Positions 1 to 64,000 of a stretch of 64,000 bases of DNA are shown here, piece by piece (position 1 is the stretch's first letter; each line of letters starts with the position of its first letter). The translations under genes were made by a program, and so were the position numbers. This DNA is from Dehalococcoidia bacterium (lineage in GTDB: Bacteria; Chloroflexota; Dehalococcoidia; Bin125). The stretch spans positions 800,001 through 864,000 of the forward strand of contig CAXXNO010000004.1 in NCBI GenBank assembly GCA_963663235.2, given 5' to 3'. The notes under the pieces are model-generated. The model was not told the DNA's origin. It searched no databases and worked only from the letters and a program-made list of their open reading frames with translations.

Positions 1-1035
1 TTCGAAAGCGGCGCCCAGCGCATCCTTCTGCGATTTCGCCGTGACCTTGACCGTGAGGTCGCCATCGGCGATCTGCTTGGCGGCGTCGGCCATTTCGCGC
101 AGGTAGGCGCTCATGCCCACGAACGACTTGCCGAGCACATCCTGCTCCGACTTGGGATCGACTTCCGCGGAGACATCGCCCAGGGCGATCGATTCCGCGG
201 CATCCGCCATGGTCTTCAGGTAGGCGATCATGTCGGTGAATGCAGCGGCCATCTCGCCGATCTCGTCTTTGCTCCGGACATCGACATCCTGGCTCAGGTC
301 TCCGACGGCGATCCCCTTGGCCGCACCAAGCATGGTGCGCACCCCGCCGGTGATGCCACGGGCGATCCAAAACGCGATCCCTGCACCGATAACCAGCGCA
401 ACGATCAGGAGCGCGACGAGGATTGTGGTCGCGGAGCTGGCCGTGCTTCTCGCGGATTCGTGCGCTGTTTGCGCCTCCGCCGCGCGAACGTCCAACAAGC
501 CCAATTCCTCGTCGACGGCCTCGGCGAACACGGCGCGCATCCCGTCGAAGTGGCGTTTGCCCTCGCCCGAGGTCTCGAACGCGATGACGTCGTCGGTTGT
601 CGCTATGCCATCATTGACCTCGCGACGGAGGGAGATGCCCGGCTCGGTGACCTCGGTCTGCCACGCCTCGGCTCGCGCCACAAGGTCGATCCAGCGGCGG
701 ACCTGACCCGGGTTGTCGCTTGTCAGCTCTTGCAGTTCTGCAAGAGTTTCCACGTGCGCCTCGACACCTGACTTGTACGGATCGAGGAACTCCTCCTCGC
801 CCGTGACGAGGAAACCGCGGTATCCGGTCTCCATGTCGACGAGGGCAGCGAGGGCATGGTCTGCGGCTTCGATCACCTCGTGGGTATGGTTCACAGACTG
901 TGCGTTCGTGAACAGATCCTCAGCGGAATTGCCCACGCTCCGCACCTGCGTGATTGCGACGATGCCGCTGACCACCATCAACGCGAGGAAAACGCCAAAA
1001 CCCGCGTACAGCTTGGGTCCTATTTTGAGCTTCAT
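1..1035 (-). CDS. Methyl-accepting chemotaxis-type sensor with CHASE3 and multiple HAMP domains (3' end runs off the window)
   Basis: Manual translation from ATG at 1035 gives MKLKIGPKLYAGFGVFLALMVVSG (TM1), the CHASE3 motif HTHEVI...LVDMETGYRGFLVTGEEEFLDPY, a second TM, then repeated HAMP units (YLREMADAAKQIADGDLTVKVTAKSQKDALG). AAAGGA RBS upstream. Not in the ORF track because it is truncated; the signalling domain is not visible. Confidence 0.85.
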   Translation of the reverse strand, partial: MKLKIGPKLYAGFGVFLALMVVSGIVAITQVRSVGNSAEDLFTNAQSVNHTHEVIEAADHALAALVDMETGYRGFLVTGEEEFLDPYKSGVEAHVETLAELQELTSDNPGQVRRWIDLVARAEAWQTEVTEPGISLRREVNDGIATTDDVIAFETSGEGKRHFDGMRAVFAEAVDEELGLLDVRAAEAQTAHESARSTASSATTILVALLIVALVIGAGIAFWIARGITGGVRTMLGAAKGIAVGDLSQDVDVRSKDEIGEMAAAFTDMIAYLKTMADAAESIALGDVSAEVDPKSEQDVLGKSFVGMSAYLREMADAAKQIADGDLTVKVTAKSQKDALGAAFE

Positions 1036-1369
1036 CCCGAGAATCCTTTTCCTTTCACGTGCCCGTTTCCTTCCTCTGGCGCCTCGTTCGAGACAGCCCG
1101 ATCGCGCATCACGATCCTGGCGTGGCTCAAGGCATCGCTAGAGCTCCTGGCCGGATCATGGTGGTCGCCTGTCAACGCGACCATCGGAGCGAATCATCTA
1201 GACCTTAGGGAGGGGCCTATCGGAACGGAACGAGCAAGCTTCGTAGGTCGCGAAGGGAATTCCCTTATTCGCGTGCGGGAAAGGCCCGATGGGCTTCGGC
1301 CGCGCCGTGAGGTGCGCGCGGGTCGCCGGGTGCGGGTCGAACGGCGGCCGGAGGGGGGCGTGTATCATC

Positions 1370-1449
1370 GCGCGGAGGCGCGGAGGCGCGGAGGCGCGGA
1401 GGCGCGGAGGCGCGGAAGCGCGGAGGCGCGGAGGCGCGGAGGCGCGGAA
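1370..1449 (+). repeat. Tandem repeat, 10 x 8 bp GCGCGGA(G/A)
   Basis: Read directly. Begins 1 nt after TATCAT (1363-1368) and ends about 40 nt before ATG 1488. Confidence 0.95.
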
Positions 1450-1487
1450 GGCGCAAAGGCGCGGAGAGGCCGAGGAGGAAGCGGAGC

Positions 1488-3095
1488 ATGGTCACCACCG
1501 CACGGCGGAGCATTTGGGCGTGGGGGCTGGAGAGCGACGAGCCGACCGAAGGACAGCGGCGGGAAGAGGCGAAGCGGCTGGCGCAGCAGTTCAGCGTGCA
1601 GTTGGAGCCGCCACCAATTCCGCGCGCGGAGGAGCTGGATCTGCGAGCGCCCCGGATCGTCCCGCCGGACGCGCTCGCTCCCTTCTGCTTCAGCGACACG
1701 TACGAGCGGGCCGCGCACGCCTACGGCCGCTCGTACCCGGACAAGTTGCGGGCGTTGCGGCGGGAGTTCCCGAACCCGCCCGACATTGTGGCCCGCCCCC
1801 GGAACGAAGAGGAGGTGGAGGCCGTCCTGGGGTGGTGCTCCAGCAAGGGGTACGCCGCGATCCCCTACGGCGGCGGCTCATCGGTGGTGGACGGCGTCAA
1901 TCCGCCCGAGGGCTACGACGGGACCGTCACCATCGATCTGAGCGCGCTGGACTGCGTGCTGGAGATCGACGAGACATCGCGGGCGGCGCGGATCCAAGCG
2001 GGCGTGCTGGGCCCGGCGCTGGAAGCGCAGTTGAAACCGAGCGGTTACACATTGCGGCACTTCCCGCAGTCGTTCGAGTTCTCCAGCCTGGGTGGGTGGA
2101 TCGCGACGCGATCGGGCGGGCACTACGCGACGAACCACACACACATCGACGACTTCGTGGAGTCGATCCGCATGATCACGCCGAGCGGCTGGTGGGAGTC
2201 GCGGCGGCTGCCGGGGTCCGGCGCGGGGCCGAGCCCGGACCGGCTGGTTATCGGGAGCGAAGGGATCCTGGGCATCATCACGGAGGCCTGGATGCGCATC
2301 CAGGCACGGCCGCGCTACCGAGCATCCGCCGGCGTGCGTTTCCCGACCTGGGAGGCCGGCTACGAGGGCACGCGCCAAGTGGTCCAAGCGAAGCTGTGGC
2401 CGGCGAACCTGCGGCTGCTGGACCCCTCGGAGGCGGAGAAGGGGGCGGGGCTGGACGGCACGCAGGCGCTGTTGATCATCGGTTTTGAATCGGCGGAAGT
2501 GCCGCAGGGGGCGTTCGTGGGCGAGGCGGTGCGGATTGCGCGGGAGGCCGGGGGGCAGGTTGCCGAGGAGGAGATCTTGATCTCGGATGGGAGCGGCGAT
2601 CCCACGGGTCGAGGAGGCAAGGTGGGGGCGTGGCGAGACACGTTCATCCGCGCGCCGTACGACAAGAACGTCTCCGTGGGGCTGGGGTTGATCGCCGACA
2701 CGTTCGAGACATCGATCACGTGGGATCGTTTTCCGGAACTCGACGCCCAGGTGCGCGAGGCCATGCGCACCGTGCTGCAGGAGGTCTGCGGGGGCGGGAC
2801 CATCGCCTGCCGGTTCACGCACGTCTACCCGGACGGACCGGCACCGTATTACACGTACGTGGGATTCGGAAAGCAAGGGGCCGAGCTGGAGCAGTGGAGC
2901 GCGATCAAGCAAGCGGGGTCCGACGCCGTGATCAAGGCCGGGGGGACGATCACGCACCATCACGCCGTGGGGCGCCAGCATCGACCGTGGTACGACGAGC
3001 AGCGACCGGATCTGTTTGCCGAGGCGCTTCGCGGCGCCAAGCGAGCGCTGGACCCGAACGGCGTGCTCAACCCCGGCGTGCTGCTGGATCCCTGA
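1488..3095 (+). CDS. FAD-binding oxidoreductase, alkyl-DHAP synthase/GlcD (VAO) family
   Basis: PYGGGSSV, HFPQSFEFSSLGGWIATRSGG, GSEGILGIITE and C-terminal THHHAVG...LDPNGVLNPG motifs; GAGGAGG RBS. Confidence 0.9.
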   Translation: MVTTARRSIWAWGLESDEPTEGQRREEAKRLAQQFSVQLEPPPIPRAEELDLRAPRIVPPDALAPFCFSDTYERAAHAYGRSYPDKLRALRREFPNPPDIVARPRNEEEVEAVLGWCSSKGYAAIPYGGGSSVVDGVNPPEGYDGTVTIDLSALDCVLEIDETSRAARIQAGVLGPALEAQLKPSGYTLRHFPQSFEFSSLGGWIATRSGGHYATNHTHIDDFVESIRMITPSGWWESRRLPGSGAGPSPDRLVIGSEGILGIITEAWMRIQARPRYRASAGVRFPTWEAGYEGTRQVVQAKLWPANLRLLDPSEAEKGAGLDGTQALLIIGFESAEVPQGAFVGEAVRIAREAGGQVAEEEILISDGSGDPTGRGGKVGAWRDTFIRAPYDKNVSVGLGLIADTFETSITWDRFPELDAQVREAMRTVLQEVCGGGTIACRFTHVYPDGPAPYYTYVGFGKQGAELEQWSAIKQAGSDAVIKAGGTITHHHAVGRQHRPWYDEQRPDLFAEALRGAKRALDPNGVLNPGVLLDP

Positions 3096-3269
3096 TGGGG
3101 GACGGCGCGCGGACGCAGACCACTAGGAGTGGGGCCTGGAGCGGAGGGTAAAGGGGCTTCTAGGCCGACACGCGGCAGGATGCTACCGTGTGGGCGGAAA
3201 CGAAGACGCTACGGATCAACGTCGCAGCGCGGCGCACCGCCGCGGCGGCGCGGAACTGACACCACCACC

Positions 3270-4837
3270 TTGGGCTTGCTCGACCGCATTACACGCAGAT
3301 CGCCTCAGCCCGCTACCGAGGAGCGCCGTCCCGTGGGCCGGGACGAGGCCGAGCGACCGCCTTCCGCGAGCGCGACAGCGGAGGGTCGCGCGGCTCAGAC
3401 TGCCGAGCAGGCAAAGCCGCGGCGCCGACGCCGACGGCGCGGTCGAGGGTCCGGCGGCAAGGCGGGGCCACCAGGCGCAGCGGCGGCGGGGTCAGGGCAG
3501 AGCCGTCGAGGGCAGCGGAGCCATCGAGGGCGGCGGAGCCATCGAGGGCGGCGGATCCGTCGAGGGCAGCGGAGCCGTCGAGGGCAGCGGAGCCGTCGAG
3601 GGCAGCGGAGCCGTCGAGGGCGGCGGATACGTCGAGGGCAGCGCGTCAGGCACTGGTGTCCGGGGGCTACCGGCTTCCGGACATCGCCACGCTGGAACGG
3701 ATTGACCCCGCCACCTACGCGGCGGGGTTCCGCAACCTCGGGCTGAGCGACCGGGCCCTGGCCACCGTGACCGGCTTGGGGTTCGACGAGCCGACGCCGA
3801 TTCAAGAGCAGAGCATCCCCGCCCTGATAGAAGGCCGCGACGTGGTGGGGCAAGCTCAGACCGGCACCGGGAAGACGCTGGCGTTCGGGCTGGCGATTAT
3901 CGAAAGACTGGACAGCGCGCTCCCCGAGGTGCAGGCCATCGTCCTGGTGCCCACGCGAGAACTGGCGCAGCAAGTGCACAGCGTGCTGGCGTTCCTGGCC
4001 GAGTCGTTCGGGCTTCAGGCGACGGCGCTGATGGGTGGCCGCCGGATGGATAAGGACTTCCAGAATCTCGAGGCCGGGCCGCAGATCGTGGTGGGGACGC
4101 CGGGCCGCGTCATCGACCATCTGGGGCGCGGGACGCTCAGCCTGCGCCGTGTCCGGCTGGCCGTGCTGGATGAGGCCGACCGCATGTTGGACATCGGCTT
4201 TGAGCCCGACATCAGCCGGATCATGAGTCGCTGCCCGAAGGATCGACAGTCGGCGCTCTACTCCGCCACGATTCCCACGTCGATCAAGACACTGATCTGG
4301 AAGTACATGCGGGACCCCGTCTACATCACCATCGCGCCGGAGCAGGCCACCGTCCCGGAGATCCGGCAGCGGTACTACGAAGTGGCCGAGCGCGACAAGC
4401 TCAAGGCTCTGATGGAGCTGCTGCCGGAGATGACGGGCCGGACGCTGATTTTTTGCAACATGAAGGTCACCGTGGACCGGCTGGTGAGTCGGTTGCGCGA
4501 CCGGAGCATCGCCGCCGACGCGATCCACGGCGATCTGGACCAACGCAAACGCGACCGGGTCATGGAGCGCTTCCGAAGCGGGGAGCTGGAGATCCTGGTC
4601 GCCACCAACGTGGCCGCCCGCGGGCTGGACATCGAAGACGTCAAGCACGTCGTGAACTTCGATCTCCCCCAGAGCGCCGAGGACTACATCCACCGCATCG
4701 GGCGGACGGGCCGGGCCGGGCGGGAAGGCAGCGCCACCACCTTTGTGGCGGAATGGGACATGGACACGTTCGACGCGATCAAAAAGACCGCGGGGGATGA
4801 CCTCCGGCGTGGCGAGCTATCTCTCTATGTCACGTAG
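3270..4837 (+). CDS. DEAD-box RNA helicase. The core ORF is 3656-4837; a probable N-terminal extension from TTG 3270 is frameshifted near 3490-3499
   Basis: Q motif GFDEPTPIQ, AQTGTGKT, PTRELA, TPGR, DEAD, SAT, ARGLD and HRIGRTGRAG are all present. The extension is an inference (see findings). Confidence 0.9.
3500..3643 (+). repeat. Coding tandem repeat, 8 x 18 bp (GAGCCGTCGAGGGCAGCG; EPSRAA in the helicase frame)
   Basis: Read directly; unit variants are mostly synonymous or conservative in the helicase frame. Confidence 0.9.
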
Positions 4838-5054
4838 GAGTGGGGCGGAGCCGCGGGGCCGGTGTCTTGCGTGACGCGAAAGTCGGGTATTATGTGTCTC
4901 CGGCGTCCGCGGGGAGGCGGGCGCCGCCTCAGAACAGCTTCGAGGTCGTCTTGCCAGCACGTCCAGCGCGGAGTCTGAGGTAGAAAACGGGGCCGCGATC
5001 TCCCGGGATCGGGCCGTAGCAACGCCGGGGTCGTCCGGCTGGGAGTGTTGGACC

Positions 5055-5360
5055 GTGACTCAGAGGATCTACGTCGGGAACCTGCCATTCACATCAACCG
5101 AGGAAGACATACAGCAGCTCTTTGCCACCTACGGCGAGGTGATCTCGTGCTCGCTGCCCACCGATCGCGACACGGGCCGGCGCCGGGGCTTCGGCTTCGT
5201 CGAGATGTCGGACGACGACGCCACCAAAGCGATCGAGGCCCTGAACGGCCAAGACTTTGGGGGGCGGGAGCTGCGCGTGAACGAAGCGCGCCCGCGCGAG
5301 GGCGGGGGCGGGGGCGGGGGCGGAGGCGGGGGCGGGGGCCGGGAACGGTCGCGCTGGTAA
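5055..5360 (+). CDS. RRM (RNP-1) RNA-binding protein with glycine-rich tail
   Basis: RNP2 IYVGNL, RNP1 RGFGFVEM, LRVNEARPRE and a poly-Gly C-terminus; GTG start with GGGAG RBS. Confidence 0.95.
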   Translation: MTQRIYVGNLPFTSTEEDIQQLFATYGEVISCSLPTDRDTGRRRGFGFVEMSDDDATKAIEALNGQDFGGRELRVNEARPREGGGGGGGGGGGGGRERSRW

Positions 5361-5549
5361 GAGCGGCCTGAGGTCCTACGCGGGCCCGCTCCGTTTCAAC
5401 ACCGCGCTTCGCCGCCGCTGGCCGCGGCGCCCCGCGGGCCGGCGATCGCCGTGCGTCCCAGAAGGCATCGATGCCTCCCCGGGCTGGCACTGCCTGCCGC
5501 GATCCTGCTTGACGAGGCACCGCGGGCGTGGAAGGCTCGCTCTGCCAAT

Positions 5550-5645
5550 CAAATAGGGTAGGCGTCCGGCCGGGGAAGCCGGTGCAAATCCGGCGCTGTC
5601 GCGCAACGGTAACTCGCTTGAGAAGCCCGAATACCTACCCGGCGC
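5550..5645 (+). ncRNA. Cobalamin riboswitch (compact form)
   Basis: Core GGGAAGCCGGTGCAAATCCGGCGCTGTCGCGCAACGGTAA, B12-box-like AAGCCCGAATACC, closing stem GGGTAGG/CCTACCC. Lies upstream of a BtuF-like gene; TTGACG -35-like hexamer at 5509. Confidence 0.93.
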
Positions 5646-5788
5646 CTGCGCTAGCCAACCCACCTTCGCGTCAAGGGCCGGGGCGCCTGGTGAATCACCC
5701 GACCAACCGTCGCGCCGCGTGGCGGCCCGGTTGCGAAGGGCATGGCCGCACCGTCACCGCCTTGCTCGGGGGGTGACGGAGGCTCCCG

Positions 5789-6790
5789 GTGCGCGAACCC
5801 CTGTTGCCCCGCTTGCGTCCTCTGCCCTCGCTGCTATCGCTGGCGGTTCTGGCGACAGCGCTCGCGCTGGGGGCCTGCGGTGACGATGACGGTGAGGGCG
5901 CGCCGGCCGCCAGCGCCTATCCCCTGACCATCCGAGACGACACCGACACCACCGTCACGATCAGCGCGCAACCGCAGCGGATCGTCGCGGTGCTGCCATC
6001 GACGACGAACCTGCTCGTCGACCTGGACCTGGCGAGCCTGATCATCGGTACCGACAGCTTTTCCAAGGCTGCGCACGCCGAAGACGAAGGGGCTCCGCTG
6101 GCCGACGTCCAGAGCGTCGGAGGCAGCGGCTTCCGCTTTAACCTGGAACTGATCGCGCAGCTCGATCCGGATCTGGCGCTGGTGGGTCTGGGCGGGACAG
6201 AGGACTTTATCGATCAGCTGCGGACCCTGGGCATCACCGTGGTGGCGCTGCGCTTCCCGCAGAGCATCGAAGAGATGCTGGAGCAAATGCTGCTGATCGG
6301 CGAGATCGGCGATGCCACAGCAGAGGCCGAGGCGCTGGTGGCGGAGCTGCGCGGACGCATCGAGACCGCGCAAGGGCAAGGGCAAGAGCGGCGGGAGCTG
6401 TTGACCTACATAGAGATCGACCAATCGGAGCCGACGCGGCCGTGGACCGCGGGGCCGGCGTCGCTACACCAGGAGATCATCGAGGTCGCCGGAGGCGAGA
6501 ACGCGTTCGCCAACCTAGCCAGCGACTTCGCGCAGGTGAGCTGGAAAGAGGTCATCGCGGCGAACCCGGACGTGATCCTGCTCTTGAACTCCACGGAACA
6601 CGCCAGTGAGCTGGCGTTCAACCCCGTGTCGACGGAGAAGGTGGGGACGCGCACGGGCTGGGACCAGATCGCCGCCGTGCAGAACGGCCGCATCTTCGCG
6701 CTGGACCCGGATCTCTTTAGCACCGGGGTCCGGCTGATCGAGGCAGTGGAGCAGGTGGCCGCAGCGCTGGACGCCGCCCAGGCCGAGTGA
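5789..6790 (+). CDS. btuF: Cobalamin ABC transporter substrate-binding lipoprotein (BtuF-like)
   Basis: Lipobox LALGAC, PQRIVAVLPSTT, helical-backbone family features (ANPDVIL, AVQNGRIF); preceded by the cobalamin riboswitch. Confidence 0.82.
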   Translation: MREPLLPRLRPLPSLLSLAVLATALALGACGDDDGEGAPAASAYPLTIRDDTDTTVTISAQPQRIVAVLPSTTNLLVDLDLASLIIGTDSFSKAAHAEDEGAPLADVQSVGGSGFRFNLELIAQLDPDLALVGLGGTEDFIDQLRTLGITVVALRFPQSIEEMLEQMLLIGEIGDATAEAEALVAELRGRIETAQGQGQERRELLTYIEIDQSEPTRPWTAGPASLHQEIIEVAGGENAFANLASDFAQVSWKEVIAANPDVILLLNSTEHASELAFNPVSTEKVGTRTGWDQIAAVQNGRIFALDPDLFSTGVRLIEAVEQVAAALDAAQAE

Positions 6791-6941
6791 GACGAGCGCG
6801 GGCACCCGGCGATCCGGCGTCGAGCGGCGCCGTCCCTGAGCCTGCGCGGCGGCAGCACCGCGCCAACGGCCGCTACACCTATTGAGTCCCGCATCGCGTC
6901 CCGTCCTACACTGACGTTCGCGGCTCAACAGAGGAGGGCGC

Positions 6942-7124
6942 ATGGCGTCACCGACAGATCGGATCCTATTGGCGATGCGGATCAAGCGGCATGACCCCGT
7001 GTGCGGGATGAACATCCGCCCGGCGCAGGCCGCCGGCACGTCCGAGTACCGAGGCCGGACCATCTACTTCTGCGCCGACGCGTGCAAGCAAGAGTTCGAC
7101 GCGCACCCCGAGCGATACGGCTAG
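6942..7124 (+). CDS. YHS domain protein
   Basis: DPVCGM...YRGRTIYFCADACKQEFDAHPERY; GAGGAGG RBS. Confidence 0.9.
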   Translation: MASPTDRILLAMRIKRHDPVCGMNIRPAQAAGTSEYRGRTIYFCADACKQEFDAHPERYG

Positions 7125-8269
7125 GGCTGCGCGGGGGGCTGCGCGGGGGGCTGCGCGGGCTCGAGCGCCGCGAGCACCGCGGCGAGATCATCGGGCGTGT
7201 CCTCAACCGCGCGGACGACGCCTTGGGCGTCGATGACGACGATGCGCAGCTCCAGGCGGACGGCAAAGAGAGCCGCCACGTCGTCGCGCCACTGCAGGTG
7301 CGTCGCGGGCGGGATGGTTGCGCGGGCGTCGTCGTCGAGCACCAAGACCGGCGTGTAGCCGGCCTGCTGCGCCGGCTCCGCCGTGGCGACGGCCGCAGCG
7401 CCGCAGGAACGGCAGGCCGGGGGTGCGAAGGCGATCACCAGGGGTGCGCCGCGGTTGCCGGAGAGACGCCACGTCGCCCCGGCCCGGTCCGCCCGTTCGA
7501 GGAGGAAGTCCGGCGCGGGCTGTCCGACCCGGCCGGCCGGGGCGCGGCCTTCATGATCGAGGGACGTGGGTAGCGCCTTGGGGCCCGGCAGCGGGGCGGG
7601 GCCCAGGGGCTGCGCGAGGGACGCCACCAAGGCCGCCACCTCCTGTTCGAACTCCTGGTCCGGGGCCTGGCCGACGAAGACGGACGCGATCACGCCATCG
7701 GGACGGACGAAGATGGAGTTGGGCGGGCCGATCTGGAGGTAGCGGCGGGTGACGGAGCCGCCGAAGTCCATGGGCACGGGATAGTTGATGCCGAACTCGT
7801 CGACGAAGTTCTGCGCCGGCCCACGCGCTTCCTCGATGTTGACGCCGATGATGACGAGTCCGGCCTGCCGGTGCTGCTCTTGCAGGCGGACCAGCACCGG
7901 CACCTCGCGCCGGCAGGGGCCGCACCAAGACGCCCAAAAGTTGATCAGCAGGGGATGGCCGCGCCAGTCGGAGAGGCGGAAGCGCTCGCCGTCGATGGTT
8001 TCGAGCTCAAAGTCAGGAGCGAGAGCGCCGAACTCCACGGCCACCCGCTGATCGTCCGGGTTCAGGTAGGCGGGAAAGTCGGCGAGGCCGAAGGAGCCGA
8101 CGAGGGTCGGGCCGCCACCGCTCAGCCCGAGCCAGAGGGCGGCCGCGGCGGCGCCCACCACGAGCAGCCCGACCACGAGCGTGCGCCGCCCGTGGTACTC
8201 CCGTGGTCGATTTGGGTTCTCGTCCGGGAAGGTCGCGTCGCCGGCGTCGCGCCGCTTGCGCTTCGCCAC
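7121..8269 (-). CDS. Membrane-anchored TlpA/ResA-like thiol-disulfide oxidoreductase with a second redoxin-like domain
   Basis: N-terminal TM; APDFEL...INFWASWCGPC; second domain APDFLL...CRSC. Confidence 0.85.
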   Translation of the reverse strand: MAKRKRRDAGDATFPDENPNRPREYHGRRTLVVGLLVVGAAAAALWLGLSGGGPTLVGSFGLADFPAYLNPDDQRVAVEFGALAPDFELETIDGERFRLSDWRGHPLLINFWASWCGPCRREVPVLVRLQEQHRQAGLVIIGVNIEEARGPAQNFVDEFGINYPVPMDFGGSVTRRYLQIGPPNSIFVRPDGVIASVFVGQAPDQEFEQEVAALVASLAQPLGPAPLPGPKALPTSLDHEGRAPAGRVGQPAPDFLLERADRAGATWRLSGNRGAPLVIAFAPPACRSCGAAAVATAEPAQQAGYTPVLVLDDDARATIPPATHLQWRDDVAALFAVRLELRIVVIDAQGVVRAVEDTPDDLAAVLAALEPAQPPAQPPAQP

Positions 8270-8429
8270 AGCCCATCCTCCCCTCGCCCGCGATCGCCCG
8301 GCCAGAGCGTATCGCTACCGGTCCATACGAACGACGAGCGCCGACGGATGCGGCTTGACCTTCGTGCTAGCCTACGCGTCTGCCGCGCCGCGGGCGCGCA
8401 TTGGGGAGGAACGGGGGGCAGCCGCACTC

Positions 8430-8936
8430 ATGGACGAAGCACGCGTGCGCGAGTTGCTCGACAAGCATGAGATCGCGGAGGTGCTGGCCCGCTACGCGCG
8501 GGGCGTGGACCGGATGGACCGAGAGCTGGCCGGATCCTGCTTCCAGCCCGATGCGTTCGTGGACCATGGAGACGCCAAGGGGTCCGTGGACGAGCACCTG
8601 GACTGGGTGTTCCAGTTCCTGGCGCCGACGACGGTGTCCATGCACCGGATCGGCAACCTCTTGATCGACGTGCAAGGCGACAGCGCCTACACGGAGGCCT
8701 ACTGCGTGCCCTACCTGCGCCGCGAGACGGACCAAGGCGTGGAGGATGAGTACTTTGTGATGCGCTTCATCGACCGGCTGGAGCGTCGCGACGAGGGGGC
8801 GTGGCTGATCGCGCATCGCGTGGTGGCCTTCGACTGGAGCCGGATCGAGCCGGTGGAGCGGCAGCGGGAGTTCACCGCCGACTTCATCCGGGGGCAGCGC
8901 GACAGAGCGGACCCCGTGTACGAACGGCTGCGCTGA
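8430..8936 (+). CDS. SnoaL-like / NTF2-family protein
   Basis: LLDKHEIAEVLARYARGVDRMD...HRIGN...DRLERRD..W.IAHR pattern; start placed at ATG 8430. Confidence 0.85.
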   Translation: MDEARVRELLDKHEIAEVLARYARGVDRMDRELAGSCFQPDAFVDHGDAKGSVDEHLDWVFQFLAPTTVSMHRIGNLLIDVQGDSAYTEAYCVPYLRRETDQGVEDEYFVMRFIDRLERRDEGAWLIAHRVVAFDWSRIEPVERQREFTADFIRGQRDRADPVYERLR

Positions 8937-8990
8937 CCGCCGACGGGCGGGCGCGCATTGAGCCCCCGTCCGATTGGTGTACGCTGCGGC

Positions 8991-9220
8991 GCAGCAGGGC
9001 GCAGCAGGGCGCAGCAGGGCGCAGCAGGGCGCAGCAGGGCGCAGCAGGGCGCAGCAGGGCGCAGCAGGGCGCAGCAGGGCGCAGCAGGGCGCAGCAGGGC
9101 GCAGCAGGGCGCAGCAGGGCGCAGCAGGGCGCAGCAGGGCGCAGCAGGGCGCAGCAGGGCGCAGCAGGGCGCAGCAGGGCGCAGCAGGGCGCAGCAGGGC
9201 GCAGCAGGGCGCAGCAGGGC
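8991..9220 (+). repeat. Perfect tandem repeat, 23 x 10 bp GCAGCAGGGC
   Basis: Read directly. Lies between TTGAGC-N16-TACGCT (8958-8985) and ATG 9271. Confidence 0.97.
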
Positions 9221-9270
9221 GCAGCGGCGCGCCGGCAGCGGAGCGCGTCGGCCGGGAAAGGACCGCGAGG

Positions 9271-11061
9271 ATGGCGAAGGACGACAGCAGCGCGGCGACA
9301 GCGCTAGTGGACCCGGTCACCTACGAGTTGGTGCGCAACACCATCCTGGCGATCTCCACGGAGATGGCGATGGTGGTGTCGAAGAGCGCGTACTCGACGG
9401 CGATCAACGAGGGGATGGACTTCGCCAACGCGACGTACGACTGTCATGGCCAACTGCTGTCGCAAGGGGAGTTCGACCTGCCGGCTTTCGTGGGCATCTC
9501 GATGCTGGCCATCCCCGAGGTCGTCCGCGCCATCGGCCGGGAGAACATGGCGCCGGGCGACATCTACATGATCAACGACCCGTATGTCGCCAGCACGCAC
9601 TGCAACGACATTCACTTCGTGAAGCCGGTGTTCTACGAGGGCGACATCGTGGCGTTCCTCTCGTCCACGGCGCACTGGAGCGACGTGGGCGGGGTGGTGC
9701 CGGGGACGTTGAACCTCAGCGCGAAGACGCACTTTGAGGAAGGGATGCGGATCCCGGCCGTCACCATCGTCAAGCGGGGCGAGTTGCAGCAGGACCTGGT
9801 GCGGCTCCTGCTGGCAAACATGCGGCAGGCGTGGGAACGGATGGGCGATCTGAACGCGCAGATCGCGGCGCTGCGGACGGGCGATGGCCGCGTGGTGGAG
9901 CTTGTGGAGAAGCGCGGGGTGGCGAAGACGTTGGCCGCCTTTGAGGAGATGCAGAACCACACGGAGCGGCTGGTGCGTGCGGCGTTCCGCTCGATCCCAG
10001 ACGGGGTGTACGAGGCGGAGGACCTGATCGACCAGGACCTGGCCACGGGCGAGCCGGTGGCGATCCGGCTGAAACTGACCGTTGACGGGGATCACGCGAT
10101 CTTCGACCTGACGGAGAGCGACGACGCGGCGGGGTCTGGGATCAACGGCACGATCGCCGCCACGACCTCCTCGATTTACAACGCCACGGGGGCGATCCTG
10201 CCGCCGATGCCGATGAACGCGGGCTTGATGCGGGCGATTGAGATCAAGACGCGGAAGGGGTCGATCTGCCACGCGCAACCGCCGGTGGCGATCTCCGGCA
10301 CCGCGGCGACGAGCCTAGAGTGCACCTTCGCCGCGGTGGTCAAGGCGCTCAGCGAAGCGCTGCCCGAACGCGGGGCGGGGATATCGTCCACGGTCCACAA
10401 CACCTGCTACAGCGGCGTGGATGGGCGGAGCGGCTTCGGGGAGCCGTTTATCGAATACGTCTGGGCGGTGGGGGGCATGGGCGGGACGAAGTACACCGAT
10501 GGCGGAAGCGTCCTGGGTTCCCCGTACGCCGCCAGCATCACCAACATCCCGGTGGAGCTGCAGGAGCGCCGCTATCCGTTGCTGTGGAGCCGGTACATGC
10601 TCTTGGCGGACTCCGCCGGCCCGGGCCGGTCTCGGGGCGGACTGGCCCTGACGCAGGAGTGCGGCTTTCCGTACCAGCCGGGCCGGCTGAACAGCTTCGG
10701 GAACCGGGAACGGTTCGGCCCACCGGGCGTCTTCGACGGCGGTGACGGCCAGACGGCGGGGCTGATCCTCAACCGCGGCACAGAGAGCGAACAGCGGATG
10801 AGCTCCTTCTCCACGCAGGTGCGCGTCAACGTGGGCGACACGCTGTCGCTGTGGTCCAACGGCGGGGGCGGGTACGGCGATGCGCTGGAGCGGCCGCTGG
10901 AGAATGTGGTGGAGGACGTCAAGGACGGGTACGTGACCACCGCTGCGGCGCGCGAGCAGTACGGAGTGGTGATCAAGCATCTGGACCTCCGCACATTGGC
11001 GTGCAAAGTGGACCAAAAGGCCACGGAGAAGCTGCGCCGGGAGCTGCGGGCCGCGCGGTAG
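9271..11061 (+). CDS. Hydantoinase B / 5-oxoprolinase family protein (paralog 1)
   Basis: DPVTYELVRN, PGDIYMINDPY..STHCND, HWSDVGG, EEGMRIP, DSAGPGRSRGG, GGGGYGD. Start ATG 9271 has an AAAGGA RBS; the ORF-track start runs through the repeat. Confidence 0.9.
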   Translation: MAKDDSSAATALVDPVTYELVRNTILAISTEMAMVVSKSAYSTAINEGMDFANATYDCHGQLLSQGEFDLPAFVGISMLAIPEVVRAIGRENMAPGDIYMINDPYVASTHCNDIHFVKPVFYEGDIVAFLSSTAHWSDVGGVVPGTLNLSAKTHFEEGMRIPAVTIVKRGELQQDLVRLLLANMRQAWERMGDLNAQIAALRTGDGRVVELVEKRGVAKTLAAFEEMQNHTERLVRAAFRSIPDGVYEAEDLIDQDLATGEPVAIRLKLTVDGDHAIFDLTESDDAAGSGINGTIAATTSSIYNATGAILPPMPMNAGLMRAIEIKTRKGSICHAQPPVAISGTAATSLECTFAAVVKALSEALPERGAGISSTVHNTCYSGVDGRSGFGEPFIEYVWAVGGMGGTKYTDGGSVLGSPYAASITNIPVELQERRYPLLWSRYMLLADSAGPGRSRGGLALTQECGFPYQPGRLNSFGNRERFGPPGVFDGGDGQTAGLILNRGTESEQRMSSFSTQVRVNVGDTLSLWSNGGGGYGDALERPLENVVEDVKDGYVTTAAAREQYGVVIKHLDLRTLACKVDQKATEKLRRELRAAR

Positions 11062-11141
11062 GCCCGGCGTCGCGAGCGAGGATCCGTCATCCGGCGCCCG
11101 GCTTGTCCGGCGCGGCTCCGACGCCGTCGGCGGAGGAACGA

Positions 11142-12932
11142 ATGGCGAAGCGCGCTCCCCCTGAGTGGGCGACCAGACAGATCGATCCCGTGACCTACGA
11201 GATCGTGCGTAACGCGTTCGTGGCCGTGTGCGCCGAGATGGCGCTGGTGGTGTCGAAGAGCGCGTACTCCCCGACCGTGAATGAGGGGAAGGACTTCGCC
11301 GGCACGGTGTCCGATCGCGACGGCAACCTGGTGGCGCAGAGCGAGTTCGACCTGCCGGCGTTCGTCGGGCTGGGCATGTTCACCGTCAAAGAGGTGATGC
11401 GGGCCGTGGGCGTGGAGAACATGGCGCCCGGAGATATTTACATCATCAACGACCCGTACGTGGCCAGCACGCACTGCAACGACGTGCACTTCATGAAGCC
11501 GGTTTTCTTCGGCGGCGAGCGGGTGGCGTTCCTGGAGTCGACCGCGCACTGGACCGACGTGGGCGGGCCGCTCCCGAGCTCATTGAACTCGATGGCGCGG
11601 TCGTACTTCGAAGAGGGGCTGCGCATCCCGGCGGTGAAGATCTTTGATCGAGGCGAGGTCTGCCAGGACATGCTCTCGCTGCTGCTGCTGAACATGCGTG
11701 AGCCCTGGGAACGGATGGGCGATCTCAACGCCCAGTGCGCGGCGCTGCGGATCGGGGACAGCCGGGTCACGGCGATGGTCGAGAAGCACGGCGCGGCGAC
11801 CGTCCGCGCCTGCATGGCGGAGATGCAAGACCGTTCCGAAGTGATGGTGCGGGCGATCCTGCGCGACCTACCGGACGGCGTGTACGAGGCGGCCGACCAG
11901 AACGACCGAGACTCCGCCACGGGCGAGCCGGTCACGTTCCGGGTGAAGTTGACCATCGACGGCGACGGGGCGGTCTTCGACCTCAGCGAGAGCGACGACG
12001 CGGTCGATTCCGCCATCAATACGAGCATTGTGTCGACGACCTCGTCGATCTTCAACGCGATGGGATCGGTGTTGCCCCCGGTCCCCATGAACGCCGGGGT
12101 GATGCGGGCGGTGGCGATCAAGGCGCGGCGCGGGTCGATCTGCTACGCGGAACCGCCGCGCGCCGTCTCCACGCAAGCGACCAGCATGGAGATCATCATC
12201 GCCGCGGGAGCGGCGGCGCTGAGCCAGGCGCTGCCCGAGCGGGGGGCGGGGACCTGCTCCACCGTGCTCAACACCGCCTACGCCGGCTACGACGAGCGGC
12301 CGGGTTACGAGGCCACGTTTTTGGAGTACGTCTGGGCCGTGGGCGGCATGGGCGGGACGAAGGACAGGGACGGATCGAACGTGGTGGGGTCCGCCTGGGC
12401 GGCGACGATCCAGAACATCCCAGTGGAGTTGCAAGAGCGTCGCTACCCGCTGTTCTGGCAGAGCAACATGCTGCTGCCCGACTCGGGCGGGCCGGGGCGA
12501 TCGCGGGGCGGGCTGGCGCTGCGACAGGTCTGCGCGTTCACGTTCCAGGGCGGCACCCTCACCAACTTCGGGAACCGCGAGCGAGTGGGGCCGCCGGGGA
12601 TCTTTGAGGGAAAGGCGGGCGCGACCGCGGGGCTGGTGCTGAACGCGGGCAGCGAGCGGGAACGGGTGGTGGGGCTGGTGGCATCGAACGTGCCGGTGGA
12701 ACGAGGGGAGACGCTCACCTACTGGTCCGCCGGCGGGGGCGGTTACGGCGATCCGCTGGAGCGCGCCGTGGACCGGGTGCTGGAAGACATCAAGGACGAC
12801 TACGTCTCGCCGGTTGCGGCGCGCGAGCAGTACGGCGTGGTGGTGCAGGAGATCGACCGTCGGAGGCTGCGGTACGAGGTGGACCACGCGGCCACAGAGG
12901 CGCTTCGCCGGGAGATGCGGGCTCGGGCGTAG
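11142..12932 (+). CDS. Hydantoinase B / 5-oxoprolinase family protein (paralog 2)
   Basis: Same motifs as paralog 1 (NDPYVASTHCND, HWTDVGG, GGGGYGDP); GGAGG RBS before ATG 11142. Confidence 0.9.
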   Translation: MAKRAPPEWATRQIDPVTYEIVRNAFVAVCAEMALVVSKSAYSPTVNEGKDFAGTVSDRDGNLVAQSEFDLPAFVGLGMFTVKEVMRAVGVENMAPGDIYIINDPYVASTHCNDVHFMKPVFFGGERVAFLESTAHWTDVGGPLPSSLNSMARSYFEEGLRIPAVKIFDRGEVCQDMLSLLLLNMREPWERMGDLNAQCAALRIGDSRVTAMVEKHGAATVRACMAEMQDRSEVMVRAILRDLPDGVYEAADQNDRDSATGEPVTFRVKLTIDGDGAVFDLSESDDAVDSAINTSIVSTTSSIFNAMGSVLPPVPMNAGVMRAVAIKARRGSICYAEPPRAVSTQATSMEIIIAAGAAALSQALPERGAGTCSTVLNTAYAGYDERPGYEATFLEYVWAVGGMGGTKDRDGSNVVGSAWAATIQNIPVELQERRYPLFWQSNMLLPDSGGPGRSRGGLALRQVCAFTFQGGTLTNFGNRERVGPPGIFEGKAGATAGLVLNAGSERERVVGLVASNVPVERGETLTYWSAGGGGYGDPLERAVDRVLEDIKDDYVSPVAAREQYGVVVQEIDRRRLRYEVDHAATEALRREMRARA

Positions 12933-12956
12933 GCGGCCGCCGGTGAACGAGGAGCG

Positions 12957-14255
12957 ATGAGCGCAGAGACGAGCACGGATTTCGAGCCCTATCTGGCCCC
13001 CTCGCGGGGGGAGCGGACCGGGCGGCGGGTGGAGATTGCGACCGCGCTGGCGTCGATTGGGGATGGGGCGCGGGTCTACATCGGCAACGCCTGCAGCGTG
13101 CCGCTGCAACTCCTGGACGAGGTGATCGCCGAGCGCGGGCGGTGGAGCGACCTGGAGATCGTCTTTGGCATCCAGGTCGCGGAGATCCCGCTGATGAAGC
13201 ACGCGGGCGCGCCGTTCCGCTTCACCACCTTGCAACCCAACCCCAACCTGCGGGCGGCCAGCGAGGCCGGCGCGGTGACCGCGATCCCGGCCCGCATCTC
13301 CGACGTCCCCACCCTCTTCACGCCCTTCGGCGTGTACCCGGTCGACGCCGTCCTGGTGCAAGTCAGCGCGCCGGGGCCAGAGGGCCGCTTCAGCCTGGGC
13401 ACGTCGACCGGCATGGCGATCGACGCGGTGCGGAGCGCGCCGCTGGTGATTGCGCAAGTCAACCAGGAGATGCCGTACACGTTCGGCGCGGGGGAGCTGC
13501 GACGGGACGAATTCGATTACCTCGTGGAGATGGACGGGCCGCTGGTGGAGCTGAAACGGGCGCCCCCCGGCCCGGTAGAGGAAGCGATCGCCGAGCAAGT
13601 GGTCGCGCTGGTTCCGGACGAGGCAACGTTGCAATTCGGGATCGGCGCAGTGCCGGAGGCGATGAGCGCGCGGTTGGGGCAGCGGCGGGACCTTGGCATG
13701 CACTCCGGCATGATCAGCGACGGCGTGATCGAGCTCGTCGAGAGCGGAGCGCTGACCGACAGGCGCAAGTCGATGGACCGAGGCACGATGATCACGGGCG
13801 AGCTGATGGGCACGCGGCGCCTGTTCGACTGGGCGCATCGCAATCCGTTGGTGCGCATGGCACCGCCGGCGTACACGCACGGGCTGGCCGTCCTCTCGCG
13901 CTGCCACCGCTTCACCGCGATCAACTCGGCGGTGGAGGTATCGCAGTACGGCGACGTCAACGGGGAGTCGATCGCCGGGCGGCTGATCTCGGGGCCCGGG
14001 GGCCAGCCGGACTTCGCGGAAGGGGCGCTGCGGTGCGCGGAGGGCCTGAGCATCGTGGCGCTGCCGTCGACGGCCGCGGCCGGCAAGGTCTCGCGGATCG
14101 TGCCGCGGGTGGACACGGTGACGGTGCCGCGGCACCAAGTGGACCGGGTGGTCACGGAGTACGGCGTGGCCGCGTTGCATGCCCGGCCGCTGCCGGACCG
14201 CGCCGCGGCGATGCGGGCGATCGCCCATCCGGACTTTCGCGCGTCGCTGACTTGA
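12957..14255 (+). CDS. Acetyl-CoA hydrolase/transferase (4-hydroxybutyrate CoA-transferase-like)
   Basis: TLQFGIGAVP, AINSAVEV...G.VN.E, SGPGGQPDF, VVTEYGVA. Confidence 0.85.
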   Translation: MSAETSTDFEPYLAPSRGERTGRRVEIATALASIGDGARVYIGNACSVPLQLLDEVIAERGRWSDLEIVFGIQVAEIPLMKHAGAPFRFTTLQPNPNLRAASEAGAVTAIPARISDVPTLFTPFGVYPVDAVLVQVSAPGPEGRFSLGTSTGMAIDAVRSAPLVIAQVNQEMPYTFGAGELRRDEFDYLVEMDGPLVELKRAPPGPVEEAIAEQVVALVPDEATLQFGIGAVPEAMSARLGQRRDLGMHSGMISDGVIELVESGALTDRRKSMDRGTMITGELMGTRRLFDWAHRNPLVRMAPPAYTHGLAVLSRCHRFTAINSAVEVSQYGDVNGESIAGRLISGPGGQPDFAEGALRCAEGLSIVALPSTAAAGKVSRIVPRVDTVTVPRHQVDRVVTEYGVAALHARPLPDRAAAMRAIAHPDFRASLT

Positions 14256-14321
14256 CGGCACCGAGCCGCCCGCCCATCCTGTCCCCGGTCCGAATGGCGC
14301 ACGACGAGAGGCGGACGGGTC

Positions 14322-15266
14322 ATGCCGACAATGCCAACTGAAGAAGAGGTCCTGGGCTACTTTCAAACGTTGTCCAACTGGGGGCGCTGGGGCGCAGACG
14401 ACCAGATCGGGGCGCTGAACCTGATCACGCCGGCGAAGCGTCGGGATGCGGCGGCGCTGGTGAGCGAAGGGGTATCGGTCTCCTGCGCCTGGGACATCCA
14501 GTCCGCTGCGGAGCCCGACCCCGCGTACCGCCGGCCGCAGCGGCTCATGCTCGGCACGGGGGAGGATCTGCCGGACCCGGCGGGGGGCACCCGCCACGGG
14601 TTCGCCTGGGAGTTCATTGGGCTGATCTATCACGGTTTCGCCGTGACCCACCTGGACAGCATCGCGCACGTGTTCTGGGACAAGAAGATGTACAACGGCG
14701 TGCCGGCGGAGCGCGTGACGAAACAGGAGGGGGCCCAGGACTTCGCCGTGAGCGTGCTCAAGGACGGGGTGGTATCGCGGGGGGTGCTGCTGGACGTGGC
14801 GGCCGCCAAGGGCAAGAAGTGGCTGGACCCCGACGAGCCCGTGTACCCCGAGGATCTGGAGGCCGCCGAACGGCGCGAGAACGTGCACGTGAGCGAGGGC
14901 GACGTGCTGTTCCTTCGGACGGGGTTCGCGCGGCGGCGGCGAGCGCCCAAGGAGGATCGGGGCGACACCAGCGCCACCGCGAGCTGGCAGGCGGCGTGCC
15001 TGCCGTGGCTGCACGCGCGCGGCGTGGCGATGATCGGGTCCGACACCGCGAACGACGTGAGCCCGCAGCAATACGAGGGCTTCATCAACCCGATGCACCT
15101 GGTGGGGGTGACGGCGATGGGGTTGTGGCTCATCGACAATTGCGACCTGGAGGCGCTGTCCAAGGCCTGCGAGCAGTACAACCGCTGGGCGTTCCACTTC
15201 ACGCTGGCGCCGCTGCGCTGGCTGGGCGCGTCCGGCTGTCCGGTGAATCCGATCGCGCTGTTCTGA
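14322..15266 (+). CDS. Cyclase family metal-dependent hydrolase (kynurenine formamidase-like), paralog 1
   Basis: NWGRWGADDQIGALN, HGFAVTHLDSIAH, RGVLLDV, GDVLFLRTG, GCPVNPIA. Confidence 0.88.
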   Translation: MPTMPTEEEVLGYFQTLSNWGRWGADDQIGALNLITPAKRRDAAALVSEGVSVSCAWDIQSAAEPDPAYRRPQRLMLGTGEDLPDPAGGTRHGFAWEFIGLIYHGFAVTHLDSIAHVFWDKKMYNGVPAERVTKQEGAQDFAVSVLKDGVVSRGVLLDVAAAKGKKWLDPDEPVYPEDLEAAERRENVHVSEGDVLFLRTGFARRRRAPKEDRGDTSATASWQAACLPWLHARGVAMIGSDTANDVSPQQYEGFINPMHLVGVTAMGLWLIDNCDLEALSKACEQYNRWAFHFTLAPLRWLGASGCPVNPIALF

Positions 15267-15291
15267 GCGGACGTCAGCGAGAGGCTGCGCC

Positions 15292-16239
15292 ATGCCGACG
15301 GTCCCCCGAGAAGACGAGGTCCTGGCCTATTTCGAGACACTGTCGAACTGGGGGCGGTGGGGCGCCGACGACCAACTGGGCACGCTCAACCTGGTGACGC
15401 CGGCGACGCGGCGGGAGGCGGCGGCGCTGGTGACCGAGGGGACCGCCGTCTCCTGCGCGTGGGACATCCAGTCCGTCGCGGATCCCGACCCGGCCTCCGG
15501 CCGCCCGATGCGGATCATGCTGGGGAGCGGCGAGAACCCGGCGGAGATGGAGCCGGGAGGGCGGGCGTCGTTCGCGCTGGACTTTCTCGGCGTCGCCTAT
15601 CACGGCTTCTCCGTCACGCACCTGGACGGGCTCTGCCACGCCTTTTGGGACAAGCAGATGTACAACGGCATTCCGGCGGCCAAGGTCACGGACCGCGAGG
15701 GGGCGACTGAGCTCTCCATCCACGCACTGCAAGACGGCGTGGCGACTCGCGGGGTGCTGCTGGACGTGGCCGCGCTCAAGGACACGGCGTGGCTGGAGCC
15801 GGGCGAGGCCGTCTTCCCCGAGGACCTGGAGGCGGCCGAAGATCGCCAGGGGGTCCGGGTCCAGGAAGGCGACGCCCTGTTGCTGCGAACGGGCTGGGGG
15901 CGTCGCAAGCGGGAGCCGAAGAGCAACCGCCCCTCGACCGCTGGCGCCTACCCCGGCTGGCACGCCGCCTGCCTGCCGTGGTTCCGCGAGCGGGGCGTGG
16001 CGATGATCGGCGCCGACACCGGCAACGACGCCTATCCGTCCGGATACGACAGCCTGGCGCACCCGATCCACTCGATCGGGATGGTGGCCATGGGGCTGTG
16101 GCACATCGACAACTGCGACCTGGAGGAACTGGCGAGCGCCTGCGAGCGACTCCAGCGCAGCGCGTTCCACTTCTCCCTGGCACCGCTGCGCTGGGTGGGC
16201 GCCACCGGCTGTCCCGTGAACCCCATCGCGGAGTTCTGA
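15292..16239 (+). CDS. Cyclase family metal-dependent hydrolase, paralog 2
   Basis: NWGRWGADDQLGTLN, HGFSVTHLDGLCH, GCPVNPIA. Confidence 0.88.
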   Translation: MPTVPREDEVLAYFETLSNWGRWGADDQLGTLNLVTPATRREAAALVTEGTAVSCAWDIQSVADPDPASGRPMRIMLGSGENPAEMEPGGRASFALDFLGVAYHGFSVTHLDGLCHAFWDKQMYNGIPAAKVTDREGATELSIHALQDGVATRGVLLDVAALKDTAWLEPGEAVFPEDLEAAEDRQGVRVQEGDALLLRTGWGRRKREPKSNRPSTAGAYPGWHAACLPWFRERGVAMIGADTGNDAYPSGYDSLAHPIHSIGMVAMGLWHIDNCDLEELASACERLQRSAFHFSLAPLRWVGATGCPVNPIAEF

Positions 16240-16272
16240 GCGGGCAAACGCCCGGTACGGTGTGGCGTGGCC

Positions 16273-17085
16273 CTAGCGGCCGGTGAAGACGGGCTCGCGC
16301 TTGTCCACCCAGGCCGCGGTGGCCTCGCGGTGGTCCTCCGTGCTCATCGAGAGCCGCTCCCAGGCCAACCCGGCGTCAAGAACCGCTTCCACCCGCTGTT
16401 TGAGCAGTTTGTTGATGGTGACCTTGGTGGCCCGCACGGCGAAGGGGGCCATCCCGGCCAGGCGGTTCGCCAGATCCATGGTGAAGGTCTCCAGGTCATC
16501 GTGAGGCACCAGGTGATTGACGATGCCGAGGCGGAGGAGATCATCGCCCATGATCAGTTCGCCCGTCATCAAGAGCTCCTTGGCTTTGTTGATGCCCATC
16601 AGCAGCGGCCAGATCACGGCGCCCCCATCGCCGGCGACGAGGCCCACGTTGACGTGGCGATCTCCGATGCGGGCGCGGTCCGAGGCGACGACGACATCGC
16701 AGAGCAGGGCGATGGTGGCGCCGAGGCCGACGGCCGCTCCGTTGACCATCGCCAGCAGCGGCTTCTGCAGGTCCAGCATGGAGTGGACGATCTCCTGCGC
16801 CTCGCCGCGCACCTGGGCGGGGTCGCGCCGCACGAGGACGTTGGAGCCGCTATCGCTCTCACTCATGCCCTTGACGTCGCCGCCGGAGCAGAAGGCTCGG
16901 CCCGCGCCCGTCAGGAGCACGACACGCGATTCGTCGTCGTCGTTGGCGTCGCGGAAGATCGTGGCGAGCTCTGCGTGGAGACGGCCGTTCACGGCGTTGA
17001 GCCGTTCCGGCCGGTTGAGGGTGAGCACCAGCACCGCGCCCCGGCGGTCGATTTGGATGTGCTCGTAGCGCGAGAAGTCCGTCAT
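16273..17085 (-). CDS. Enoyl-CoA hydratase/isomerase family protein
   Basis: LNRPERLNA, TGAGRAFCSGGD, NGAAVGLG, GLVAGDGG; GGAGG RBS before ATG 17085. Confidence 0.9.
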   Translation of the reverse strand: MTDFSRYEHIQIDRRGAVLVLTLNRPERLNAVNGRLHAELATIFRDANDDDESRVVLLTGAGRAFCSGGDVKGMSESDSGSNVLVRRDPAQVRGEAQEIVHSMLDLQKPLLAMVNGAAVGLGATIALLCDVVVASDRARIGDRHVNVGLVAGDGGAVIWPLLMGINKAKELLMTGELIMGDDLLRLGIVNHLVPHDDLETFTMDLANRLAGMAPFAVRATKVTINKLLKQRVEAVLDAGLAWERLSMSTEDHREATAAWVDKREPVFTGR

Positions 17086-17190
17086 CGTTTCACCTCCACC
17101 AGCCCGGAAGTCGCGCACCGTGTGGAGCGTGGAACCGGCCGAGCACGCGCATGCTAGGACCACTCGTCGCGCAGCGGAACCGCCAGCGGC

Positions 17191-18033
17191 CTACGCCATG
17201 CCGTACTGCTCGGCCAATTGGGTGGCGTCCCCCATGCCGATGAAGGCGCTGAACTCACGCATGCGGCAGGTGCGGTCGCGGTAGTTGGGGATGACCCCCT
17301 GCTGGTTGAGGTCGTGGAGCATGTCGCGCACAGCCTTGTACGCCACGAATAGGGATGCGCCGGGGTAGATGGCCAGCTTGGTCCCGGCGCGCTCGAGATC
17401 CTGGCGCGACTCGGGACCGGCCAGGTTGACGAGGGGAGCCGGCAGAGCCTGGGCGACGGCGGGCGAGTCATCAAGGCGGAGGCCGGGGAGCATGAGCAGA
17501 TCGGCGCCGGCGGCGGCGTAGGCGCGGGCGCGCTCCAGGGCATCGTCCAACGAGTTGACCGAGATGGCATCGGTGCGGCCGATGATGACGAAGTCGGGGT
17601 CGGTGCGGGCGTCGACGGCGGCGCGGATGCGCTGCACGGCGTCCTGGGTGGAAACGAGCCGGTCCGGGTGGCCGAGGAAGTGTTTGCCGAGGACAAGATC
17701 CTCGATGTGCACGCCCGCTAAACCGGCGCGCTCGCAGAGGCGCACGGTGCGGCGGACGTTGAGGGGAGCGCCGCCGCCATCGTCGATGTCGGCAACGACG
17801 GGGATCTCCACCGCCGCCGTCACGTTGCGGGCCTGCGTCAGCAGTTCGGTCATGGTGATCAGGGAATGGTCAGGGATGCCGAGCATGCTTGCCGAGCCGG
17901 CGTAGCCGCCCAGATACAGCGCGTCGAAGCCCTGGGCCTCGACGAGCTTGGCCGTCATGGCGTCGTGGGCGCCGGGCGCCACGAGCATCTCCGGCCGGTT
18001 GAGCAATTCGCGTAGACGCGACGTCGCTTTCAT
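17191..18033 (-). CDS. Isocitrate lyase/PEP mutase superfamily enzyme (PrpB-like, atypical active-site loop)
   Basis: APGAHDAMTA, ADIDDGGG, HIED, IIGRTDA, AYAAAGAD; GGAGGG RBS before ATG 18033. Confidence 0.85.
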   Translation of the reverse strand: MKATSRLRELLNRPEMLVAPGAHDAMTAKLVEAQGFDALYLGGYAGSASMLGIPDHSLITMTELLTQARNVTAAVEIPVVADIDDGGGAPLNVRRTVRLCERAGLAGVHIEDLVLGKHFLGHPDRLVSTQDAVQRIRAAVDARTDPDFVIIGRTDAISVNSLDDALERARAYAAAGADLLMLPGLRLDDSPAVAQALPAPLVNLAGPESRQDLERAGTKLAIYPGASLFVAYKAVRDMLHDLNQQGVIPNYRDRTCRMREFSAFIGMGDATQLAEQYGMA

Positions 18034-18305
18034 CGTGCTCCCCTCCCATTTCCAAGGCGACAGCGCGGCCCAATCTAGCACGGGTCGCAAGCCGTGCCGC
18101 CCTCTACCGTGCGGATCAGCGCCCCTTTCGCCGGCAGGCACACCCGCGAGACAAGGACAGCCGGCCGTGGGTCGTGGCAGGCGTCGTGATCTCACCGGCC
18201 CGGGTGATTCTCATCGCCTGGTGAGTCGCCGATGGACCGTGCAGAAGCCCACCGCCATCCGCTATGTTTATCGCCGCGAAGCAGATCACGACGAGGAGGT
18301 GAGCG

Positions 18306-19394
18306 GTGAAGGCAGCGGTCATGCGTGCCGCCAACGAACCATTGACCATTGAGGACGTGACGATCGATGAGCCGCGGGCCAGCGAGGTGCTGGTGCGCAG
18401 CGGGGCGACGGGGGTCTGCCACAGCGACCTACACTACATGAAGGGGCTCTTCCCCCAAAAGGTCCCCACCATCCTGGGCCACGAGTCCGCGGGAACGGTG
18501 GTCAAAGTCGGCGAGGGCGTCACGGGCGTCAAGCCGGATGACCAGGTGGTCCTCTCGTTCGTGCCCTCCTGCGGGCAGTGCGAGCGCTGCGTCGAAGGAC
18601 GGCCGGTGCTGTGCTCGCGGCGGGGCCGGGGCGAACGGCCCGACCGGTTGACGCAGGGCGGCGAGACGGTCCACCAGTTCGCGGGGATGTCCGCGTTCGC
18701 GGAGTACCAACTGGTGCAGGACACAGCCTGCATCCCGGTGCCGGAGGGCGTGCCGATGGAAGCCGCCTGCCTGGTGGGCTGCTCCGTGATGACGGGCTAC
18801 GGCGCGGTGGTGAACACGGCGCAGATGGAGCCCGGGTCCAGCGTGGCGGTGATCGGGTTGGGCGGGATCGGCCTGAACATTGTGCAGAGCGCGGCGCTGG
18901 CGGGGGCGAGCCGGATCATCGCGATCGACATCGCGGAGCACAAACTGGCGGCGGCGCGGCAGTTCGGAGCGACCGACACCGTGGATGCGTCCGTCGCCGA
19001 CGCGGTCGACGCGGTCAAGAAGATGACAAGGGCGACGACGGGAGGGGGCGTGGACTACGCCTTCGAGGCGATCGGGCTGGCGGCGACCGCGGAGCAGGCG
19101 TTCGCCATGGCGCGCCGGGGCGGCACCGCCGTCATCGTGGGGATGGTGGCGATGGGCGAGAAGATCAGCCTCCCGGCATCCCAGTTCCTGAATGAAAAGC
19201 GGATCATCGGGAGCTTCTACGGAAGCGCGCGCCAGGCCAAGGACATGCCGCGCCTGCTGCGGTTGTACCAGCAGGGCAAGATCAAGATCGACGAGATGAT
19301 CACGCACCGCTACACCCTGGACCAGATCAACGAGGCGTACAGCGATCTGGAAAAGGGCGTCATGCTGCGCGGCGTGATCACCTTCGAGAGCTAG
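18306..19394 (+). CDS. Zn-dependent alcohol dehydrogenase
   Basis: GVCHSD, GHE, CGQCERC...C structural Zn site, GLGGIG; GAGGAGG RBS. Confidence 0.93.
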   Translation: MKAAVMRAANEPLTIEDVTIDEPRASEVLVRSGATGVCHSDLHYMKGLFPQKVPTILGHESAGTVVKVGEGVTGVKPDDQVVLSFVPSCGQCERCVEGRPVLCSRRGRGERPDRLTQGGETVHQFAGMSAFAEYQLVQDTACIPVPEGVPMEAACLVGCSVMTGYGAVVNTAQMEPGSSVAVIGLGGIGLNIVQSAALAGASRIIAIDIAEHKLAAARQFGATDTVDASVADAVDAVKKMTRATTGGGVDYAFEAIGLAATAEQAFAMARRGGTAVIVGMVAMGEKISLPASQFLNEKRIIGSFYGSARQAKDMPRLLRLYQQGKIKIDEMITHRYTLDQINEAYSDLEKGVMLRGVITFES

Positions 19395-19436
19395 GGGCGA
19401 GAGCTAGGGGCGAGAGCCAAGGGCGACGGCTAGGGG
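19385..19436 (+). repeat. Degenerate tandem repeat, 4 x 13 bp (CGAGAGCTAGGGG), spanning the ADH stop codon
   Basis: Read directly. Confidence 0.85.
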
Positions 19437-19444
19437 CGGCGCGC

Positions 19445-20842
19445 TCAGACGTCCATCGTCGGGGGGTGCGAGGGCACGGTGAGGGGGCAGCCGGTGGCGG
19501 CCAGCACCTGGTCCCCCGTCACGCCGGGGGCGATCTCACGAAGCCGCAGCCCGTCCGGGGTCACATCGATCACGGCGAGGTTCGTGACGACCGTGCGGAC
19601 ACAGCGCCGACCCGTCACGGGCAAGGTGCAGGCCTCGACGAGCCGGGGCCGCCCATCGCGGGTGGTGTGCTCCATGACCACAATCAACTCGATGCCCCCG
19701 GCGACGAGGTCCATGGCGCCGCCGACGCCGGGCGCGCCGACGTTCGGCCGGACCCAGTTGGCGAGATCGCCGTCCTGCGACACCTGGTAGCCGCCGAGCA
19801 CCACCGCGTCCAGGTGGCCGCCGCGGATCATCGTGAACGAGGTGGCGCTATCGAAGATGGCGCTGCCGGGGATGTACTCGACGGGCAGGCTGCCGGCGTC
19901 GAAGATGTTGGGGTTCCAGCGATCCAGATCGGCGAGGCTGTGGTAGCCGAGGATGCCGTTCTCGCCCTGGAGCATGACCGACGCGTCGATCCGTTCCAGC
20001 CAACGGCCAACGAGCGTCGGCAGGCCGACGCCGAGATTGACGTACTTGTAGTCCGCGATCATGCGGGCGGCGCGCAGCCCCATCTGATCGCGGGAGATGC
20101 CGGGAATGGGTGCGCCGCCGCCGGACGGGTTGCGGCGGTAGCCGCGGCCCTCGGCCACGATCTCGTCGCGGGGGAGGTCGGCCGTGACCACGCGGTCCAC
20201 AAAGATGCCCGGGAGATGAACGGCCTCGGGGTCGAGGTGGCCCGCCGGGACGATGCGATCGGCCTCGACGATGACGGTCTCGGCGGCCGTGGCCATCGCG
20301 GTCTGGAAGTTGCGCAACGGGCCCTCGAAGCGGCAGTTGCCCACCTCATCGACGACGTTTGCGCGGAGCAGGGCGAAATCGGCGGAGAGCGCCGTCGCCA
20401 GCAGATAGGGGCGGCCGTTGAATTGACGCAACTCCTTGCCCTGGGCCAGATCCGTCTCCGCCGCCGTGGGCGTGTAGAAGGCGGCGATGCCCGCGCCGGC
20501 CGCGCGGATGCGCTCCACGAACGTCCCCTGCGGCACCATCTCCACCTCGACCTCGCCGGCCAAGAACTGATCCTCGAAGGCGGTCGGGCGACCGACCTGT
20601 CCAGCGCCCGAGCCGATGAAGCGCTTGACCAGCCGTCGATCGGCCAGGAGTTGCGGCGTGAAGCGACCGTGACTCATGGAATTGGCGATGACGGTGAGGT
20701 CGCCGGCGCCGTGGTCGGCCAAGGCGTGGATGAGGCTGCTCGGCCAGGAGACCGTCTGCGAGAAGCCGCCGATCATCACCGTCATGCCGGCGCGGACGTC
20801 GGAGACGGCTTCGCGGGGGGAGGCGACGACCTTGCTCTTCAT
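19445..20842 (-). CDS. Fused alpha/beta family I CoA-transferase (3-oxoacid CoA-transferase-like)
   Basis: PQGTFVERIRAAGAGI, VHLPGIFVD, YVNLGVGLP, GENG (catalytic Glu), GGAMDL. Confidence 0.92.
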   Translation of the reverse strand: MKSKVVASPREAVSDVRAGMTVMIGGFSQTVSWPSSLIHALADHGAGDLTVIANSMSHGRFTPQLLADRRLVKRFIGSGAGQVGRPTAFEDQFLAGEVEVEMVPQGTFVERIRAAGAGIAAFYTPTAAETDLAQGKELRQFNGRPYLLATALSADFALLRANVVDEVGNCRFEGPLRNFQTAMATAAETVIVEADRIVPAGHLDPEAVHLPGIFVDRVVTADLPRDEIVAEGRGYRRNPSGGGAPIPGISRDQMGLRAARMIADYKYVNLGVGLPTLVGRWLERIDASVMLQGENGILGYHSLADLDRWNPNIFDAGSLPVEYIPGSAIFDSATSFTMIRGGHLDAVVLGGYQVSQDGDLANWVRPNVGAPGVGGAMDLVAGGIELIVVMEHTTRDGRPRLVEACTLPVTGRRCVRTVVTNLAVIDVTPDGLRLREIAPGVTGDQVLAATGCPLTVPSHPPTMDV

Positions 20843-20863
20843 GCCGGCACCGTCACGGGGAAC

Positions 20864-22264
20864 TCAGAGGTCCATCGTCGGGGGGTCGGGCGGGCCCGCC
20901 AGCGGACAGCCAGTGGCCGCCACGACCTCCTCGGCCGTCACGCCGGGGGCCAGCTCGCGGAGGCGCAGACCGTCGGATGTCACGTCGATCACAGCAAGGT
21001 TGGTCACGATCGTGTTCACGCAGCGCCGACCCGAGACCGGGAGCGCGCACTCCGTGACGATGCGAGGTTTTCCATCGCGGGTGGAGTGCTCCATCAGCGC
21101 GATGAGCTCTCTCCGGCCCGCGATCAGGTCCATTGCGCCACCGATGAGCGGTGCGCCCCTCCCCGGGCGGCTCCAGTTGGCGAGATCGCCTTGCTCCGAC
21201 ACCTCGTAGGCGCCGAGCACCACGGCGTCCAGATGGCCGCCGCGGGCCATAGCGAAAGCGGAGGCGCTATCGACGATGGCTGCGCCCGGGATGAGCTCGG
21301 CCGGCTGGCTGCCGGCGTCGAACAGGTTGGGGTTCCAGCGGTCGGGATCGGAGAGGGCGCGGTAGCCGACGATGCCGTTCTCACCGTGCAGCACCACGGA
21401 GGAGCCGAGCCGCTCCAGCCAGCGGCCGGCGAGCACGGGCAGGCCGATGCCGAGATTCACGTAGCGGTAGCCCGCGATCATGCGGGCCACGCGCAGCCCC
21501 ATCTGCTCGCGCGAGATCCCGCGCCCGGCGCCCGTCTTGCCCGACACATCGCGGGGCTGGAGGCGCGCGACATCCAAACGCTCTTCGCGAGGGATCTCCA
21601 CGGCCACGACGCGGTCGATGAAGATGCCGGGCAGGTGCACGTCCTCGGGCTCGATCTCGCCGACGGGGACGATGCGCTCCGCCTCCACGACCACGGTGGC
21701 GGCAGCGGTGGCCATCACGGTCTGGAAGTTATGGGTGGAGCCCTCAAAGTGGCAGTTGCCGATTTCGTCCACGGCGTCGGCCCAGAGCAGCGCGATATCG
21801 GCGGAGAGGGCCGCCTCCAGGAGATGGGGGCGGCCGCCGAACTCCCGGACCTCGCGGCCGTCAGAGGCGAGATCGGTATCGGCCGCCGTGGGCGTGTAGA
21901 AGGCCGGAATGCCGGCCCCGGCGGCGCGGATGCGCTCCGCGAGGGTCCCCTGGGGGACGATCTCCACTTCGATCTCGCCGGCGAGGATGCGGTCTTCAAA
22001 GGGGGTTGGGCGGGCCACCTGCGAGGCCGCGGAGCCGATGTAGCGCTTGACCAGGCCCGCCTCGGCCAGCATCTGCGGCGCATAGCGGCCGTAGCCGATG
22101 GAACAGGAGATGACGGTCAGATCGCCGGCGCCGTGGTGAACCAAGGCGTTCATCAGCGTGGTCGGCAGGGACATCGTCGGGGCGAAGCCGCCGAGCATCA
22201 CAGACATGCCGGGCCGCACGTCGGAGACGGCCTCCAGGGCCGATGCGACCACCTTGCTCTTCAT
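20864..22264 (-). CDS. Fused alpha/beta family I CoA-transferase, tandem paralog
   Basis: MKSKVVAS start at 22264 with GGAGG RBS; PQGTLAERIRA, HGENG, GGAMDL. Confidence 0.92.
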   Translation of the reverse strand: MKSKVVASALEAVSDVRPGMSVMLGGFAPTMSLPTTLMNALVHHGAGDLTVISCSIGYGRYAPQMLAEAGLVKRYIGSAASQVARPTPFEDRILAGEIEVEIVPQGTLAERIRAAGAGIPAFYTPTAADTDLASDGREVREFGGRPHLLEAALSADIALLWADAVDEIGNCHFEGSTHNFQTVMATAAATVVVEAERIVPVGEIEPEDVHLPGIFIDRVVAVEIPREERLDVARLQPRDVSGKTGAGRGISREQMGLRVARMIAGYRYVNLGIGLPVLAGRWLERLGSSVVLHGENGIVGYRALSDPDRWNPNLFDAGSQPAELIPGAAIVDSASAFAMARGGHLDAVVLGAYEVSEQGDLANWSRPGRGAPLIGGAMDLIAGRRELIALMEHSTRDGKPRIVTECALPVSGRRCVNTIVTNLAVIDVTSDGLRLRELAPGVTAEEVVAATGCPLAGPPDPPTMDL

Positions 22265-22466
22265 TCGCGCCTGCCTCCGCGGACCCGGCGCACCTGCTGC
22301 GGCGGAGCGCCGTGGAAAGGAATATCGCACGCGCGGGCGGGCGTCGCCAGCGAGCGAAGGCCGGTCGCTCCGTCTCCCACGCCGTTCCAGGCGCCCGCCA
22401 TCCGCCCGCCCCGCGAGAGCCGCGCGGGACGGTCCACGCGGAGGCCGGCAGGGCTACGATGCCGGC

Positions 22467-23240
22467 ATGAGCGTGGAGACGGCTGCGGCCACCGATGTGG
22501 GCCGGGTGCGCGCGGGCAACGAAGACTTCATGGCCTTCAGCGCCCAGCCGGAGATCGAGACGGCGCTGCTGATAGTCGCCGATGGGATGGGTGGGGCGGC
22601 GGCGGGCGAAGTTGCCAGCGAACGAGCCGTCGAGGCGTTCCGCGAGCACATGGGCGCGCGCCTGCGCCAGTTGGCGCAGGCGCCGGAGGCGGAGATCGAG
22701 GCGGCGCTGGCGGACGGCGTGGCGGCGGCCAATGCGGAAGTGTGGGACCTAGCGCAAGCGCATCGCGAGTGGGCGGGGATGGGCACCACCCTGGTAGCGG
22801 CCTGCGTGCTGGGCGATAAGGCCTGGGTGGCGAACGTCGGGGATAGCCGAGCCTATCTAATCCACGACGGAAAGATTCGCCAACTGACTGTGGATCACAC
22901 GGTGGTGGGAGAGGCGGTGCGCGCCGGCTCCCTGACGGCCGCGCAGGCGGCCAGCAGCCCCTCCCGTCACATCCTCACGCGCGCCGTGGGAACAGGCGCG
23001 CAGGTCGAGGCCGACCTGTTCGGGCCGATCGCGCTGGCGGACGGGGACGCGCTGCTGCTGTCGTCGGACGGGCTGCACGGCGTGCTCAGCGACCCCGAGA
23101 TCGGCGCAATCACCAGCGGTTGTCCGCCGGCGGAGGCGCCGCAGCGGCTGATCGAGGCGGCCAACGCCAGAGGCGGCCCAGACAACATCACGGTGGTGGT
23201 GGCGCGGTACACGGCGAAGCGGCGCGTCGCGGCCGCGTGA
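22467..23240 (+). CDS. PP2C-family Ser/Thr protein phosphatase
   Basis: TDVGRVRAGNED, VADGMGG, GMGTT, NVGDSRAY, SDGL, GGPDNIT. TACGAT 6 nt before the ATG suggests a leaderless transcript. Confidence 0.93.
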   Translation: MSVETAAATDVGRVRAGNEDFMAFSAQPEIETALLIVADGMGGAAAGEVASERAVEAFREHMGARLRQLAQAPEAEIEAALADGVAAANAEVWDLAQAHREWAGMGTTLVAACVLGDKAWVANVGDSRAYLIHDGKIRQLTVDHTVVGEAVRAGSLTAAQAASSPSRHILTRAVGTGAQVEADLFGPIALADGDALLLSSDGLHGVLSDPEIGAITSGCPPAEAPQRLIEAANARGGPDNITVVVARYTAKRRVAAA

Positions 23241-23306
23241 GCGGCCTCCCGAGGTGGAACGGTGCTAGGCTGCGCGGCCCAAGCCGGGCGGGAGGGGAGC
23301 GGGACG

Positions 23307-24467
23307 ATGCAAGGGAGCGACGAGCGGATCCTCACGACGCACGTCGGCAGCCTGCCGCGCAACCCCCGGCTCGCGGACCTGCTGATCCGACGCGAGCAGG
23401 GCGAGCGCATCGAGCAGGCGGAGTTCGAGCAGCAGACCGAGGCGGCGATCGCGTCCGTGGTGCACCACCAAGTGGAGGCGGGCGTCGACGTGATCAACGA
23501 TGGAGAGCAGCCTCGCCCGGGCTTCTCCACCTATGTGGCGCAACGCATGCAAGGGTTCGGGGGCGAGAGCGATCGACCCGTCCTGCAGGACATGGACGAG
23601 TTCCCCGACTACGCGGAGATGATCGTGGCACGCCTGCGCACCACGGCCAAGATGATGAATGCGCCGCAGGCGGTCGCCGAGGTGTCCTACGAGGACCTGA
23701 GCGAGGCGGAGCAGGAGTGCGACCTGTTCCTGCGGGCCAGCGCGGCGCAATCGTCGCGGATCCGCGAGCGCTTCATGACGGCGGCGTCGCCGGGGATCAT
23801 CTCCACCACCCTGCTCAACGCCCACTACGCGACGCACGAGGACTACGTCTTTGCCCTGGCGCGCGAGATGAAGAAGGAGTACGAGCTCGTCCACGCGAAA
23901 GGGCTGGTGCTCCAGATCGACTGCCCGGACCTGGCGATGGAGTGGTCGTTCGCGCTGAAGGAGACGTCGCTGAAGCGTTTCCAGGAGCTGGTGGCCACGC
24001 ACGTGGAGGCGATCAACATCGCCACGGAGAATATCCCGGCGGAGCGCATCCGGCTGCACGTCTGCTGGGGCAACTACGACGGCCCTCACATCCACGACAT
24101 CGCCCTGGCGGACATCCTGCCGATCCTCTACGAGGCGAAGGTGGGGGCGCTATCGCTGCCGCTGGCGAATCCGCGTCACCAGCACGAGTACGCGGTGATC
24201 AAGCAGAACCCGCCGCCGGCATCGATGCTATTCCTGCCGGGCGTGATCGATTCCACCACGAACTACGTGGAGCATCCCGAGGTCGTGGCGCAGCGGATCA
24301 CGGAGGCGGTTGACGCGGCGGGGGACCGGAGCCGGGTGATCGCGTCGACGGATTGCGGGTTCGGGACGTTCGCGGGCTGGCAGATGGTGGCGGAGAGCGT
24401 GGTCTGGGCCAAACTGCGCGCGCTCACGGATGGCGCGGCGCTGGCCAGCCAGCGGCTGTGGGGCTGA
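23307..24467 (+). CDS. Cobalamin-independent methionine synthase II-like protein (MetE C-terminal / epoxyalkane:CoM transferase family)
   Basis: TTHVGSLPR, DGEQ, QIDCPDLA, HVCWGN, PGVID, STDCGFGT. Confidence 0.88.
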   Translation: MQGSDERILTTHVGSLPRNPRLADLLIRREQGERIEQAEFEQQTEAAIASVVHHQVEAGVDVINDGEQPRPGFSTYVAQRMQGFGGESDRPVLQDMDEFPDYAEMIVARLRTTAKMMNAPQAVAEVSYEDLSEAEQECDLFLRASAAQSSRIRERFMTAASPGIISTTLLNAHYATHEDYVFALAREMKKEYELVHAKGLVLQIDCPDLAMEWSFALKETSLKRFQELVATHVEAINIATENIPAERIRLHVCWGNYDGPHIHDIALADILPILYEAKVGALSLPLANPRHQHEYAVIKQNPPPASMLFLPGVIDSTTNYVEHPEVVAQRITEAVDAAGDRSRVIASTDCGFGTFAGWQMVAESVVWAKLRALTDGAALASQRLWG

Positions 24468-24486
24468 GCGCGGCGACGGCCGCGGG

Positions 24487-25413
24487 CTAGACGAAGATCG
24501 CTTTGGGCAGGTACGCGGCGATGATCCAGTTGGGCTGGTCCACGATCTCGCTGATGCGCAGGTCGACGGCCACGCTGCACAGCAGATAGGCCAGAACAGG
24601 GTCGAGTCCGTATTCGCGGCCCAGGTGGTCGATCATGTCGCGGACCGCATCCTTCGCCGCGTCCATGAGGTCCGGGCCGATGCCCGTGGTGACGTAGTAG
24701 CCGCGCTCGTCGACGTGGCGGGTGGGGCTGCCGCCGATCTCGAAGCGGGGGCGGCGAAAGTTGGCCTGCTTCACGAGATCGAAGCGCAGGTGGACGTCCA
24801 TCGACGTCTCGACGGCGGTGCCGCAGACTTCGCCGTCCCCCTGCGCGGCGTGCGTATCGCCGACGGAGAAGAGGGCACCGGGCACCTGCACCGGGAGCCA
24901 GAGCCGGGCGCCGATGGTGAGGTCGCGGATGTCCATGTTGCCGCCCACATCGCGGGGCGGCACGACGGAATGCAGCCCCGGCTCGGCCGGGGCCAGGCCC
25001 ATGGTGCCGGCGAAGGGACGGAAGGGGAGCCGGATGCCGGGCTCGAACTCGACGCCGTCGGGGCTGTAGCGAGAGAGGTGGTAGGCGGGGTCGGGGAAGT
25101 CATCGGCGAGGAGCCCGAAGCCGGGAATCACCGCGGTCCAGCCCCAGCCGCTCTCCTTGAGGTCGAGGATCTCCACGAGCAGGGCATCGCCCGGCTGCGC
25201 GCCCTCCACGAACACCGGTCCCACCACCGGATTGACGCGGGCAAAGTCCAGCTTGGGCACATCCGCCGAGGTGGTGGATTGGGTGTATTGTCCGCTGCTG
25301 GCGTCGGTGACCTCAAAGGTGAGCGCCTCGCCCGGCGCAACGCGGATCGCCGGCTCGAAGCTGTTGTCCCAGCCGAAATTGTGCTGTGCGCGGTGGATGG
25401 TTCGCGCCGCCAT
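24487..25413 (-). CDS. Acetamidase/formamidase family protein
   Basis: NPVVGPVFVEGAQPGD, GGNMD, FSVGDTHAAQGDGEVCGTAVE; GGGAGG RBS before ATG 25413. Confidence 0.92.
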   Translation of the reverse strand: MAARTIHRAQHNFGWDNSFEPAIRVAPGEALTFEVTDASSGQYTQSTTSADVPKLDFARVNPVVGPVFVEGAQPGDALLVEILDLKESGWGWTAVIPGFGLLADDFPDPAYHLSRYSPDGVEFEPGIRLPFRPFAGTMGLAPAEPGLHSVVPPRDVGGNMDIRDLTIGARLWLPVQVPGALFSVGDTHAAQGDGEVCGTAVETSMDVHLRFDLVKQANFRRPRFEIGGSPTRHVDERGYYVTTGIGPDLMDAAKDAVRDMIDHLGREYGLDPVLAYLLCSVAVDLRISEIVDQPNWIIAAYLPKAIFV

Positions 25414-25610
25414 GCGCGGCCCTCCCCTCTCGATCAGATGGGTGGCAGGCCGCCCGAGATGGCGGCCTGCCAGGGAGTCTAGCAACGCGCGGCTCGCGGC
25501 GCGGGACCGGAACAGGGCCTGCCTCACTTGTGCCAAGCGGACGCTTGATCGAGCATACGAAGCGCGGGCACGAGACGTCTCCACCAGTCCAGGTCAGAGC
25601 GGAGTGCCCC

Positions 25611-27428
25611 ATGCACCCGCCCCGCGTATCGCGCTACGCCGTGATCATCGCTCTCTACGGCCTGCTCATGCTGCTGCTGCCGGCGGTCGCCGGCGCGCAA
25701 GCGCAAGATCCGCCCCTGGCCTCATTCACGCTGGAGCCCGAGCTGGGAACGGTCCCCCACACCGTCCGGTTCACGGACACCTCGCAAGGGGCGGAGACGT
25801 GGAGCTGGGACTTCGGGGACGGCGCCACCAGCGGCGACCAGCATCCCCAGCATATGTACGTCCGGCCGGGCCGCTTCACGATCGAGCTGGAGGTGTGCAA
25901 CCCGGCCGGTTGCGACAGCGCTTCAGCCGGGGTGAGCGTCGAGGGACTGGACGCGCTGGACGGAGGTCAAATCTTCGATGGCGGGACCGTGTACGGCGCC
26001 ATCAACGATGTCACCGATGTCGACCGCTGGAGCTTTGAGGCGGAGGAGGGTGACGTCGTCACGATCGTGGCGGACGCAGCGGCCGGCTCCTTCTTGGAGA
26101 CGGCGGTGCGGCTGTTTGGGCCGGACGGCGAAGTGGTCGCGGCTTCGGAACCGTTCGGCTTCGATTTCACGAGTTTGGCCGAGATCAGTGATCTGCGGCT
26201 GCCCGCCAGCGGCACGTACGCGATCGAGACGAGCGGGCGCTTCGGCACCACGGGCGCTTACGAACTGACGCTTACGTTGCGCTCGACAACGGCCGTCAGC
26301 GCCAGTTTCGACCCGGCGTCCGACATCGGCGTGGCTCCAGCCGTGATCGCGTTCCAGAATCACTCGCGCAATGCGACCTCGTACCACTGGGATTTCGGGG
26401 ACGGCGGGACGAGCGAAAGCATCAACCCGGTACACCGCTACGACGCCGGCGGCGTGTACGAAATTGGTTTGACGGCGTGTCGTGGCGAGGAGTGCGGCGA
26501 GGCCACGCAGACGGTGGTGATCGAGGCCAGCGACGGCGGCAGCCTGCCAGACGGTGTCCCCGTGACGGGGCGCCTGGATTATGAGCAGGACGTTGACCTC
26601 TGGACCTTCTATGCGTCGCACGGAACCGAGGTGACGATTGAGCTGGTCGCCGTCGACGAGGCGTTCGATCCCCGAATGTTCCTCATCGGCCCGGGGGATC
26701 GGGTGTTCGCGTTCGACGACGACAGCGGCGTGGGGCTGAACTCGCTCATCGACGCCTTCACCATTCCGTTCGCAGGGACGTATGCCATCGAGGTCGGGGC
26801 CTTCTCGGCGCCCGAGCCCGCGGACTATGAGCTGCTGTTGCGCATCGACCGGGAGCCGATAGTGCAAGCGAGCGTGGACGTTTTCGCGCTCGGGTTCACC
26901 GCGCCCGCGGAGGTTTTCTTCACGGACACGTCGCGCGGCAGTCCCACGTCGCACCGCTGGGACTTTGGAGACGGCAGCAGTGGGACCGGCGGCAGCGTCT
27001 CTCACCGGTACGAGGAACCGGGAAGGTTCGTGGTCCGGCTGGAAACGTGCAATATCCGCTCCTGCGGCGAGTGGACGGTGCTGTTGCGCATTGCGGCCGA
27101 AGATGATGGGGGCGCGATTGCGCTGAACCAGACGGCCTTCGGCGCGATCAACGGGCCCGGCGATGTGGACGAGTGGCTGCTGGAGGGGACGGCGGGCCTG
27201 GTGGTGACCATCGGGGTGCGTGCGGACGACTTCAGCTTCTTCGACCCCGTGCTGGAGCTACTGGGGCCGGACGGTGCGCTGGTGGCGCTGGACGACGACA
27301 GCGGCGGCGCGCTGCAACCGCTGCTCGCGGATGTGATCTTGCCAGCGGACGGCACCTACACGATCCGGGTGCGTGGCTTCAACGACGCGCTGGACATTGG
27401 CGCCTACCGCATCGAGGTCAGCGGCTAA
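25611..27428 (+). CDS. Secreted protein with three PKD + PPC domain pairs
   Basis: Signal peptide ending VAGAQA; three WDFGDG PKD motifs, each followed by a PPC-like module (D.W.F...G..VTI...L.GPDG...DD.G...P..GTY.I). Confidence 0.85.
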   Translation: MHPPRVSRYAVIIALYGLLMLLLPAVAGAQAQDPPLASFTLEPELGTVPHTVRFTDTSQGAETWSWDFGDGATSGDQHPQHMYVRPGRFTIELEVCNPAGCDSASAGVSVEGLDALDGGQIFDGGTVYGAINDVTDVDRWSFEAEEGDVVTIVADAAAGSFLETAVRLFGPDGEVVAASEPFGFDFTSLAEISDLRLPASGTYAIETSGRFGTTGAYELTLTLRSTTAVSASFDPASDIGVAPAVIAFQNHSRNATSYHWDFGDGGTSESINPVHRYDAGGVYEIGLTACRGEECGEATQTVVIEASDGGSLPDGVPVTGRLDYEQDVDLWTFYASHGTEVTIELVAVDEAFDPRMFLIGPGDRVFAFDDDSGVGLNSLIDAFTIPFAGTYAIEVGAFSAPEPADYELLLRIDREPIVQASVDVFALGFTAPAEVFFTDTSRGSPTSHRWDFGDGSSGTGGSVSHRYEEPGRFVVRLETCNIRSCGEWTVLLRIAAEDDGGAIALNQTAFGAINGPGDVDEWLLEGTAGLVVTIGVRADDFSFFDPVLELLGPDGALVALDDDSGGALQPLLADVILPADGTYTIRVRGFNDALDIGAYRIEVSG

Positions 27429-27542
27429 ACCGGCGGCAGGGGCGGGCAGGGCCGATTCAGGGGCCCGATAGCGCTCCGGACGAGCGGTCAGGGTGTCGAT
27501 GATCGATCGTCGGCGGAGATCGCCGGCGGGGGTAGCGCGCCC

Positions 27543-30500
27543 ATGTCCGAGCGGGGAACTCCACGGCTTCGCACGCCGCCAGCCGCCCCGGTACCGATGC
27601 TGATCTGGGACGCGGGGCGGCGCGTGCTGTTCGTCAATGACGCCGGGTGCGATCTGTTGGGGTGTGAGCGTGAGGGGATCGTAGGGCAATCCGTCGACGC
27701 CCTGACGGCGAACCTGGACGGTGCGGAGCAGCCCGCGTGGCGCGTCATTGACCGCCACGACGGGACTTTCCTGGGGATCGGCGGCGACCTGTGTGAGCCC
27801 GACCCGGCGGTGGCGCCGTCAGCCGGAGCGGACGATCTGTACCGCGCGACGCTGCACGCGCTCTCGGATCCGATCATCGTCGTTGACGAGTCCGGCACGA
27901 TCATCGCGGTGAACGAGACTTGGCGCGCGCGCTGGCAACGCGTGGCCCACTACGAGGACGAGTTTCGCGTCGGGCGCGACTACCTTCAGGATCTCGATGC
28001 GCTCGCCGACGACATGTTTCCGCTCCGACGGGAGCTCGCCGCGGGGGTTCGAGACGTCCTTGCGGGCCGGCGTGAGCGGTTCTCCATCGAGCTGCCGTGG
28101 GTCGCGGAGGACCAAACCTATTGGCATGAGACGCGTGTGACGCCGCTGGGCGGTGCGGGGCCGCGTCGCATTGTGGTGGCGGTCCGCGGCATCACCAAGC
28201 TCAAGCAGACGCATGACGCCTTGCTGCGGGCGCGCGATGAAGCGGAGGCGATCGCCTCCGTGGCGCGGGACCTGGGGGGATCGCTGCATCTAGACGAGTT
28301 GCTGCAGCGCATCGTGGGGCATGCGCGCAGGTTGACCAGCAGCGATCTGAGCTACATCGCGGTCCGGGGACACTCCGGCGAGCGGATGTGGATCGTGGCG
28401 GAGCACGGCGCCCGCAACCCTGCCGTGCTGGGCCGGTCATTCAGCGGGGATCACGGCCTGGCGGCGCGAGCGCTGGAGACGGGCGGTCCGGTCAGCGCCC
28501 ACGACTGCCTGCAGAGCCCGGGGCCAAGCGGGGTGGAGTACGAGATCGCGCGGGAGGAAGGGCTGGCGGCGCTTGCGGCCGTGCCGGTGCAGGCCGGGCC
28601 GGACTGTGTGGCGCTGCTCTACGTGGGGCAGCGGGCGCAGCGGCGCTACGCCGACTCGGACCTCTCCCTGCTGTCCCGCCTAGCCGACCAAGCGGTGGCC
28701 ACCCTGCGCAACGCGGCGCTCTATGCGGAGCTGGCCGCCTCCAACGCGGATCTGGAGCGGTCCGCGACGCGGGCCAAGGAGCTGGCCGCGACCGCCCAGG
28801 AGGCGACGGCGCTGAAGTCCGAGTTTCTGGCCACCATGAGCCACGAGATCCGCACGCCCCTGGCCGCGGTCATCGGCATCACAGATCTGCTGCTGGCGAC
28901 GCCGCTCAACGAGGAGCAGCGGGAGTTCGCCGGCATCGCCCGTAATTCCGCCAGCCTGCTCTTGGACCTGATCAACGACATTCTGGACTTTTCCAAGATC
29001 GAGGCAGGGAAGCTCAGCACCGAATGGGTCGAGTTCGAGCCGCGAGTGGTGGTCGAAGAGATGGCCGAGTTGCTGAGCCCCACGGCGCACCAGAAGCACG
29101 TCTCCCTCGCGACATTTGTGGCGCCGGAGGCGCCGGCGGCCGTGCGGGGTGACGCGGCGCGGTTACGCCAGATCCTGCTCAACCTGATCGGCAACGCGGT
29201 GAAATTTACCGACGCCGGTGAGGTAGTTGTGCGCGCGACGGTCGAAGCGGCGGAAGACGCCCCCCTGACGATGCGGTTCTCCGTCAGCGATACGGGGATC
29301 GGGCTTTCCGAGGTGGCGCGGCGGCAGCTGTTCCAGCCGTTCACGCAGTCCGATGGATCAATGGCGCGCAAGTACGGGGGCACGGGGCTAGGGCCCGCGA
29401 TCTGTAAGCGGCTGGTGGGGCTGCTGGGCGGGGAGATCGGCGTCGAAAGCGAGGAGGGGCGCGGCTCCACGTTCTGGGTGACGCTGCCGTTCGCGCCCGT
29501 GGAAGCGCCGTCAGAGCGGGCCGATGTGACGCGGCTCGCGGGCCTGCGGATCCTGGTGGCCGACGCGGACCGGACGCAGCGCGAGATCACGGAGCGCTAC
29601 CTTGCGGCGCGGGGCGGCGCGGCTGTGTGCGCCACGACGACGGAGGAGGCGCTGGCGCTGCTTCAGCAGCAGGCGGCGGCGGGTGAACCGTTCGACGTGG
29701 TCGTCGTGGACCGCGCGCTGGCGCCGGACCGCGGCTTCGAGGCGGCCAGCGCGGCGACGCCCGTGGTCCTCCTCAGCGGCTTTGACCTCCCGCCCCGCGC
29801 TGAGGCCCCGATGCGGCTTGGTGTCGCCGCGCGCGTGCGGAAGCCGGTCAAGGAGCACGCGCTGGTGGAGGCCGTCGCGGAGGCGGCCGGGCGCGGGGAG
29901 GCCCGGGACGGGACGGCCGGGCGGGCGGCCTCGCCGGCGGAGCCGACGGTCCCAACCCACATAGACCGCCGCATCCTGGTGGCCGAAGACAACCCCGTCA
30001 ACCAACGTGTGGCCGCTCTCCAGTTGGAGCGGTTGGGCTATCGGGTGGAGGTGGTGAGCAATGGACGTGAGGCCGTGGAGGCGTGCGAGCGGTCGGCGTA
30101 CGCGCTGGTGCTGATGGATTGCCAGATGCCGGAGATGGACGGCTATGAAGCGACCCGACGCATCCGCGAACGGGAGGCGGGAGGGGAGCGTCGCGTGCCG
30201 ATCGTGGCGTTAAGCGCCAACACGATGAAGGACGAGCGTGAGGCTTGCGGGCGCGCCGGCATGGACGACTACCTCGCCAAACCGGTGAAGGCGGACGAAC
30301 TGCGGGAGACGATGGAACGGTGGATCGCGGGGCCGGATGAGACCGCGCGGGACGAGCCCGGCGCGGGAGCGCCGGCGGGAGCGCCGGCGGGGGAGCCGGT
30401 GGATCGGGCGATTCTGCAGGGACTGCGGCGGTTAAGCGCCGAGGGCAAGCCCGGCTTCCTGGACGAAGTGGTGCATCTCTATACGGGCGAAACGCCAAAG

Positions 30501-30746
30501 TTGCTCCGCGCCATGCGCGACGCGATCGCGGCCGGCGACGCGGACGCTCTGGGTCGCTCCGCGCACGCGCTCAAAGGCAGCAGCGCCGACCTCGGGGCCA
30601 GCGGCCTGGACCGGCTGTGCAAGGAGATCGAAGAGATCGCCCAGAGCAGCGCTCTGGATCAGGCGCCGCTGCGGCTGGCGGCGCTGGAGCGGGAGTACCG
30701 GCGGGTGGAGAGCGCTCTGCACGAGGAGCTGCGCCGAGCGGCATAG
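27543..30746 (+). CDS. Hybrid sensor histidine kinase (PAS-PAS-GAF-HisKA-HATPase-REC-REC-Hpt)
   Basis: FLATMSHEIRTPL, NLIGNAVKFT, DTGIG, GGTGLG, ILVAEDNPVN...LMDCQMPEMDG, Hpt AHALKGSS. Confidence 0.93.
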   Translation: MSERGTPRLRTPPAAPVPMLIWDAGRRVLFVNDAGCDLLGCEREGIVGQSVDALTANLDGAEQPAWRVIDRHDGTFLGIGGDLCEPDPAVAPSAGADDLYRATLHALSDPIIVVDESGTIIAVNETWRARWQRVAHYEDEFRVGRDYLQDLDALADDMFPLRRELAAGVRDVLAGRRERFSIELPWVAEDQTYWHETRVTPLGGAGPRRIVVAVRGITKLKQTHDALLRARDEAEAIASVARDLGGSLHLDELLQRIVGHARRLTSSDLSYIAVRGHSGERMWIVAEHGARNPAVLGRSFSGDHGLAARALETGGPVSAHDCLQSPGPSGVEYEIAREEGLAALAAVPVQAGPDCVALLYVGQRAQRRYADSDLSLLSRLADQAVATLRNAALYAELAASNADLERSATRAKELAATAQEATALKSEFLATMSHEIRTPLAAVIGITDLLLATPLNEEQREFAGIARNSASLLLDLINDILDFSKIEAGKLSTEWVEFEPRVVVEEMAELLSPTAHQKHVSLATFVAPEAPAAVRGDAARLRQILLNLIGNAVKFTDAGEVVVRATVEAAEDAPLTMRFSVSDTGIGLSEVARRQLFQPFTQSDGSMARKYGGTGLGPAICKRLVGLLGGEIGVESEEGRGSTFWVTLPFAPVEAPSERADVTRLAGLRILVADADRTQREITERYLAARGGAAVCATTTEEALALLQQQAAAGEPFDVVVVDRALAPDRGFEAASAATPVVLLSGFDLPPRAEAPMRLGVAARVRKPVKEHALVEAVAEAAGRGEARDGTAGRAASPAEPTVPTHIDRRILVAEDNPVNQRVAALQLERLGYRVEVVSNGREAVEACERSAYALVLMDCQMPEMDGYEATRRIREREAGGERRVPIVALSANTMKDEREACGRAGMDDYLAKPVKADELRETMERWIAGPDETARDEPGAGAPAGAPAGEPVDRAILQGLRRLSAEGKPGFLDEVVHLYTGETPKLLRAMRDAIAAGDADALGRSAHALKGSSADLGASGLDRLCKEIEEIAQSSALDQAPLRLAALEREYRRVESALHEELRRAA

Positions 30747-30762
30747 GAACGGAAAGGAAGCG

Positions 30763-31710
30763 ATGAAGACCCTTGTGGTCGAGGACGATCCGATCCAGCG
30801 GCGGATCCTTGAGGCCAGCCTGCGAAGCGCCGGCCACGACGTCCGCGTCGCGGCGAACGGTGAGGAAGCCTGGGCGCTTATCAACGAAGAGCGGATCCGG
30901 CTGGTGATCACCGACTGGATGATGCCCGACATCGACGGGCTAGAGTTGATCCGCCGGATTCGCGGCACGGACTTGCCCGGTTACACCTACGTGATCCTCC
31001 TGACGGCCAAGGACGGGCAGGACGACATCATCGACGGGCTACGAGGGGGCGCCGATGACTACCTCACCAAGCCGTTCGACCCTCGGGAGCTGCAGGCCCG
31101 TCACGCGATTGGTGGACGGATCGTGCGGCTGGAAGAGCGGCTCAGCGCGTCCCAGGAGGAGCTGCGGCGCCTGGCCATGTACGACGGCCTGACGGGGCTG
31201 TTCAATCGACGGACCATCCAGGAGCACGCCGAAGCCGAGCTCGATCGCGTGGCGCGGGGCAGCGGGCCGCTGAGTTTGGCGTTGGTGGACGTGGACCACT
31301 TCAAGTCGATCAACGACCGTCACGGGCACTTGACCGGCGATAGCGCGCTGCGGTTGATCGGGGGGATCCTGACCGCGCAACTGCGCTCCTACGACTGGGC
31401 CGGCCGCTGGGGCGGCGAGGAATTCCTCGCCGTGTTCCCGGGGACCAACATCGAGGAAGGGGTCGGGATGGCAGAACGGCTGCGCGCGGCGATCGCCGCG
31501 CGGCCGTTGTCGCTGCCGGACAGAGCGGTGGTGGAGGTGCGGGCGTCCTTCGGCGTCAGCGGCGCCGCCTCCGGGACGGCGTGCGACCTGGACACGCTAG
31601 TGCGCGAGGCAGACGCAGCGCTCTACCGCGCCAAGCGCGAGGGCCGCGATCGGGTTTGCGTGCACCGGCTTGATGCGGGCGCCGACGATCGGGATCGGCT
31701 GGCGTCCTAA
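30763..31710 (+). CDS. Response regulator-diguanylate cyclase (REC-GGDEF)
   Basis: VVEDD, ITDWMMP, DGLTGLFNRR, DVDHFKSIND, RSYD I-site and GGEEF. Confidence 0.95.
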   Translation: MKTLVVEDDPIQRRILEASLRSAGHDVRVAANGEEAWALINEERIRLVITDWMMPDIDGLELIRRIRGTDLPGYTYVILLTAKDGQDDIIDGLRGGADDYLTKPFDPRELQARHAIGGRIVRLEERLSASQEELRRLAMYDGLTGLFNRRTIQEHAEAELDRVARGSGPLSLALVDVDHFKSINDRHGHLTGDSALRLIGGILTAQLRSYDWAGRWGGEEFLAVFPGTNIEEGVGMAERLRAAIAARPLSLPDRAVVEVRASFGVSGAASGTACDLDTLVREADAALYRAKREGRDRVCVHRLDAGADDRDRLAS

Positions 31711-31859
31711 GCGTTCGCGGGCGAGAGCGCGCTCAGCGCCGTGGAGCGTCGCACGAGCGAGGCGAAGCGGCTGGAGGCCCGCGGCCGCGTCCGCATCGCC
31801 GCCGCGCGCAGCGCGAAGCGCCAAGGGGCGCGGAGCGATAGGATCGCGACGAGGCGGAC

Positions 31860-32621
31860 ATGAGCGCGCTTCCGATCCTGCTCTCCATTCCTCACGGGGG
31901 CACCCGCGTGCCCGAGCAGTTGCAGGGGCGCGTGCGCCTGACGCCCCTGCAACTGCTGTACGCCAGCGACGCCTTCACGCACGAGATCTACGACCTGGGC
32001 GCGGACGTCGTCGGGGTGGTGAAGGCCGAAGTCGCGCGGGCCTGCGTGGATCTGAACCGAGCGCCGGACGCGCGTCCGCCGTCGCATCCGGAAGGGGTGG
32101 TGAAGCAGGTCACCGCCAACGGACGCGTCGTGTACGTAGAGGGGAGCGAGCCCGCGCCGGGTCTCGTGGAGGCGCTGATGTCGCGGTACTTCGTGCCGTA
32201 TCACGCGCGGCTCGAAGAGCGTCTGGCATCGCCGGGCATCGCGCTGGCGCTGGACTGCCATTCGATGGCGAACAAGGGGCTGGAGCGTCAGCGAGACCGG
32301 GGCGAACCGCGGCCGCTGTTCTGCCTGAGCAACGGCAACGGCGCCACCTGTCCGGACGACCTGCTGCGCGCGGTAGGCGAGGCGCTCCAGATCACGTTTG
32401 GCTGCGGCGCGGACGAGATTGGCTATAACCAGCCGTTCGCCGGAGGCTATATCACGAAGACCTATGGAGCGGGGCCGACGCCCTGGATCCAGATCGAGAT
32501 GAACCGTCGGCTGTACCTCACACCCGACTGGTTCGACAAAGAGACGCTCAGCCTCGACCCGGCCCGGGCGCGGCAGCTGCGGGCCGGATTCCGCGCCGCG
32601 TTGGAGCGCCTCGGTTTGTAG
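31860..32621 (+). CDS. N-formylglutamate amidohydrolase
   Basis: SIPHGG, VDLNR, PYH, LDCHSM, NQPFAGGYIT, IQIEMNRRLY. Confidence 0.88.
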   Translation: MSALPILLSIPHGGTRVPEQLQGRVRLTPLQLLYASDAFTHEIYDLGADVVGVVKAEVARACVDLNRAPDARPPSHPEGVVKQVTANGRVVYVEGSEPAPGLVEALMSRYFVPYHARLEERLASPGIALALDCHSMANKGLERQRDRGEPRPLFCLSNGNGATCPDDLLRAVGEALQITFGCGADEIGYNQPFAGGYITKTYGAGPTPWIQIEMNRRLYLTPDWFDKETLSLDPARARQLRAGFRAALERLGL

Positions 32622-32661
32622 GGGGGCTTGTAGGGGGTTTGTAGGAGGGCCTGTAGCGGTG
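32615..32661 (+). repeat. Degenerate tandem repeat, 4 x ~12 bp (YTTGTAGGGGG), each unit containing TAG
   Basis: Read directly; the first unit contains the stop codon of the upstream gene. Confidence 0.75.
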
Positions 32662-32716
32662 CGGGGTGGCGCCCGGGAGGGGCTATCATTCCCGCGTGCG
32701 AAAGGAGCACCCGAAC

Positions 32717-33133
32717 ATGCCGAGCATCCAGAGCGCGAAGTCGATCCCCGCGAGCCATGCCGATCTCCTCGGCGCGCCGCAATTCGCCCACGTGTGCACC
32801 ATCAACGCGGACGGCACGCCGCAGACCTCCCCGGTCTGGTTCAACCGGGACGGCGACGAGATCCTGATCAACAGCGCGGAGGGGCGGCGCAAGGTGAACA
32901 ACATCCGGCGCGACCCGCACGTGGCGCTCTCCGTGATGGATGCGAGCAACCCGTACCGCTATATCGAGATCCGGGGGACGGTCACCGAGATCACGCACGA
33001 CGGCGCCGACGCCCACATCGACCAACTGGCCAAGGCGTACATGGGGGTGGACGTGTACCCCTACCACGACCCGAACGTGCAGCGGGTCATGGCGCGGATC
33101 CGCGTCGAGCACGTCGTGACGCTGGATCCGTAG
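32717..33133 (+). CDS. PPOX-class putative F420-dependent oxidoreductase
   Basis: TINADGTPQTSPVW, GRRKVNNIRRDPHVALSV, YIEIRG; AAAGGAG RBS. Confidence 0.9.
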   Translation: MPSIQSAKSIPASHADLLGAPQFAHVCTINADGTPQTSPVWFNRDGDEILINSAEGRRKVNNIRRDPHVALSVMDASNPYRYIEIRGTVTEITHDGADAHIDQLAKAYMGVDVYPYHDPNVQRVMARIRVEHVVTLDP

Positions 33134-33195
33134 CCGTCCCGCTGGAGCGGCCATCCGCAGCGGGCCGCCGGTCGTAGGGGTGGGGGAGGGGGGCC

Positions 33196-33507
33196 ATGAG
33201 TGCGGTCGACATCGCGGCGTTTTTCATTCCGCTCATCATCATCGGGATCATCTGGGTGCGGCGGGAGCACTTCCTGCGGAACAAGCTGTCGGGCGTGGCC
33301 GTGGTCGCGCTGGCAATCGTGGCGATCTTCCACTTCGACGTGGGAATGCTGACCACCGACCCCTACGACGAGTTCCTGGACAGCGTCGGCGCGCCCGGGG
33401 CGACGTGGCGGGCGTCGATCTTCGCTCTGCTGGCTCTCAGCTATTGGGGCGACCTGCGCGAGAACCTTCGCAGCGGCCGCAGGCGGTTGAGCGACTCGCG
33501 CGACTAG
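33196..33507 (+). CDS. Small hypothetical membrane protein (about 3 TM)
   Basis: Hydrophobic segments; GGAGG RBS; coding-like codon usage. Confidence 0.7.
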   Translation: MSAVDIAAFFIPLIIIGIIWVRREHFLRNKLSGVAVVALAIVAIFHFDVGMLTTDPYDEFLDSVGAPGATWRASIFALLALSYWGDLRENLRSGRRRLSDSRD

Positions 33508-34346
33508 CCGCCGGCCGCCGGGGCCTCCACGGCCGGCCTCGGCTGCGCCTCCTCGGCGCTCACGCCGGCCAGATGCGCGATGTAGATGGGGACCAGCGGC
33601 AGCACACAAGGCGAGAGGAACGACAGCACCCCGCCGGCGAAGGCGATGGCGAAACCAAAGCCGCCCGTGACGATGCCTCCTGTGGCGGAGGCATCCTGGG
33701 TGGCGCCCGGGAGGAACGCGAAGTAGTCGTTCAGCACGGTGACGCGGTCCAGGAAGATTAACACACCCATGAAGACCAGCAAGATGCCGCCCGCGACCGA
33801 GATGTAGCGGATGCGCGGCCCGAGGGCGCGGAGGAGCGCCGTGGCAGAGCCCAGCCCCGCCCCCGCGATTAAGAAAGGCACGCCCAGACCGAGGGTGTAG
33901 AACACGAGCAGCAGCGCGCCTTGCGCGACGGAGCCGGAATCCGCCGCGAGGGCCAAGATGCCGGCCAGGATCGGGCCGACGCAAGGGGTCCAGCCGACGG
34001 AAAAGGCGCCACCCACGAAGAGCGAGCGACCGTAGCGACGCAGCGCCCGGCGACTCGTCGCAGGCGCGGAGCGCGGCGACGACGCGCCGGGCGCGTCGAT
34101 CTGGTAGGTGCGGTTCAAGAAGGGGATGGTGATGATCTCGGTGAGGTGCAGCCCGAGGACGAGGAGCAAAACGCCGGCGACGCGGCTGAACCAGATGAGG
34201 TTGTCGCGGAGCGCGAAGCCGACGACCCCGATCGAGGCCCCCAGGATGATGAAGACCACGGAGAAGCCGAGGACGAACGCCAGCGCGTGCATGAACGTGG
34301 CACGCCTGGCCGGAACGAATTCCACCGGACCAGCGTGGGCGACCAT
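33504..34346 (-). CDS. ccdA: Cytochrome c biogenesis / disulfide-reduction protein CcdA, circularly permuted
   Basis: Both catalytic motifs are present, but GWTPCVGPIL comes before AFAGGVLSFLSPCVLPLVP. Start ATG 34346 with GAGGA RBS. Confidence 0.85.
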   Translation of the reverse strand: MVAHAGPVEFVPARRATFMHALAFVLGFSVVFIILGASIGVVGFALRDNLIWFSRVAGVLLLVLGLHLTEIITIPFLNRTYQIDAPGASSPRSAPATSRRALRRYGRSLFVGGAFSVGWTPCVGPILAGILALAADSGSVAQGALLLVFYTLGLGVPFLIAGAGLGSATALLRALGPRIRYISVAGGILLVFMGVLIFLDRVTVLNDYFAFLPGATQDASATGGIVTGGFGFAIAFAGGVLSFLSPCVLPLVPIYIAHLAGVSAEEAQPRPAVEAPAAGG

Positions 34347-34469
34347 CGCGTCCTCGTGGCCCTCCAGCGTGCTGGTTCCCGCCTCTGTAGAGGTTACGCC
34401 TCCCCGGCGGCCGCAGATGCGGGCCGGCGCCATCGCCACGCCATCCAGGATAGGCCACAGGATTACGTA

Positions 34470-35162
34470 ATGTCATCAGATTCCGATAGCGCCCGTATCT
34501 CCGTGATCATTCCCACGTTGTACGAAGAGGGGACGATCCGCGGAGCCGTCCGCGGCGCGTTCGCCGCCGGGGCCGACGAGGTGATCGTGGCCGACGGCGG
34601 ATCGCCGGACCGGACGGCGGAGCGGGCGCGCGCCGGAGGGGCGCGGGTGGTGCAGGAGCAACCAGGGCGGGGGGCGCAGCTGAACGCCGGCGCCGCAGCG
34701 GCGAGCGGCGACGTCCTGTGGTTTCTGCACGCGGATACCAGAGTCGCGCCGGGATCGTGCGCGCTGGTGCTGGCGGCGCTCCGCGACCCCGACGTAGTGG
34801 GCGGGCACTTCCGGGTGAGCTTTGGTCGCTCGACACACGCGCGCTTGTTGGCGGCGTTCTACCACGTGATCCAGCGGTTCGGCGTGGTCTACGGGGACTC
34901 GGCGGTGTTCTGCCGGCGGACGGCGTATGAGGCAGCGGGCGGCTTTCCGCCGCACCCAATCATGGAGGACCTGGCGTTCGTGCAGGCGCTGCGCCGTCGC
35001 GGGCGACTGGCGTACGTCGGCGCGCCGATCTACTCGTCGCCGCGGCGCTGGGAGCGGGGCGGGGTCGCGCAGGCGTGGGGGTCTTGGCTGGTGATCCAGT
35101 CGCTGTACTTCCTGCGGGTGCCGCCCACGATTCTCGGGCAGCTGTACCGGCAGATCCGGTGA
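34470..35162 (+). CDS. GT2 glycosyltransferase (TIGR04283-like)
   Basis: SVIIPTLYEE, ADGGSPD, GRGAQLNAGA, FLHADT, YGD, PIMED, SPRRW. Confidence 0.88.
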   Translation: MSSDSDSARISVIIPTLYEEGTIRGAVRGAFAAGADEVIVADGGSPDRTAERARAGGARVVQEQPGRGAQLNAGAAAASGDVLWFLHADTRVAPGSCALVLAALRDPDVVGGHFRVSFGRSTHARLLAAFYHVIQRFGVVYGDSAVFCRRTAYEAAGGFPPHPIMEDLAFVQALRRRGRLAYVGAPIYSSPRRWERGGVAQAWGSWLVIQSLYFLRVPPTILGQLYRQIR

Positions 35163-35902
35163 GTTCCGCGCGGACGGCCGGGCAGGGGCCGGCGGTGGGC
35201 CTGTTGACGCGCGCGCCGCAGCCGGGACTGGCCAAGACGCGGTTGGCGGCCGCGATCGGGGATCAAGCGGCGGCGCGGCTCGCGGAAGCGTTCCTGCTGG
35301 ACGTGGCGTCGGCCGTGCGTGGCGGCGGCTGGCGGCCGACGCTGTTCGTCGAGCCGGGGGCGGCGGTGTCGGAGGTGGCGACGCTGGTGGGGATCAGCGA
35401 TGCGCGGCCGCAAGCGGAGGGAAGCATCGGGCGGCGGATGCTGGCGGCCGCCACGACGCTGGAGGGGGAGGGGTACGCGCCGGTGATTCTGGTAGGGTCG
35501 GACATCCCGACGCTGCGCCCCAGTCACCTGGGCGAGGCGCTGAGCGCGCTGGAGCGTATCGACGTGGTGTTCGGCCCCGCGGGGGACGGCGGCTACTTCC
35601 TGGTCGGGATGCGGCGCGTCGCACCGGCGATCTTCGACGACGCGGCCGTTCCCTGGGGACGAGACGGCGTGCTGGCGGCGTCGGAACGGCTGGCGGAGCG
35701 TGAGGGGCTGCGCATGGCGCGCATCAGCGCCGAGCATGACGTCGATACGCCCGCAGACCTAGAGCGCCTGCGAGCGCGCTGCGCCGCTCTGGCGAGGGAA
35801 GGACAGGCGCCGGCGTACACGGCGGCGGCGCTGGCGGCGATCCGTCCGCTATTATCGGCCGAGCCGCGCGGACCCCGAAGGCGAGAGGAGCGGAACGAGT
35901 GA
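35159..35902 (+). CDS. DUF2064 / TIGR04282-like GT-A fold protein
   Basis: PGLAKTRL, Q..GSIGRRM, GSDIPTL, GPAGDGGYFLVG, DVDTPADL; GTG start overlaps the upstream TGA. Confidence 0.85.
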   Translation: MSSARTAGQGPAVGLLTRAPQPGLAKTRLAAAIGDQAAARLAEAFLLDVASAVRGGGWRPTLFVEPGAAVSEVATLVGISDARPQAEGSIGRRMLAAATTLEGEGYAPVILVGSDIPTLRPSHLGEALSALERIDVVFGPAGDGGYFLVGMRRVAPAIFDDAAVPWGRDGVLAASERLAEREGLRMARISAEHDVDTPADLERLRARCAALAREGQAPAYTAAALAAIRPLLSAEPRGPRRREERNE

Positions 35903-36777
35903 AACTGGCGACCTTCACGCAGGACGGCGCCACGCGGATCGGCGTGGTGGAGGGGAACGAGGTCATCGATCTGAGCGTCGCGGCGCCGGATCTGCCGCGC
36001 GAGATGGTAGCGTTCTTGGAGGCTGGCCCGGCCGCCCTCGCCGCCGCCCGCGCGAGCGTCAAAGCCGGCGGCGCGCGCCAGCCGCTCGCCTCCGTGCAGA
36101 TCGAAGCACCGATCCGCCGCCCGCCGAAGCTCCTGGCCGTGGGGCTGAACTACGCCGATCACATCCGTGAGACGGGGGGCAAGCAGCCGAAGCATCCCAA
36201 GATCTTCAACAAGCAGACATCGTCTGTGACGGGACCGAGCTCGCCGATCCACATGCCGCGTGCATCGGACCAACTGGACTACGAAGGCGAACTGGGGTTC
36301 GTGATCGGGCGGCGGAGCCGGCACGTGCCCAAGGAGCGGGCCGCGGAGGTGATCGCCGGGTACCTCATCGTGCACGACGTGAGCGTGCGCGACTGGCAGC
36401 AGCACTCATCGACCTGGACCATGGGCAAGTCGTTCGACACGCACGCCCCCATCGGCCCTTGGATCGTGACGGGCGACGAAGTCGGGGACCCGCACGCGCT
36501 CGCGGTGCGGACCTGGGTGAACGATGAACTGCGCCAGGACAGCAACACCAAAGAGTTGATCTTCGACTGCTACGAGTTGATCGCCTACCTGAGCACCGCC
36601 TTCACGCTGGAGCCCGGCGACATCATCGCCACGGGCACGCCGAGCGGAGTGGCGATTGGGTTCGACCCGCCGAAGTTCCTGCACGTCGGAGACGGAGTGC
36701 GGATCGAGATCGAGAAGATCGGCACGATGGAGAACCGCGTCATCGCCGAGCCGGCGGACACGGCGCGAATGGACTAG
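35899..36777 (+). CDS. Fumarylacetoacetate hydrolase family protein
   Basis: VGLNYADH, LDYEGEL, DVSVRDWQ, GKSFDT, PGDIIATGTPSGV. Confidence 0.93.
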   Translation: MKLATFTQDGATRIGVVEGNEVIDLSVAAPDLPREMVAFLEAGPAALAAARASVKAGGARQPLASVQIEAPIRRPPKLLAVGLNYADHIRETGGKQPKHPKIFNKQTSSVTGPSSPIHMPRASDQLDYEGELGFVIGRRSRHVPKERAAEVIAGYLIVHDVSVRDWQQHSSTWTMGKSFDTHAPIGPWIVTGDEVGDPHALAVRTWVNDELRQDSNTKELIFDCYELIAYLSTAFTLEPGDIIATGTPSGVAIGFDPPKFLHVGDGVRIEIEKIGTMENRVIAEPADTARMD

Positions 36778-37361
36778 TGGTCCCGCAGGGCGTCGCGCAC
36801 CGGCGGCCAGTTGAGCGCCACAACCCCCGGCTCCTGGCACTCAAGCGGCGGGGACTGGACGTAGCGGTCCCCCTGGGTCAGCGTCATGAGCTCGATGAGG
36901 ACGGGGCCGTCGGCCGCGAGTAAGGCGTCGATCTCGGCGTCGAGCGACTCGATGTCATCGAAGCGGGCGGCGTGGGCGTAGCCCGCCTCGCGGGCCAGCC
37001 CGGCGAAGGAGAGCTTGCCCTCCGCGGGCGTGCGCTGGCCGCCACTGACCTCGTAGACGCCGTTGTGCATTACGACATGCAGGAAGCGCTTGGGCGCGGC
37101 GTCGGCGATGGTGGCGAGCGAGCCCAATTGCATGAGCAGCGAACCGTCGCCGTCCAGGACCCAGACGGGGAGATCGGGCCGGGCCAGGGCCACCCCCAAC
37201 CCGAACGTGGACGCGCCGCCCATGAAGGCGAGGCAGATGAGATTGTGCGGGTGAGGCGATCGCTCGGTCCAGGGGCGCACCGCCGTCATGGTCGACACCA
37301 CGACCTCGTTGGAACGCCGGCAAGCCAGCAGCGCCAGTGCGGCGTCTCGGGAGATGCTCAT
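36774..37361 (-). CDS. TPP-dependent decarboxylase beta subunit (sulfopyruvate/phosphonopyruvate decarboxylase ComE-like)
   Basis: MGGASTFGLGVALA, DGDGSLLM...HNG TPP motif, GGQ. Confidence 0.82.
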   Translation of the reverse strand: MSISRDAALALLACRRSNEVVVSTMTAVRPWTERSPHPHNLICLAFMGGASTFGLGVALARPDLPVWVLDGDGSLLMQLGSLATIADAAPKRFLHVVMHNGVYEVSGGQRTPAEGKLSFAGLAREAGYAHAARFDDIESLDAEIDALLAADGPVLIELMTLTQGDRYVQSPPLECQEPGVVALNWPPVRDALRDH

Positions 37362-37879
37362 CAGATCGTCTCCAGCCCGAGCAGCAACGCGACGGGACCG
37401 TTGCGCCGCGCCGCCTCGTCGAACGCCTGCGGCACGAGCGAGACGTCGGCGGGCGCGTCGAGAAGATAGTGAGGGATGCCGAGGGTGTCCAGCACCGGCT
37501 CCGCGAGGCGGACCAGCGATATGAAGTTCTCGCGCGGCGCGCGGTTGGGGTCGCGGCCCAAGAGGCCGATGAGCAAGACGATGAGGAAGGCGCCGTCGAG
37601 GGCCACTCCACGCAGATTGTTGACGCAGGCGTACAGGCCCGAGTGCTGGATCTGGAGGAGCGGCCTGCGCCCGCCGACGATCAGGCCGGCGCAGATGGCC
37701 ACGCCCTCATCCTCGGTGCAGGCGTGGACAAGAGCGATGTCGTCCTGGGCCTCCAGCCGCTCGATCAGGGTGCGCTGATGCGTGTCCGGCACCTGCACCA
37801 CGAAGTCGACCGCGGCGCGGCGGAACGCCTGCAGGAGGTCATCCGCGGGGATCGGCTGCGGCATCTCTGAGCCGGTCAA
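37361..37879 (-). CDS. TPP-dependent decarboxylase alpha subunit (ComD-like)
   Basis: VPD, EDEGVAICAG, IQHSGL..CVN, EPVLDTLGIP. Start is TTG 37879 or ATG 37864. Confidence 0.8.
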   Translation of the reverse strand: MTGSEMPQPIPADDLLQAFRRAAVDFVVQVPDTHQRTLIERLEAQDDIALVHACTEDEGVAICAGLIVGGRRPLLQIQHSGLYACVNNLRGVALDGAFLIVLLIGLLGRDPNRAPRENFISLVRLAEPVLDTLGIPHYLLDAPADVSLVPQAFDEAARRNGPVALLLGLETI

Positions 37880-39288
37880 TCGAATGCCATAGCCGGGGGG
37901 TTGGGCGGGATCGCGATGGCACAGCCGGTAGCGGCGATCACCTCGTCGGGCGTGACGCCCGCGGCGATCTCGCGGAGGACGAAGCCGTCGGCCGTGACGT
38001 CGATCACCGCGAGGTTGGTGACCACGGTCGTGACGCAGCGCCGGCCGGTGACGGGAAACGCACAGTCCTCCAGCAGCCGGGGCTTGCCATCGCGGGTGGT
38101 GTGCTCCATCAGCACGATCACCTCCGAGCCGCCCGCCAGCAGGTCCATGGCGCCCCCGATGCGGCCGGCTCCCAGGCCGGGGCGGGACCAGTTCGCCAGA
38201 TCGCCGTGCCGGGAGACCTCATAGCCTCCCAGCACCACGGCATCGAGATGGCCGCCGCGCGCCATGGTGAAAGCGGTCACGCTGTCGAAGAGCGAAGCGC
38301 CGGGCAGGGGCTCGATCGGCAGGCTACCGGCGTCGAAATAGGCGGGATCCCAGCGGTCGAGATCCAGCAGGCTGCGAAAGCCCAGAATGCCGTTCTCCGC
38401 GTGGAGGGCCACCTGGGCTCCGATCTCTTGCAGCCAGCGGCCGACGAGCGTCGGCATGCCGACACCGAGGTTCACGTAGTTATAGTCGGCGATCATCCGA
38501 GCCACCCGCAACGCCATGAGGTCGCGGGGGACGCCCTGGGCGCCCTCGACGCGCCCCGCATCCTTGAGGGGATCGCGCCCGCCGGCCAGCTCCGCCGCCA
38601 CGATCTCCTCGATCGGGATCTCGGCCTGGACCACGGCATCGACGAAGATGCCGGGCAGGTGGACATCCTCAGGGTCGATGCCCCCGCGCGGGACAATCCG
38701 CTCGGCCTGGGCGATCACCGTCTTGGCGGCGCCGGCCATGGCGGGCTGGAAGTTGCGCGTGGTCCCGTCGAAGCGGCAGTTGCCCCCCTCATCGGCGACG
38801 TCGGCGCGTAGGAGGGCAACGTCCGCCGAAAGCGCCGTTTCCAGCAGATAGCGGCGCCCGTCGAACTCACGGACCTCCTTGTCCTCCGACTCCACGAGGG
38901 TACCCGCGCCCGTCGGCGTGAAGAACGCCGGGATGCCGGCAGCCGCCGCCCGGATCCGCTCGACGAACGTCCCCTGGGGCACCACCTCGTACACGACCGT
39001 ACCGGCGAGGATCTGATCTTCCAGCGCCGTGGGGATGCCGGTGTGGCCGCCAAACGAGCCGATAAAGCGGGAGACCAACCGGCGCTCCGCCAGTACCTGG
39101 GGGGAGTGGGGGCCGTAGCCGACGGCGTTCGCGACGATCGTGAGGTCGTCCGCGCCGTGGTTCGCCAGGGCGTGTAAGAGCGTGCTGGGCCATGCGGGCA
39201 TGGGGGCGAAGCCGCCGACCATAATCGACGATCCGGGCCGGATGTTCGCCACGGCTTCCCCGGCGGTGGGGACGACCTTGCTTTCCAG
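37876..39288 (-). CDS. Fused alpha/beta family I CoA-transferase (third paralog; probable CTG start)
   Basis: (L)ESKVV aligns with MKSKVV of the paralogs; GGAGGG lies 6 nt before CTG; HAENG and GGAMDL motifs. Confidence 0.88.
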   Translation of the reverse strand: MESKVVPTAGEAVANIRPGSSIMVGGFAPMPAWPSTLLHALANHGADDLTIVANAVGYGPHSPQVLAERRLVSRFIGSFGGHTGIPTALEDQILAGTVVYEVVPQGTFVERIRAAAAGIPAFFTPTGAGTLVESEDKEVREFDGRRYLLETALSADVALLRADVADEGGNCRFDGTTRNFQPAMAGAAKTVIAQAERIVPRGGIDPEDVHLPGIFVDAVVQAEIPIEEIVAAELAGGRDPLKDAGRVEGAQGVPRDLMALRVARMIADYNYVNLGVGMPTLVGRWLQEIGAQVALHAENGILGFRSLLDLDRWDPAYFDAGSLPIEPLPGASLFDSVTAFTMARGGHLDAVVLGGYEVSRHGDLANWSRPGLGAGRIGGAMDLLAGGSEVIVLMEHTTRDGKPRLLEDCAFPVTGRRCVTTVVTNLAVIDVTADGFVLREIAAGVTPDEVIAATGCAIAIPPNPPAMAFD

Positions 39289-39409
39289 CGTGGTCCCTCC
39301 CTCTGGTGCTAGCAGGCTACACCCGGCCCAGCGGCGGTGATCCATCGCCGGATCCCCCGTCCCTGGCCGGCCGCTTCCAGGAACCCCGGCCGGCCCGAGA
39401 AACCCCGGA

Positions 39410-39436
39410 CTGTAACGTTTGGGCCTGTCGCGTGTC
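39410..39436 (+). promoter_or_regulatory. Putative ECF sigma promoter CTGTAACG-N13-CGTGTC (copy 1)
   Basis: Identical motif and spacing recur at 41319-41345; fits the general ECF pattern of AAC at -35 and CGT at -10. Confidence 0.75.
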
Positions 39437-39492
39437 GATTCTTTAGGAGGCCCGTTTCACGGGCCGGATAAGGGGCCGGAGAGCAGGGCGCG

Positions 39493-40741
39493 ATGGCGGA
39501 CATCCCGAGTCGCGACGAGTTGGCGGCGCTGGACCTCCTTATCGAGGCACGAGCGCGCGGCGTCACGGCGGACGCCGGCGGGGTCAATGGCGAGATCTCG
39601 GTCCTAGCGGCTACGGCGCATGCGATCCGGGAGACAGCGGGCGTAGCGGAGCCGGACAGAGCCGCGACCTGGGCCAAGGTCCGCGCCGGGATGCGCACGG
39701 AGCCACGCCGCTCCCGGTGGGCGTGGCCCGTCCCCCTCAGCGGCCTGCGGGCCGTCGCATCGGCGGCGGCCGTGGTGCTCGTCGCGGTCCTGGCCACGGT
39801 GAGCGTGCTGCTCGTGTCGGACGGCACCGCCGAGGCGAAGTTCCTGGCCGCGGTGCGCGACCTGGATGCGTTCAGCGCGGAGGCCCTGGAAGACCAACGG
39901 ATCAGCGCCGACGAGGCCGCGCAGCTGGAAGAGCGCGTCGCGGCAGTCGCCGCGGCGCTCGAAGACGAGCGCGAGCGCATCCGCGACCTGGACCCGGCGG
40001 AATTGGGTGAAGCGCTCGCGACCGTGACTGCCGTTCGGGCCCAGTTGGGCCCGTTCGAGGAGGGAAGCGCGTCGGTGGCCCGCTCCGCCGCCACGCTGGA
40101 CGTGGTGTCTGACGCGGTGCAAGCCGTCATCGAACGAGCGGAGCCGGGGACCGATCGCGAAGAGGATGGCGACCGCCCCACTCAGCGCGACAGCGATGGC
40201 GAAGGCGGCGGCGAGCGCGGGGTGGACGACGCCCCGGACGCAGACGACGAGCAGAGTCAGCGCCCCAGCACCGATCCAACGGACGACGAGCGAGACGGCG
40301 CCGAGTCTGACGAGCGGACGCCCGCCGATGAGCCGAGCGACCGGCGCAGCAGCGACGAGGACGAGGCTCCGACGACGGATCGCGATGGCGCGGGAACCGT
40401 CGACGAGGAGGACGAGGCCCCGACTCGCGACCGCGAGGGCACCGTCGAGGAGGACGAGGCTCCCACCCGCGATCGCGAGGAAACCATCGACGAAGACGAG
40501 GCCTCCGACTCGCGACCCCGCGGGCGCCGTCGAGGAGGACGAGGTCCCGACTCGCGACCGCCGCGGGCGAGGTCCCGACTCGAGCACCGTCGAGGCGGAC
40601 GAGACCCCGACTCGCGACCGCGAGGGCACCGTCGAGGCGGACGAGCCTGCCACGCGGGACGGCGAGCGCATTCGCTGCGACGACGAGGCGGCGCACTCCC
40701 GCGGGGGAGACGACTGCGCAGCCCACGAGAGACGGCGGTAG
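39493..40741 (+). CDS. Putative membrane anti-sigma factor with an acidic repeat tail (+1 frameshift near 40504)
   Basis: About 85-aa cytoplasmic N-terminus, one TM (AVASAAAVVLVAVLATVSVLLV), a helical region, then EEDEAPTRDREGTV repeats that continue in another frame to TAG 40741. Confidence 0.65.
40354..40665 (+). repeat. Coding repeat of about 7 units of ~42 bp (EEDEAPTRDREGTV)
   Basis: Read directly; one unit is 43 bp long. Confidence 0.85.
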
Positions 40742-40746
40742 CCTGC

Positions 40747-41295
40747 ATGACTGCCCTTGCGGACCTGGTCCGTCGCGCCAAGGAGGGTAACGAAGACGCA
40801 TTCGCTGCGCTGTACAACGCGCGCGTGACCGGACTGTTCCGTTACGTCAACAGTCTGCTGCGGAATCCAACCGACGCCGAGGACGTGACCGCGCAGACGT
40901 TCATCGAAGCCTGGAAGAGCCTGCGGAAGTTGAGAGATCCGGAGCGCTTCGATGCCTGGTTGTTCCGGATCGGGCACAACCTGGCGTTGAACGAGCGCCG
41001 GCGGCGGCCCACGACGCCGCTGGAGAGCGCGCCAGAACCCGAAGACCCGAGCCCCGACAGCGAGCCGGAGTCCTTCGTCGAAGGCATGGGCGAAGCGCGC
41101 GCGGTCCGCCGCGCGCTGCTGCGTCTGCCGGATGCGATGCGGGAAGTGCTCACGCTGCGCTTCTTCGCCGGACTTAGTCACGCGGAAGTGGCCGCCCAGA
41201 TCGGGAAGTCGGAGAACAACGCCCGCGTCATGCAGTACCGGGCGCTACAGCAGATGCGCGGCCTCATCGAGGCCGAGGGCGTCCGCCTCAGCTAA
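40747..41295 (+). CDS. ECF-family RNA polymerase sigma factor
   Basis: LVRRAKEGNEDAFAALY, DAEDVTAQTFIEAW, FDAWLFRIGHN, region 4 REVLTLRFFAGLSHAEVA...RALQQMR. Confidence 0.92.
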   Translation: MTALADLVRRAKEGNEDAFAALYNARVTGLFRYVNSLLRNPTDAEDVTAQTFIEAWKSLRKLRDPERFDAWLFRIGHNLALNERRRRPTTPLESAPEPEDPSPDSEPESFVEGMGEARAVRRALLRLPDAMREVLTLRFFAGLSHAEVAAQIGKSENNARVMQYRALQQMRGLIEAEGVRLS

Positions 41296-41318
41296 GCGGC
41301 GCCACTCTCACGTCGGGC

Positions 41319-41345
41319 CTGTAACGAAATCGGCCGCGCCGTGTC
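41319..41345 (+). promoter_or_regulatory. Putative ECF sigma promoter CTGTAACG-N13-CGTGTC (copy 2)
   Basis: Same motif and spacing as 39410-39436; 39 nt upstream of ATG 41385, which has an AAGGAGG RBS. Confidence 0.75.
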
Positions 41346-41384
41346 TTCCTTGCGAACGGCAACAACACCGCAAGGAGGAACATC

Positions 41385-42812
41385 ATGAACCGTCAACTTT
41401 CACGTCTGTACTTTCCCGCCCGCCTCGTCATCGCGCTCGTCGGCGCCGTGGCGCTGGCGCTCACGCTGATCGCCATGCAGCCGGGCACCGCCGCCGCCGG
41501 CCAGCACGTCAGCGGCTTCTATCACGGCGAGCAAGACGACCATCGGTTCGAGCTTGCGCTGCGGCAACACGGCTCCGCCCTGAGCGGGAGTCTCCGCTTC
41601 GGGGATGAGTCGGGGGAGGCCATGACGGGGGTGATCGTGGGCACGACCGTGTTCCTGGTGCGGCACAGCAGCCCGGTGGAGGTATGGCTGGGCAGCGTCC
41701 ACGGTCACACGATGGAGGGGCGCTGGTTCAGCAGCGCCGGCGCGGGGAGTTGGTCGGCATCGGAGGTCGGCGCGCGGCTGGGGTTGGAGAAGAGCGTGTC
41801 GCCGGAGGTCATCCGCAGCGGCGTGACCACCGAGCCGGTCACGTACACGCTGGTCCTCACGAACCACAGCGATACGCCGGCGCTCGCCGTTCACTTGAAG
41901 GACGGGGGGCTACCGGACTTCTTCCGCATGCGGGAGATCACGGTGCGTGCAAGCTGGTCGGTGTCGATCGACGCGCGGCCGAACGACCTGATCGAGACTC
42001 GAGACGGCCTGCTGATCGGCAGCATCCCGCCGGGCGGGGTCGTGACGGTGGCGATCCACGGAAGCGCCAGCCCGCGACACCCCGGCACCTTCGTCAACGT
42101 GGCCAGCGCCGGAGGCAGCAACACGGTCCGAGCGCAGGCGCGGGCCGCGCTCATCGTTGCGGGGACGGCGCGCCTCGCCAACGCGTTCCAGCCGGCGACG
42201 ATTCCCGCAGGCTTCGATGAGCGGGTCACGTACACCATCAGTGTGGCGCAGGCAGGTGGTGACGGTCCGAACACCGTCGTCATCACGGACGAGACGATCC
42301 TGTCCCTCCTGCGGCAGGCCAGCGTGCAGGTGCGGGGCGCCCGGGCCGAGGGGTCGCTGGAGAGCGGCATGACGCTCTTCGCCAGCGGGAACCGGGGCAT
42401 CTTGGCTCACATCATCGTCACCGGCAGCGCCGGGCATCTGGAGCGCGGCGAGTACCCGAGCACAGCGGTGCTGACGAGCGCGGCGGGTGAGCCGATTTCG
42501 CGGGTCACGGCGCACCTGACCGTCATTGCGTGCCGCGATTCCAGCGCGCGCAGCGACCGCGTGTGCCGTGACATCGACGTCGACTGCGACGAGGATCGCC
42601 CCCGCGACAGCCTCACCGATCACGACCGCCGGTTCGACGACGATTGCGACGAGCGGCAGGACGACTGCGATGAGGATCGCGCCTGCGATAGCCTCACCGA
42701 CCGCGACCGCCGGTTCGATGACGATTGCGACGAGCGGCAGGACGAGGACGAGTGCGATGACCGCCGCAGCCTCCGGGACCGCGAGTGCGAGGACGGGAGG
42801 CCGATCGCCTGA
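41385..42812 (+). CDS. Secreted protein with DUF11-like Ig repeats and an Asp/Arg/Cys-rich C-terminal repeat
   Basis: Signal peptide; LEKSVSPEVIRSG..VTYTLVLTN...GTFVNVASA is a DUF11-like pattern with a second degenerate copy; acidic tail. Confidence 0.7.
   Translation: MNRQLSRLYFPARLVIALVGAVALALTLIAMQPGTAAAGQHVSGFYHGEQDDHRFELALRQHGSALSGSLRFGDESGEAMTGVIVGTTVFLVRHSSPVEVWLGSVHGHTMEGRWFSSAGAGSWSASEVGARLGLEKSVSPEVIRSGVTTEPVTYTLVLTNHSDTPALAVHLKDGGLPDFFRMREITVRASWSVSIDARPNDLIETRDGLLIGSIPPGGVVTVAIHGSASPRHPGTFVNVASAGGSNTVRAQARAALIVAGTARLANAFQPATIPAGFDERVTYTISVAQAGGDGPNTVVITDETILSLLRQASVQVRGARAEGSLESGMTLFASGNRGILAHIIVTGSAGHLERGEYPSTAVLTSAAGEPISRVTAHLTVIACRDSSARSDRVCRDIDVDCDEDRPRDSLTDHDRRFDDDCDERQDDCDEDRACDSLTDRDRRFDDDCDERQDEDECDDRRSLRDRECEDGRPIA
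42582..42743 (+). repeat. Coding direct repeat, 2 x 81 bp (DCDEDRxxDSLTDxDRRFDDDCDERQD)
   Basis: Read directly. Confidence 0.9.
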
Positions 42813-42841
42813 GCCAAGATCGAGGGAGAGCGACGGACAAA

Positions 42842-42869
42842 GAGGGGGAGGCCGCACGGCCTCCCCCTC
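42842..42869 (-). terminator. Intrinsic terminator-like hairpin between convergent genes
   Basis: Perfect 12-bp stem GAGGGGGAGGCC-GCAC-GGCCTCCCCCTC, followed by a short T tract on the minus strand. Confidence 0.75.
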
Positions 42870-42879
42870 CGCGCGCAAG

Positions 42880-42995
42880 CGATTCCCGCTGCGTGCGGCG
42901 ATGTGCTGGATCTATCGGGCGGAGGACATCCTCCGGCTCTCGCCGGCGATGCCGTACAAGTCGGCCGCCGCAGGGCTGCCGTTGGACGGCGGCCG
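42880..42995 (+). pseudogene. Remnant of a Glu/Leu/Phe/Val dehydrogenase gene
   Basis: Translates to MCWIYRAEDILRLSPAMPYKSAAAGLPLDGG, resembling the leucine dehydrogenase motif (R.W.Y...EDVLRLSR.MTYK.AAAGL.LGGGK). Confidence 0.65.
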
Positions 42996-43017
42996 TCGGC
43001 GAGTCCGTGGCCGAGCC

Positions 43018-44595
43018 CTAGGGAAGCGGCGCGAACGGATCGTCGGGGTCGAACGGGGCGGTGAAGTCGACACCGACGGCCGCCAGATCGCCGGTGAGAT
43101 CCTCACCCGCGGGCCGTATGCCGTCTTCGATCCAAAGGCTTAAGTCCTGCAGAGCCCGCACGAGCTCATTGGTGGAAAAGTTGCAGTGGCCCGCGCGGCG
43201 CACGGCGCGCGTCACGAGGTTGTCCGAGTATCCCGTCTGCCGAACCAGCAGCTGGTACGCGGCATCCAGCGAGATGGGGGTCTCGATATCTCCAGTCCCC
43301 TTGAGCGTGAGCAGCGGAACTTCGAGGCCGCCGGTGGCGATACCCAGAGCGGGGTCGCGCCGGGCGTCGGTGGTCGCAGCGAAACGGACGACTTCGGCGT
43401 TGAGCGCGTCGATGTCGATGGCGCCGGGCGGATCGACGGCGTAGACGACGTCCACAGTATCGAAGGCGGCGAGTGAGGAATCGTGTGAGATCACAGCGCC
43501 GGGCTGTCGCGCCTGCTCGCCCGCCAGGATGTCCGGCCAAACGATGGCCCCGAACTCCCAGTTGATCGACCAAGCGCCGGCCAGGCCCGCCAAGAAGCCC
43601 CACCGATCTCCGCCGGTGAGCGCCCGGATCACGGCGGCGAAGCGATCTCCATCAGGCGTCAGGTGGAGCTCCCCATCCTCGATGGTCCCCAAGCGCGCAG
43701 CCCAGGCCAGGATGCCGTCGCCGTCGGGGCGGGAGGGGAAGTCTCCGAGAATCCAGGCGGCCACGGCGTGCCAGGACGCGACGAAGTCCACGCCGGCGGC
43801 GTTTCCGAGCGCGCCGCAGAACGCCAAGGCGCCGTCGATCTCCTCGGGAAACTCTTGCGCCATCAGTTGAGCGGTGGCTCCGCCCATCGAGGCCCCGAGC
43901 ACATAGACTCGCCGCGGCGGGCCGACTTCCTCGACGAAGCGGTCCTTCAGCCGCAGCAGTTCGTCGACGCCGAGGGCGGGAACGAAGCCGTTGGAGCAGT
44001 AGGTGCTGGCAGCCCAGGCGTAGCCGAAGGAGGGCAGAAGACGTACGGGCATTAGGTTTCCGAAGCCCAGGGCGGGATTGAGGTCCGTGCCTTCCTCGTT
44101 GAGGCCGCTGAAGCCGTGCGCCCACAGCACCAAGGCGCCGTTCCAGTCATCGGGCACCAGGATGCGATAGGCCGCGCCGTCCAGCACGCCGAAGTAGGCC
44201 GTGGCGCCGGGCGGGGCGCTAAAGGCCGCATCGACGAGCGTGCAATCGTCGCAACGGCGGTCGGGCATGAGGAGGCGGCGCGTCTGCGGGGCCGTCGGGG
44301 GCGACGTCTCCGCCTCCGCGTCCGCCTCCGCGTCCGCCTCCCCGTCGGCGTCAACGTCCGGGCCGGCTTCCGCGCCGGCTTTCGTGCCCACACCGTTTGG
44401 GGACTCCGCAGGGGAGGAGGCCGCGGGCGCTCCGTCATCCGCTATCGCGGCCTGATCAAGCGGCGATTGTGGGGCGGGCTCTCCGCCGCCGCAGGCGGCG
44501 AGGAGCAGCGCCGCAAGGACGACGCCCGCCGCGAGCGCTGGGGTGCGTCGCGCGCCGGGGAACTGCCGCAGAGTGCCGAGCATCTGAGCGAACAC
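43018..44595 (-). CDS. Lipoprotein alpha/beta hydrolase (serine hydrolase)
   Basis: Lipobox LLAAC, low-complexity linker, PDDWNGALVLWAHG, GASMGG nucleophile elbow, GHC. Start is 44595 or ATG 44583. Confidence 0.8.
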   Translation of the reverse strand: MFAQMLGTLRQFPGARRTPALAAGVVLAALLLAACGGGEPAPQSPLDQAAIADDGAPAASSPAESPNGVGTKAGAEAGPDVDADGEADAEADAEAETSPPTAPQTRRLLMPDRRCDDCTLVDAAFSAPPGATAYFGVLDGAAYRILVPDDWNGALVLWAHGFSGLNEEGTDLNPALGFGNLMPVRLLPSFGYAWAASTYCSNGFVPALGVDELLRLKDRFVEEVGPPRRVYVLGASMGGATAQLMAQEFPEEIDGALAFCGALGNAAGVDFVASWHAVAAWILGDFPSRPDGDGILAWAARLGTIEDGELHLTPDGDRFAAVIRALTGGDRWGFLAGLAGAWSINWEFGAIVWPDILAGEQARQPGAVISHDSSLAAFDTVDVVYAVDPPGAIDIDALNAEVVRFAATTDARRDPALGIATGGLEVPLLTLKGTGDIETPISLDAAYQLLVRQTGYSDNLVTRAVRRAGHCNFSTNELVRALQDLSLWIEDGIRPAGEDLTGDLAAVGVDFTAPFDPDDPFAPLP

Positions 44596-44625
44596 TCCGT
44601 CGATAATCCTACGAGCCCAACAACG

Positions 44626-45774
44626 TCATGGTCGAACGGAGCCGAGCGTACGATCGCCGGCGGTGCGGAAGTGGTCGAGCGCGCGGGGGTCCAGCCGAAC
44701 GCCGAGGCCCGGCTCCGTCGGGACCAGCATACGGCCACACTCAATGCGGAGCGGACGTCCGAGAAGGTCCGAGGCCAGCAGCCCCGCCGTGGCCAGGCCG
44801 CACGGTGGGATCTCCCCCGGCAGCGACGCCGCCAGGTGTAGCGCCGCCGCCGTCGCGACACCGCTGTCGATGGTCGTCGTGACGACAGTGCGCAGGCCCG
44901 CCTCCGCCGCTAGCAGGGCGATCTCGCGGGCGGGCTGGAGGCCGCCCAACGACATCGGCTTGAGGACGAGCACTTGTACGGCCCGGGTGTCGAGAACGCG
45001 CTGGACGGATTCGCGATCGGTGAGGCTCTCGTCGGCCGCGATGGGCACGGCGACCTGCCCGCGCACGGCGCGCAGGCCGCGGAGGTCGGCGGCGGCGACG
45101 GGCTGCTCGACCCACTCCAGGTCATAGGGCTCCAAGGAACGGATGACAGAGACCGCCTGCTCCACGCTCCAGGCGCCATTGGCATCGAGGCGGAGGGCAA
45201 CGTGCGGGCCCAAGGCATCGCGCGCGGCAGCGACCCGATCCCGCGTCGCCGCCGCGTCCCGTTCCATGCCGACCTTCAACTTCACGGCGCGATAGCCCGC
45301 ATTCCGCGCCGCCGAAGCGGCAGCGTGCACATCGACGGGACGGACGGCCCCGACGCTCGCGTTGACCGGGACCGCGGTTGCGGCAGGCGACCCCATCAGA
45401 CCCTGCGCCGCGCTCACGCCCGCCGCCCGCGCCTCGGCGTCGAGCAAGGCGACATCCAGCGCGCACGAAACCGCCGCGCGCCCCGGGCCCTGCGGCACCT
45501 CCGCTACCGCGCGCCGGGCGGCGGCTAGATCGAGGCCAAGGAGCGTCGGGGCCAAGGAGCGAACGATCCCCTCGGCGTGGGCGGCGTCGCCTTCGCCACG
45601 CTCCGGGAGCGGCGAAGCCTCCCCGAGGCCGTCGACACCGGCGTCGGTGTGGATGCGCAGGATCAGGCCCTCGCGCACGGCGGCGACACCGTCGGGTGCC
45701 CCCGCGGTGGCGAACTCCGCGACGAAGGGCAAGCGAAACGGACTCCAGCGGAGACCGATGACGCGCACGGTCAA
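44626..45774 (-). CDS. menC: o-succinylbenzoate synthase
   Basis: GLGEASPLP, KLKVG, LRLDANGAW, EQP, ADES, VLKP; directly follows menD. Confidence 0.88.
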   Translation of the reverse strand: MTVRVIGLRWSPFRLPFVAEFATAGAPDGVAAVREGLILRIHTDAGVDGLGEASPLPERGEGDAAHAEGIVRSLAPTLLGLDLAAARRAVAEVPQGPGRAAVSCALDVALLDAEARAAGVSAAQGLMGSPAATAVPVNASVGAVRPVDVHAAASAARNAGYRAVKLKVGMERDAAATRDRVAAARDALGPHVALRLDANGAWSVEQAVSVIRSLEPYDLEWVEQPVAAADLRGLRAVRGQVAVPIAADESLTDRESVQRVLDTRAVQVLVLKPMSLGGLQPAREIALLAAEAGLRTVVTTTIDSGVATAAALHLAASLPGEIPPCGLATAGLLASDLLGRPLRIECGRMLVPTEPGLGVRLDPRALDHFRTAGDRTLGSVRP

Positions 45775-47558
45775 GCCTCGACATTGCTGTGCAATGCCCC
45801 GCGCACCCGAGCGGCGACCGCCTGCCAGATCTCGCGGTGAAGCGCGGCGTTGGCCGCGCGCTCCGTCTGGACCTCGACCAGTGCCACGCCCGGCTTGCCC
45901 AAGCTCTGGGCCACGGCGTCGCGGAAGTCGGCCGCCCGCCGAACCGGGCGGTGATCGAGACCGTAGAGCGCGGCGGCGTGGCGGAAATCGAGGCCATGCG
46001 GGGTGCCAAAGAGCTGCTCGAAGTCTTCGACCTCGTCAGCCTGCGGGAGGAAGGAGAAGATGCCGCCGCCGTCGTTGTTGATCAGCACGATGGTGGCGTG
46101 AAGGTCGTGGCGCTTCACGGCGAAGAGGCCGTTGAGGTCGTGGTAGAGAGAGAGGTCCCCGATCACCAGCACGAGCGGCCCCGGGCCGGCGGCCGCCGCG
46201 CCCAGCGCCGTGGAGACCACGCCGTCGATGCCGCTGCTGCCGCGGTTGCCCAGGACTCGCAGCGCCCGCGCGCCCCCGTGATAGAAGCCGTCGAGGTCGC
46301 GGACGGGCATGCTGTTGCCAACGAAGAGCGTCGCGCCGTCCGGCAGGAGGTCCGCGAGCTCCGTGAACACCCGCGGCTCGGAGATGCCGTCATCCCGGGC
46401 AAGGAGGTCGCGCTGGACGGCTGCCGTCTCCGCCGCACAGGTCCGCCAGCGGCCGTGCCAGGCCTCGCGCCGCCCGCGGGCCGCCGGGTCAAGCGGCGGA
46501 AGCGCGGCAGTGAGCGCGTCGCAGAGGGCGCGGGCGTCGGCGTGGAGGGCGGTCGAGGCGGCGAGCGTCGGATCGTTCCAGCCTTCGCCGTCGGTAATGA
46601 GCCATTGGGGGCAGGCGGGATCATCGAGGAACTGCAAGAGCGGCTTGGAGGTGGGGGTCGCGCCGAAGCGGAGGACGAAATCCGGCCGCAGCGCCCGGGC
46701 GGTCTCCGCATCGCGGAGAAAGGCGTCGTAGCCGGCGATCACCCGAGAGCGGTCGTGGGGCCCACAACGGACCTGGGAGAGGGGATCGGCCAGCAGTGGG
46801 AGGCCGAGCGTGGCGGCCAGCCAGGCGACCGCTTGCGGAAAGTGTGGATCGGCCTGGGGCCCACAGACGATGAGTCCGCGATCGCCGGCGCTGACGTGCG
46901 CGACGGCAGCCGCGACGGCCTCCCCATCAGGCTGACCGCCGGCATGATGCACCACGGCCGATCGGGGACGCGGTGCGTCCCGATCCGCGCCAGGCGGCGC
47001 GCTGGGGATCAGCGGCTCCCGAAAGGGGAGATTGAGGTGCACCGGCCCGGCCGGCCGGGCCTCCGCGACCGCCACCGCGCGGGCCGCGGTCAGGTCCACA
47101 TAGCGGAGCATCTGCGGGGTGGCCTCCGGCAGCGCGACCTCCACGGAGCGCTTGACCATGGAGCCGAAGAGCCGGATTTGGTCGATCGTCTGATTCGCGC
47201 CGACGTCACGCAGCTCCGGGGGGCGGTCGGCGGTCAGCACGAGCAAGGGCACGCGGCCATAGCGGGCCTCCGCGACCGCCGGGGCGAAGTTGAGCGCCGC
47301 AGTGCCCGAGGTCGAGAGGAGAGCGACCGGCTTGCCGGTCGCCTTGGCGATTCCCAGCGCGAAGAAGGCCGCCGATCGCTCATCGAGATGGACCCAGACG
47401 CGGATCGCGGGGTGGCGTTGGAACTCGAGGGCCAAGGGGGTGGAGCGGGAACCGGGGCAGAGACAGACCTGGGCGATGCCGGCGCGGGCCATCGCATCGA
47501 CGAATGCGCCCACGTATCGATGCAGCACTGCGCCGGGCGCCAGATCCGGGTCGGTCAC
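45771..47558 (-). CDS. menD: SEPHCHC synthase
   Basis: CPGSRSTPLA, DERSAAFFALG, TSGTAA, ADRP, NQTIDQ, NSMPVRD, NRGSSGIDG, GDLS, NNDGGGIF. Confidence 0.97.
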   Translation of the reverse strand: MTDPDLAPGAVLHRYVGAFVDAMARAGIAQVCLCPGSRSTPLALEFQRHPAIRVWVHLDERSAAFFALGIAKATGKPVALLSTSGTAALNFAPAVAEARYGRVPLLVLTADRPPELRDVGANQTIDQIRLFGSMVKRSVEVALPEATPQMLRYVDLTAARAVAVAEARPAGPVHLNLPFREPLIPSAPPGADRDAPRPRSAVVHHAGGQPDGEAVAAAVAHVSAGDRGLIVCGPQADPHFPQAVAWLAATLGLPLLADPLSQVRCGPHDRSRVIAGYDAFLRDAETARALRPDFVLRFGATPTSKPLLQFLDDPACPQWLITDGEGWNDPTLAASTALHADARALCDALTAALPPLDPAARGRREAWHGRWRTCAAETAAVQRDLLARDDGISEPRVFTELADLLPDGATLFVGNSMPVRDLDGFYHGGARALRVLGNRGSSGIDGVVSTALGAAAAGPGPLVLVIGDLSLYHDLNGLFAVKRHDLHATIVLINNDGGGIFSFLPQADEVEDFEQLFGTPHGLDFRHAAALYGLDHRPVRRAADFRDAVAQSLGKPGVALVEVQTERAANAALHREIWQAVAARVRGALHSNVEA

Positions 47559-49015
47559 GGAGCGCCCAGCGCCCAGCGCATCGAGCGCATCTTGAGGCGG
47601 GATTCCTCGTACTCGCTCTCGGCGTCGGAGCCGGCGACAATGCCGCAGCCCGCGTACAGCGAGGCGCGGCCGCCTTCGATCAGCGCGGAGCGAATGGCCA
47701 CGACGAAGTCGCCGTTCCCGCGGGCGTCCATCCAGCCCAGCGGCCCGGCGAACCAGCCCCGGTCGAAGGGCTCGTAGTCGCGCAACAGCGGCAGAGCGCG
47801 CTCACGCGGGACACCGCCCACGGCCGGCGTGGGATGCAGCCGGTCGACGAGATCGAGCGCCGTGGAAGAGCGAGCGAGCGTGCCGCGGAGATCGGTTTGG
47901 AGGTGCTGCACGTCGGGCAGACGCAGGAGGGCCGGCTGCGGCGCCACGTCCAGTTCGATGCAGACGGGCGCGAGTGCGTCCTCAAGCGCGCGGACGACCA
48001 TCGCGTGCTCGCGACGCTCCTTGGGGTCGGCGAGCAGGGCCTGTGCCCGATCCCCATCCTCGACGGCACCGCGGCCGCGCGGAGCGGAGCCGGCGAGCGC
48101 CACCGCACGGACATCGCGACCGCGCAGCGACACCAGCAACTCCGGGGTGGCGCCGAGAAAACAGCGATCACCGTCGGCCAGCGCGAAGACGGTCCCGGCT
48201 CCGTAGCGATCGCGCAGCCGCCGGAGGACGGCGCCGCAGTCGAACGGACGGTCAGCCTCCAAGGTGGAGCGCCGGGCGAGCACCAACTTCTCGATCTCGC
48301 CACGGCTGATGGCAGCGACGATGTCGGTCACGGCCCGCCGCCATGCGTCAGGCGGCGGATCATCCAGCGCGCGCACCTGTGGCTGGGCAACATCGCTGCG
48401 GGCGGAGTCGCCGCCGACCGCGCGGGGCGGACTGCCGGAGAGGAGCTCGTCGACGCGGCAGAGGAGCGGCCCTGGATCTTGCAAGGGGCCGTCCGGCACC
48501 ACCTGGACCTGCACCTGCAAGGAGCAGGCATCGCCGCGGCGGAGCGCCAGCAGGGTGGGAACGACGAGCCAGCCGCGAGGCCAGCCGCTCCAGGTGGCGT
48601 CCGGCGGACGGGCAGGGTCAAACGCCGATCCGCTCAGACAGAGCGGATCCAGGCCGGGCTCAGAACCCGCCGGCTCAACGCAGGCGTCCGCGGCCAGCGC
48701 GCGCCAGGCCGCAGCCATGGAGCCAGGCTCCGGCAGCGGCGCCACGCCGTCGCTGCGGAACTCCGCGCTCGCGCCGACGGCGGCCATCTCGAGGGGCGGG
48801 TCTTGTCGCCGCCAATAGGCGCGTCGATCGCCGGCGGCGCGTTCGAAGATCTCCATCGGTTCGATGGGGGAGAGGGGCACGCTCAGGCTGACCAGCACAG
48901 GCCGGGACGTCCGCGCGGCGCGCTCCGCGGCCGAGTGAATGAGGGCGGGCAAGCGCCGGCCCAGGGTGGCGGGGCCAGGGCCTCGATCTCGCAGGGTCGC
49001 TGGATGTGCTGGCAT
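47555..49015 (-). CDS. menF: Isochorismate synthase
   Basis: KLVLAR, GATPELL, ALAGS, KERREH, LHPTPAVGG, DRGWFAG, YAGCGIV; start placed at ATG 49015. Confidence 0.92.
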   Translation of the reverse strand: MPAHPATLRDRGPGPATLGRRLPALIHSAAERAARTSRPVLVSLSVPLSPIEPMEIFERAAGDRRAYWRRQDPPLEMAAVGASAEFRSDGVAPLPEPGSMAAAWRALAADACVEPAGSEPGLDPLCLSGSAFDPARPPDATWSGWPRGWLVVPTLLALRRGDACSLQVQVQVVPDGPLQDPGPLLCRVDELLSGSPPRAVGGDSARSDVAQPQVRALDDPPPDAWRRAVTDIVAAISRGEIEKLVLARRSTLEADRPFDCGAVLRRLRDRYGAGTVFALADGDRCFLGATPELLVSLRGRDVRAVALAGSAPRGRGAVEDGDRAQALLADPKERREHAMVVRALEDALAPVCIELDVAPQPALLRLPDVQHLQTDLRGTLARSSTALDLVDRLHPTPAVGGVPRERALPLLRDYEPFDRGWFAGPLGWMDARGNGDFVVAIRSALIEGGRASLYAGCGIVAGSDAESEYEESRLKMRSMRWALGAP

Positions 49016-49027
49016 GGCAGAGACGAG

Positions 49028-49049
49028 AAACCGACTCACCAGTCGGTTT
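49028..49049. promoter_or_regulatory. Putative TetR operator AAACCGAC-N6-GTCGGTTT upstream of menF
   Basis: Palindrome with 9-bp arms; same motif at 58558-58579; minus-strand TAGCGT hexamer at 49054-49059. Confidence 0.8.
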
Positions 49050-49134
49050 TGCCACGCTATCAGACGGCCCGGAGCCCACAAGAGGAGGGCAAAAGAGGGC
49101 CAACGAGGGGGCGCCCAGAAGGGTGGGGGCGAGG

Positions 49135-49281
49135 TTAGCGAGGCCGACGCATCGTCACCCGCTGAAAGGCGCGCGCCCGGCGCGCCCGCTGCCGCTTCTT
49201 CCGCCAATCCGCCACGGCCATCGCCGGGTAGAGAACCGATGCGACCGCCACAACGCCGATGCCGATCAACGCTTCCGCCAT
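49135..49281 (-). CDS. 48-aa small single-TM protein with a basic tail
   Basis: MAEALIGIGVVAVASVLYPAMAVADWRKKRQRARRARAFQRVTMRRPR. ATG lies 3 nt after the nfi stop; GAAGGGA RBS-like sequence; below the ORF-track size cutoff. Confidence 0.6.
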   Translation of the reverse strand: MAEALIGIGVVAVASVLYPAMAVADWRKKRQRARRARAFQRVTMRRPR

Positions 49282-49284
49282 GAG

Positions 49285-50001
49285 TCAGCGATCCCTTCCA
49301 CCAATCCGTCCGTGCGGCGGGTGTCCCGTGACGCTGCGGGCCGAGCGGGCGGCCTGCCGCGCCAGGCGGATCGGCGCCGGTGTGCGGGCCGCGCCCGAGA
49401 GAGCGCGCACCACGGTGACGGCGGTCTCCGCGTCCGTGCGCCAAGCGGCGTGTACGGCCAACGGCCGACGGCCCTGCCGCACGCAGAGCCAGCAGCCAAC
49501 TAGATCCCCCAGCAGCCGGAGGGCACTCGTGGCACCGGGCTCATCGGCCGGGGGAGCGCCCTCCGCAAGCAACGGACGATCGGTCACTCCGATCGTCGGC
49601 AGATCGAGCACGGATCCTAAGTGCAGCGCCAATCCGGCGCGGCGGGGATGGTCGCGGCCGGTGGCGTTTACGAGCACGAGGTCCGGCCGCTCCGGCAGCG
49701 CGCGAACGGCCGCCTCCAGCAGAGCGCCCTCCCGCAGCGCCAGAAAGCCGGGGCGGTAGGGGAAGCCCGCGGAACCCGGCACCACGCGCGTGACCAGCGC
49801 GTGACCGTCCAACAGCAGCGCCGCGGCGGCCCAGGCTCGATCGCCGCGTGCGCCGTCGCCCGCGATGCCCCGCTGAAAGCAGACGAAGACACCGGCCCCG
49901 CGCAGCGGCCCCGCCGCGGGCTGCCAGAGGTCAAGGCGCGCGCGGCCGAGATCCGTCTGCAGGCGCAGCAGGCCAGCGTCCGACTGCGGCCAGGTCGCCA
50001 C
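49285..50001 (-). CDS. nfi: Endonuclease V-like protein (atypical catalytic residues)
   Basis: FPYRPGFLALREG, G..HPRRAGLALHLG, PTIGV, P.PIRLA. Confidence 0.82.
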   Translation of the reverse strand: MATWPQSDAGLLRLQTDLGRARLDLWQPAAGPLRGAGVFVCFQRGIAGDGARGDRAWAAAALLLDGHALVTRVVPGSAGFPYRPGFLALREGALLEAAVRALPERPDLVLVNATGRDHPRRAGLALHLGSVLDLPTIGVTDRPLLAEGAPPADEPGATSALRLLGDLVGCWLCVRQGRRPLAVHAAWRTDAETAVTVVRALSGAARTPAPIRLARQAARSARSVTGHPPHGRIGGRDR

Positions 50002-50065
50002 GGCCTCAGGCTATACTCAGCCGCGCCCACAGGCCCCGTCTCCCGCCCGCGAAAGGAGCACGCCG

Positions 50066-50833
50066 ATGCCGGTTCCCGGCGAAGTCACCGATTTGGGGCG
50101 AGTCCAGACAGAGGAGATCCGCTACCCGAGCGAGGACACCGCGATCGAGGCGTACGTGGCGCGCCCGCGTGAGGCCGGCGCGAAGCCGGGGATCATCGTG
50201 ATCCACGAGGCGTTCGGCCCGGTCGAGCACATCCGCGACGTCGCCCGCCGGTTCGCCAACATCGGCTTCACGGCGATCGCCCCGAACCTCTACACGCGCG
50301 AGGGCGCGCCGGACCCCAAGGACATGAACTCCGTCTTCCCGAAGATGTTCGGCCGGCCGGACGCTGAAGTCGTTCGCGACCTGGAGGCAGCGGCCGCGTA
50401 CCTCCGCAGCCAGCCGGACAGCAACGGCAAGGTCGGCTGTATCGGCTTCTGCTCCGGGGGGCGGCAGACGCTCCTCTTCGCCTGTTCCAGCGCGACCGTG
50501 GACGCGGCGGTTGATTGCTGGGGCGGATTCATCAGCCGGGCGACGCAGGAGGACCAGACGACGGCCGCGCGGCCGACGCCGATCATCGACCTCAGCGAGC
50601 AGTTGCACTGCCCGCTCTACGCCGTGATCGGTGAGGAGGACGAGAACCCATCGCCAACCGAGGCGGCGGAGTTGGAGCGGCGGCTGAAGGACGCGGGCAA
50701 GACGTTCCAGGTCGAAGTATTCACCGATGCGGGACACGCGTTCCTGGCCGACTACCGCCCGTCCTATCGGGAGGGGCCGGCGCTCAAGCTCTGGCCGAAG
50801 ATCGTGGCGTTCTTGGAGACGCAGCTACGCTGA
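50066..50833 (+). CDS. Dienelactone hydrolase family protein
   Basis: IHEAFG, GFCSGG, AGHAF; AAAGGAG RBS. Confidence 0.9.
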   Translation: MPVPGEVTDLGRVQTEEIRYPSEDTAIEAYVARPREAGAKPGIIVIHEAFGPVEHIRDVARRFANIGFTAIAPNLYTREGAPDPKDMNSVFPKMFGRPDAEVVRDLEAAAAYLRSQPDSNGKVGCIGFCSGGRQTLLFACSSATVDAAVDCWGGFISRATQEDQTTAARPTPIIDLSEQLHCPLYAVIGEEDENPSPTEAAELERRLKDAGKTFQVEVFTDAGHAFLADYRPSYREGPALKLWPKIVAFLETQLR

Positions 50834-50849
50834 TCCCGGCGTCGCCGGG

Positions 50850-51236
50850 CTATTCCGCCGGCCCGGCGAGAGGGCGCGCGAAGCTGAGCTCGTGGCCGTC
50901 GGGATCAGTGATATGGAAGTAACGCTCGCCCCACTCGGCATCGCGCGGGGCGGTGTCGGGCGTGAGGCCGGCGGCGATGGCCCGCTGGTGGAACGCGTCC
51001 ACGTCTGAGACGTAGAAGATCACACGGCCCCACCACGCCCAGCGACGACTCGCGGGCTGCGCCGTGAGGTTCAGGTAGCCCTGTTCCAGAGCGAAGCTGG
51101 TGAACGAAGCGCGCTCGTCGCCGTAGAGGAGCGCGAATCCCAAGGCGCGATAGAAGTGCACCGCGCGCGCCATGTCATGGGTGGCGAGCGTGAGCGCGCT
51201 GATGCAGTCGATGGTCGGGGCGGGCTCGGGGGTCAC
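50850..51236 (-). CDS. VOC/glyoxalase family protein
   Basis: AVHFYRALGF, WGERYFHITDPDGHELSF. Confidence 0.9.
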   Translation of the reverse strand: MTPEPAPTIDCISALTLATHDMARAVHFYRALGFALLYGDERASFTSFALEQGYLNLTAQPASRRWAWWGRVIFYVSDVDAFHQRAIAAGLTPDTAPRDAEWGERYFHITDPDGHELSFARPLAGPAE

Positions 51237-51308
51237 GCGCGGATGATAGGCGATGGCCGTAGCAGCGTGATCGCCGGACCGGACGTACTGAGCCGGGCAG
51301 CGCCTTCG

Positions 51309-51995
51309 TCAGGCGCCATCGCTCTCCCGTTCGGCGGCGCGGCGGAGGATCTCCATGCAGCGCGCGTCCGGCACCGGGGGGAACTGTTCATAGAAGGCGC
51401 CTACCGCGCCGAACGGGCTCGGGGTGGCGATCACGATCACGCGTGCGCCCATCTGCTCCAGGCGGTGCACGGCCTCCTCGGCGGCAACCGGCACCGCGAC
51501 CAGCACAGCCGCCGCGCCGGCACGCTGCGTCGCGTCCACGGCGGCCGCCATCGTGGCGCCGGTGGCGAGGCCGTCGTCGACGAGGAGGACGCGGCGGTCG
51601 CGCACCGGCTCGGCCGGCCGCGCGTCGCGATAGTCGCGCTCGCGTCGCTCCACCTCGTCCAGCTCGCGGCGTCGCGCCGCCTCCAGGTCGGCGGGACTGA
51701 GGTCGAACATGGCCAGGAAGTCGTCGTTCCAGATCGTGCCCAGGCGGGTGACAGAGCCGACGGCCAGCTCCGGGGAGCCCGGCGCGCCAATCTTGCGCGC
51801 GATCAGCGCATCGAGCGGCAAGCACAGCCCTTGGGCGACCGGCTCGGCGACCTCCAGCCCGCCGCGGGGGATGGTGAGGATGAGGTCCGCCCGCACGTGC
51901 AGGCTGCGGAGCAGGTCCAAGAGCCGTCGGCCCGCGTCCAGGCGATCGCGGAAGCGGACCGGCTCAGAGCGCCGAGGGATGAAGCGACTGAGCAT
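51309..51995 (-). CDS. Phosphoribosyltransferase family protein
   Basis: FRDRLDAGRRL, IPRGG, RKIGAP, VDDGLATG PRPP loop, VGAFY; GGGGAGG RBS. Confidence 0.88.
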   Translation of the reverse strand: MLSRFIPRRSEPVRFRDRLDAGRRLLDLLRSLHVRADLILTIPRGGLEVAEPVAQGLCLPLDALIARKIGAPGSPELAVGSVTRLGTIWNDDFLAMFDLSPADLEAARRRELDEVERRERDYRDARPAEPVRDRRVLLVDDGLATGATMAAAVDATQRAGAAAVLVAVPVAAEEAVHRLEQMGARVIVIATPSPFGAVGAFYEQFPPVPDARCMEILRRAAERESDGA

Positions 51996-52148
51996 CCACG
52001 CCTCCCCATGCCAGCCCTGGAAGAATCGCACGCCGGCGCGCCCTGTGCGCGAGCGAATCAACTAGAACGGCCACAAATAAGGTCGGGAGCGGATGTGTGG
52101 GCCAGCGGTGCATGGATAGCTTGAGCGTGAGACTCGGAACGATCCGGC

Positions 52149-54596
52149 TCAGGATAGGACGGGAGGCCCGTGAGCGCCGTCGTTGCCGGCGGCAGCCAGG
52201 CGTTGCATCTCATCGAGGGCGTCCGCCACGTCGCGGAAGATCGTGTCCTCGGGGTACGTCCCGTCATCGCGGAGGCTCCCGGCGGGCCGGCCAGTGAGCA
52301 GCTCCAGCCCTTCCTCAATGCCGGAGACCTGCCAGATGTGGAAGCGGCCATCGTCGACGGCTTGGACCAGGTCGTCGCGGAGGGTCAGGTTGACGACGTT
52401 GCTGGCGGGCATCATCACCCCCTGGCTCCCCGTCAACCCCACCTCGCAGCAGACGTCGTAGAAGCCCTCCACCTTCTCCGTCACGCCGCCGACCGGCTGG
52501 ATGTTGCCGAACTGGTCCACGGAGCCGGTCACGGCGATGTCCTGCCGGATGGGGACGCCGGCGAGCGAGGTGAGGATGGCGTACAACTCCACCGAAGAGG
52601 CGCTGTCCCCTTCCACTTCGTCGTAGCTCTGCTCGAAGGTGATGCTGGCGGTGAAGGCCAGCGGGCGCTCGCGGCCGAAGACGCCCATGAGGTAGCCGCT
52701 GAGGACAAGCACGCCCTTGGAGTGGATGGCGCCGCTGCGCTCGACTTCGCGGTCGATCGCCACGACGCCACGGCGGCCGAGGCCGATACGGCAGGTGATG
52801 CGCGTGGGAGTGCCCAAGGCGTGGCTGCTCAACTGGTAGACGGCGAGGCCGTTCACCTGGCCGACCACGGCGCCGGAGGTCTCCACGTGCAGCGTCCCCT
52901 CCGCGATCATGCGCCGCAGGCGGTCGGCGACGAGGCCGGAGCGGCGGCGCTTGCCGGCGACCGCGGCGCGGACGTGGGCCGCGGTGACCGTGTCGTGGCC
53001 TTCATCGGCGGCGAGTTGGTCCGCCTCCCCACAGAGGTCCTCGATCGCGCCCAGGCGGGTGCTGAGCCGGTCCTGCCGCCCGGCCAGGCGGGCGCCGAAG
53101 CGCAGCACCTCTTTGAGGGCATCGCGGGTGAGGTGGCGCAGGCCGCGGTGCCGCACGGCGTGGCAGACGAAGCCGGTGTAGGCGGCCAGCGACTCGGCAT
53201 CGACCGGGGTGTCGGGCTCGAACTCGGCGCGGATCTTGAAGAGCGCGGGGAAGTCCGGGTCCATCGCATCCAGGAAGGCGAACGCCATCGGCGAGCCGAC
53301 CAGCACGACCTTGAGGTCCAGCGGGATGGCCTCCGGGATGACGTTGACGGTGGGGATGGGCGTGGAGCCGGCCCCGACGTCCTCCACGCGCGCCTCTTTG
53401 CACTTGAGGCTGCGCTTGAGCTTGAGCCAGGTGCGGGGATCGGTGAGGACGTCTTGGACCTGCAGCACGAGGTAGCCGCCGTTGGCGTGGTGCACCGCGC
53501 CGGGACGGATGAGAGTGAAATCGGTGGTCAAGGCGCCGGCCCGCGGCTCGAAGTCGAGGCGGCCGAAGAGGTTGTAGTAGGTGGGCTGGCCCTCGACCAC
53601 GACCGGCGCGGCGGTGGCCGGCTCGTCGCCGTGGGTGACGAAGAGGTTGACCGTGTAGCGCTTCAGGAGCTGCTCGCGCTGCTCGGTGATCTGCGCCAGC
53701 GGCTGCGGCGGGACGCCATCGGCCTGTGCTTCCGGACGTCGCCGCAAGCCATCGACATTGGCGATGATGTCCGTTTCCACAGCGTCGAAATGCTCGGCCA
53801 ACCCGTGGGGGGCGTACTTCTCCCGGAGGTCATCCAGGATCGGCCCGACCACGAAGCGAGTCACGTCCTTATCCAGCGCGGCGAGCGCCTGTTGCGCCCG
53901 TTGGTCCAGCTTGCGCAGCTGTCGCACGGTGGCGCCCACCGTCTCTTGCACGGTCTTGCCGCCCTGCTCGATGGACGCTTGCATCTCCGGAGGCAGCGAC
54001 TGGATGACTTCGGGCGTTAACGGCTGGCCGTCCCGGTCCTTGGGCATCGCCACAAACCCCATTTGCGTGACGTTCACCAAGTAGCCGAATTGATCGGCGG
54101 TGCGCTGCATGGCCTCCAGGATCTCGCCACGCTCCGTGCCGACCGGCTGCAGCGTTTGCGACCGGCGCTCCTGGTAAGACTCGCTTTCGAAGGCTCGGGG
54201 GACCTCCGTGCGGCAGGCCTCGACGAGCTCGGCGAGGTCGCGCTGCAGATCGTCACCCAGCCCGGAGGGGAGCGCCACGGCGCGCGAGCGGTAGGGGTCG
54301 CGGAAGCTGTAGAGGTAGCACCAGTCGGAGACGGGAGCATTGCCGGCGGCGGCCTCGTTGACCAGCTGGCGCACCGCCATGTTCTTTCCCGCCCCCGGCG
54401 GACCAGAGACGGCGATGTTGTAGCCGTCCGCCTGCACGCGGAGACCGAAGGCGATGGCCTCCTGCGCACGCTGCTGGCCGGCGACCGCCTCGAGCGGTTC
54501 CACGTCCGCCGTCGACGGCGGGAGGTCCGTATCGGCGAACTGAGCGCAAAGCTGATCCGACCGCAGTTGCAGCGAATCCATCACCGTCGTGCTCAC
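52149..54596 (-). CDS. Lon-like protease (LonC-type, AAA-like domain plus Ser-Lys protease domain)
   Basis: GQQRA, GPPGAGK, ANGGYLVL, GQVNGLAV, IHSKGV, EQSY..VEGDSAS, GGVTEKVEGF; GTG start with GAAGGGAG RBS. Confidence 0.88.
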   Translation of the reverse strand: MSTTVMDSLQLRSDQLCAQFADTDLPPSTADVEPLEAVAGQQRAQEAIAFGLRVQADGYNIAVSGPPGAGKNMAVRQLVNEAAAGNAPVSDWCYLYSFRDPYRSRAVALPSGLGDDLQRDLAELVEACRTEVPRAFESESYQERRSQTLQPVGTERGEILEAMQRTADQFGYLVNVTQMGFVAMPKDRDGQPLTPEVIQSLPPEMQASIEQGGKTVQETVGATVRQLRKLDQRAQQALAALDKDVTRFVVGPILDDLREKYAPHGLAEHFDAVETDIIANVDGLRRRPEAQADGVPPQPLAQITEQREQLLKRYTVNLFVTHGDEPATAAPVVVEGQPTYYNLFGRLDFEPRAGALTTDFTLIRPGAVHHANGGYLVLQVQDVLTDPRTWLKLKRSLKCKEARVEDVGAGSTPIPTVNVIPEAIPLDLKVVLVGSPMAFAFLDAMDPDFPALFKIRAEFEPDTPVDAESLAAYTGFVCHAVRHRGLRHLTRDALKEVLRFGARLAGRQDRLSTRLGAIEDLCGEADQLAADEGHDTVTAAHVRAAVAGKRRRSGLVADRLRRMIAEGTLHVETSGAVVGQVNGLAVYQLSSHALGTPTRITCRIGLGRRGVVAIDREVERSGAIHSKGVLVLSGYLMGVFGRERPLAFTASITFEQSYDEVEGDSASSVELYAILTSLAGVPIRQDIAVTGSVDQFGNIQPVGGVTEKVEGFYDVCCEVGLTGSQGVMMPASNVVNLTLRDDLVQAVDDGRFHIWQVSGIEEGLELLTGRPAGSLRDDGTYPEDTIFRDVADALDEMQRLAAAGNDGAHGPPVLS

Positions 54597-54641
54597 GGGG
54601 CGCTCCCTTCCGTGCCGCACCGGCATGGCCCGGCGCTTATT

Positions 54642-56174
54642 CTATCGATTCTCGTTCTGGCGATTCTCTTTCGCGTCCGGAGTCGAGCGGGACAACAGCG
54701 CCCGCAGAACATCACGGCGCAGCTTGCCCGCTGCGTTGCGCGGTAACGCCGCCAGGACACGGATGGCGTCGGGGCGCTTGTACGCAGCCAGGCGCTCCGC
54801 GCAGAAGCGGCTGAGAGCGTCGGTGTCGGCGGAGGCGCCGAGGCGGAGGCAGACAGCCGCGACCGGGCGCTGCCCCCAACGGGCGTCCGCCACGGCGACC
54901 ACCCCCGCATCCACGACATCCGGATGCGTGAGCAACACGGCTTCGACCTCGGCGGGGTAGACGTTCTCGCCGCCGGAGATGATGAGGTCGGCTCGGCGGT
55001 CGAGCACGCGGAGCCCGCCGTACTCATCCAGGGAGCCGACATCTCCGGTGTGGAGCCAGCCGTCCACGACGGTGCGCGCGGTCGCTTCGGGATCGGCGTC
55101 GTAGCCCGCCATCACCGTCGGGCCGCGCACGAGGATCTCGCCCGCTTCGCCCGGCGGCAGATCGACGCCGTCCCGCACGATGCGGATCTCCGTGTTCCAG
55201 AGGGGCCGCGCGGCCCGACGGGCAGAGGGGGACTCCGAGGCGAGGGGCGGGGGCACTGTCGCCACCTGCGAAGCCGTCTCGGTCAGGCCGTAAGTAGGCG
55301 CCACGGGGATGCCGCGAGCGGCGCAGTCGGCGAGCAGCGGCGCCGGGGCGGGACCGCCGCCGAGCAGCGCCAGCCGGAACGTGGGCGGGTAGGGCCGATC
55401 GCCGCGCTCCTCCAGCATCGCGGCCAGCATGCGGGCGACCACAGAGACGATGGTGACGCCGTCGTTGTCGATGGCGCGGTTGGCGGCGGCCGGATCGAAG
55501 GACGCGTGCAGGACGACGGGGATACCGCAGATCACGCTGCGCAGCAGGATCGCCAGGCCGCCGACGTGGTAGAGGGGCATGCAGGCGAGCCAGCGGTCGT
55601 CGTCGTGGAGGCCCAGACTGAGCGCCGAGCCCAAGGCGCTCCAGAGGTGGTTGCCGAAGGTCAACATGGCGCCCTTGGGGCGGCCGGTGGTGCCGGAGGT
55701 GAAGACGATGGAGTGCACAGCGGATTCATCGATGTGGCGTGCGTCGAGGGGGTGAGCGTCGTCGGGCAGGGGGTCCGAGGCCGCCAGGGCGGACAGCGGC
55801 AGGAGGCGCAGGCCATCGCGCCCTCTCGCCAGTTCGTTCCCCAGCGCCGAATGGGCATCGTCGGCGATCAGGAATCGAGCGGCCACGGCGTCGATCTGAT
55901 AACCGAGCTCGGGCGGCATCAGGCGCAGGTTGAGGGGCACGAAGACGGCGCCGAGGCGGGGAACCGCGTGCACGCACTGCACGAGAGCCGGCCCGCTACC
56001 TGCCAGCACGGCGACGCGATCGCCCGGTCGCACGCCTGCAACATCGAGGTGGGCGGTGAAAGCCCGGACCGCCGCGCGTAGCTCGTCGAATGTCCAGCGG
56101 CGCCCGTCCCAGATGAGCGCCGGTCGGTCCGGCGAGCGCAGGACGCGTTGGTCCAGCCAGTCGGGCATGGACAT
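54642..56174 (-). CDS. menE: o-succinylbenzoate-CoA ligase
   Basis: FTSGTTGRPKG, PLYHVGG, TYGLTETASQ, WLHTGD, ISGGENVYP; located in the men operon. Confidence 0.92.
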   Translation of the reverse strand: MSMPDWLDQRVLRSPDRPALIWDGRRWTFDELRAAVRAFTAHLDVAGVRPGDRVAVLAGSGPALVQCVHAVPRLGAVFVPLNLRLMPPELGYQIDAVAARFLIADDAHSALGNELARGRDGLRLLPLSALAASDPLPDDAHPLDARHIDESAVHSIVFTSGTTGRPKGAMLTFGNHLWSALGSALSLGLHDDDRWLACMPLYHVGGLAILLRSVICGIPVVLHASFDPAAANRAIDNDGVTIVSVVARMLAAMLEERGDRPYPPTFRLALLGGGPAPAPLLADCAARGIPVAPTYGLTETASQVATVPPPLASESPSARRAARPLWNTEIRIVRDGVDLPPGEAGEILVRGPTVMAGYDADPEATARTVVDGWLHTGDVGSLDEYGGLRVLDRRADLIISGGENVYPAEVEAVLLTHPDVVDAGVVAVADARWGQRPVAAVCLRLGASADTDALSRFCAERLAAYKRPDAIRVLAALPRNAAGKLRRDVLRALLSRSTPDAKENRQNENR

Positions 56175-56178
56175 GCGG

Positions 56179-57084
56179 CTAGACCAGCAGCCCGGCCGCC
56201 AGCAGCACCCCGAAGAGCAAGTGCAGCTGGCCGGTTTGCTTGAGGATGGGATTCAGGGCGCGGCCCTCGACGCCGCCGACGACGCGCGCCGCGAGCAGCG
56301 CCGCCAGCGGCGCGCTGAGCCAAGCCAACCAGGACCACCAAGGCAGCAGGCCGACGGCGCTGAAGGCGGCGATCAGGACGTAGGGCGCCGTCACGAGCAG
56401 CAGATAGTCGACGCGCGTGGCGCGCGCGCCCAGGATCACGGCCAGCGTGCGCTTGCCGCTGCGACGGTCGGTATCGAGATCGCGCAGGTTGTTGACCACC
56501 AAGATGGCCGTGACCGTCATGCCGATGGGGATCGACGCCGCCAGGGCGCGCCAAGCGAGCTCTTCCGTCTGCACGAAGTAACTGCCGACCCCCGCCGCCA
56601 AACCAAAGAAAACAAACACGAACGGATCGCCCAAGCCGTGATAGCCGAAGGGCCAGGGGCCGCCGGTGTAGGCCAGCGCGGCGAGGATCGCCGCAGCGCC
56701 CAGCACCAGGACCGGCCAACCCGCCACCACGATCAGATAGACGCCGATCAGCGCCGCCGCCGCCAGCACGGCCAGCGTGGCCCAGCGCATCTCGGCAGCC
56801 GAGACCAGACCGCTCTGCGTAGCCCGCTGCGGGCCGAGGCGATCCTCGCGGTCGGCGCCCCGAACGAAGTCTGAGAAGTCGTTGGCGAAGTTGGCGCCAA
56901 CCTGCAACAGCACCGCCGCGCCCAGCGCTGCAATGAACGGCAGCAGGCGCAGCGCAGTGTCCGCATCGGCCGCGGCCGTGCCGACGAGGACCGGAGCGAT
57001 CGCGGCCGTCAGCGTCGCCGGCCGGGCCGCCATCAGCCAGACGCGCCAGGCAGGGACCGAACGCCGAGCCTGCTCGTGTAACAC
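56179..57084 (-). CDS. menA: 1,4-dihydroxy-2-naphthoate polyprenyltransferase
   Basis: RPATL, NFANDFSD, YTGGP..GY.GLGD, VNNLRDLDTD..GKRTL. Confidence 0.95.
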   Translation of the reverse strand: MLHEQARRSVPAWRVWLMAARPATLTAAIAPVLVGTAAADADTALRLLPFIAALGAAVLLQVGANFANDFSDFVRGADREDRLGPQRATQSGLVSAAEMRWATLAVLAAAALIGVYLIVVAGWPVLVLGAAAILAALAYTGGPWPFGYHGLGDPFVFVFFGLAAGVGSYFVQTEELAWRALAASIPIGMTVTAILVVNNLRDLDTDRRSGKRTLAVILGARATRVDYLLLVTAPYVLIAAFSAVGLLPWWSWLAWLSAPLAALLAARVVGGVEGRALNPILKQTGQLHLLFGVLLAAGLLV

Positions 57085-57092
57085 CGGGCGGA

Positions 57093-57911
57093 TCAGGGAA
57101 AGCGGGGGAACTTGGAGAAGTCGGGTTTGCGCTTCTCCAGGAAGGCCCGCTGCCCCTCCTTGGCCTCGTCGGTGAGGTAGTAGAGCAGAGTGGCGTCACC
57201 GGCGAGCTGCTGGAGCCCGGCCAGGCCATCGGTGTCGGCGTTGAAGGCCGCCTTGAGAAGCCGCAGCGCCATGGGGCTTTTCTGGAGGATCTCGCGGCAC
57301 CAGTCGATCGTCTCCTCCTCCAAGCGGTCGAGCGGGACGACGGCGTTGATCAGGCCCATTTCGAGCGCCTCCTGCGCCGAATACTGGCGGCAGAGGTACC
57401 AGATCTCGCGGGCCTTCTTGTGCCCCACGATGCGGGCGAGCAGGGTTGAGCCGTAGCCACCGTCGAAGGAGCCGACCTTGGGGCCCGTCTGTCCGAAGAC
57501 GGCGTTGTCGGCGGCGATGGTGAGGTCGCAGACGATGTGCAAGACGTGTCCGCCGCCGATGGCGTAGCCGGCCACCATCGCGATCACCGGCTTGGGAATG
57601 GTGCGGATCTGACGTTGTAGCTGGAGCACGCTCAACTCGGGCGTGCCGGCATCGTCCACATACCCGCCCTCACCGCGGATGCGCTGGTCCCCGCCGGAGC
57701 AAAACGCTTCGCGTCCCGCGCCGGTCAGGACGACGACGCCGACGTCCAAGTCCAAGTGCGCGCGCGAGAAGGCGTCGCGGAGCTCGGCCAGGGTCTTGGG
57801 CCGGAACGCGTTGCGCACCTCGGGGCGGTTGATGGTGATCTTGGCGATCCCATCGGCGCGCTCATAGAGGATGTCGTCGTAATCGTGCTGCCGTTGCCAA
57901 GCGATCGCCAT
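57093..57911 (-). CDS. menB: 1,4-dihydroxy-2-naphthoyl-CoA synthase
   Basis: [46 protein letters not shown]. Confidence 0.97.
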
Positions 57912-57929
57912 AGGCCGTTCCTTTGCCCC

Positions 57930-58547
57930 TCAGCGCTCCGCCGACACGGTGTCGGTCGCGGCGCCCACGCTGCGCAGGAGGAGGAGGCGTAGCGTGGGAA
58001 AGAGATCCTCCAGCCGCCCCGGGGACGGCGTCAGGAGCCAGCGCGCCAGCACGGCGTTGAGGATGCCGACCCAGGCCTGAGCCGTCACCCCGGTGTCAAT
58101 CGGTTCGATCACGCCATCCGCCACCGCCTGATCCAGCTGCTCCTGAATCACCGCTTCGAATTGTTGCTGGATCACGAGCATGCGCTGATTGAAGCGGGGC
58201 CCGGCTCCCAGCGCTTCGATGGCGAAGACGCGCGCCAGGGTGCGGTGCTTGCCCAGCGTGCGTAGCAGCACCAGCAAGGCCGCCGTGGCTTTGGCGACGG
58301 GGTCGGTTTCTGCGTCCATCGCGGTGCGCAGCTTGCCCATCAGCAGCGTCGCCGTGTGGTCCAGCAGCGCGAACAAGAGCGCTTCCTTGCCGGGGAAGTG
58401 AAAATACAGCCCGCCCTTCGACGTCCCAGCGGTGAGGGCGATCTCGTCGATGGCGGCGTCGCTGTAACCGCGCCGCGCGAAGACCTTTGCGGCCGCGGAC
58501 AGGATCCGTTGCTGGCGATCGCGGGCGCGGGCTTGCTGGACAGGCAT
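57930..58547 (-). CDS. TetR/AcrR-family transcriptional regulator, first gene of the tetR-menB-menA-menE operon
   Basis: RILSAAAKVFARRGY...IDEIA..AGTSKGGLYFHFPGKEAL HTH; start ATG 58547. Confidence 0.92.
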   Translation of the reverse strand: MPVQQARARDRQQRILSAAAKVFARRGYSDAAIDEIALTAGTSKGGLYFHFPGKEALLFALLDHTATLLMGKLRTAMDAETDPVAKATAALLVLLRTLGKHRTLARVFAIEALGAGPRFNQRMLVIQQQFEAVIQEQLDQAVADGVIEPIDTGVTAQAWVGILNAVLARWLLTPSPGRLEDLFPTLRLLLLRSVGAATDTVSAER

Positions 58548-58557
58548 GGATGTGCAA

Positions 58558-58579
58558 AAACCGACTGAGCCGTCGGTTT
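58558..58579. promoter_or_regulatory. Putative TetR operator AAACCGAC-N6-GTCGGTTT between tetR and menG
   Basis: Palindrome; flanked by overlapping -10-like hexamers, TAGCGT (minus, 58585-58590) and TACGCT (plus, 58584-58589). Confidence 0.8.
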
Positions 58580-58646
58580 CAGCTACGCTAGCAAACAGCC
58601 CCGAGGCGAACAAGGCCCTCGTGACGCCGACGGCCCGGGATGGCGC

Positions 58647-59399
58647 GTGTCCGAACCGTCCTCCGACCAGGTGAACGCCCGGCAGATCCAGGCGATGTTC
58701 AGCCGGATCGTGCCGCGCTACGACCGGATGAACCGCTGGATGACCTTGGGGCTGGACGGCCGCTGGCGGCGCGCGGCCGCGCGGAAGGCCGAGCCGGAGG
58801 ATGGCTGGGCGCTGGACCTGGGCGCCGGCACCGGGGACCTCAGCCGCGCCTTGCACCAGGCCGGGGCGCGGCGGGTGGTCTCGGCCGACTTCTCGCGGCG
58901 GATGCTGGTGGCGGGACAGGCCAAGGCGGCAGCGGGGCACCATCGCCAACCGAGCTGGCTGCTGGCCGACGCGCCGGCGCTGCCGTTCGCCGACGACACG
59001 TTCGACGCCGTGGTCAGCGGCTTCTTGCTGCGCAACCTGGTGGACCTCCCCGCGGGCCTGAGCGAGATGATCCGGGTTCTCAAGCCGGGCGGCCGCCTGG
59101 TGGCGCTGGACATTACCCACCCGCCGGCGGGGCCGCTGGCCGCGATTACCCGGGGCACGTTCCACCGGCTGGTCACGCCCCTGGCGGGGCGTTTGAGCGG
59201 CGATCGCGACGCGTATCGCTATCTGGCCGAATCGCTGAGCGGCTTCCCGGAGGCGCCCGCCCTGGCAGCGCTCATCGCGGAAGCGGGCGGGCAGGAGGCG
59301 GGATTCCAGCGGCTGGGCGGCGGCGCCATGGCGCTGCACTGGGCCCGTAAAGCTGCAGGGAGCCCCGGCGGAAGATCACAGGGAAGCCCGGCGGCGTGA
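58647..59399 (+). CDS. menG: Demethylmenaquinone methyltransferase (UbiE/MenG)
   Basis: MFSRIVPRYDRMN, LDLGAGTGD, LPFADDTFD, LRN, RVLKPGG, AYRYLAES. Confidence 0.9.
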   Translation: MSEPSSDQVNARQIQAMFSRIVPRYDRMNRWMTLGLDGRWRRAAARKAEPEDGWALDLGAGTGDLSRALHQAGARRVVSADFSRRMLVAGQAKAAAGHHRQPSWLLADAPALPFADDTFDAVVSGFLLRNLVDLPAGLSEMIRVLKPGGRLVALDITHPPAGPLAAITRGTFHRLVTPLAGRLSGDRDAYRYLAESLSGFPEAPALAALIAEAGGQEAGFQRLGGGAMALHWARKAAGSPGGRSQGSPAA

Positions 59400-59500
59400 G
59401 CCCCGTTGCGAGATATACACTACCCTATACGACATATAGACGCGGTCGATAGAACGTGGGTCGGCCACAGACCGCATCCCCCAATGGAGGGGTCATCAGC

Positions 59501-61240
59501 ATGAGCGAGGTCACCTACACCATCGGTGGGGAGGCCGGGCAAGGCGTGGAGTCGTCGGGCGCCGGGTTCGCGCGTGCGCACGCGCGGGCCGGCTACCACG
59601 TCTTCGCCCTCCAGGAGTACGAGTCCCGGATCCGCGGAGGCCACAACATCTACCAGGTGCGCGCCTCCGACCAGCCGGTGCGGGCGCACAGCCGCCACCA
59701 CTCCGTGCTCATCGCGCTGGACGATGACACGATTCCCAACTGCCTCAAGGACGTACGCCCCGGCGGGGCGGTGATCTACGACGCGGAGCGCAAGGACGTC
59801 GACGCCGCAGCGATTGAGGCGGCCGGGGCGCGCGCGGTGGGGGCGCCGCTGAAGGAGATCGCGACGACCGTGGGCTCCGACAAGATCATGGCGAACACCG
59901 TGGCGCTGAGCATCGCCTCGGCGCTGAGCGGCTTCGACTTCGCCGCCGTCGAGGAGGTCATCCGCGAGAACTTCGCCCGCAAGGGCGAGGCCGCGGTGGA
60001 CACCAACCTGGCCGTGGCGCGCGCCGGCTACGAGTGGGGCTTGCAGCACGTGGACGACTTCCCCCACCGCCTGCCGCCGGCGCCGAACGGCAACGGCCGC
60101 CCCATGCTGGTGCACGGCAATCAAGGCGTGGTGCTGGGGGCGATCGCCGCCGGCTGCAAGGCCGTGGGCGGCTACCCAATGACGCCGTGGTCCAGTGTGC
60201 TGGAATACCTGACGGAGAGCCGCAACCTCGGCATCGTGGCGCAGCAGACGGAGGATGAGATCGCGGCGATCTCGTTCGCGCTGGGGGCGTCGTGGGGGGG
60301 AGCGCGGGCGCTGACGGGATCGTCCGGCGGCGGCTTCGCCTTGATGGTGGAGCACCTTTCCCTGGCGGGCATGAACGAAGTGCCGTTGGTCGTTATCGAG
60401 GTGCAGCGGGCCGGGCCCGCCACGGGCCTGGCGACGCGCTCGGAACAGTCCGATCTGTTGTTCGCGCTCCACGCCGGACACGGCGAGTTTCCCATGATTG
60501 TCACCGCGCTCAAGGATCCGGTGGACGCGTACTACCGCACGGCCCGCGCCTTCAACCTGGCCGAGCAGTACCAGTGCGTGGTGATGGTGCTCAGCGACCT
60601 GCACACTTCCAACTCGCTGCTGTCGGCGCCGACGGCGGCGATGGACTACGACACCGTCGTCGCGCAGATCGACCGGGGCAAGACGTTGACGCACGAGCAG
60701 TTGGATGACATGCCGAACGGCTACGAGCGCTACGCCTTCAGCGAAGACGGGATCAGCCCCCGCGCGATCCCGGGGCACGCCAATGCGCTGGTGCACGGCA
60801 TGTCCGACGAACACGACGAGTCGGGCGCGATCACCGAGGAGTCGATCAATCGCACGAAGATGGTGCAGAAGCGGATGCGGAAACTGGACGGCGCGCGGGA
60901 GCAGATGGAGCCTCCTGAGGTGTACGGCCCCGCCACGGCGCCGCTTTCGATGGTCGGATGGGGAGGCACCTACGGCACCCTGCGGGAAGTGGTGGACCGT
61001 TCAGACGGCCGGGTGAACCTGATCCACTACACAGACCTGCAACCGTTCCCCGCCGAGGGCGCCCGGCCGTTGCAGGAAGCGAAGCGGCTGGTGGCCGTGG
61101 AGCAAAACTTTACCGGGCAACTGGCGCGCTACCTGCGGGCCCAGACCGGGATCGAGATCAGCCAGAAGATCATCAAGTACGACGGCCGGCAGATGAGCCC
61201 GGAATGGGTTCTGGAGCGGCTAGAGGGGATTGCCGGATGA
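59501..61240 (+). CDS. 2-oxoacid:ferredoxin oxidoreductase alpha subunit
   Basis: GGEAGQG, YESRIRGG, YPMTP, EDEIAA, SSGGGFALM, QRAGPATG; GGAGG RBS. Confidence 0.93.
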   Translation: MSEVTYTIGGEAGQGVESSGAGFARAHARAGYHVFALQEYESRIRGGHNIYQVRASDQPVRAHSRHHSVLIALDDDTIPNCLKDVRPGGAVIYDAERKDVDAAAIEAAGARAVGAPLKEIATTVGSDKIMANTVALSIASALSGFDFAAVEEVIRENFARKGEAAVDTNLAVARAGYEWGLQHVDDFPHRLPPAPNGNGRPMLVHGNQGVVLGAIAAGCKAVGGYPMTPWSSVLEYLTESRNLGIVAQQTEDEIAAISFALGASWGGARALTGSSGGGFALMVEHLSLAGMNEVPLVVIEVQRAGPATGLATRSEQSDLLFALHAGHGEFPMIVTALKDPVDAYYRTARAFNLAEQYQCVVMVLSDLHTSNSLLSAPTAAMDYDTVVAQIDRGKTLTHEQLDDMPNGYERYAFSEDGISPRAIPGHANALVHGMSDEHDESGAITEESINRTKMVQKRMRKLDGAREQMEPPEVYGPATAPLSMVGWGGTYGTLREVVDRSDGRVNLIHYTDLQPFPAEGARPLQEAKRLVAVEQNFTGQLARYLRAQTGIEISQKIIKYDGRQMSPEWVLERLEGIAG

Positions 61241-62133
61241 CGACCGCGACCGCGCCCGTCACCCTGAAAGCGTACAAGCCGCTGTTCGCGGCGGAGAACA
61301 CCTGGTGCGTCGGCTGTGGGGACTATGGCATCCTGGCGGCGATCCAGCAGGCGCTGGTGCAGCTGCAACTGCCCCCGCACCGCGTGATGGTCTTCTCCGG
61401 CATCGGCTGCGGATCGAAGCTGCCGGACTACCTGCAGTGCAACGGCTGGCAGACGCTGCACGGCCGGGCGCTGCCCGCCGCCCAGGGCTTCCGCCTGGTC
61501 CAGCACGACATGACCGTGCTGGCAGTGACCGGCGATGGTGACGGCCTGGGCGAGGGCGGCAACCACTGGCTGCACGCCATGCGCCGGAACGTGAACTTCA
61601 CACACCTCGTGGAGAACAACCAGACCTACGGGCTCACGAAGGGGCAGGCTTCGCCGACGTCCGATCCAGGCTACATTTCCAGCACCACGCCCGAGGGCTC
61701 GGTGGAGTACGCCATGAACCCGGTGGCGGTTGCGCTGGCGGCGGGGGCAACCTTCGTCGCGCGGGGATTTTCCGGCAACGTGAAGCAGTTGCGGGACCTG
61801 ATCGCGGCGGCGATCGAGCACCCCGGGTACGCGATCATCGACATCCTACAGCCCTGCATCACCTGGAACCGCGTGGAATATACGTTCAAGTGGTTCCGCG
61901 AGCGCGTCTACGACCTGGCCGAGGATCATGACCCGCAGGACCAAGTCGCGGCCTTCGCCCGCTCGTTGGAGTGGGGGGACCGCATTCCCGTCGGCGTGTT
62001 CTACCGGACGGATCGCGCGAGTCTGGATTCACAGACCCCCGCGATCCAGATGGAGCCCGACCGCGCCGTGGCCCTGCGCGACCTGCCGGTCGACCGTGAG
62101 CAGTTCGAAGCGCTGAAGGCCGCCCTCACCTAG
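61237..62133 (+). CDS. 2-oxoacid:ferredoxin oxidoreductase beta subunit
   Basis: WCVGCGD, SGIGC, LHGR, GDGD, NNQTYGLTKGQASPT, ILQPC; ATGA overlap with the alpha subunit. Confidence 0.93.
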   Translation: MTTATAPVTLKAYKPLFAAENTWCVGCGDYGILAAIQQALVQLQLPPHRVMVFSGIGCGSKLPDYLQCNGWQTLHGRALPAAQGFRLVQHDMTVLAVTGDGDGLGEGGNHWLHAMRRNVNFTHLVENNQTYGLTKGQASPTSDPGYISSTTPEGSVEYAMNPVAVALAAGATFVARGFSGNVKQLRDLIAAAIEHPGYAIIDILQPCITWNRVEYTFKWFRERVYDLAEDHDPQDQVAAFARSLEWGDRIPVGVFYRTDRASLDSQTPAIQMEPDRAVALRDLPVDREQFEALKAALT

Positions 62134-62245
62134 CCTTGCGTCCCTGGCGCCGACCGCCGACTTGCGCGAGTATTAAGGCTGCCCGCGTGCGTCGCGCGGC
62201 GGGCTCAACCCCGTCTCGACCATCTCGAAGAAAGGCCAGGCCCGG

Positions 62246-63097
62246 ATGCGATACGGCGTCACGATGTTCATCACCGACAAAACGATGCCCGTCCCCGCGC
62301 TGGCACGGGCAATAGAGGAGCGCGGGCTCGATTCGCTCTGGATGCCGGAGCACCCGCACATTCCGTCGCAGCGGGTGACGCCCTTCCCCGGCACGGAGAG
62401 CATCGAGATGCCGGAATGGTACTTCCGCTCTTACGACCCGTTCGTGGCGCTGAGCGTCGCCGCGGCCGTCACCACGACGCTGAAGGTGGGGACGGCGATC
62501 TGCCTAGTGAACGAGCGGGAGCCGATCGTCATGGCGAAGCAAGTGGCCAGCCTGGACCGTCTCTCCGGCGGGCGCTTCCTGTTCGGAGTCGGCGCGGGCT
62601 GGCTGGCCGAAGAGATGGAGCCGCTGGGCACGCCCTTCAAGGAGCGCTGGCAGGTGGCGCGGGAGCGGGTGGAGGCGATGAAAGCGCTCTGGCAAAGCGA
62701 CGAGGCGGAGTATCACGGGAAGTACGTCGACTTCCCTCGCACCACGGTGAGCCCCAAGCCGGTGCAGCAGCCCCATCCGCCGATCTCCATCGGCGCCATC
62801 ACGAAGTGGTCCCGCCAACGGGTGGTGGAGTGGGCCGACGGCTGGCTGCCGCTGTTCTCGCCGCCGGATCAGCTGGCCGAGGACATGAAAGACCTGCACG
62901 AGCGCGCGGAGCGCATCGGCCGCGATCCCAAGTCGGTGAGCGTCACGCTGTACGGCACCAGGCCGGACGCCGAATGGCTGGACGCGTACCAAGAGATGGG
63001 CGTCGACAGCTGCCTCTTCGAGCTGCCCAGCGCGCCCACGGAAACCGTGATGCCCGTGCTGGATCAGCTGGCCACGCTGATCGAAGGGCGCAGCTAG
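62246..63097 (+). CDS. LLM-class putative F420-dependent oxidoreductase
   Basis: DSLWMPEHPHIP, DPFVAL, AKQVASLDRLSGGRFLFGVGAGW, PKPVQQPHPP. Confidence 0.92.
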   Translation: MRYGVTMFITDKTMPVPALARAIEERGLDSLWMPEHPHIPSQRVTPFPGTESIEMPEWYFRSYDPFVALSVAAAVTTTLKVGTAICLVNEREPIVMAKQVASLDRLSGGRFLFGVGAGWLAEEMEPLGTPFKERWQVARERVEAMKALWQSDEAEYHGKYVDFPRTTVSPKPVQQPHPPISIGAITKWSRQRVVEWADGWLPLFSPPDQLAEDMKDLHERAERIGRDPKSVSVTLYGTRPDAEWLDAYQEMGVDSCLFELPSAPTETVMPVLDQLATLIEGRS

Positions 63098-63145
63098 CGA
63101 GCGACAGACGCTGGACGCGCAAGCGCGGGCCGCCGCCGCCTACCT

Positions 63146-63811
63146 CTAGGGGACGGCGCCCACCGTGGCGTCGAGGATCGCGCCGTACTGGGGCGGACAG
63201 GGGCCGACGTCCACGCGGATCCGCAGGGTCGAGCGGCCGCTGCCTTGGATCAGGCGACCGCCCCAGCGGCTGGCGACGCGCGCAGTGGCGGGCAAGAGCG
63301 TGATGGTCGCGCCGGCCAGAGGCGGACCCAGTCGAGCCCGCAGCGTCTCGGGGGTCAGCGGCCCCGGCCACGAGGGTGGGGGCGCGTCCGCGTTGATCAG
63401 GATCTGGAGCGCGAAGGGGTCGCGGCCCAGACGACGGATCGCTGTGAGTACGCCAGGCTCGGCGCCCAGGATGCGGTCCAACAGCCCCGCCCAGGGAAAG
63501 TTGATCGTCACGAGGTCGGCGCTGCCGGCGAGCTCGGCCGGCAGGGACTCCAGAGCGGCCGGGACGAAGAGCACGTTGGGGCGGCCTCCCCTCGCCGGTT
63601 TGCGACGGGCTTTCGCGGCATAGGCCGCCGGGGCCTCGCGGTTGGCGTCCAGGCCCAGGCAGAGCAGATCGGGGTAGCGCCCCGCCAGGCGATAGGGGAA
63701 GGCGCCGTCGCCGCAGCCCACGTCGACGAGGGTGAGGCGGCAGCGCGAGGCGAGCGCGGTAAAGCGCCCGGCGCTCAGCTCCTCCACCGATGTTCCGACA
63801 ACAACATCCAT
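63146..63811 (-). CDS. KamB/NpmA-like 16S rRNA (adenine-1408-N1)-methyltransferase
   Basis: DVGCGDG, GLDAN, RKPARGGRPNVLFV.AA.ESLP.EL...AD...NFPW..LL and SRWGGRL, matching the recalled NpmA/KamB layout including both Trp residues. Confidence 0.78.
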   Translation of the reverse strand: MDVVVGTSVEELSAGRFTALASRCRLTLVDVGCGDGAFPYRLAGRYPDLLCLGLDANREAPAAYAAKARRKPARGGRPNVLFVPAALESLPAELAGSADLVTINFPWAGLLDRILGAEPGVLTAIRRLGRDPFALQILINADAPPPSWPGPLTPETLRARLGPPLAGATITLLPATARVASRWGGRLIQGSGRSTLRIRVDVGPCPPQYGAILDATVGAVP

Positions 63812-63879
63812 ACCGGCATCGCCACCCACACGCAGGCGCTGAGGTATCGTACCCTTCGCTCCGGGCGGAGGGCTGTCGC

Positions 63880-64000
63880 ATGGCGCGCAAGCGGCTGGTG
63901 CACCCGAGCGAGGACGAGGTCAACGAGTACCTCGACCAACGCGCCGAGTGGGCGATCCTGACCACCATTGGGCCGGATGGGTACCCGCACAGCGTGCCCC
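63880..64000 (+). CDS. Pyridoxamine 5'-phosphate oxidase-family protein (5' part only)
   Basis: MARKRLVHPSEDEVNEYLDQRAEWAILTTIGPDGYPHSVP; GGAGGG RBS. Confidence 0.75.
   Translation, partial: MARKRLVHPSEDEVNEYLDQRAEWAILTTIGPDGYPHSVP

Follow-up and report, generated by a model that had tools for sequence, protein, structure and literature searches.

A natural circular permutation of the transmembrane thiol:disulfide transporter CcdA in a Dehalococcoidia bacterium

The stretch of Dehalococcoidia DNA analysed here (64,000 nucleotides, hereafter the window) carries on its minus strand an open reading frame at 33504..34439, given in the ORF list of the window as the longest frame, of 311 aa with a GTG start. 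Read from an internal ATG at 34346, the same frame yields a 280-aa CcdA-type protein (CDS 33504..34346, minus strand; stop codon 33504-33506) with the order TM2-TM3-TM4-TM5-TM6-linker-TM1. The stop-to-stop frame reaches 34472, so that 42 residues precede the ATG; it is open and coding-like throughout, and its GC3 of 0.88 is typical of real genes in the window. ATG 34346 is likelier to be the start codon than GTG 34439, because the homologues are ~279 aa long and begin 15-25 residues ahead of an RR motif, near the position of this ATG, because SD-like GAGGA and GGAGG motifs lie 4 nt and 14 nt upstream of it, and because it leaves a gap of 123 nt to the divergent gene starting at 34470, versus ~30 nt for the GTG. 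The in-frame upstream extension of 31 codons (34347..34439, minus strand) contains neither a hydrophobic segment nor a match to the TM1 model, and is probably a 5' leader and not coding.

Models of individual segments found each of the six helices in exactly one copy, with no leftover fragments. Behind a cytoplasmic N-tail with the RR motif, the TM2-TM3 block occupies residues 14-77 of 280 (34116..34307, minus strand; model s23, 108.7 bits, ORF residues 56-119). It is followed by the TM4-TM5-TM6 block with the GWTPCVGP motif at residues 105-211 (33714..34034, minus strand; model s456, 164.3 bits, ORF residues 147-253); the TM4 cysteine, Cys122 of 280 or Cys153 of the 311-aa frame, is encoded at 33981..33983 (plus-strand gca, TGC in the coding direction). 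Between the s456 and s1 matches lies the extracytoplasmic TM6-TM1 linker, some 16-30 residues in length (33666..33713, minus strand), in which a canonical C-tail motif (LN.YF.F) is followed by a canonical N-head motif (G.FGFA.AF), as judged against the termini of the canonical protein P0123; among 138 same-order proteins, this linker measures 10, 19.5 and 31 residues (minimum, median and maximum). The relocated TM1 block, with the SFLSPCVLPLVP motif, comprises residues 228-263 (33558..33665, minus strand; model s1, 69.2 bits, ORF residues 270-305) and includes the TM1 cysteine, Cys247 of 280 or Cys278 of the 311-aa frame, at 33606..33608 (plus-strand aca, TGT in the coding direction). The protein ends in an acidic tail that is predicted to be cytoplasmic (33507..33557, minus strand; residues 265-280 with three Asp+Glu and one Lys+Arg); comparison with the loop between TM1 and TM2 in P0122 and P0123 equates this tail with the first half of that loop in the ancestral protein (HLAGVSAEEAQ...). 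The AF2 model contains six long helices, with which the hydropathy peaks concur: helices at 14-46 and 50-68 in the TM2-TM3 region, at 98-137, 140-163 and 165-198 in the TM4-TM6 region, and at 229-243 and 251-266 in the relocated TM1, which is broken at its SPC motif.

The original prediction, made from the letters of the window, had held that TM1 has been relocated to the C-terminus, within one continuous frame and with both cysteines intact, and this reading is borne out by the translation, by a comparison with known structures and by the segment models. All of the strings it quoted occur in the translation in the order it gave (RRATFMHALAFVLGFSVVF N-terminal, GWTPCVGPIL in the middle and GFGFAIAFAGGVLSFLSPCVLPLVPIYIAHLAG C-terminal). 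When the protein was compared with PDB chains by phmmer, the best sequence match was Thermus thermophilus CcdA (5vkv_A; overall E 1.9e-23), which aligned in two order-swapped stretches: query 45-241, within which the TM2-TM3 block sits, matched chain 36-211 (60.0 bits, i-E 2.3e-15), and query 263-293 matched chain 5-35 (27.5 bits, i-E 1.7e-5). Alignment to family profiles, which had been proposed together with the prediction, gave the anticipated split. Pfam DsbD_TM (PF02683) exceeded its cut-off of 27.1 with 59.7 bits, distributed over two stretches of which the best begins at profile position 41 of 219, whereas the canonical P0123 gave a single DsbD_TM stretch (10-230 on profile 6-216); DsbD_2 scored 43.3 bits against a cut-off of 24.9. 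No NCBIfam model reached its cut-off, the matches being partial only (TsoB, 34.3 versus 805; DsbD PRK00293, 27.7 versus 330). The TM1 model detected no in-frame TM1 in the 42 residues before the ATG, and in a six-frame scan of the whole window its sole match was the C-terminal end of the permuted ccdA ORF. The protein departs from the linear TM1-TM6 family arrangement with external termini in having the order TM2-3-4-5-6-1, and the order swap is far beyond chance.

The same order was found repeatedly when homologues were sought, as had been suggested with the original prediction. Among the matches listed, the TM4 motif precedes the TM1 motif in the query and in 120/120 homologues, and the segment order s23-s456-s1 is present in all 121 sequences (the query plus 120 homologues). 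The listed homologue clusters (54-96% identity) derive from ENA, JGI, NCBI and Logan assemblies, and some of the contigs are 2.4-4.9 Mb long. Five of the 80 loci listed from named genomes also have the TM2-3-4-5-6-1 order, two of them on Dehalococcoidia MAG chromosomes. These 80 loci come from a scan with at least 590 matching stretches, and the five are therefore no measure of how frequent the order is. Across alignment A1, a diverse set of same-order sequences (33-71% identical to the window protein), both cysteines and their flanking prolines are invariant (22/22 rows), and the TM1 signature SF.SPC.LP..P is invariant or nearly so. The TM2-3-4-5-6-1 order is fixed in a large, mainly Chloroflexota lineage. 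Homologous segments are cyclically shifted within one frame, this order is conserved in independent genomes and no TM1 lies upstream, which upholds the view that the permutation is a natural one.

Several other explanations of this arrangement were weighed. An assembly or gene-calling artefact, whether from a contig chimera or from two neighbouring ccdA fragments merged into a single frame, is close to inconceivable, given the same segment order and junction in the 120/120 listed homologue clusters, the same order on the two Dehalococcoidia chromosomes and the open, coding-like frame; because the junction recurs in independent assemblies, misassembly is untenable. Alternatively, a tandem ccdA duplication might have left behind a pseudogene in decay, which has no function and merely resembles a permutation. 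Such a remnant is conceivable because duplication and fusion are the likely origin of the gene, and the lack of adjoining partner genes would fit it, but the single copy of each helix without leftover fragments, the invariance of the cysteines and motif prolines down to 33% identity, the large lineage (120 clusters listed, at 54-96% identity) and the confident AF2 model make decay highly improbable. We attach equally little probability to a five-helix CcdA core that has acquired an unrelated, convergent C-terminal cysteine helix, with no true permutation. Although short hydrophobic matches can come from composition, and TM2-6 does exist without any TM1 in 6 of 150 representatives and at locus L004, the C-terminal helix here matches 5vkv chain 5-35 at an i-E of 1.7e-5, it bears the full TM1 signature that is kept across A1, and both canonical motifs, C-tail and N-head, persist in the linker before it. 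A true circular permutation is the reading that we adopt in what follows.

The product of the gene is very probably a working transmembrane thiol:disulfide electron transporter of the CcdA type with a circularly permuted chain. Judging from its family membership, its function would be unchanged, that is, a thioredoxin-driven disulfide relay across the membrane. The six-helix core would presumably fold as in canonical CcdA, Cys122 in TM4 and Cys247 in TM1 would form the redox pair, and cytoplasmic thioredoxin would reduce this pair, which in turn would reduce an extracytoplasmic ResA/TlpA-type thioredoxin-like protein. A candidate for this acceptor is a membrane-anchored, two-domain TlpA-like redoxin encoded at 7121..8269 on the minus strand (Pfam AhpC-TSA, 101.8 bits in two stretches; Redoxin, 92.2 bits) with the motifs WCGPC and, in the second domain, CRSC. 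Its gene lies 26 kb from the permuted ccdA, and the proposal that the permuted CcdA feeds this protein is only plausible. In the window and at the two closest related loci (L001 and L002), neither ResB/CcsB, ResC/CcsA or ResA/TlpA-like neighbours nor any cytochrome c maturation or thioredoxin-like genes adjoin ccdA; L001 and L002 share no conserved redox neighbour, their neighbourhood consisting of a convergent Na+/H+ exchanger and unrelated enzymes. A distant same-order gene (L005) is flanked by two thioredoxin-fold genes.

The permuted protein could also perform the same chemistry in a role other than cytochrome c maturation, such as general envelope thiol repair or the maturation of another exported redox enzyme, and its cytoplasmic termini might bind a different electron donor. 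The missing ResB/CcsA or ResA-like neighbours in the window and at the two closest loci point in this direction, as does the cut in the TM1-TM2 loop, which remodels the protein on its cytoplasmic side and gives rise to an acidic tail that is conserved. As described in PMC3322552, CcdA-class proteins rely on thioredoxin-like partners for their action, and the outputs of the DsbD family as a whole include disulfide isomerization, sulfenic acid reduction and cytochrome c biogenesis, a range that would accommodate such a role. The source annotations of the homologues, however, name them cytochrome c biogenesis proteins, although these names are automatic, and we consider a non-cytochrome role rather unlikely.

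In canonical CcdA, both termini lie outside the cell. Both termini of the permuted CcdA are predicted to lie inside, because Lys+Arg residues number 13 in the segments predicted to be inside (N-tail, 2; TM3-TM4 loop, 7; TM5-TM6 loop, 3; C-tail, 1) versus 2 in those predicted to be outside (TM2-TM3 loop, 1; TM6-TM1 linker, 1, counted over residues 200-224). A cut in the cytoplasmic TM1-TM2 loop, together with joining of the old termini outside, would let every helix keep its original orientation and would place both new termini in the cytoplasm. The AF2 model of the window protein had a mean pLDDT of 79.2 and a pTM of 0.75, and its top PDB match in Foldseek was again CcdA 5vkv (probability 1.00, E 2.9e-2, TM-score 0.52 on the target, 208 columns, rmsd 8.4 Å), the next match having a probability of 0.25. 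This alignment is modest and sequential, and the packing site of TM1 is therefore not readable from it.

The likeliest route to the permuted order would be a tandem duplication of a canonical ccdA with in-frame fusion, after which the first TM1 and everything past the second TM1 would have been lost. This route is suggested by the linker, in which the features of a canonical C-tail still give way to those of a canonical N-head, and by the new termini, one resembling each half of the former TM1-TM2 loop. A tandem-fused CcdA-CcdA intermediate was sought among 150 representatives, where no full-coverage match exceeded 360 aa, and among 17 proteins of 491-2000 aa, none of which had a two-copy or permuted core, a search that constitutes weak evidence. 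Fourteen of these 17 proteins have single canonical cores, most of them with thioredoxin- or redoxin-fold Pfam domains; one has TM1 and TM4-6 only, and two have TM4-6 only.

Beyond the original prediction, a second permuted order, TM4-5-6-1-2-3, was found in the P0122 family of Chloroflexi/Dehalococcoidia, where it is present in 120/120 P0122 homologues among the matches listed. P0122 and the window protein, with 56% identity over shared blocks, resemble each other in belonging to the same family, in having the same external TM6-TM1 junction and a cut in a cytoplasmic loop, and in the predicted inside location of their termini. The two differ in the site of the cut, which falls between TM1 and TM2 in the window protein and between TM3 and TM4 in the P0122 family. 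The latter site is the boundary of two homologous three-helix repeats, the TM4-6 model cross-matching the TM1-3 region of family members weakly (~10-25 bits). The AF2 model of P0122 (alignment A2) had a mean pLDDT of 70.4, and in Foldseek 5vkv ranked 21 for this model (E 1.3, TM-score 0.34 on the target), an uninformative ranking because Foldseek alignments are sequential and the halves are swapped. In the tree, the permuted forms are scattered among canonical ones, and an AU test on a 47-row subset, whose rows were picked after viewing the 153-row tree and with the long-branch P0198 omitted, rejected the hypothesis that the window's order arose only once (p=0.0002). Permutation has apparently arisen more than once in the CcdA family.

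We tentatively propose, at somewhat less than even chances, that the CcdA fold is a hotspot of recurrent permutation, in which three orders (1-2-3-4-5-6, 2-3-4-5-6-1 and 4-5-6-1-2-3) have been interconverted at least several times, the cuts in cytoplasmic loops flipping the termini inside while the fold and redox function are kept. If this were true, it would be the first circular permutation of a polytopic membrane enzyme to have evolved repeatedly within one family, and a natural experiment in which the final fold is not dictated by the order of helix entry into the membrane.

The permuted protein shares with canonical CcdA (5vkv; CcdA class of the DsbD superfamily) the DsbD_TM/DsbD_2 profiles, the six helices and the cysteine motifs of TM1 and TM4, and its nearest canonical relatives, P0123 and P0125, are ~55-57% identical to it over shared blocks. 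Unlike them, it has a severed TM1-TM2 cytoplasmic loop, a new external TM6-TM1 linker and the order 2-3-4-5-6-1 with predicted cytoplasmic termini, versus 1-2-3-4-5-6 with external termini. The membrane (beta) domains of DsbD and ScsB, in which, according to PMC3322552, two essential cysteines pass electrons supplied by cytoplasmic thioredoxin on to a thioredoxin-like module in the periplasm, are homologous to the window protein, as are the membrane cores of CcdA-redoxin fusions (for example, P0393-P0397). All of these have the canonical order, and their external termini bear periplasmic domains. With both termini inside, the permuted form would therefore have no fusion to an external domain as in DsbD and ScsB; terminal extensions of >60 aa were present in 24/116 canonical versus 0/23 permuted representatives (Fisher p=0.014).

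To our knowledge, few natural cases of circular permutation have been documented among alpha-helical membrane proteins. In a literature search, no paper was found to describe permuted CcdA or DsbD; the papers that matched were unrelated as judged by titles and abstract openings. The DsbB and VKOR enzymes offer a parallel, as membrane thiol-disulfide enzymes for which a circular permutation of a four-helix oxidoreductase has been proposed and attributed to duplication and deletion. That case, however, concerns two anciently diverged families and was inferred mainly from structure, whereas permuted and canonical CcdA are >50% identical, belong to one Pfam family and show a change that was apparently repeated. 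It is unusual that permuted and canonical versions of one enzyme are so similar and that large lineages have kept each of the permuted orders. In permuted CcdA, TM1, with its half of the active site, is synthesized at the end of the chain and no longer at the start, and the protein raises the question of whether co-translational insertion order matters for six-helix folding. It also raises the questions of whether an intact TM1-TM2 loop is needed for thioredoxin docking and why both cuts fall in cytoplasmic loops. Linear profile models break permuted CcdA into two partial matches, automatic annotation names such proteins CcdA and overlooks the rearrangement, and inferences based on canonical topology, such as the placement of fused domains, would be wrong for them.

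The window carries a minus-strand gene of the CcdA/DsbD family whose longest frame runs from a GTG at 34439 to a stop codon at 33504-33506 (311 aa); the ORF at 33504-34346 (280 aa) lies in the same frame and begins at an internal ATG (34346). We took this ATG as the probable true start because homologues are ~279 aa long and start 15-25 residues ahead of the RR motif, because GAGGA stands 4 nt and GGAGG 14 nt ahead of it, and because 123 nt then remain before the divergent glycosyltransferase gene at 34470. The 31 extra codons upstream encode no hydrophobic segment. The original prediction was that TM1 stands at the C-terminus, and the motifs that it quoted are present in the translation in the claimed order: a TM2-like start after the RR motif, GWTPCVGP in mid-protein and SFLSPCVLPLVP near the end. 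It also anticipated split, order-swapped profile matches, and these were obtained. Pfam DsbD_TM matched the protein in two stretches (59.7 bits; cut-off 27.1), the main one covering profile positions 41-214 of 219; the canonical relative P0123 gave a single stretch (profile 6-216). When the protein (311-aa numbering) was compared with all PDB chains using phmmer, Thermus thermophilus CcdA (5vkv_A) was matched with an E-value of 1.9e-23, again in two stretches, with query residues 45-241 aligned to chain positions 36-211 (TM2-TM6; i-E 2.3e-15) and residues 263-293 to positions 5-35 (TM1; i-E 1.7e-5). When the whole window was scanned in six frames with three segment models (TM1, TM2-3 and TM4-6), they matched this ORF only, in the order TM2-3, TM4-6, TM1; therefore, these 64 kb contain no second ccdA-like gene and no upstream TM1, in frame or otherwise. 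These results confirm that the window CcdA is order-swapped and support a circular permutation in which TM1 has moved to the C-terminus.

A large-database search with the window protein yielded 7,094 proteins at E <= 1e-3 among 8,000 scored candidates. The TM4 motif precedes the TM1 motif in all 120 homologues listed (54-96% identity), and with the query the segment order is common to 121/121. The assemblies behind these sequences are from ENA, JGI, NCBI and Logan, and several of the sequences lie on contigs 2.4-4.9 Mb long; where named they are Chloroflexi/Chloroflexota CcdA. A genome scan of one genome per species added 80 loci among the matches listed, comprising 74 canonical, one with TM2-6 only and five with the window's order; the latter lie in two Dehalococcoidia MAG chromosomes (53-56% identity), in a Chloroflexi and an Anaerolineae MAG, and in a MAG labelled uncultured archaeon. 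An assembly or gene-calling artefact, and with it the concern that no independent genome would share the permuted order, is ruled out by the order being kept in the 120 listed homologues from several assembly sources and in the five loci from named genomes. Across 22 aligned same-order proteins, which share 33-71% identity with the window protein, neither the two cysteines nor the motif prolines vary.

The AlphaFold2 model, built from a 22-sequence alignment (mean pLDDT 79.2, pTM 0.75), has six long helices, the last broken at the SPC motif. Foldseek ranked CcdA 5vkv first in the PDB (prob 1.00, E 2.9e-2, TM-score 0.52 on target, 208 columns), with the runner-up at prob 0.25; this match supports a predicted CcdA fold for TM2-TM6 and does not bear on where TM1 packs. 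The termini of canonical CcdA lie outside the cell because, according to a DsbD-superfamily survey (PMC3322552), the homologous membrane core of DsbD and ScsB is flanked on both sides by periplasmic domains, and because many canonical relatives found here are fused, at one end or the other, to thioredoxin or redoxin domains. Placing TM1 behind TM6 would keep all helix orientations and leave both termini inside. Counts of Lys+Arg agree with this predicted topology, being 2 (N-tail), 7 (TM3-TM4 loop), 3 (TM5-TM6 loop) and 1 (C-tail) in the segments predicted inside and 1 each in the TM2-TM3 loop and TM6-TM1 linker predicted outside. Terminal extensions of >60 aa also agree, occurring in 24/116 canonical representatives, 0/18 same-order and 0/5 second-order ones (Fisher p=0.014), a comparison of small numbers in a list ranked by similarity to the permuted query.

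These representatives came from a whole-library HMMER search (8,095 matches at E <= 1e-3), from which the 150 best-ranked representatives, each standing for a 50%-identity cluster, were sorted by segment order: 116 were canonical (1-2-3-4-5-6), 18 had the window's order (2-3-4-5-6-1), five had the order 4-5-6-1-2-3 and 11 were incomplete (TM2-6 only, 6; TM4-6 plus TM1, 3; TM4-6 only, 1; TM1 plus TM4-6, 1). The order 4-5-6-1-2-3, in which the two three-helix repeats are swapped, is a real second natural circular permutation of CcdA. In one such protein, P0122, Pfam placed DsbD_2 positions 119-197 at residues 26-114 and DsbD_TM positions 7-102 at residues 156-252, and the order is kept in 120/120 of its best homologues (64-100% identity), which are Chloroflexi/Dehalococcoidia CcdA where named. 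The cut falls in the cytoplasmic TM3-TM4 loop, and therefore both termini are predicted to be inside here too. The window holds no copy of this type.

A maximum-likelihood tree was built from 153 proteins, with the three blocks concatenated in canonical order without linkers (203 columns). The clade that holds the window protein has 12 members, all permuted (SH-aLRT 96), and the remaining same-order proteins are dispersed among canonical ones; 16 changes of the order label are required, of which starred branches force at least 3. Some permuted proteins are nearer a canonical protein than any other permuted one: P0182 shares 64% identity with canonical P0161 versus 57% with its best permuted match, and L007 shares 58% with canonical P0270 versus 48%. 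In a subset of 47 rows (21 same-order, 4 second-order, 22 canonical), chosen after the larger tree had been seen, an AU test rejected a single clade of all same-order proteins (log-likelihood difference 219.6, p-AU 0.0002), and starred branches forced at least 6 changes. These quick trees of short, divergent membrane sequences suggest that same-order proteins are polyphyletic among canonical CcdAs, through either repeated independent permutation or reversion; the trees are unrooted, and the direction of change is not readable from them.

Comparison with the most closely related canonical proteins, P0123, P0125 and P0126 (55-57% identity to the first two over shared blocks), points to how the permuted order may have arisen. 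The TM6-TM1 linker looks like a canonical C-terminal tail (LN.YF.F...) joined to a canonical N-terminal head (G.FGFA.AF..G), and the new C-tail (HLAGVSAEEAQ...) and N-tail (...RRATFMHA) each match one half of the canonical TM1-TM2 loop. Measured from the TM4-6 model match to that of TM1, the linker spans a minimum of 10, a median of 19.5 and a maximum of 31 residues (n=138 same-order proteins). Such a linker and such tails are what would remain after a duplication, an in-frame fusion and the trimming of both ends, and we infer this origin from the sequences; no fused double CcdA occurred among the listed matches.

As a family member, the window protein is expected to use the TM1/TM4 cysteine pair to pass reducing equivalents from thioredoxin in the cytoplasm to a thioredoxin-like protein outside it. 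No redox partner gene stands beside ccdA in the window, where the neighbours are the divergent family-2 glycosyltransferase gene, a DUF2064 gene and a convergent hydrophobic ORF of 103 aa (33196-33507), and none neighbours ccdA at L001 and L002, the two closest loci. The convergent ORF, a putative gene that matches no family at E <= 0.01, runs by its end coordinate 3 nt into the ccdA stop codon. The TlpA-like protein encoded 26 kb away (7121-8269), which is anchored at its N-terminus and has a WCGPC domain followed by a second, CRSC-bearing one, is a reasonable candidate acceptor. A distant same-order CcdA in the MAG labelled uncultured archaeon (L005:7381-9801) has a thioredoxin-like gene on one side and a Redoxin+Thioredoxin_10 gene on the other, and these two thioredoxin-fold neighbours are the classical CcdA context. 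At L004 (7977-8582 and 8563-9183), a CcdA-like ORF contains TM2-TM6 and lacks a TM1 block over its whole length, as do the six such representatives among the best 150; the L004 ORF has a canonical C-tail at its end, where it overlaps a TlpA-like redoxin gene at that gene's start. Such ORFs may be fragments, frameshifts or genuine five-helix forms.

Databases already contain these permuted proteins, labelled plainly CcdA. Full-text literature searches, with CcdA structure papers outside their scope, found no description of a permuted CcdA or DsbD, which falls short of 'never described'; no word beginning 'permut' occurs in the main text of the DsbD-superfamily survey or of a LysE-superfamily paper (PMC4608589). 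The nearest precedent found is a proposed DsbB/VKOR permutation (PMC4555120). The permuted CcdA is of greater interest than a one-off because its order is conserved, a second permuted order exists and the change is apparently recurrent.

Elsewhere in the window, Pfam families alone indicate an apparent menaquinone biosynthesis cluster (44626-59399) with an MR_MLE enolase (44626-45774), a TPP enzyme (45771-47558), a chorismate-binding enzyme (47555-49444), an AMP-binding ligase (54642-56174), a UbiA prenyltransferase (56179-57084), an enoyl-CoA hydratase family protein (57093-57911) and a UbiE methyltransferase (58647-59399). Paralogues stand in tandem pairs at three places (8974-12932, 14322-16239 and 19445-22330): a pair of Hydantoinase_B genes with ~200 nt shared between their longest frames, a pair of putative cyclases and a pair of CoA-transferase genes. 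A 600-aa frame at 39493-41295 has sigma-70 regions 2 and 4 confined to its last 160 residues, with the ~440 residues ahead of them unassigned, and could be either an ORF called too long in DNA of 70% GC or a sigma factor that is greatly extended at its N-terminus.

Follow-up and report, generated by a model that had tools for sequence, protein, structure and literature searches.

The window, i.e. the whole stretch of 64,000 nucleotides from a Dehalococcoidia bacterium that was analysed, contains two loci for menaquinone biosynthesis (men). Their genes are as follows, with Pfam and NCBIfam scores where these support the name.

57930 to 58547, minus strand: tetR, a 205-aa TetR-family regulator, first gene of its operon (Pfam TetR_N and TetR_C_24)
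57093 to 57911, minus strand: menB, 1,4-dihydroxy-2-naphthoyl-CoA synthase (NF005637, 498 bits, cut-off 380)
56179 to 57084, minus strand: menA, DHNA polyprenyltransferase (NF004751, 333 bits, cut-off 264)
54642 to 56174, minus strand: menE, o-succinylbenzoate-CoA ligase (TIGR01923, 367 bits, cut-off 330)
52149 to 54626, minus strand: LonC-like protease gene (Pfam AAA_32, LonB_AAA-LID, LonC_helical and Lon_C)
58647 to 59399, plus strand: menG/ubiE, demethylmenaquinone methyltransferase, divergent from tetR (TIGR01934, 184.8 bits, cut-off 158; PF01209, 163 bits)
47555 to 49015, minus strand: menF, isochorismate synthase (TIGR00543, 317.6 bits, cut-off 224.75)
45771 to 47558, minus strand: menD, SEPHCHC synthase (TIGR00173, 486.7 bits, cut-off 244)
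44626 to 45774, minus strand: menC candidate, enolase-superfamily o-succinylbenzoate synthase (MR_MLE_C, 202 bits, and operon position)

The men gene identities of the original prediction are borne out by Pfam and NCBIfam. The set menF, menD, menC, menE, menB, menA and menG is complete under the two putative operators described below, and six of these seven genes score above curated cut-offs. The exception is menC, whose best NCBIfam match, the OSBS model NF002782, gives 158 bits against a cut-off of 288, and which falls below every OSBS cut-off; it is a candidate by enolase-superfamily membership and operon position. When the men gene set was checked with Pfam and NCBIfam, neither a menH nor a DHNA-CoA thioesterase was recognised. 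The gap between tetR and menB is 18 nt, and both menD with menF and the menC candidate with menD overlap by 4 nt. The LonC-like protease gene begins 15 nt past menE on the same strand and may, with some uncertainty, belong to the tetR operon as its last gene. The menG frame that holds the methyltransferase domain begins at GTG 58647; ATG 58640 was rejected as a start, since it sits in a different frame from this domain.

Each locus carries one perfect copy of the same palindrome.

58558 to 58579, no strand: operator 1, the 22-bp palindrome AAACCGAC-N6-GTCGGTTT, between tetR and the divergent menG
49028 to 49049, no strand: operator 2, AAACCGAC-N6-GTCGGTTT, upstream of the menF start

The palindrome has a perfect 8-6-8 shape; its CCGAC and GTCGG cores are spaced by 11 bp from centre to centre, which is close to one turn of the helix. 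It is found where it had been placed earlier, 12 nt upstream of menF (ATG complementary to 49013-49015) and 10 nt upstream of tetR (ATG complementary to 58545-58547). The pattern AAACCGACNNNNNNGTCGGTTT matches the window at these two places with 0 mismatches each, and a scan of the window allowing up to 3 mismatches gives no match beyond them. None of 100 window shuffles contains at least two matches. In the whole genome (2,754,989 bases, 68.4% G+C), the same two sites are again the only perfect copies. One further genome site has 2 mismatches and eight have 3, the latter count being equal to that of the backwards-read control; no sites above background were found in the genome scan other than at the two men promoters. 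Nor is the motif frequent in related genomes, as 58/61 genomes of the family have 1 or 2 sites, while the backwards control has 0 or 1.

Both copies lie next to sequences that resemble promoters.

58585 to 58590, minus strand: -10-like TAGCGT of the predicted tetR operon promoter, 5 nt from operator 1, conserved as TAnnnT
49054 to 49059, minus strand: -10-like TAGCGT of the predicted menF operon promoter, 4 nt from operator 2, conserved as TAnnnT
58584 to 58589, plus strand: -10-like TACGCT facing menG, overlapping the tetR -10 as the heptamer TACGCTA/TAGCGTA

These three hexamers were all noted in the original prediction and are present as described. At tetR, the hexamer is accompanied by a TG at 58592-58593 and, with a spacer of 17 nt, by a -35-like TTGTTC at 58608-58613, which gives a predicted transcription start at about 58578, inside operator 1. 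The corresponding elements at menF are a TG at 49061-49062, a -35-like TTGTGG at 49076-49081 and a spacer of 16 nt, with a predicted start at about 49047, inside operator 2. No Shine-Dalgarno-like sequence was seen between operator and start codon at either site.

The proposal that TAGCGT serves as a -10 element is supported by conservation. TAnnnT occurs 1-8 nt upstream of the palindrome at 39/40 sites, compared with 1/40 on the mirror side (tetR sites 26/27 vs 0/27, menF sites 13/13 vs 1/13), and at 18 of the 27 tetR sites it is preceded by TGn. Chloroflexota-wide, the figures are 58/77 loci vs 2/77. However, neither the tetR nor the menF site is called as a promoter by a simple scan for the sigma-70 consensus; TAGCGT agrees with TATAAT at only 3/6 positions and the -35 elements are weak. 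The two-way heptamer TAnnnTA, found in 20/22 loci with a divergent menG but in 0/13 menF sites, supports, less directly, that menG would be co-regulated; operator 1 would span about -38 to -17 of the predicted menG promoter. In three loci (L024, L029 and L031) the menG ATG lies 6 nt past the reverse-strand hexamer.

Within the family the arrangement is well kept. TetR orthologues exist in 24/24 relatives, and tetR-menB-menA with a divergent menG is found in 23 of the 24 loci examined, the 24th stopping inside tetR. These genomes are related and not independent, so that such ortholog and site counts overstate the statistical support. A palindrome with at most 2 mismatches occurs upstream of tetR in 27/30 loci, 24-101 nt from the predicted tetR start, and in all 12 relatives whose second perfect site was examined, this site is upstream of menF-menD. 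This second site is often more than 1 Mb from tetR. In four genomes (G005, G009, G015 and G020) it lies 1.06-1.75 Mb away on the same contig, so control must act in trans. Five one-site genomes were tested (G002, G007, G014, G018 and G024), and they contain no MenF and no MenD. TetR also co-occurs with MenB: it is present in 29/29 MenB-positive relatives and absent from 9/11 MenB-negative ones.

How the palindrome varies bears on whether it acts as DNA or as RNA. As RNA, each copy would fold into a hairpin with 9 bp and about -12 kcal/mol (z-scores -3.2 and -3.1), and the predicted starts would put most of the palindrome into the transcript. It could then act mainly as a hairpin at the 5' end of the tetR and menF mRNAs, with an effect on stability, translation or attenuation, and not as a DNA site for a protein. 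However, the 32 unique sites have 32 distinct spacers, i.e. the would-be loop always differs, while the arms are conserved in sequence without covariation: 11 of these sites have a change confined to a single arm, as in the GTCGGATT arm of genus g7, and none has a double change that keeps a pair. No terminator-like site was called by the scan at the tetR or menF site, the palindrome co-occurs with TetR, and the half-site spacing fits a DNA site of the FadR type. We regard a role as RNA as extremely improbable.

The association extends to the wider Chloroflexota. Orthologue loci adjoin men genes in 77/80 cases, 61 of those being ordered tetR-menF-menD. At two orthologue loci (L025 and L091) no men gene lies within the flanks of 1.5-3 kb on each side, and in three other families tetR heads a single cluster in which menB is reached about 5 kb downstream. 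The core CCGAC-N6-GTCGG is present upstream of tetR with at most one mismatch in all 77 evaluable loci (exact in 70, one mismatch in 7). Where the TetR orthologue is missing, the core is no commoner than its backwards control (2/9 vs 6/9 genomes). Both the synteny of tetR with men genes and the retention of the motif upstream of orthologs, which the original prediction had put forward as checks, thus hold in the family and across Chloroflexota.

These counts also bear on which protein uses the site and how. The genome has other TetR paralogues (2 further weak matches), and in one relative (G030) a paralogue has a similar palindrome nearby, so a different regulator could bind the palindrome; alternatively, the adjacent TetR could activate transcription. 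Both versions appear highly unlikely. The site is directly upstream of tetR in every evaluable locus and gains nothing over the control in genomes without the orthologue, which argues against another regulator. Against activation, the site starts 2-8 nt past the -10 and covers +1, which is the position of a repressor; the repressor MbdR of Azoarcus sp. CIB likewise has footprints that span the transcription start, from +18 to -16 (PMC4424350).

The protein itself has the features of its family: an N-terminal HTH (Pfam TetR_N PF00440, residues 15-61, 59.5 bits, cut-off 24), a match to an all-helical C-terminal ligand/dimerisation domain (TetR_C_24 PF17932, 29 bits, cut-off 26.4) and the palindrome near its own promoter. 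It contains no cysteine. In full-length alignments with TetR proteins of solved structure, residues 8-192 are covered. The best solved match over both domains is FadR of Bacillus subtilis and Bacillus halodurans, with E about 1e-30 to 1e-31, the closest relatives in full-length profile searches being 5gp9 (8.4e-31), 1vi0 (9.5e-31) and 3whb (2.4e-30). From an Arg-to-Ala difference between 5gp9 and 5gpa at the position numbered R117 in the paper, we infer that 5gp9, 5gpa and 5gpc are the entries of a published FadR study (PMC5397183). MbdR (PDB 4uds) also matches, with E 1.1e-12 from the single sequence and 1.4e-21 from the profile. G45 and Y48, invariant in 60 TetR orthologues, correspond in the alignment to G42 and Y45 of B. 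halodurans FadR, which contact bases.

In spite of this similarity, the protein is not classified as a FadR. Against the NCBIfam FadR model (NF053878) it scores 67.9 bits, with a cut-off of 200. In an alignment of low identity, indicative only, 0/6 CoA-anchoring residues are identical, with R116, N120, R150, R153, E162 and Y174 of B. subtilis FadR aligned with N120, L124, G153, A156, A165 and G177. The hydrophilic patch of B. halodurans FadR has five residues, none of which is kept in TetR, again in a low-identity alignment. Operators at fatty-acid degradation genes would be expected of a FadR, but genome sites above background occur only at men promoters. An assignment as a ScbR-type autoregulator receptor (NCBIfam NF041196) was also rejected, with 83 bits against a cut-off of 150.

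MbdR and PaaR are aromatic acyl-CoA-responsive TetR repressors. The homology of TetR points to sensors of acyl-CoA, although TetR does not keep the residues that anchor CoA. The tetR operon encodes the enzymes that make OSB-CoA and DHNA-CoA. Our best guess, and a tentative one, is that the effector is an aromatic men intermediate, either DHNA or one of OSB-CoA and DHNA-CoA. Release by a pathway intermediate would result in positive feedback on menF-menD-menC, an unusual logic for biosynthesis.

Two other readings of the response can be considered. In one, with the same operator and regulon, TetR would sense long-chain fatty acyl-CoA or another general lipid signal in the manner of FadR, and would couple membrane-lipid status to quinone synthesis instead of sensing a men metabolite. 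The acyl-CoA-binding FadR proteins are the nearest full-length solved relatives, and 7/8 hydrophobic cavity positions of B. halodurans FadR are also hydrophobic in TetR (by a low-identity mapping). The family score, the lack of all six CoA anchors, the confinement of genome sites to men genes and the phylum-wide linkage of tetR with men all count against this, and we find it unlikely.

The other concerns the direction of the response. Ligand-strengthened DNA binding occurs in the TetR family, for example in DesT, and TetR could be a holo-repressor whose binding is strengthened by the end product or a late intermediate, namely DHNA or the head group of a (demethyl)menaquinone, giving classical end-product repression and not induction. 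Such feedback logic fits a biosynthetic pathway, and in two bacteria DHNA is already reported to act on MenD as a signal of allosteric feedback (PMC9835592, bioRxiv 10.1101/841569). However, most characterised TetR proteins, FadR and MbdR included, are released by their ligand, while the sequence does not separate the two modes. This reading is about as improbable as that of a lipid sensor.

For the repressor and its operators, we suggest the following mechanism. A TetR dimer would bind AAACCGAC-N6-GTCGGTTT, which begins 4-5 nt past the TGnTAGCGT extended -10 of the tetR and menF promoters and would cover roughly -2 to +20 of both. This would prevent formation of the open complex or escape from the promoter at tetR-menB-menA-menE and menF-menD-menC until a small molecule releases the repressor. 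From operator 1 the same bound protein would also cover the -35/spacer region of the back-to-back menG promoter. A single tetR-menF-menD... operon with one operator is the usual form of the men genes in Chloroflexota, while in the family studied here the men cluster is split, each part with its own operator. Site rarity, conservation and synteny point in the same direction as the regulon that was originally predicted, and it is quite probable that TetR (57930-58547) is a repressor dedicated to the classical men pathway and subject to autoregulation, with this operator and regulon.

Several known systems resemble parts of this arrangement. In the QacR type, two TetR dimers bind long palindromes at overlapping offset sites. 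Distant orthologues have 26-bp palindromes made of two N6 units that are shifted by 4 bp against each other, and binding of the QacR type could plausibly apply to these; the 22-bp site in the window, in contrast, has a single N6 unit. A structural parallel for the DNA site is FadR, which binds 16-bp inverted repeats with 6-bp half-sites 4 bp apart, two repeats being offset by 4 bp (PMC5397183). This layout (6 bp + 4 bp + 6 bp) is the same as in CCGAC-N6-GTCGG, the 4 bp offset is repeated in the 26-bp operators, and in its recognition helix TetR retains the base-contacting Gly and Tyr, namely G45 and Y48. The half-site sequence differs, however, and the FadR regulon is for fatty-acid degradation and not for men biosynthesis.

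MbdR is a parallel for the regulatory layout. It is described as a TetR-family, cluster-specific repressor with one palindrome at several pathway promoters including its own, released by 3-methylbenzoyl-CoA, an aromatic CoA thioester and the first pathway intermediate (PMC4424350). It is a sequence relative of TetR, and both the reading as a cluster-specific repressor and the sharing of a palindrome among pathway promoters, including that of the regulator, are common to the two. The MbdR pathway is, however, catabolic and its operator is ATAC-N10-GTAT, while here the pathway is biosynthetic and the operator another.

No dedicated TetR-type regulator of the men pathway was found in our literature search. 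Apart from the allosteric feedback of DHNA on MenD in Mycobacterium tuberculosis and Staphylococcus aureus (PMC9835592, bioRxiv 10.1101/841569), it returned no control specific to menaquinone synthesis. In that feedback, as proposed here, an intermediate of the men pathway serves as the signal, but the target is enzyme activity and not transcription, and no DNA-binding protein is involved. The tetR gene and its conserved palindrome look like a dedicated on/off switch of the menaquinone (vitamin K2) pathway in many Chloroflexota, not described before. It can be speculated, with some hesitation, that TetR is the first example of a transcription factor which is dedicated to the classical men pathway and senses a metabolite, that it is conserved with its operator throughout Chloroflexota, and that it responds to a naphthoate-type intermediate (DHNA, DHNA-CoA or OSB-CoA). 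If so, a transcriptional loop would set quinone synthesis in addition to MenD allostery, and TetR would be a ready-made natural sensor for DHNA, DHNA-CoA or OSB-CoA.

The original prediction placed a single palindrome at two men promoters, and AAACCGACNNNNNNGTCGGTTT is indeed found at both of them, at 49028-49049 and at 58558-58579, with 0 mismatches. No further match at up to 3 mismatches exists in the 64-kb window, and two matches were seen in 0 of 100 shuffled sequences. The two men units, whose genes were assigned with Pfam and NCBIfam models, and their neighbours are organised as follows.

57930-58547, minus strand: tetR, first unit
57093-57911, minus strand: menB, first unit
56179-57084, minus strand: menA, first unit
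54642-56174, minus strand: menE, first unit
58647-59399, plus strand: menG/ubiE, divergent from tetR (Pfam and NCBIfam)
47555-49015, minus strand: menF, second unit
45771-47558, minus strand: menD, second unit
44626-45774, minus strand: menC candidate of the enolase superfamily, second unit
52149-54626, minus strand: LonC-like protease gene, same strand as menE and starting 15 nt behind it
51156-52124, plus strand: ORF of 322 aa between the men units, no Pfam family
50006-50737, minus strand: ORF of 243 aa between the men units, no Pfam family
43018-44595, minus strand: alpha/beta-hydrolase ORF, about 30 nt after menC

The genes of tetR-menB-menA-menE are separated by gaps of 4-18 nt, all on the minus strand, while the stops and starts of menF-menD-menC, on the same strand, overlap. 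On the other side of tetR, the frame encoding the methyltransferase domain of menG begins with a GTG at 58647. The stretch between the two units holds an endonuclease V gene, the two family-less ORFs and the LonC-like protease gene. The latter may be co-transcribed with menE, i.e. lie on a putative TetR-controlled transcript, and the alpha/beta-hydrolase ORF might take the place of MenH (SHCHC synthase); no MenH model matched it in the NCBIfam search. The men linkage of the hydrolase is absent in the other genera examined and that of the LonC-like gene is inconsistent among relatives, and both are therefore placed outside the regulon core. In genus g5 (loci L036 and L038), the menF operator likewise has a LonC-like homologue nearby.

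Scanning the complete genome (2,754,989 bases in 14 contigs, 68.4% G+C) bears out that the motif is rare: both perfect sites genome-wide are those in the window, one site has 2 mismatches and 8 have 3, a level at which the motif read backwards also gives 8 sites. The sole other near-match, G000:C12:41143-41164 (positions 1501-1522 of fetched locus L003; 2 mismatches), is flanked by the 3' end of a Cache-domain gene and by a transposase-type HTH gene; as an operator it was rejected as probably a chance match.

TetR orthologues are present in 24/24 genomes of the same family at 40-68% identity, and as related genomes share ancestry, these and the following counts measure conservation and are not independent tests. 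The expected tetR-menB synteny was recovered in 23 of 24 loci of relatives, with tetR followed by menB and a divergent menG opposite, and with menA after menB wherever the locus extends that far; the remaining locus, L020, is cut off within tetR. Upstream of tetR the palindrome is conserved with 0-2 mismatches in 27 of 30 loci (including the window's own), at 24-101 nt from the predicted tetR start. Allowing at most 1 mismatch, the motif occurs in 58 of the 61 family genomes, once in 42 and twice in 16, while the backwards control gives none in 57 and one in 4.

Fifteen relatives have two sites, and all except G045 were included in the examination of the second site. In the 12/12 relatives fetched, a second perfect site is located just upstream of menF-menD, followed by menC wherever the locus extends that far. 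In G008 and G062 the second site has 1 mismatch and no men genes within 4 kb; both were treated as chance matches. In four genomes (G005, G009, G015 and G020) a single contig carries both sites at a distance of 1.06-1.75 Mb, and therefore the shared motif is not a local duplication, which implies a trans-acting factor.

Five one-site genomes from three genera of the family (G002, G007, G014, G018 and G024; 97-99% complete; loci L049-L053 and L119-L123) contain no MenF or MenD above threshold, the best MenD-model score being 83.5 bits versus a cut-off of 244. These genera retain tetR-menB-menA and the divergent menG, which looks like a partial pathway needing outside o-succinylbenzoate or a different early route. 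The count of operators thus goes with that of men transcription units.

The regulator also follows the pathway. MenB is above cut-off in 29 of 40 relatives, and a TetR orthologue is found in 29/29 of these, while it is missing in 9/11 MenB-negative relatives. The two exceptions are G031, with a 40%-identical TetR copy without a men neighbour, and G040, a genome that is 71% complete and in which tetR adjoins menA. Of the 9 genomes lacking an orthologue, 2 contain the 12-base core and 6 its backwards control.

Among the matches listed, the closest public relatives are metagenome bins that carry the label Chloroflexota or Dehalococcoidia. With a single-protein query, men genes adjoin 38/44 full-length-type matches, and contig ends truncate 5 of the 6 loci that lack this linkage. 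A single cluster led by tetR, with menB about 5 kb downstream, is found in three further families of the class. The signature SKG[GA][VL]YFHF, taken from an alignment of 60 TetR orthologues (A1), matches at least 581 stretches in species-representative genomes. Among the best 80 of these loci, 77 have tetR adjoining men genes on the same strand, as tetR-menF-menD (52), tetR-menF-menD with a divergent menG (9), tetR-menA (6), tetR-menB-menA (5) or in other arrangements (5); in the 3 loci without men genes, less than 800 nt of sequence follows tetR. Conservation of the operator upstream of orthologues extends equally far, as the core CCGAC-N6-GTCGG is located at most 170 nt 5' of tetR in 77/77 evaluable loci among the best 80, exact in 70 and with one mismatch in 7. 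In many distant orthologues the palindrome is 26 bp long, AAnCCGACyGAC-N2-GTCrGTCGGnTT, i.e. two N6 units with a 4-bp offset.

In five genomes from other families, the 12-base core is present at tetR in 3/5; G030 and G027 each deviate from it by one base in their operators, and the 12-base-core matches there lie elsewhere. The second-operator rule did not repeat in the five genomes outside the family that were scanned for it (reached through loci L145, L188, L185, L097 and L129). An 11-base core was not selective enough there, as its backwards control gave similar numbers. The one extra full palindrome, in G077, with no men genes within 1.5 kb and without A/T flanks, was rejected.

Two further observations concern the distribution of the regulator. 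G030 contains a paralogous TetR (G030:C1:763463-763642), 52% identical over the helix-turn-helix, with an ACCGAC-N6-GTCGGT palindrome about 370 nt upstream (G030:C1:763093-763110); it is possibly a sister regulator with a related operator. Further, a Chloroflexota-type tetR is found in seven bins labelled Enterobacteriaceae, Rubrobacter, Deltaproteobacteria or Armatimonadetes (L128, L131, L135, L144, L084, L089 and L091), with men genes beside it in all except L091. Mislabelling of the bins or movement of the cassette could account for this.

As RNA, the palindromes are predicted to form hairpins of about -12 kcal/mol. However, no two of the 32 unique sites share a spacer, and changes affect only one arm in 11 of them, with a pair-keeping double change in 0. 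One whole genus has GTCGGATT on one arm versus AAACCGAC on the other. The variable spacers, one-arm changes and asymmetric arms argue for DNA that would be recognised sequence-specifically by a protein.

The palindrome is identical on both strands, and thus each flank can act as a control for the other. On the gene side, a TAnnnT ending 1-8 nt before the palindrome is present at 26/27 tetR sites and 13/13 menF sites; on the mirror side it is found at 0/27 and 1/13. A TGn precedes this hexamer at 18/27 tetR and 4/13 menF sites. Phylum-wide, among the best 80 loci, TAnnnT is present in 58/77 versus 2/77 on the mirror side, often in near-consensus form (TACAAT, TATAAT, TAAGAT).

The predicted local geometry agrees with the sequence at both sites. 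The ATG of menF (complement of 49013-49015) is 12 nt from the palindrome and that of tetR (complement of 58545-58547) 10 nt, minus-strand TAGCGT hexamers occupy 49054-49059 and 58585-58590 (4 and 5 nt from the palindrome), and the TACGCT facing menG lies on the plus strand at 58584-58589. The following promoters are predicted.

tetR promoter, minus strand: TTGTTC-17-TGcTAGCGT, start predicted near 58578
menF promoter, minus strand: TTGTGG-16-TGaTAGCGT, start predicted near 49047

From the positions of these elements, both predicted starts fall within the operators; for menG, on the plus strand, a start is predicted near 58596. A simple consensus promoter scan calls neither, so the assignment rests on conservation only, and a terminator scan at both sites found nothing. 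The two-way form TAnnnTA (the hexamer plus A) is present in 20/22 loci with a divergent menG versus 0/13 menF sites. In L024, L029 and L031 a reverse-strand TACTGT or TAATGT hexamer precedes the menG ATG by 6 nt, which would imply a leaderless menG mRNA there, with the operator over the -35 region.

The mechanism proposed from these sequences is itself the textbook one for a TetR repressor, acting through a palindromic operator. What is new, as far as checked, is men as the target pathway and the phylum-wide conservation. The full-text literature searched yielded no TetR or other dedicated men transcription factor, and an earlier prediction in RegPrecise or in subscription journals is possible. 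The pathway-specific control found in the search, in the excerpts available, is allosteric inhibition of MenD by DHNA. The retrieved passages of a 2025 study (PMC12421875) call the regulation of the bacterial quinone level poorly understood and mention no repressor, TetR or operator. A candidate cluster-encoded regulator and operator found phylum-wide would give a direct handle on the signal switching menaquinone synthesis, an example in which to study how cofactor biosynthesis is controlled at the transcriptional level in the Chloroflexota, a little-studied phylum, and a candidate sensor part for engineering production of vitamin K2 or DHNA. Orthologues exist in the cultured thermophiles Thermomicrobium sp. 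CFH 73360 (L097) and Thermalbibacter longus CFH 74404 (L185), and therefore biochemistry is feasible.

TetR has the Pfam domains TetR_N and TetR_C_24 and contains no cysteine, so thiol-based quinone sensing was rejected. No NCBIfam cut-off is reached, the best scores being 83 versus 150 (ScbR-type) and 67.9 versus 200 (FadR). Against solved structures, the best full-length profile matches are FadR proteins, 5gp9 (8.4e-31), 1vi0 (9.5e-31) and 3whb (2.4e-30), followed by 5k7f, 4uds (MbdR) and 6o6n.

According to the sections drawn on, these relatives FadR and MbdR both sense CoA thioesters, in MbdR an aromatic one, and the men operon encodes the enzymes making OSB-CoA and DHNA-CoA. By analogy, we tentatively suggest that an aromatic men intermediate might be the effector. 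A general acyl-CoA or lipid signal, as in FadR, appears unlikely: 7/8 hydrophobic cavity positions of FadR are still hydrophobic in TetR, but the six CoA-anchoring residues of B. subtilis FadR align with N120, L124, G153, A156, A165 and G177, and the five hydrophilic-patch residues of B. halodurans FadR are also not kept, all in a low-identity alignment. Co-repression, in which TetR would act with the pathway end product, seems similarly improbable.

With regard to operator design, the sections used of PMC4424350 describe for MbdR one palindrome at several promoters, including its own, over the start sites. The likeness to FadR, as far as the portions used of PMC5397183 describe it, extends to the predicted DNA contacts. 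There, G42 and Y45 of B. halodurans FadR contact bases, and they align with G45 and Y48 of TetR, which are invariant in the 60 orthologues of A1. A FadR monomer reads a 6-bp repeat, and two of these, 4 bp apart, form the 16-bp inverted repeat bound by the dimer; CCGAC-N6-GTCGG likewise spans 16 bp. Finally, two FadR dimers bind two 16-bp inverted repeats with a 4-bp offset, and the 26-bp operators of the distant orthologues show this same offset.
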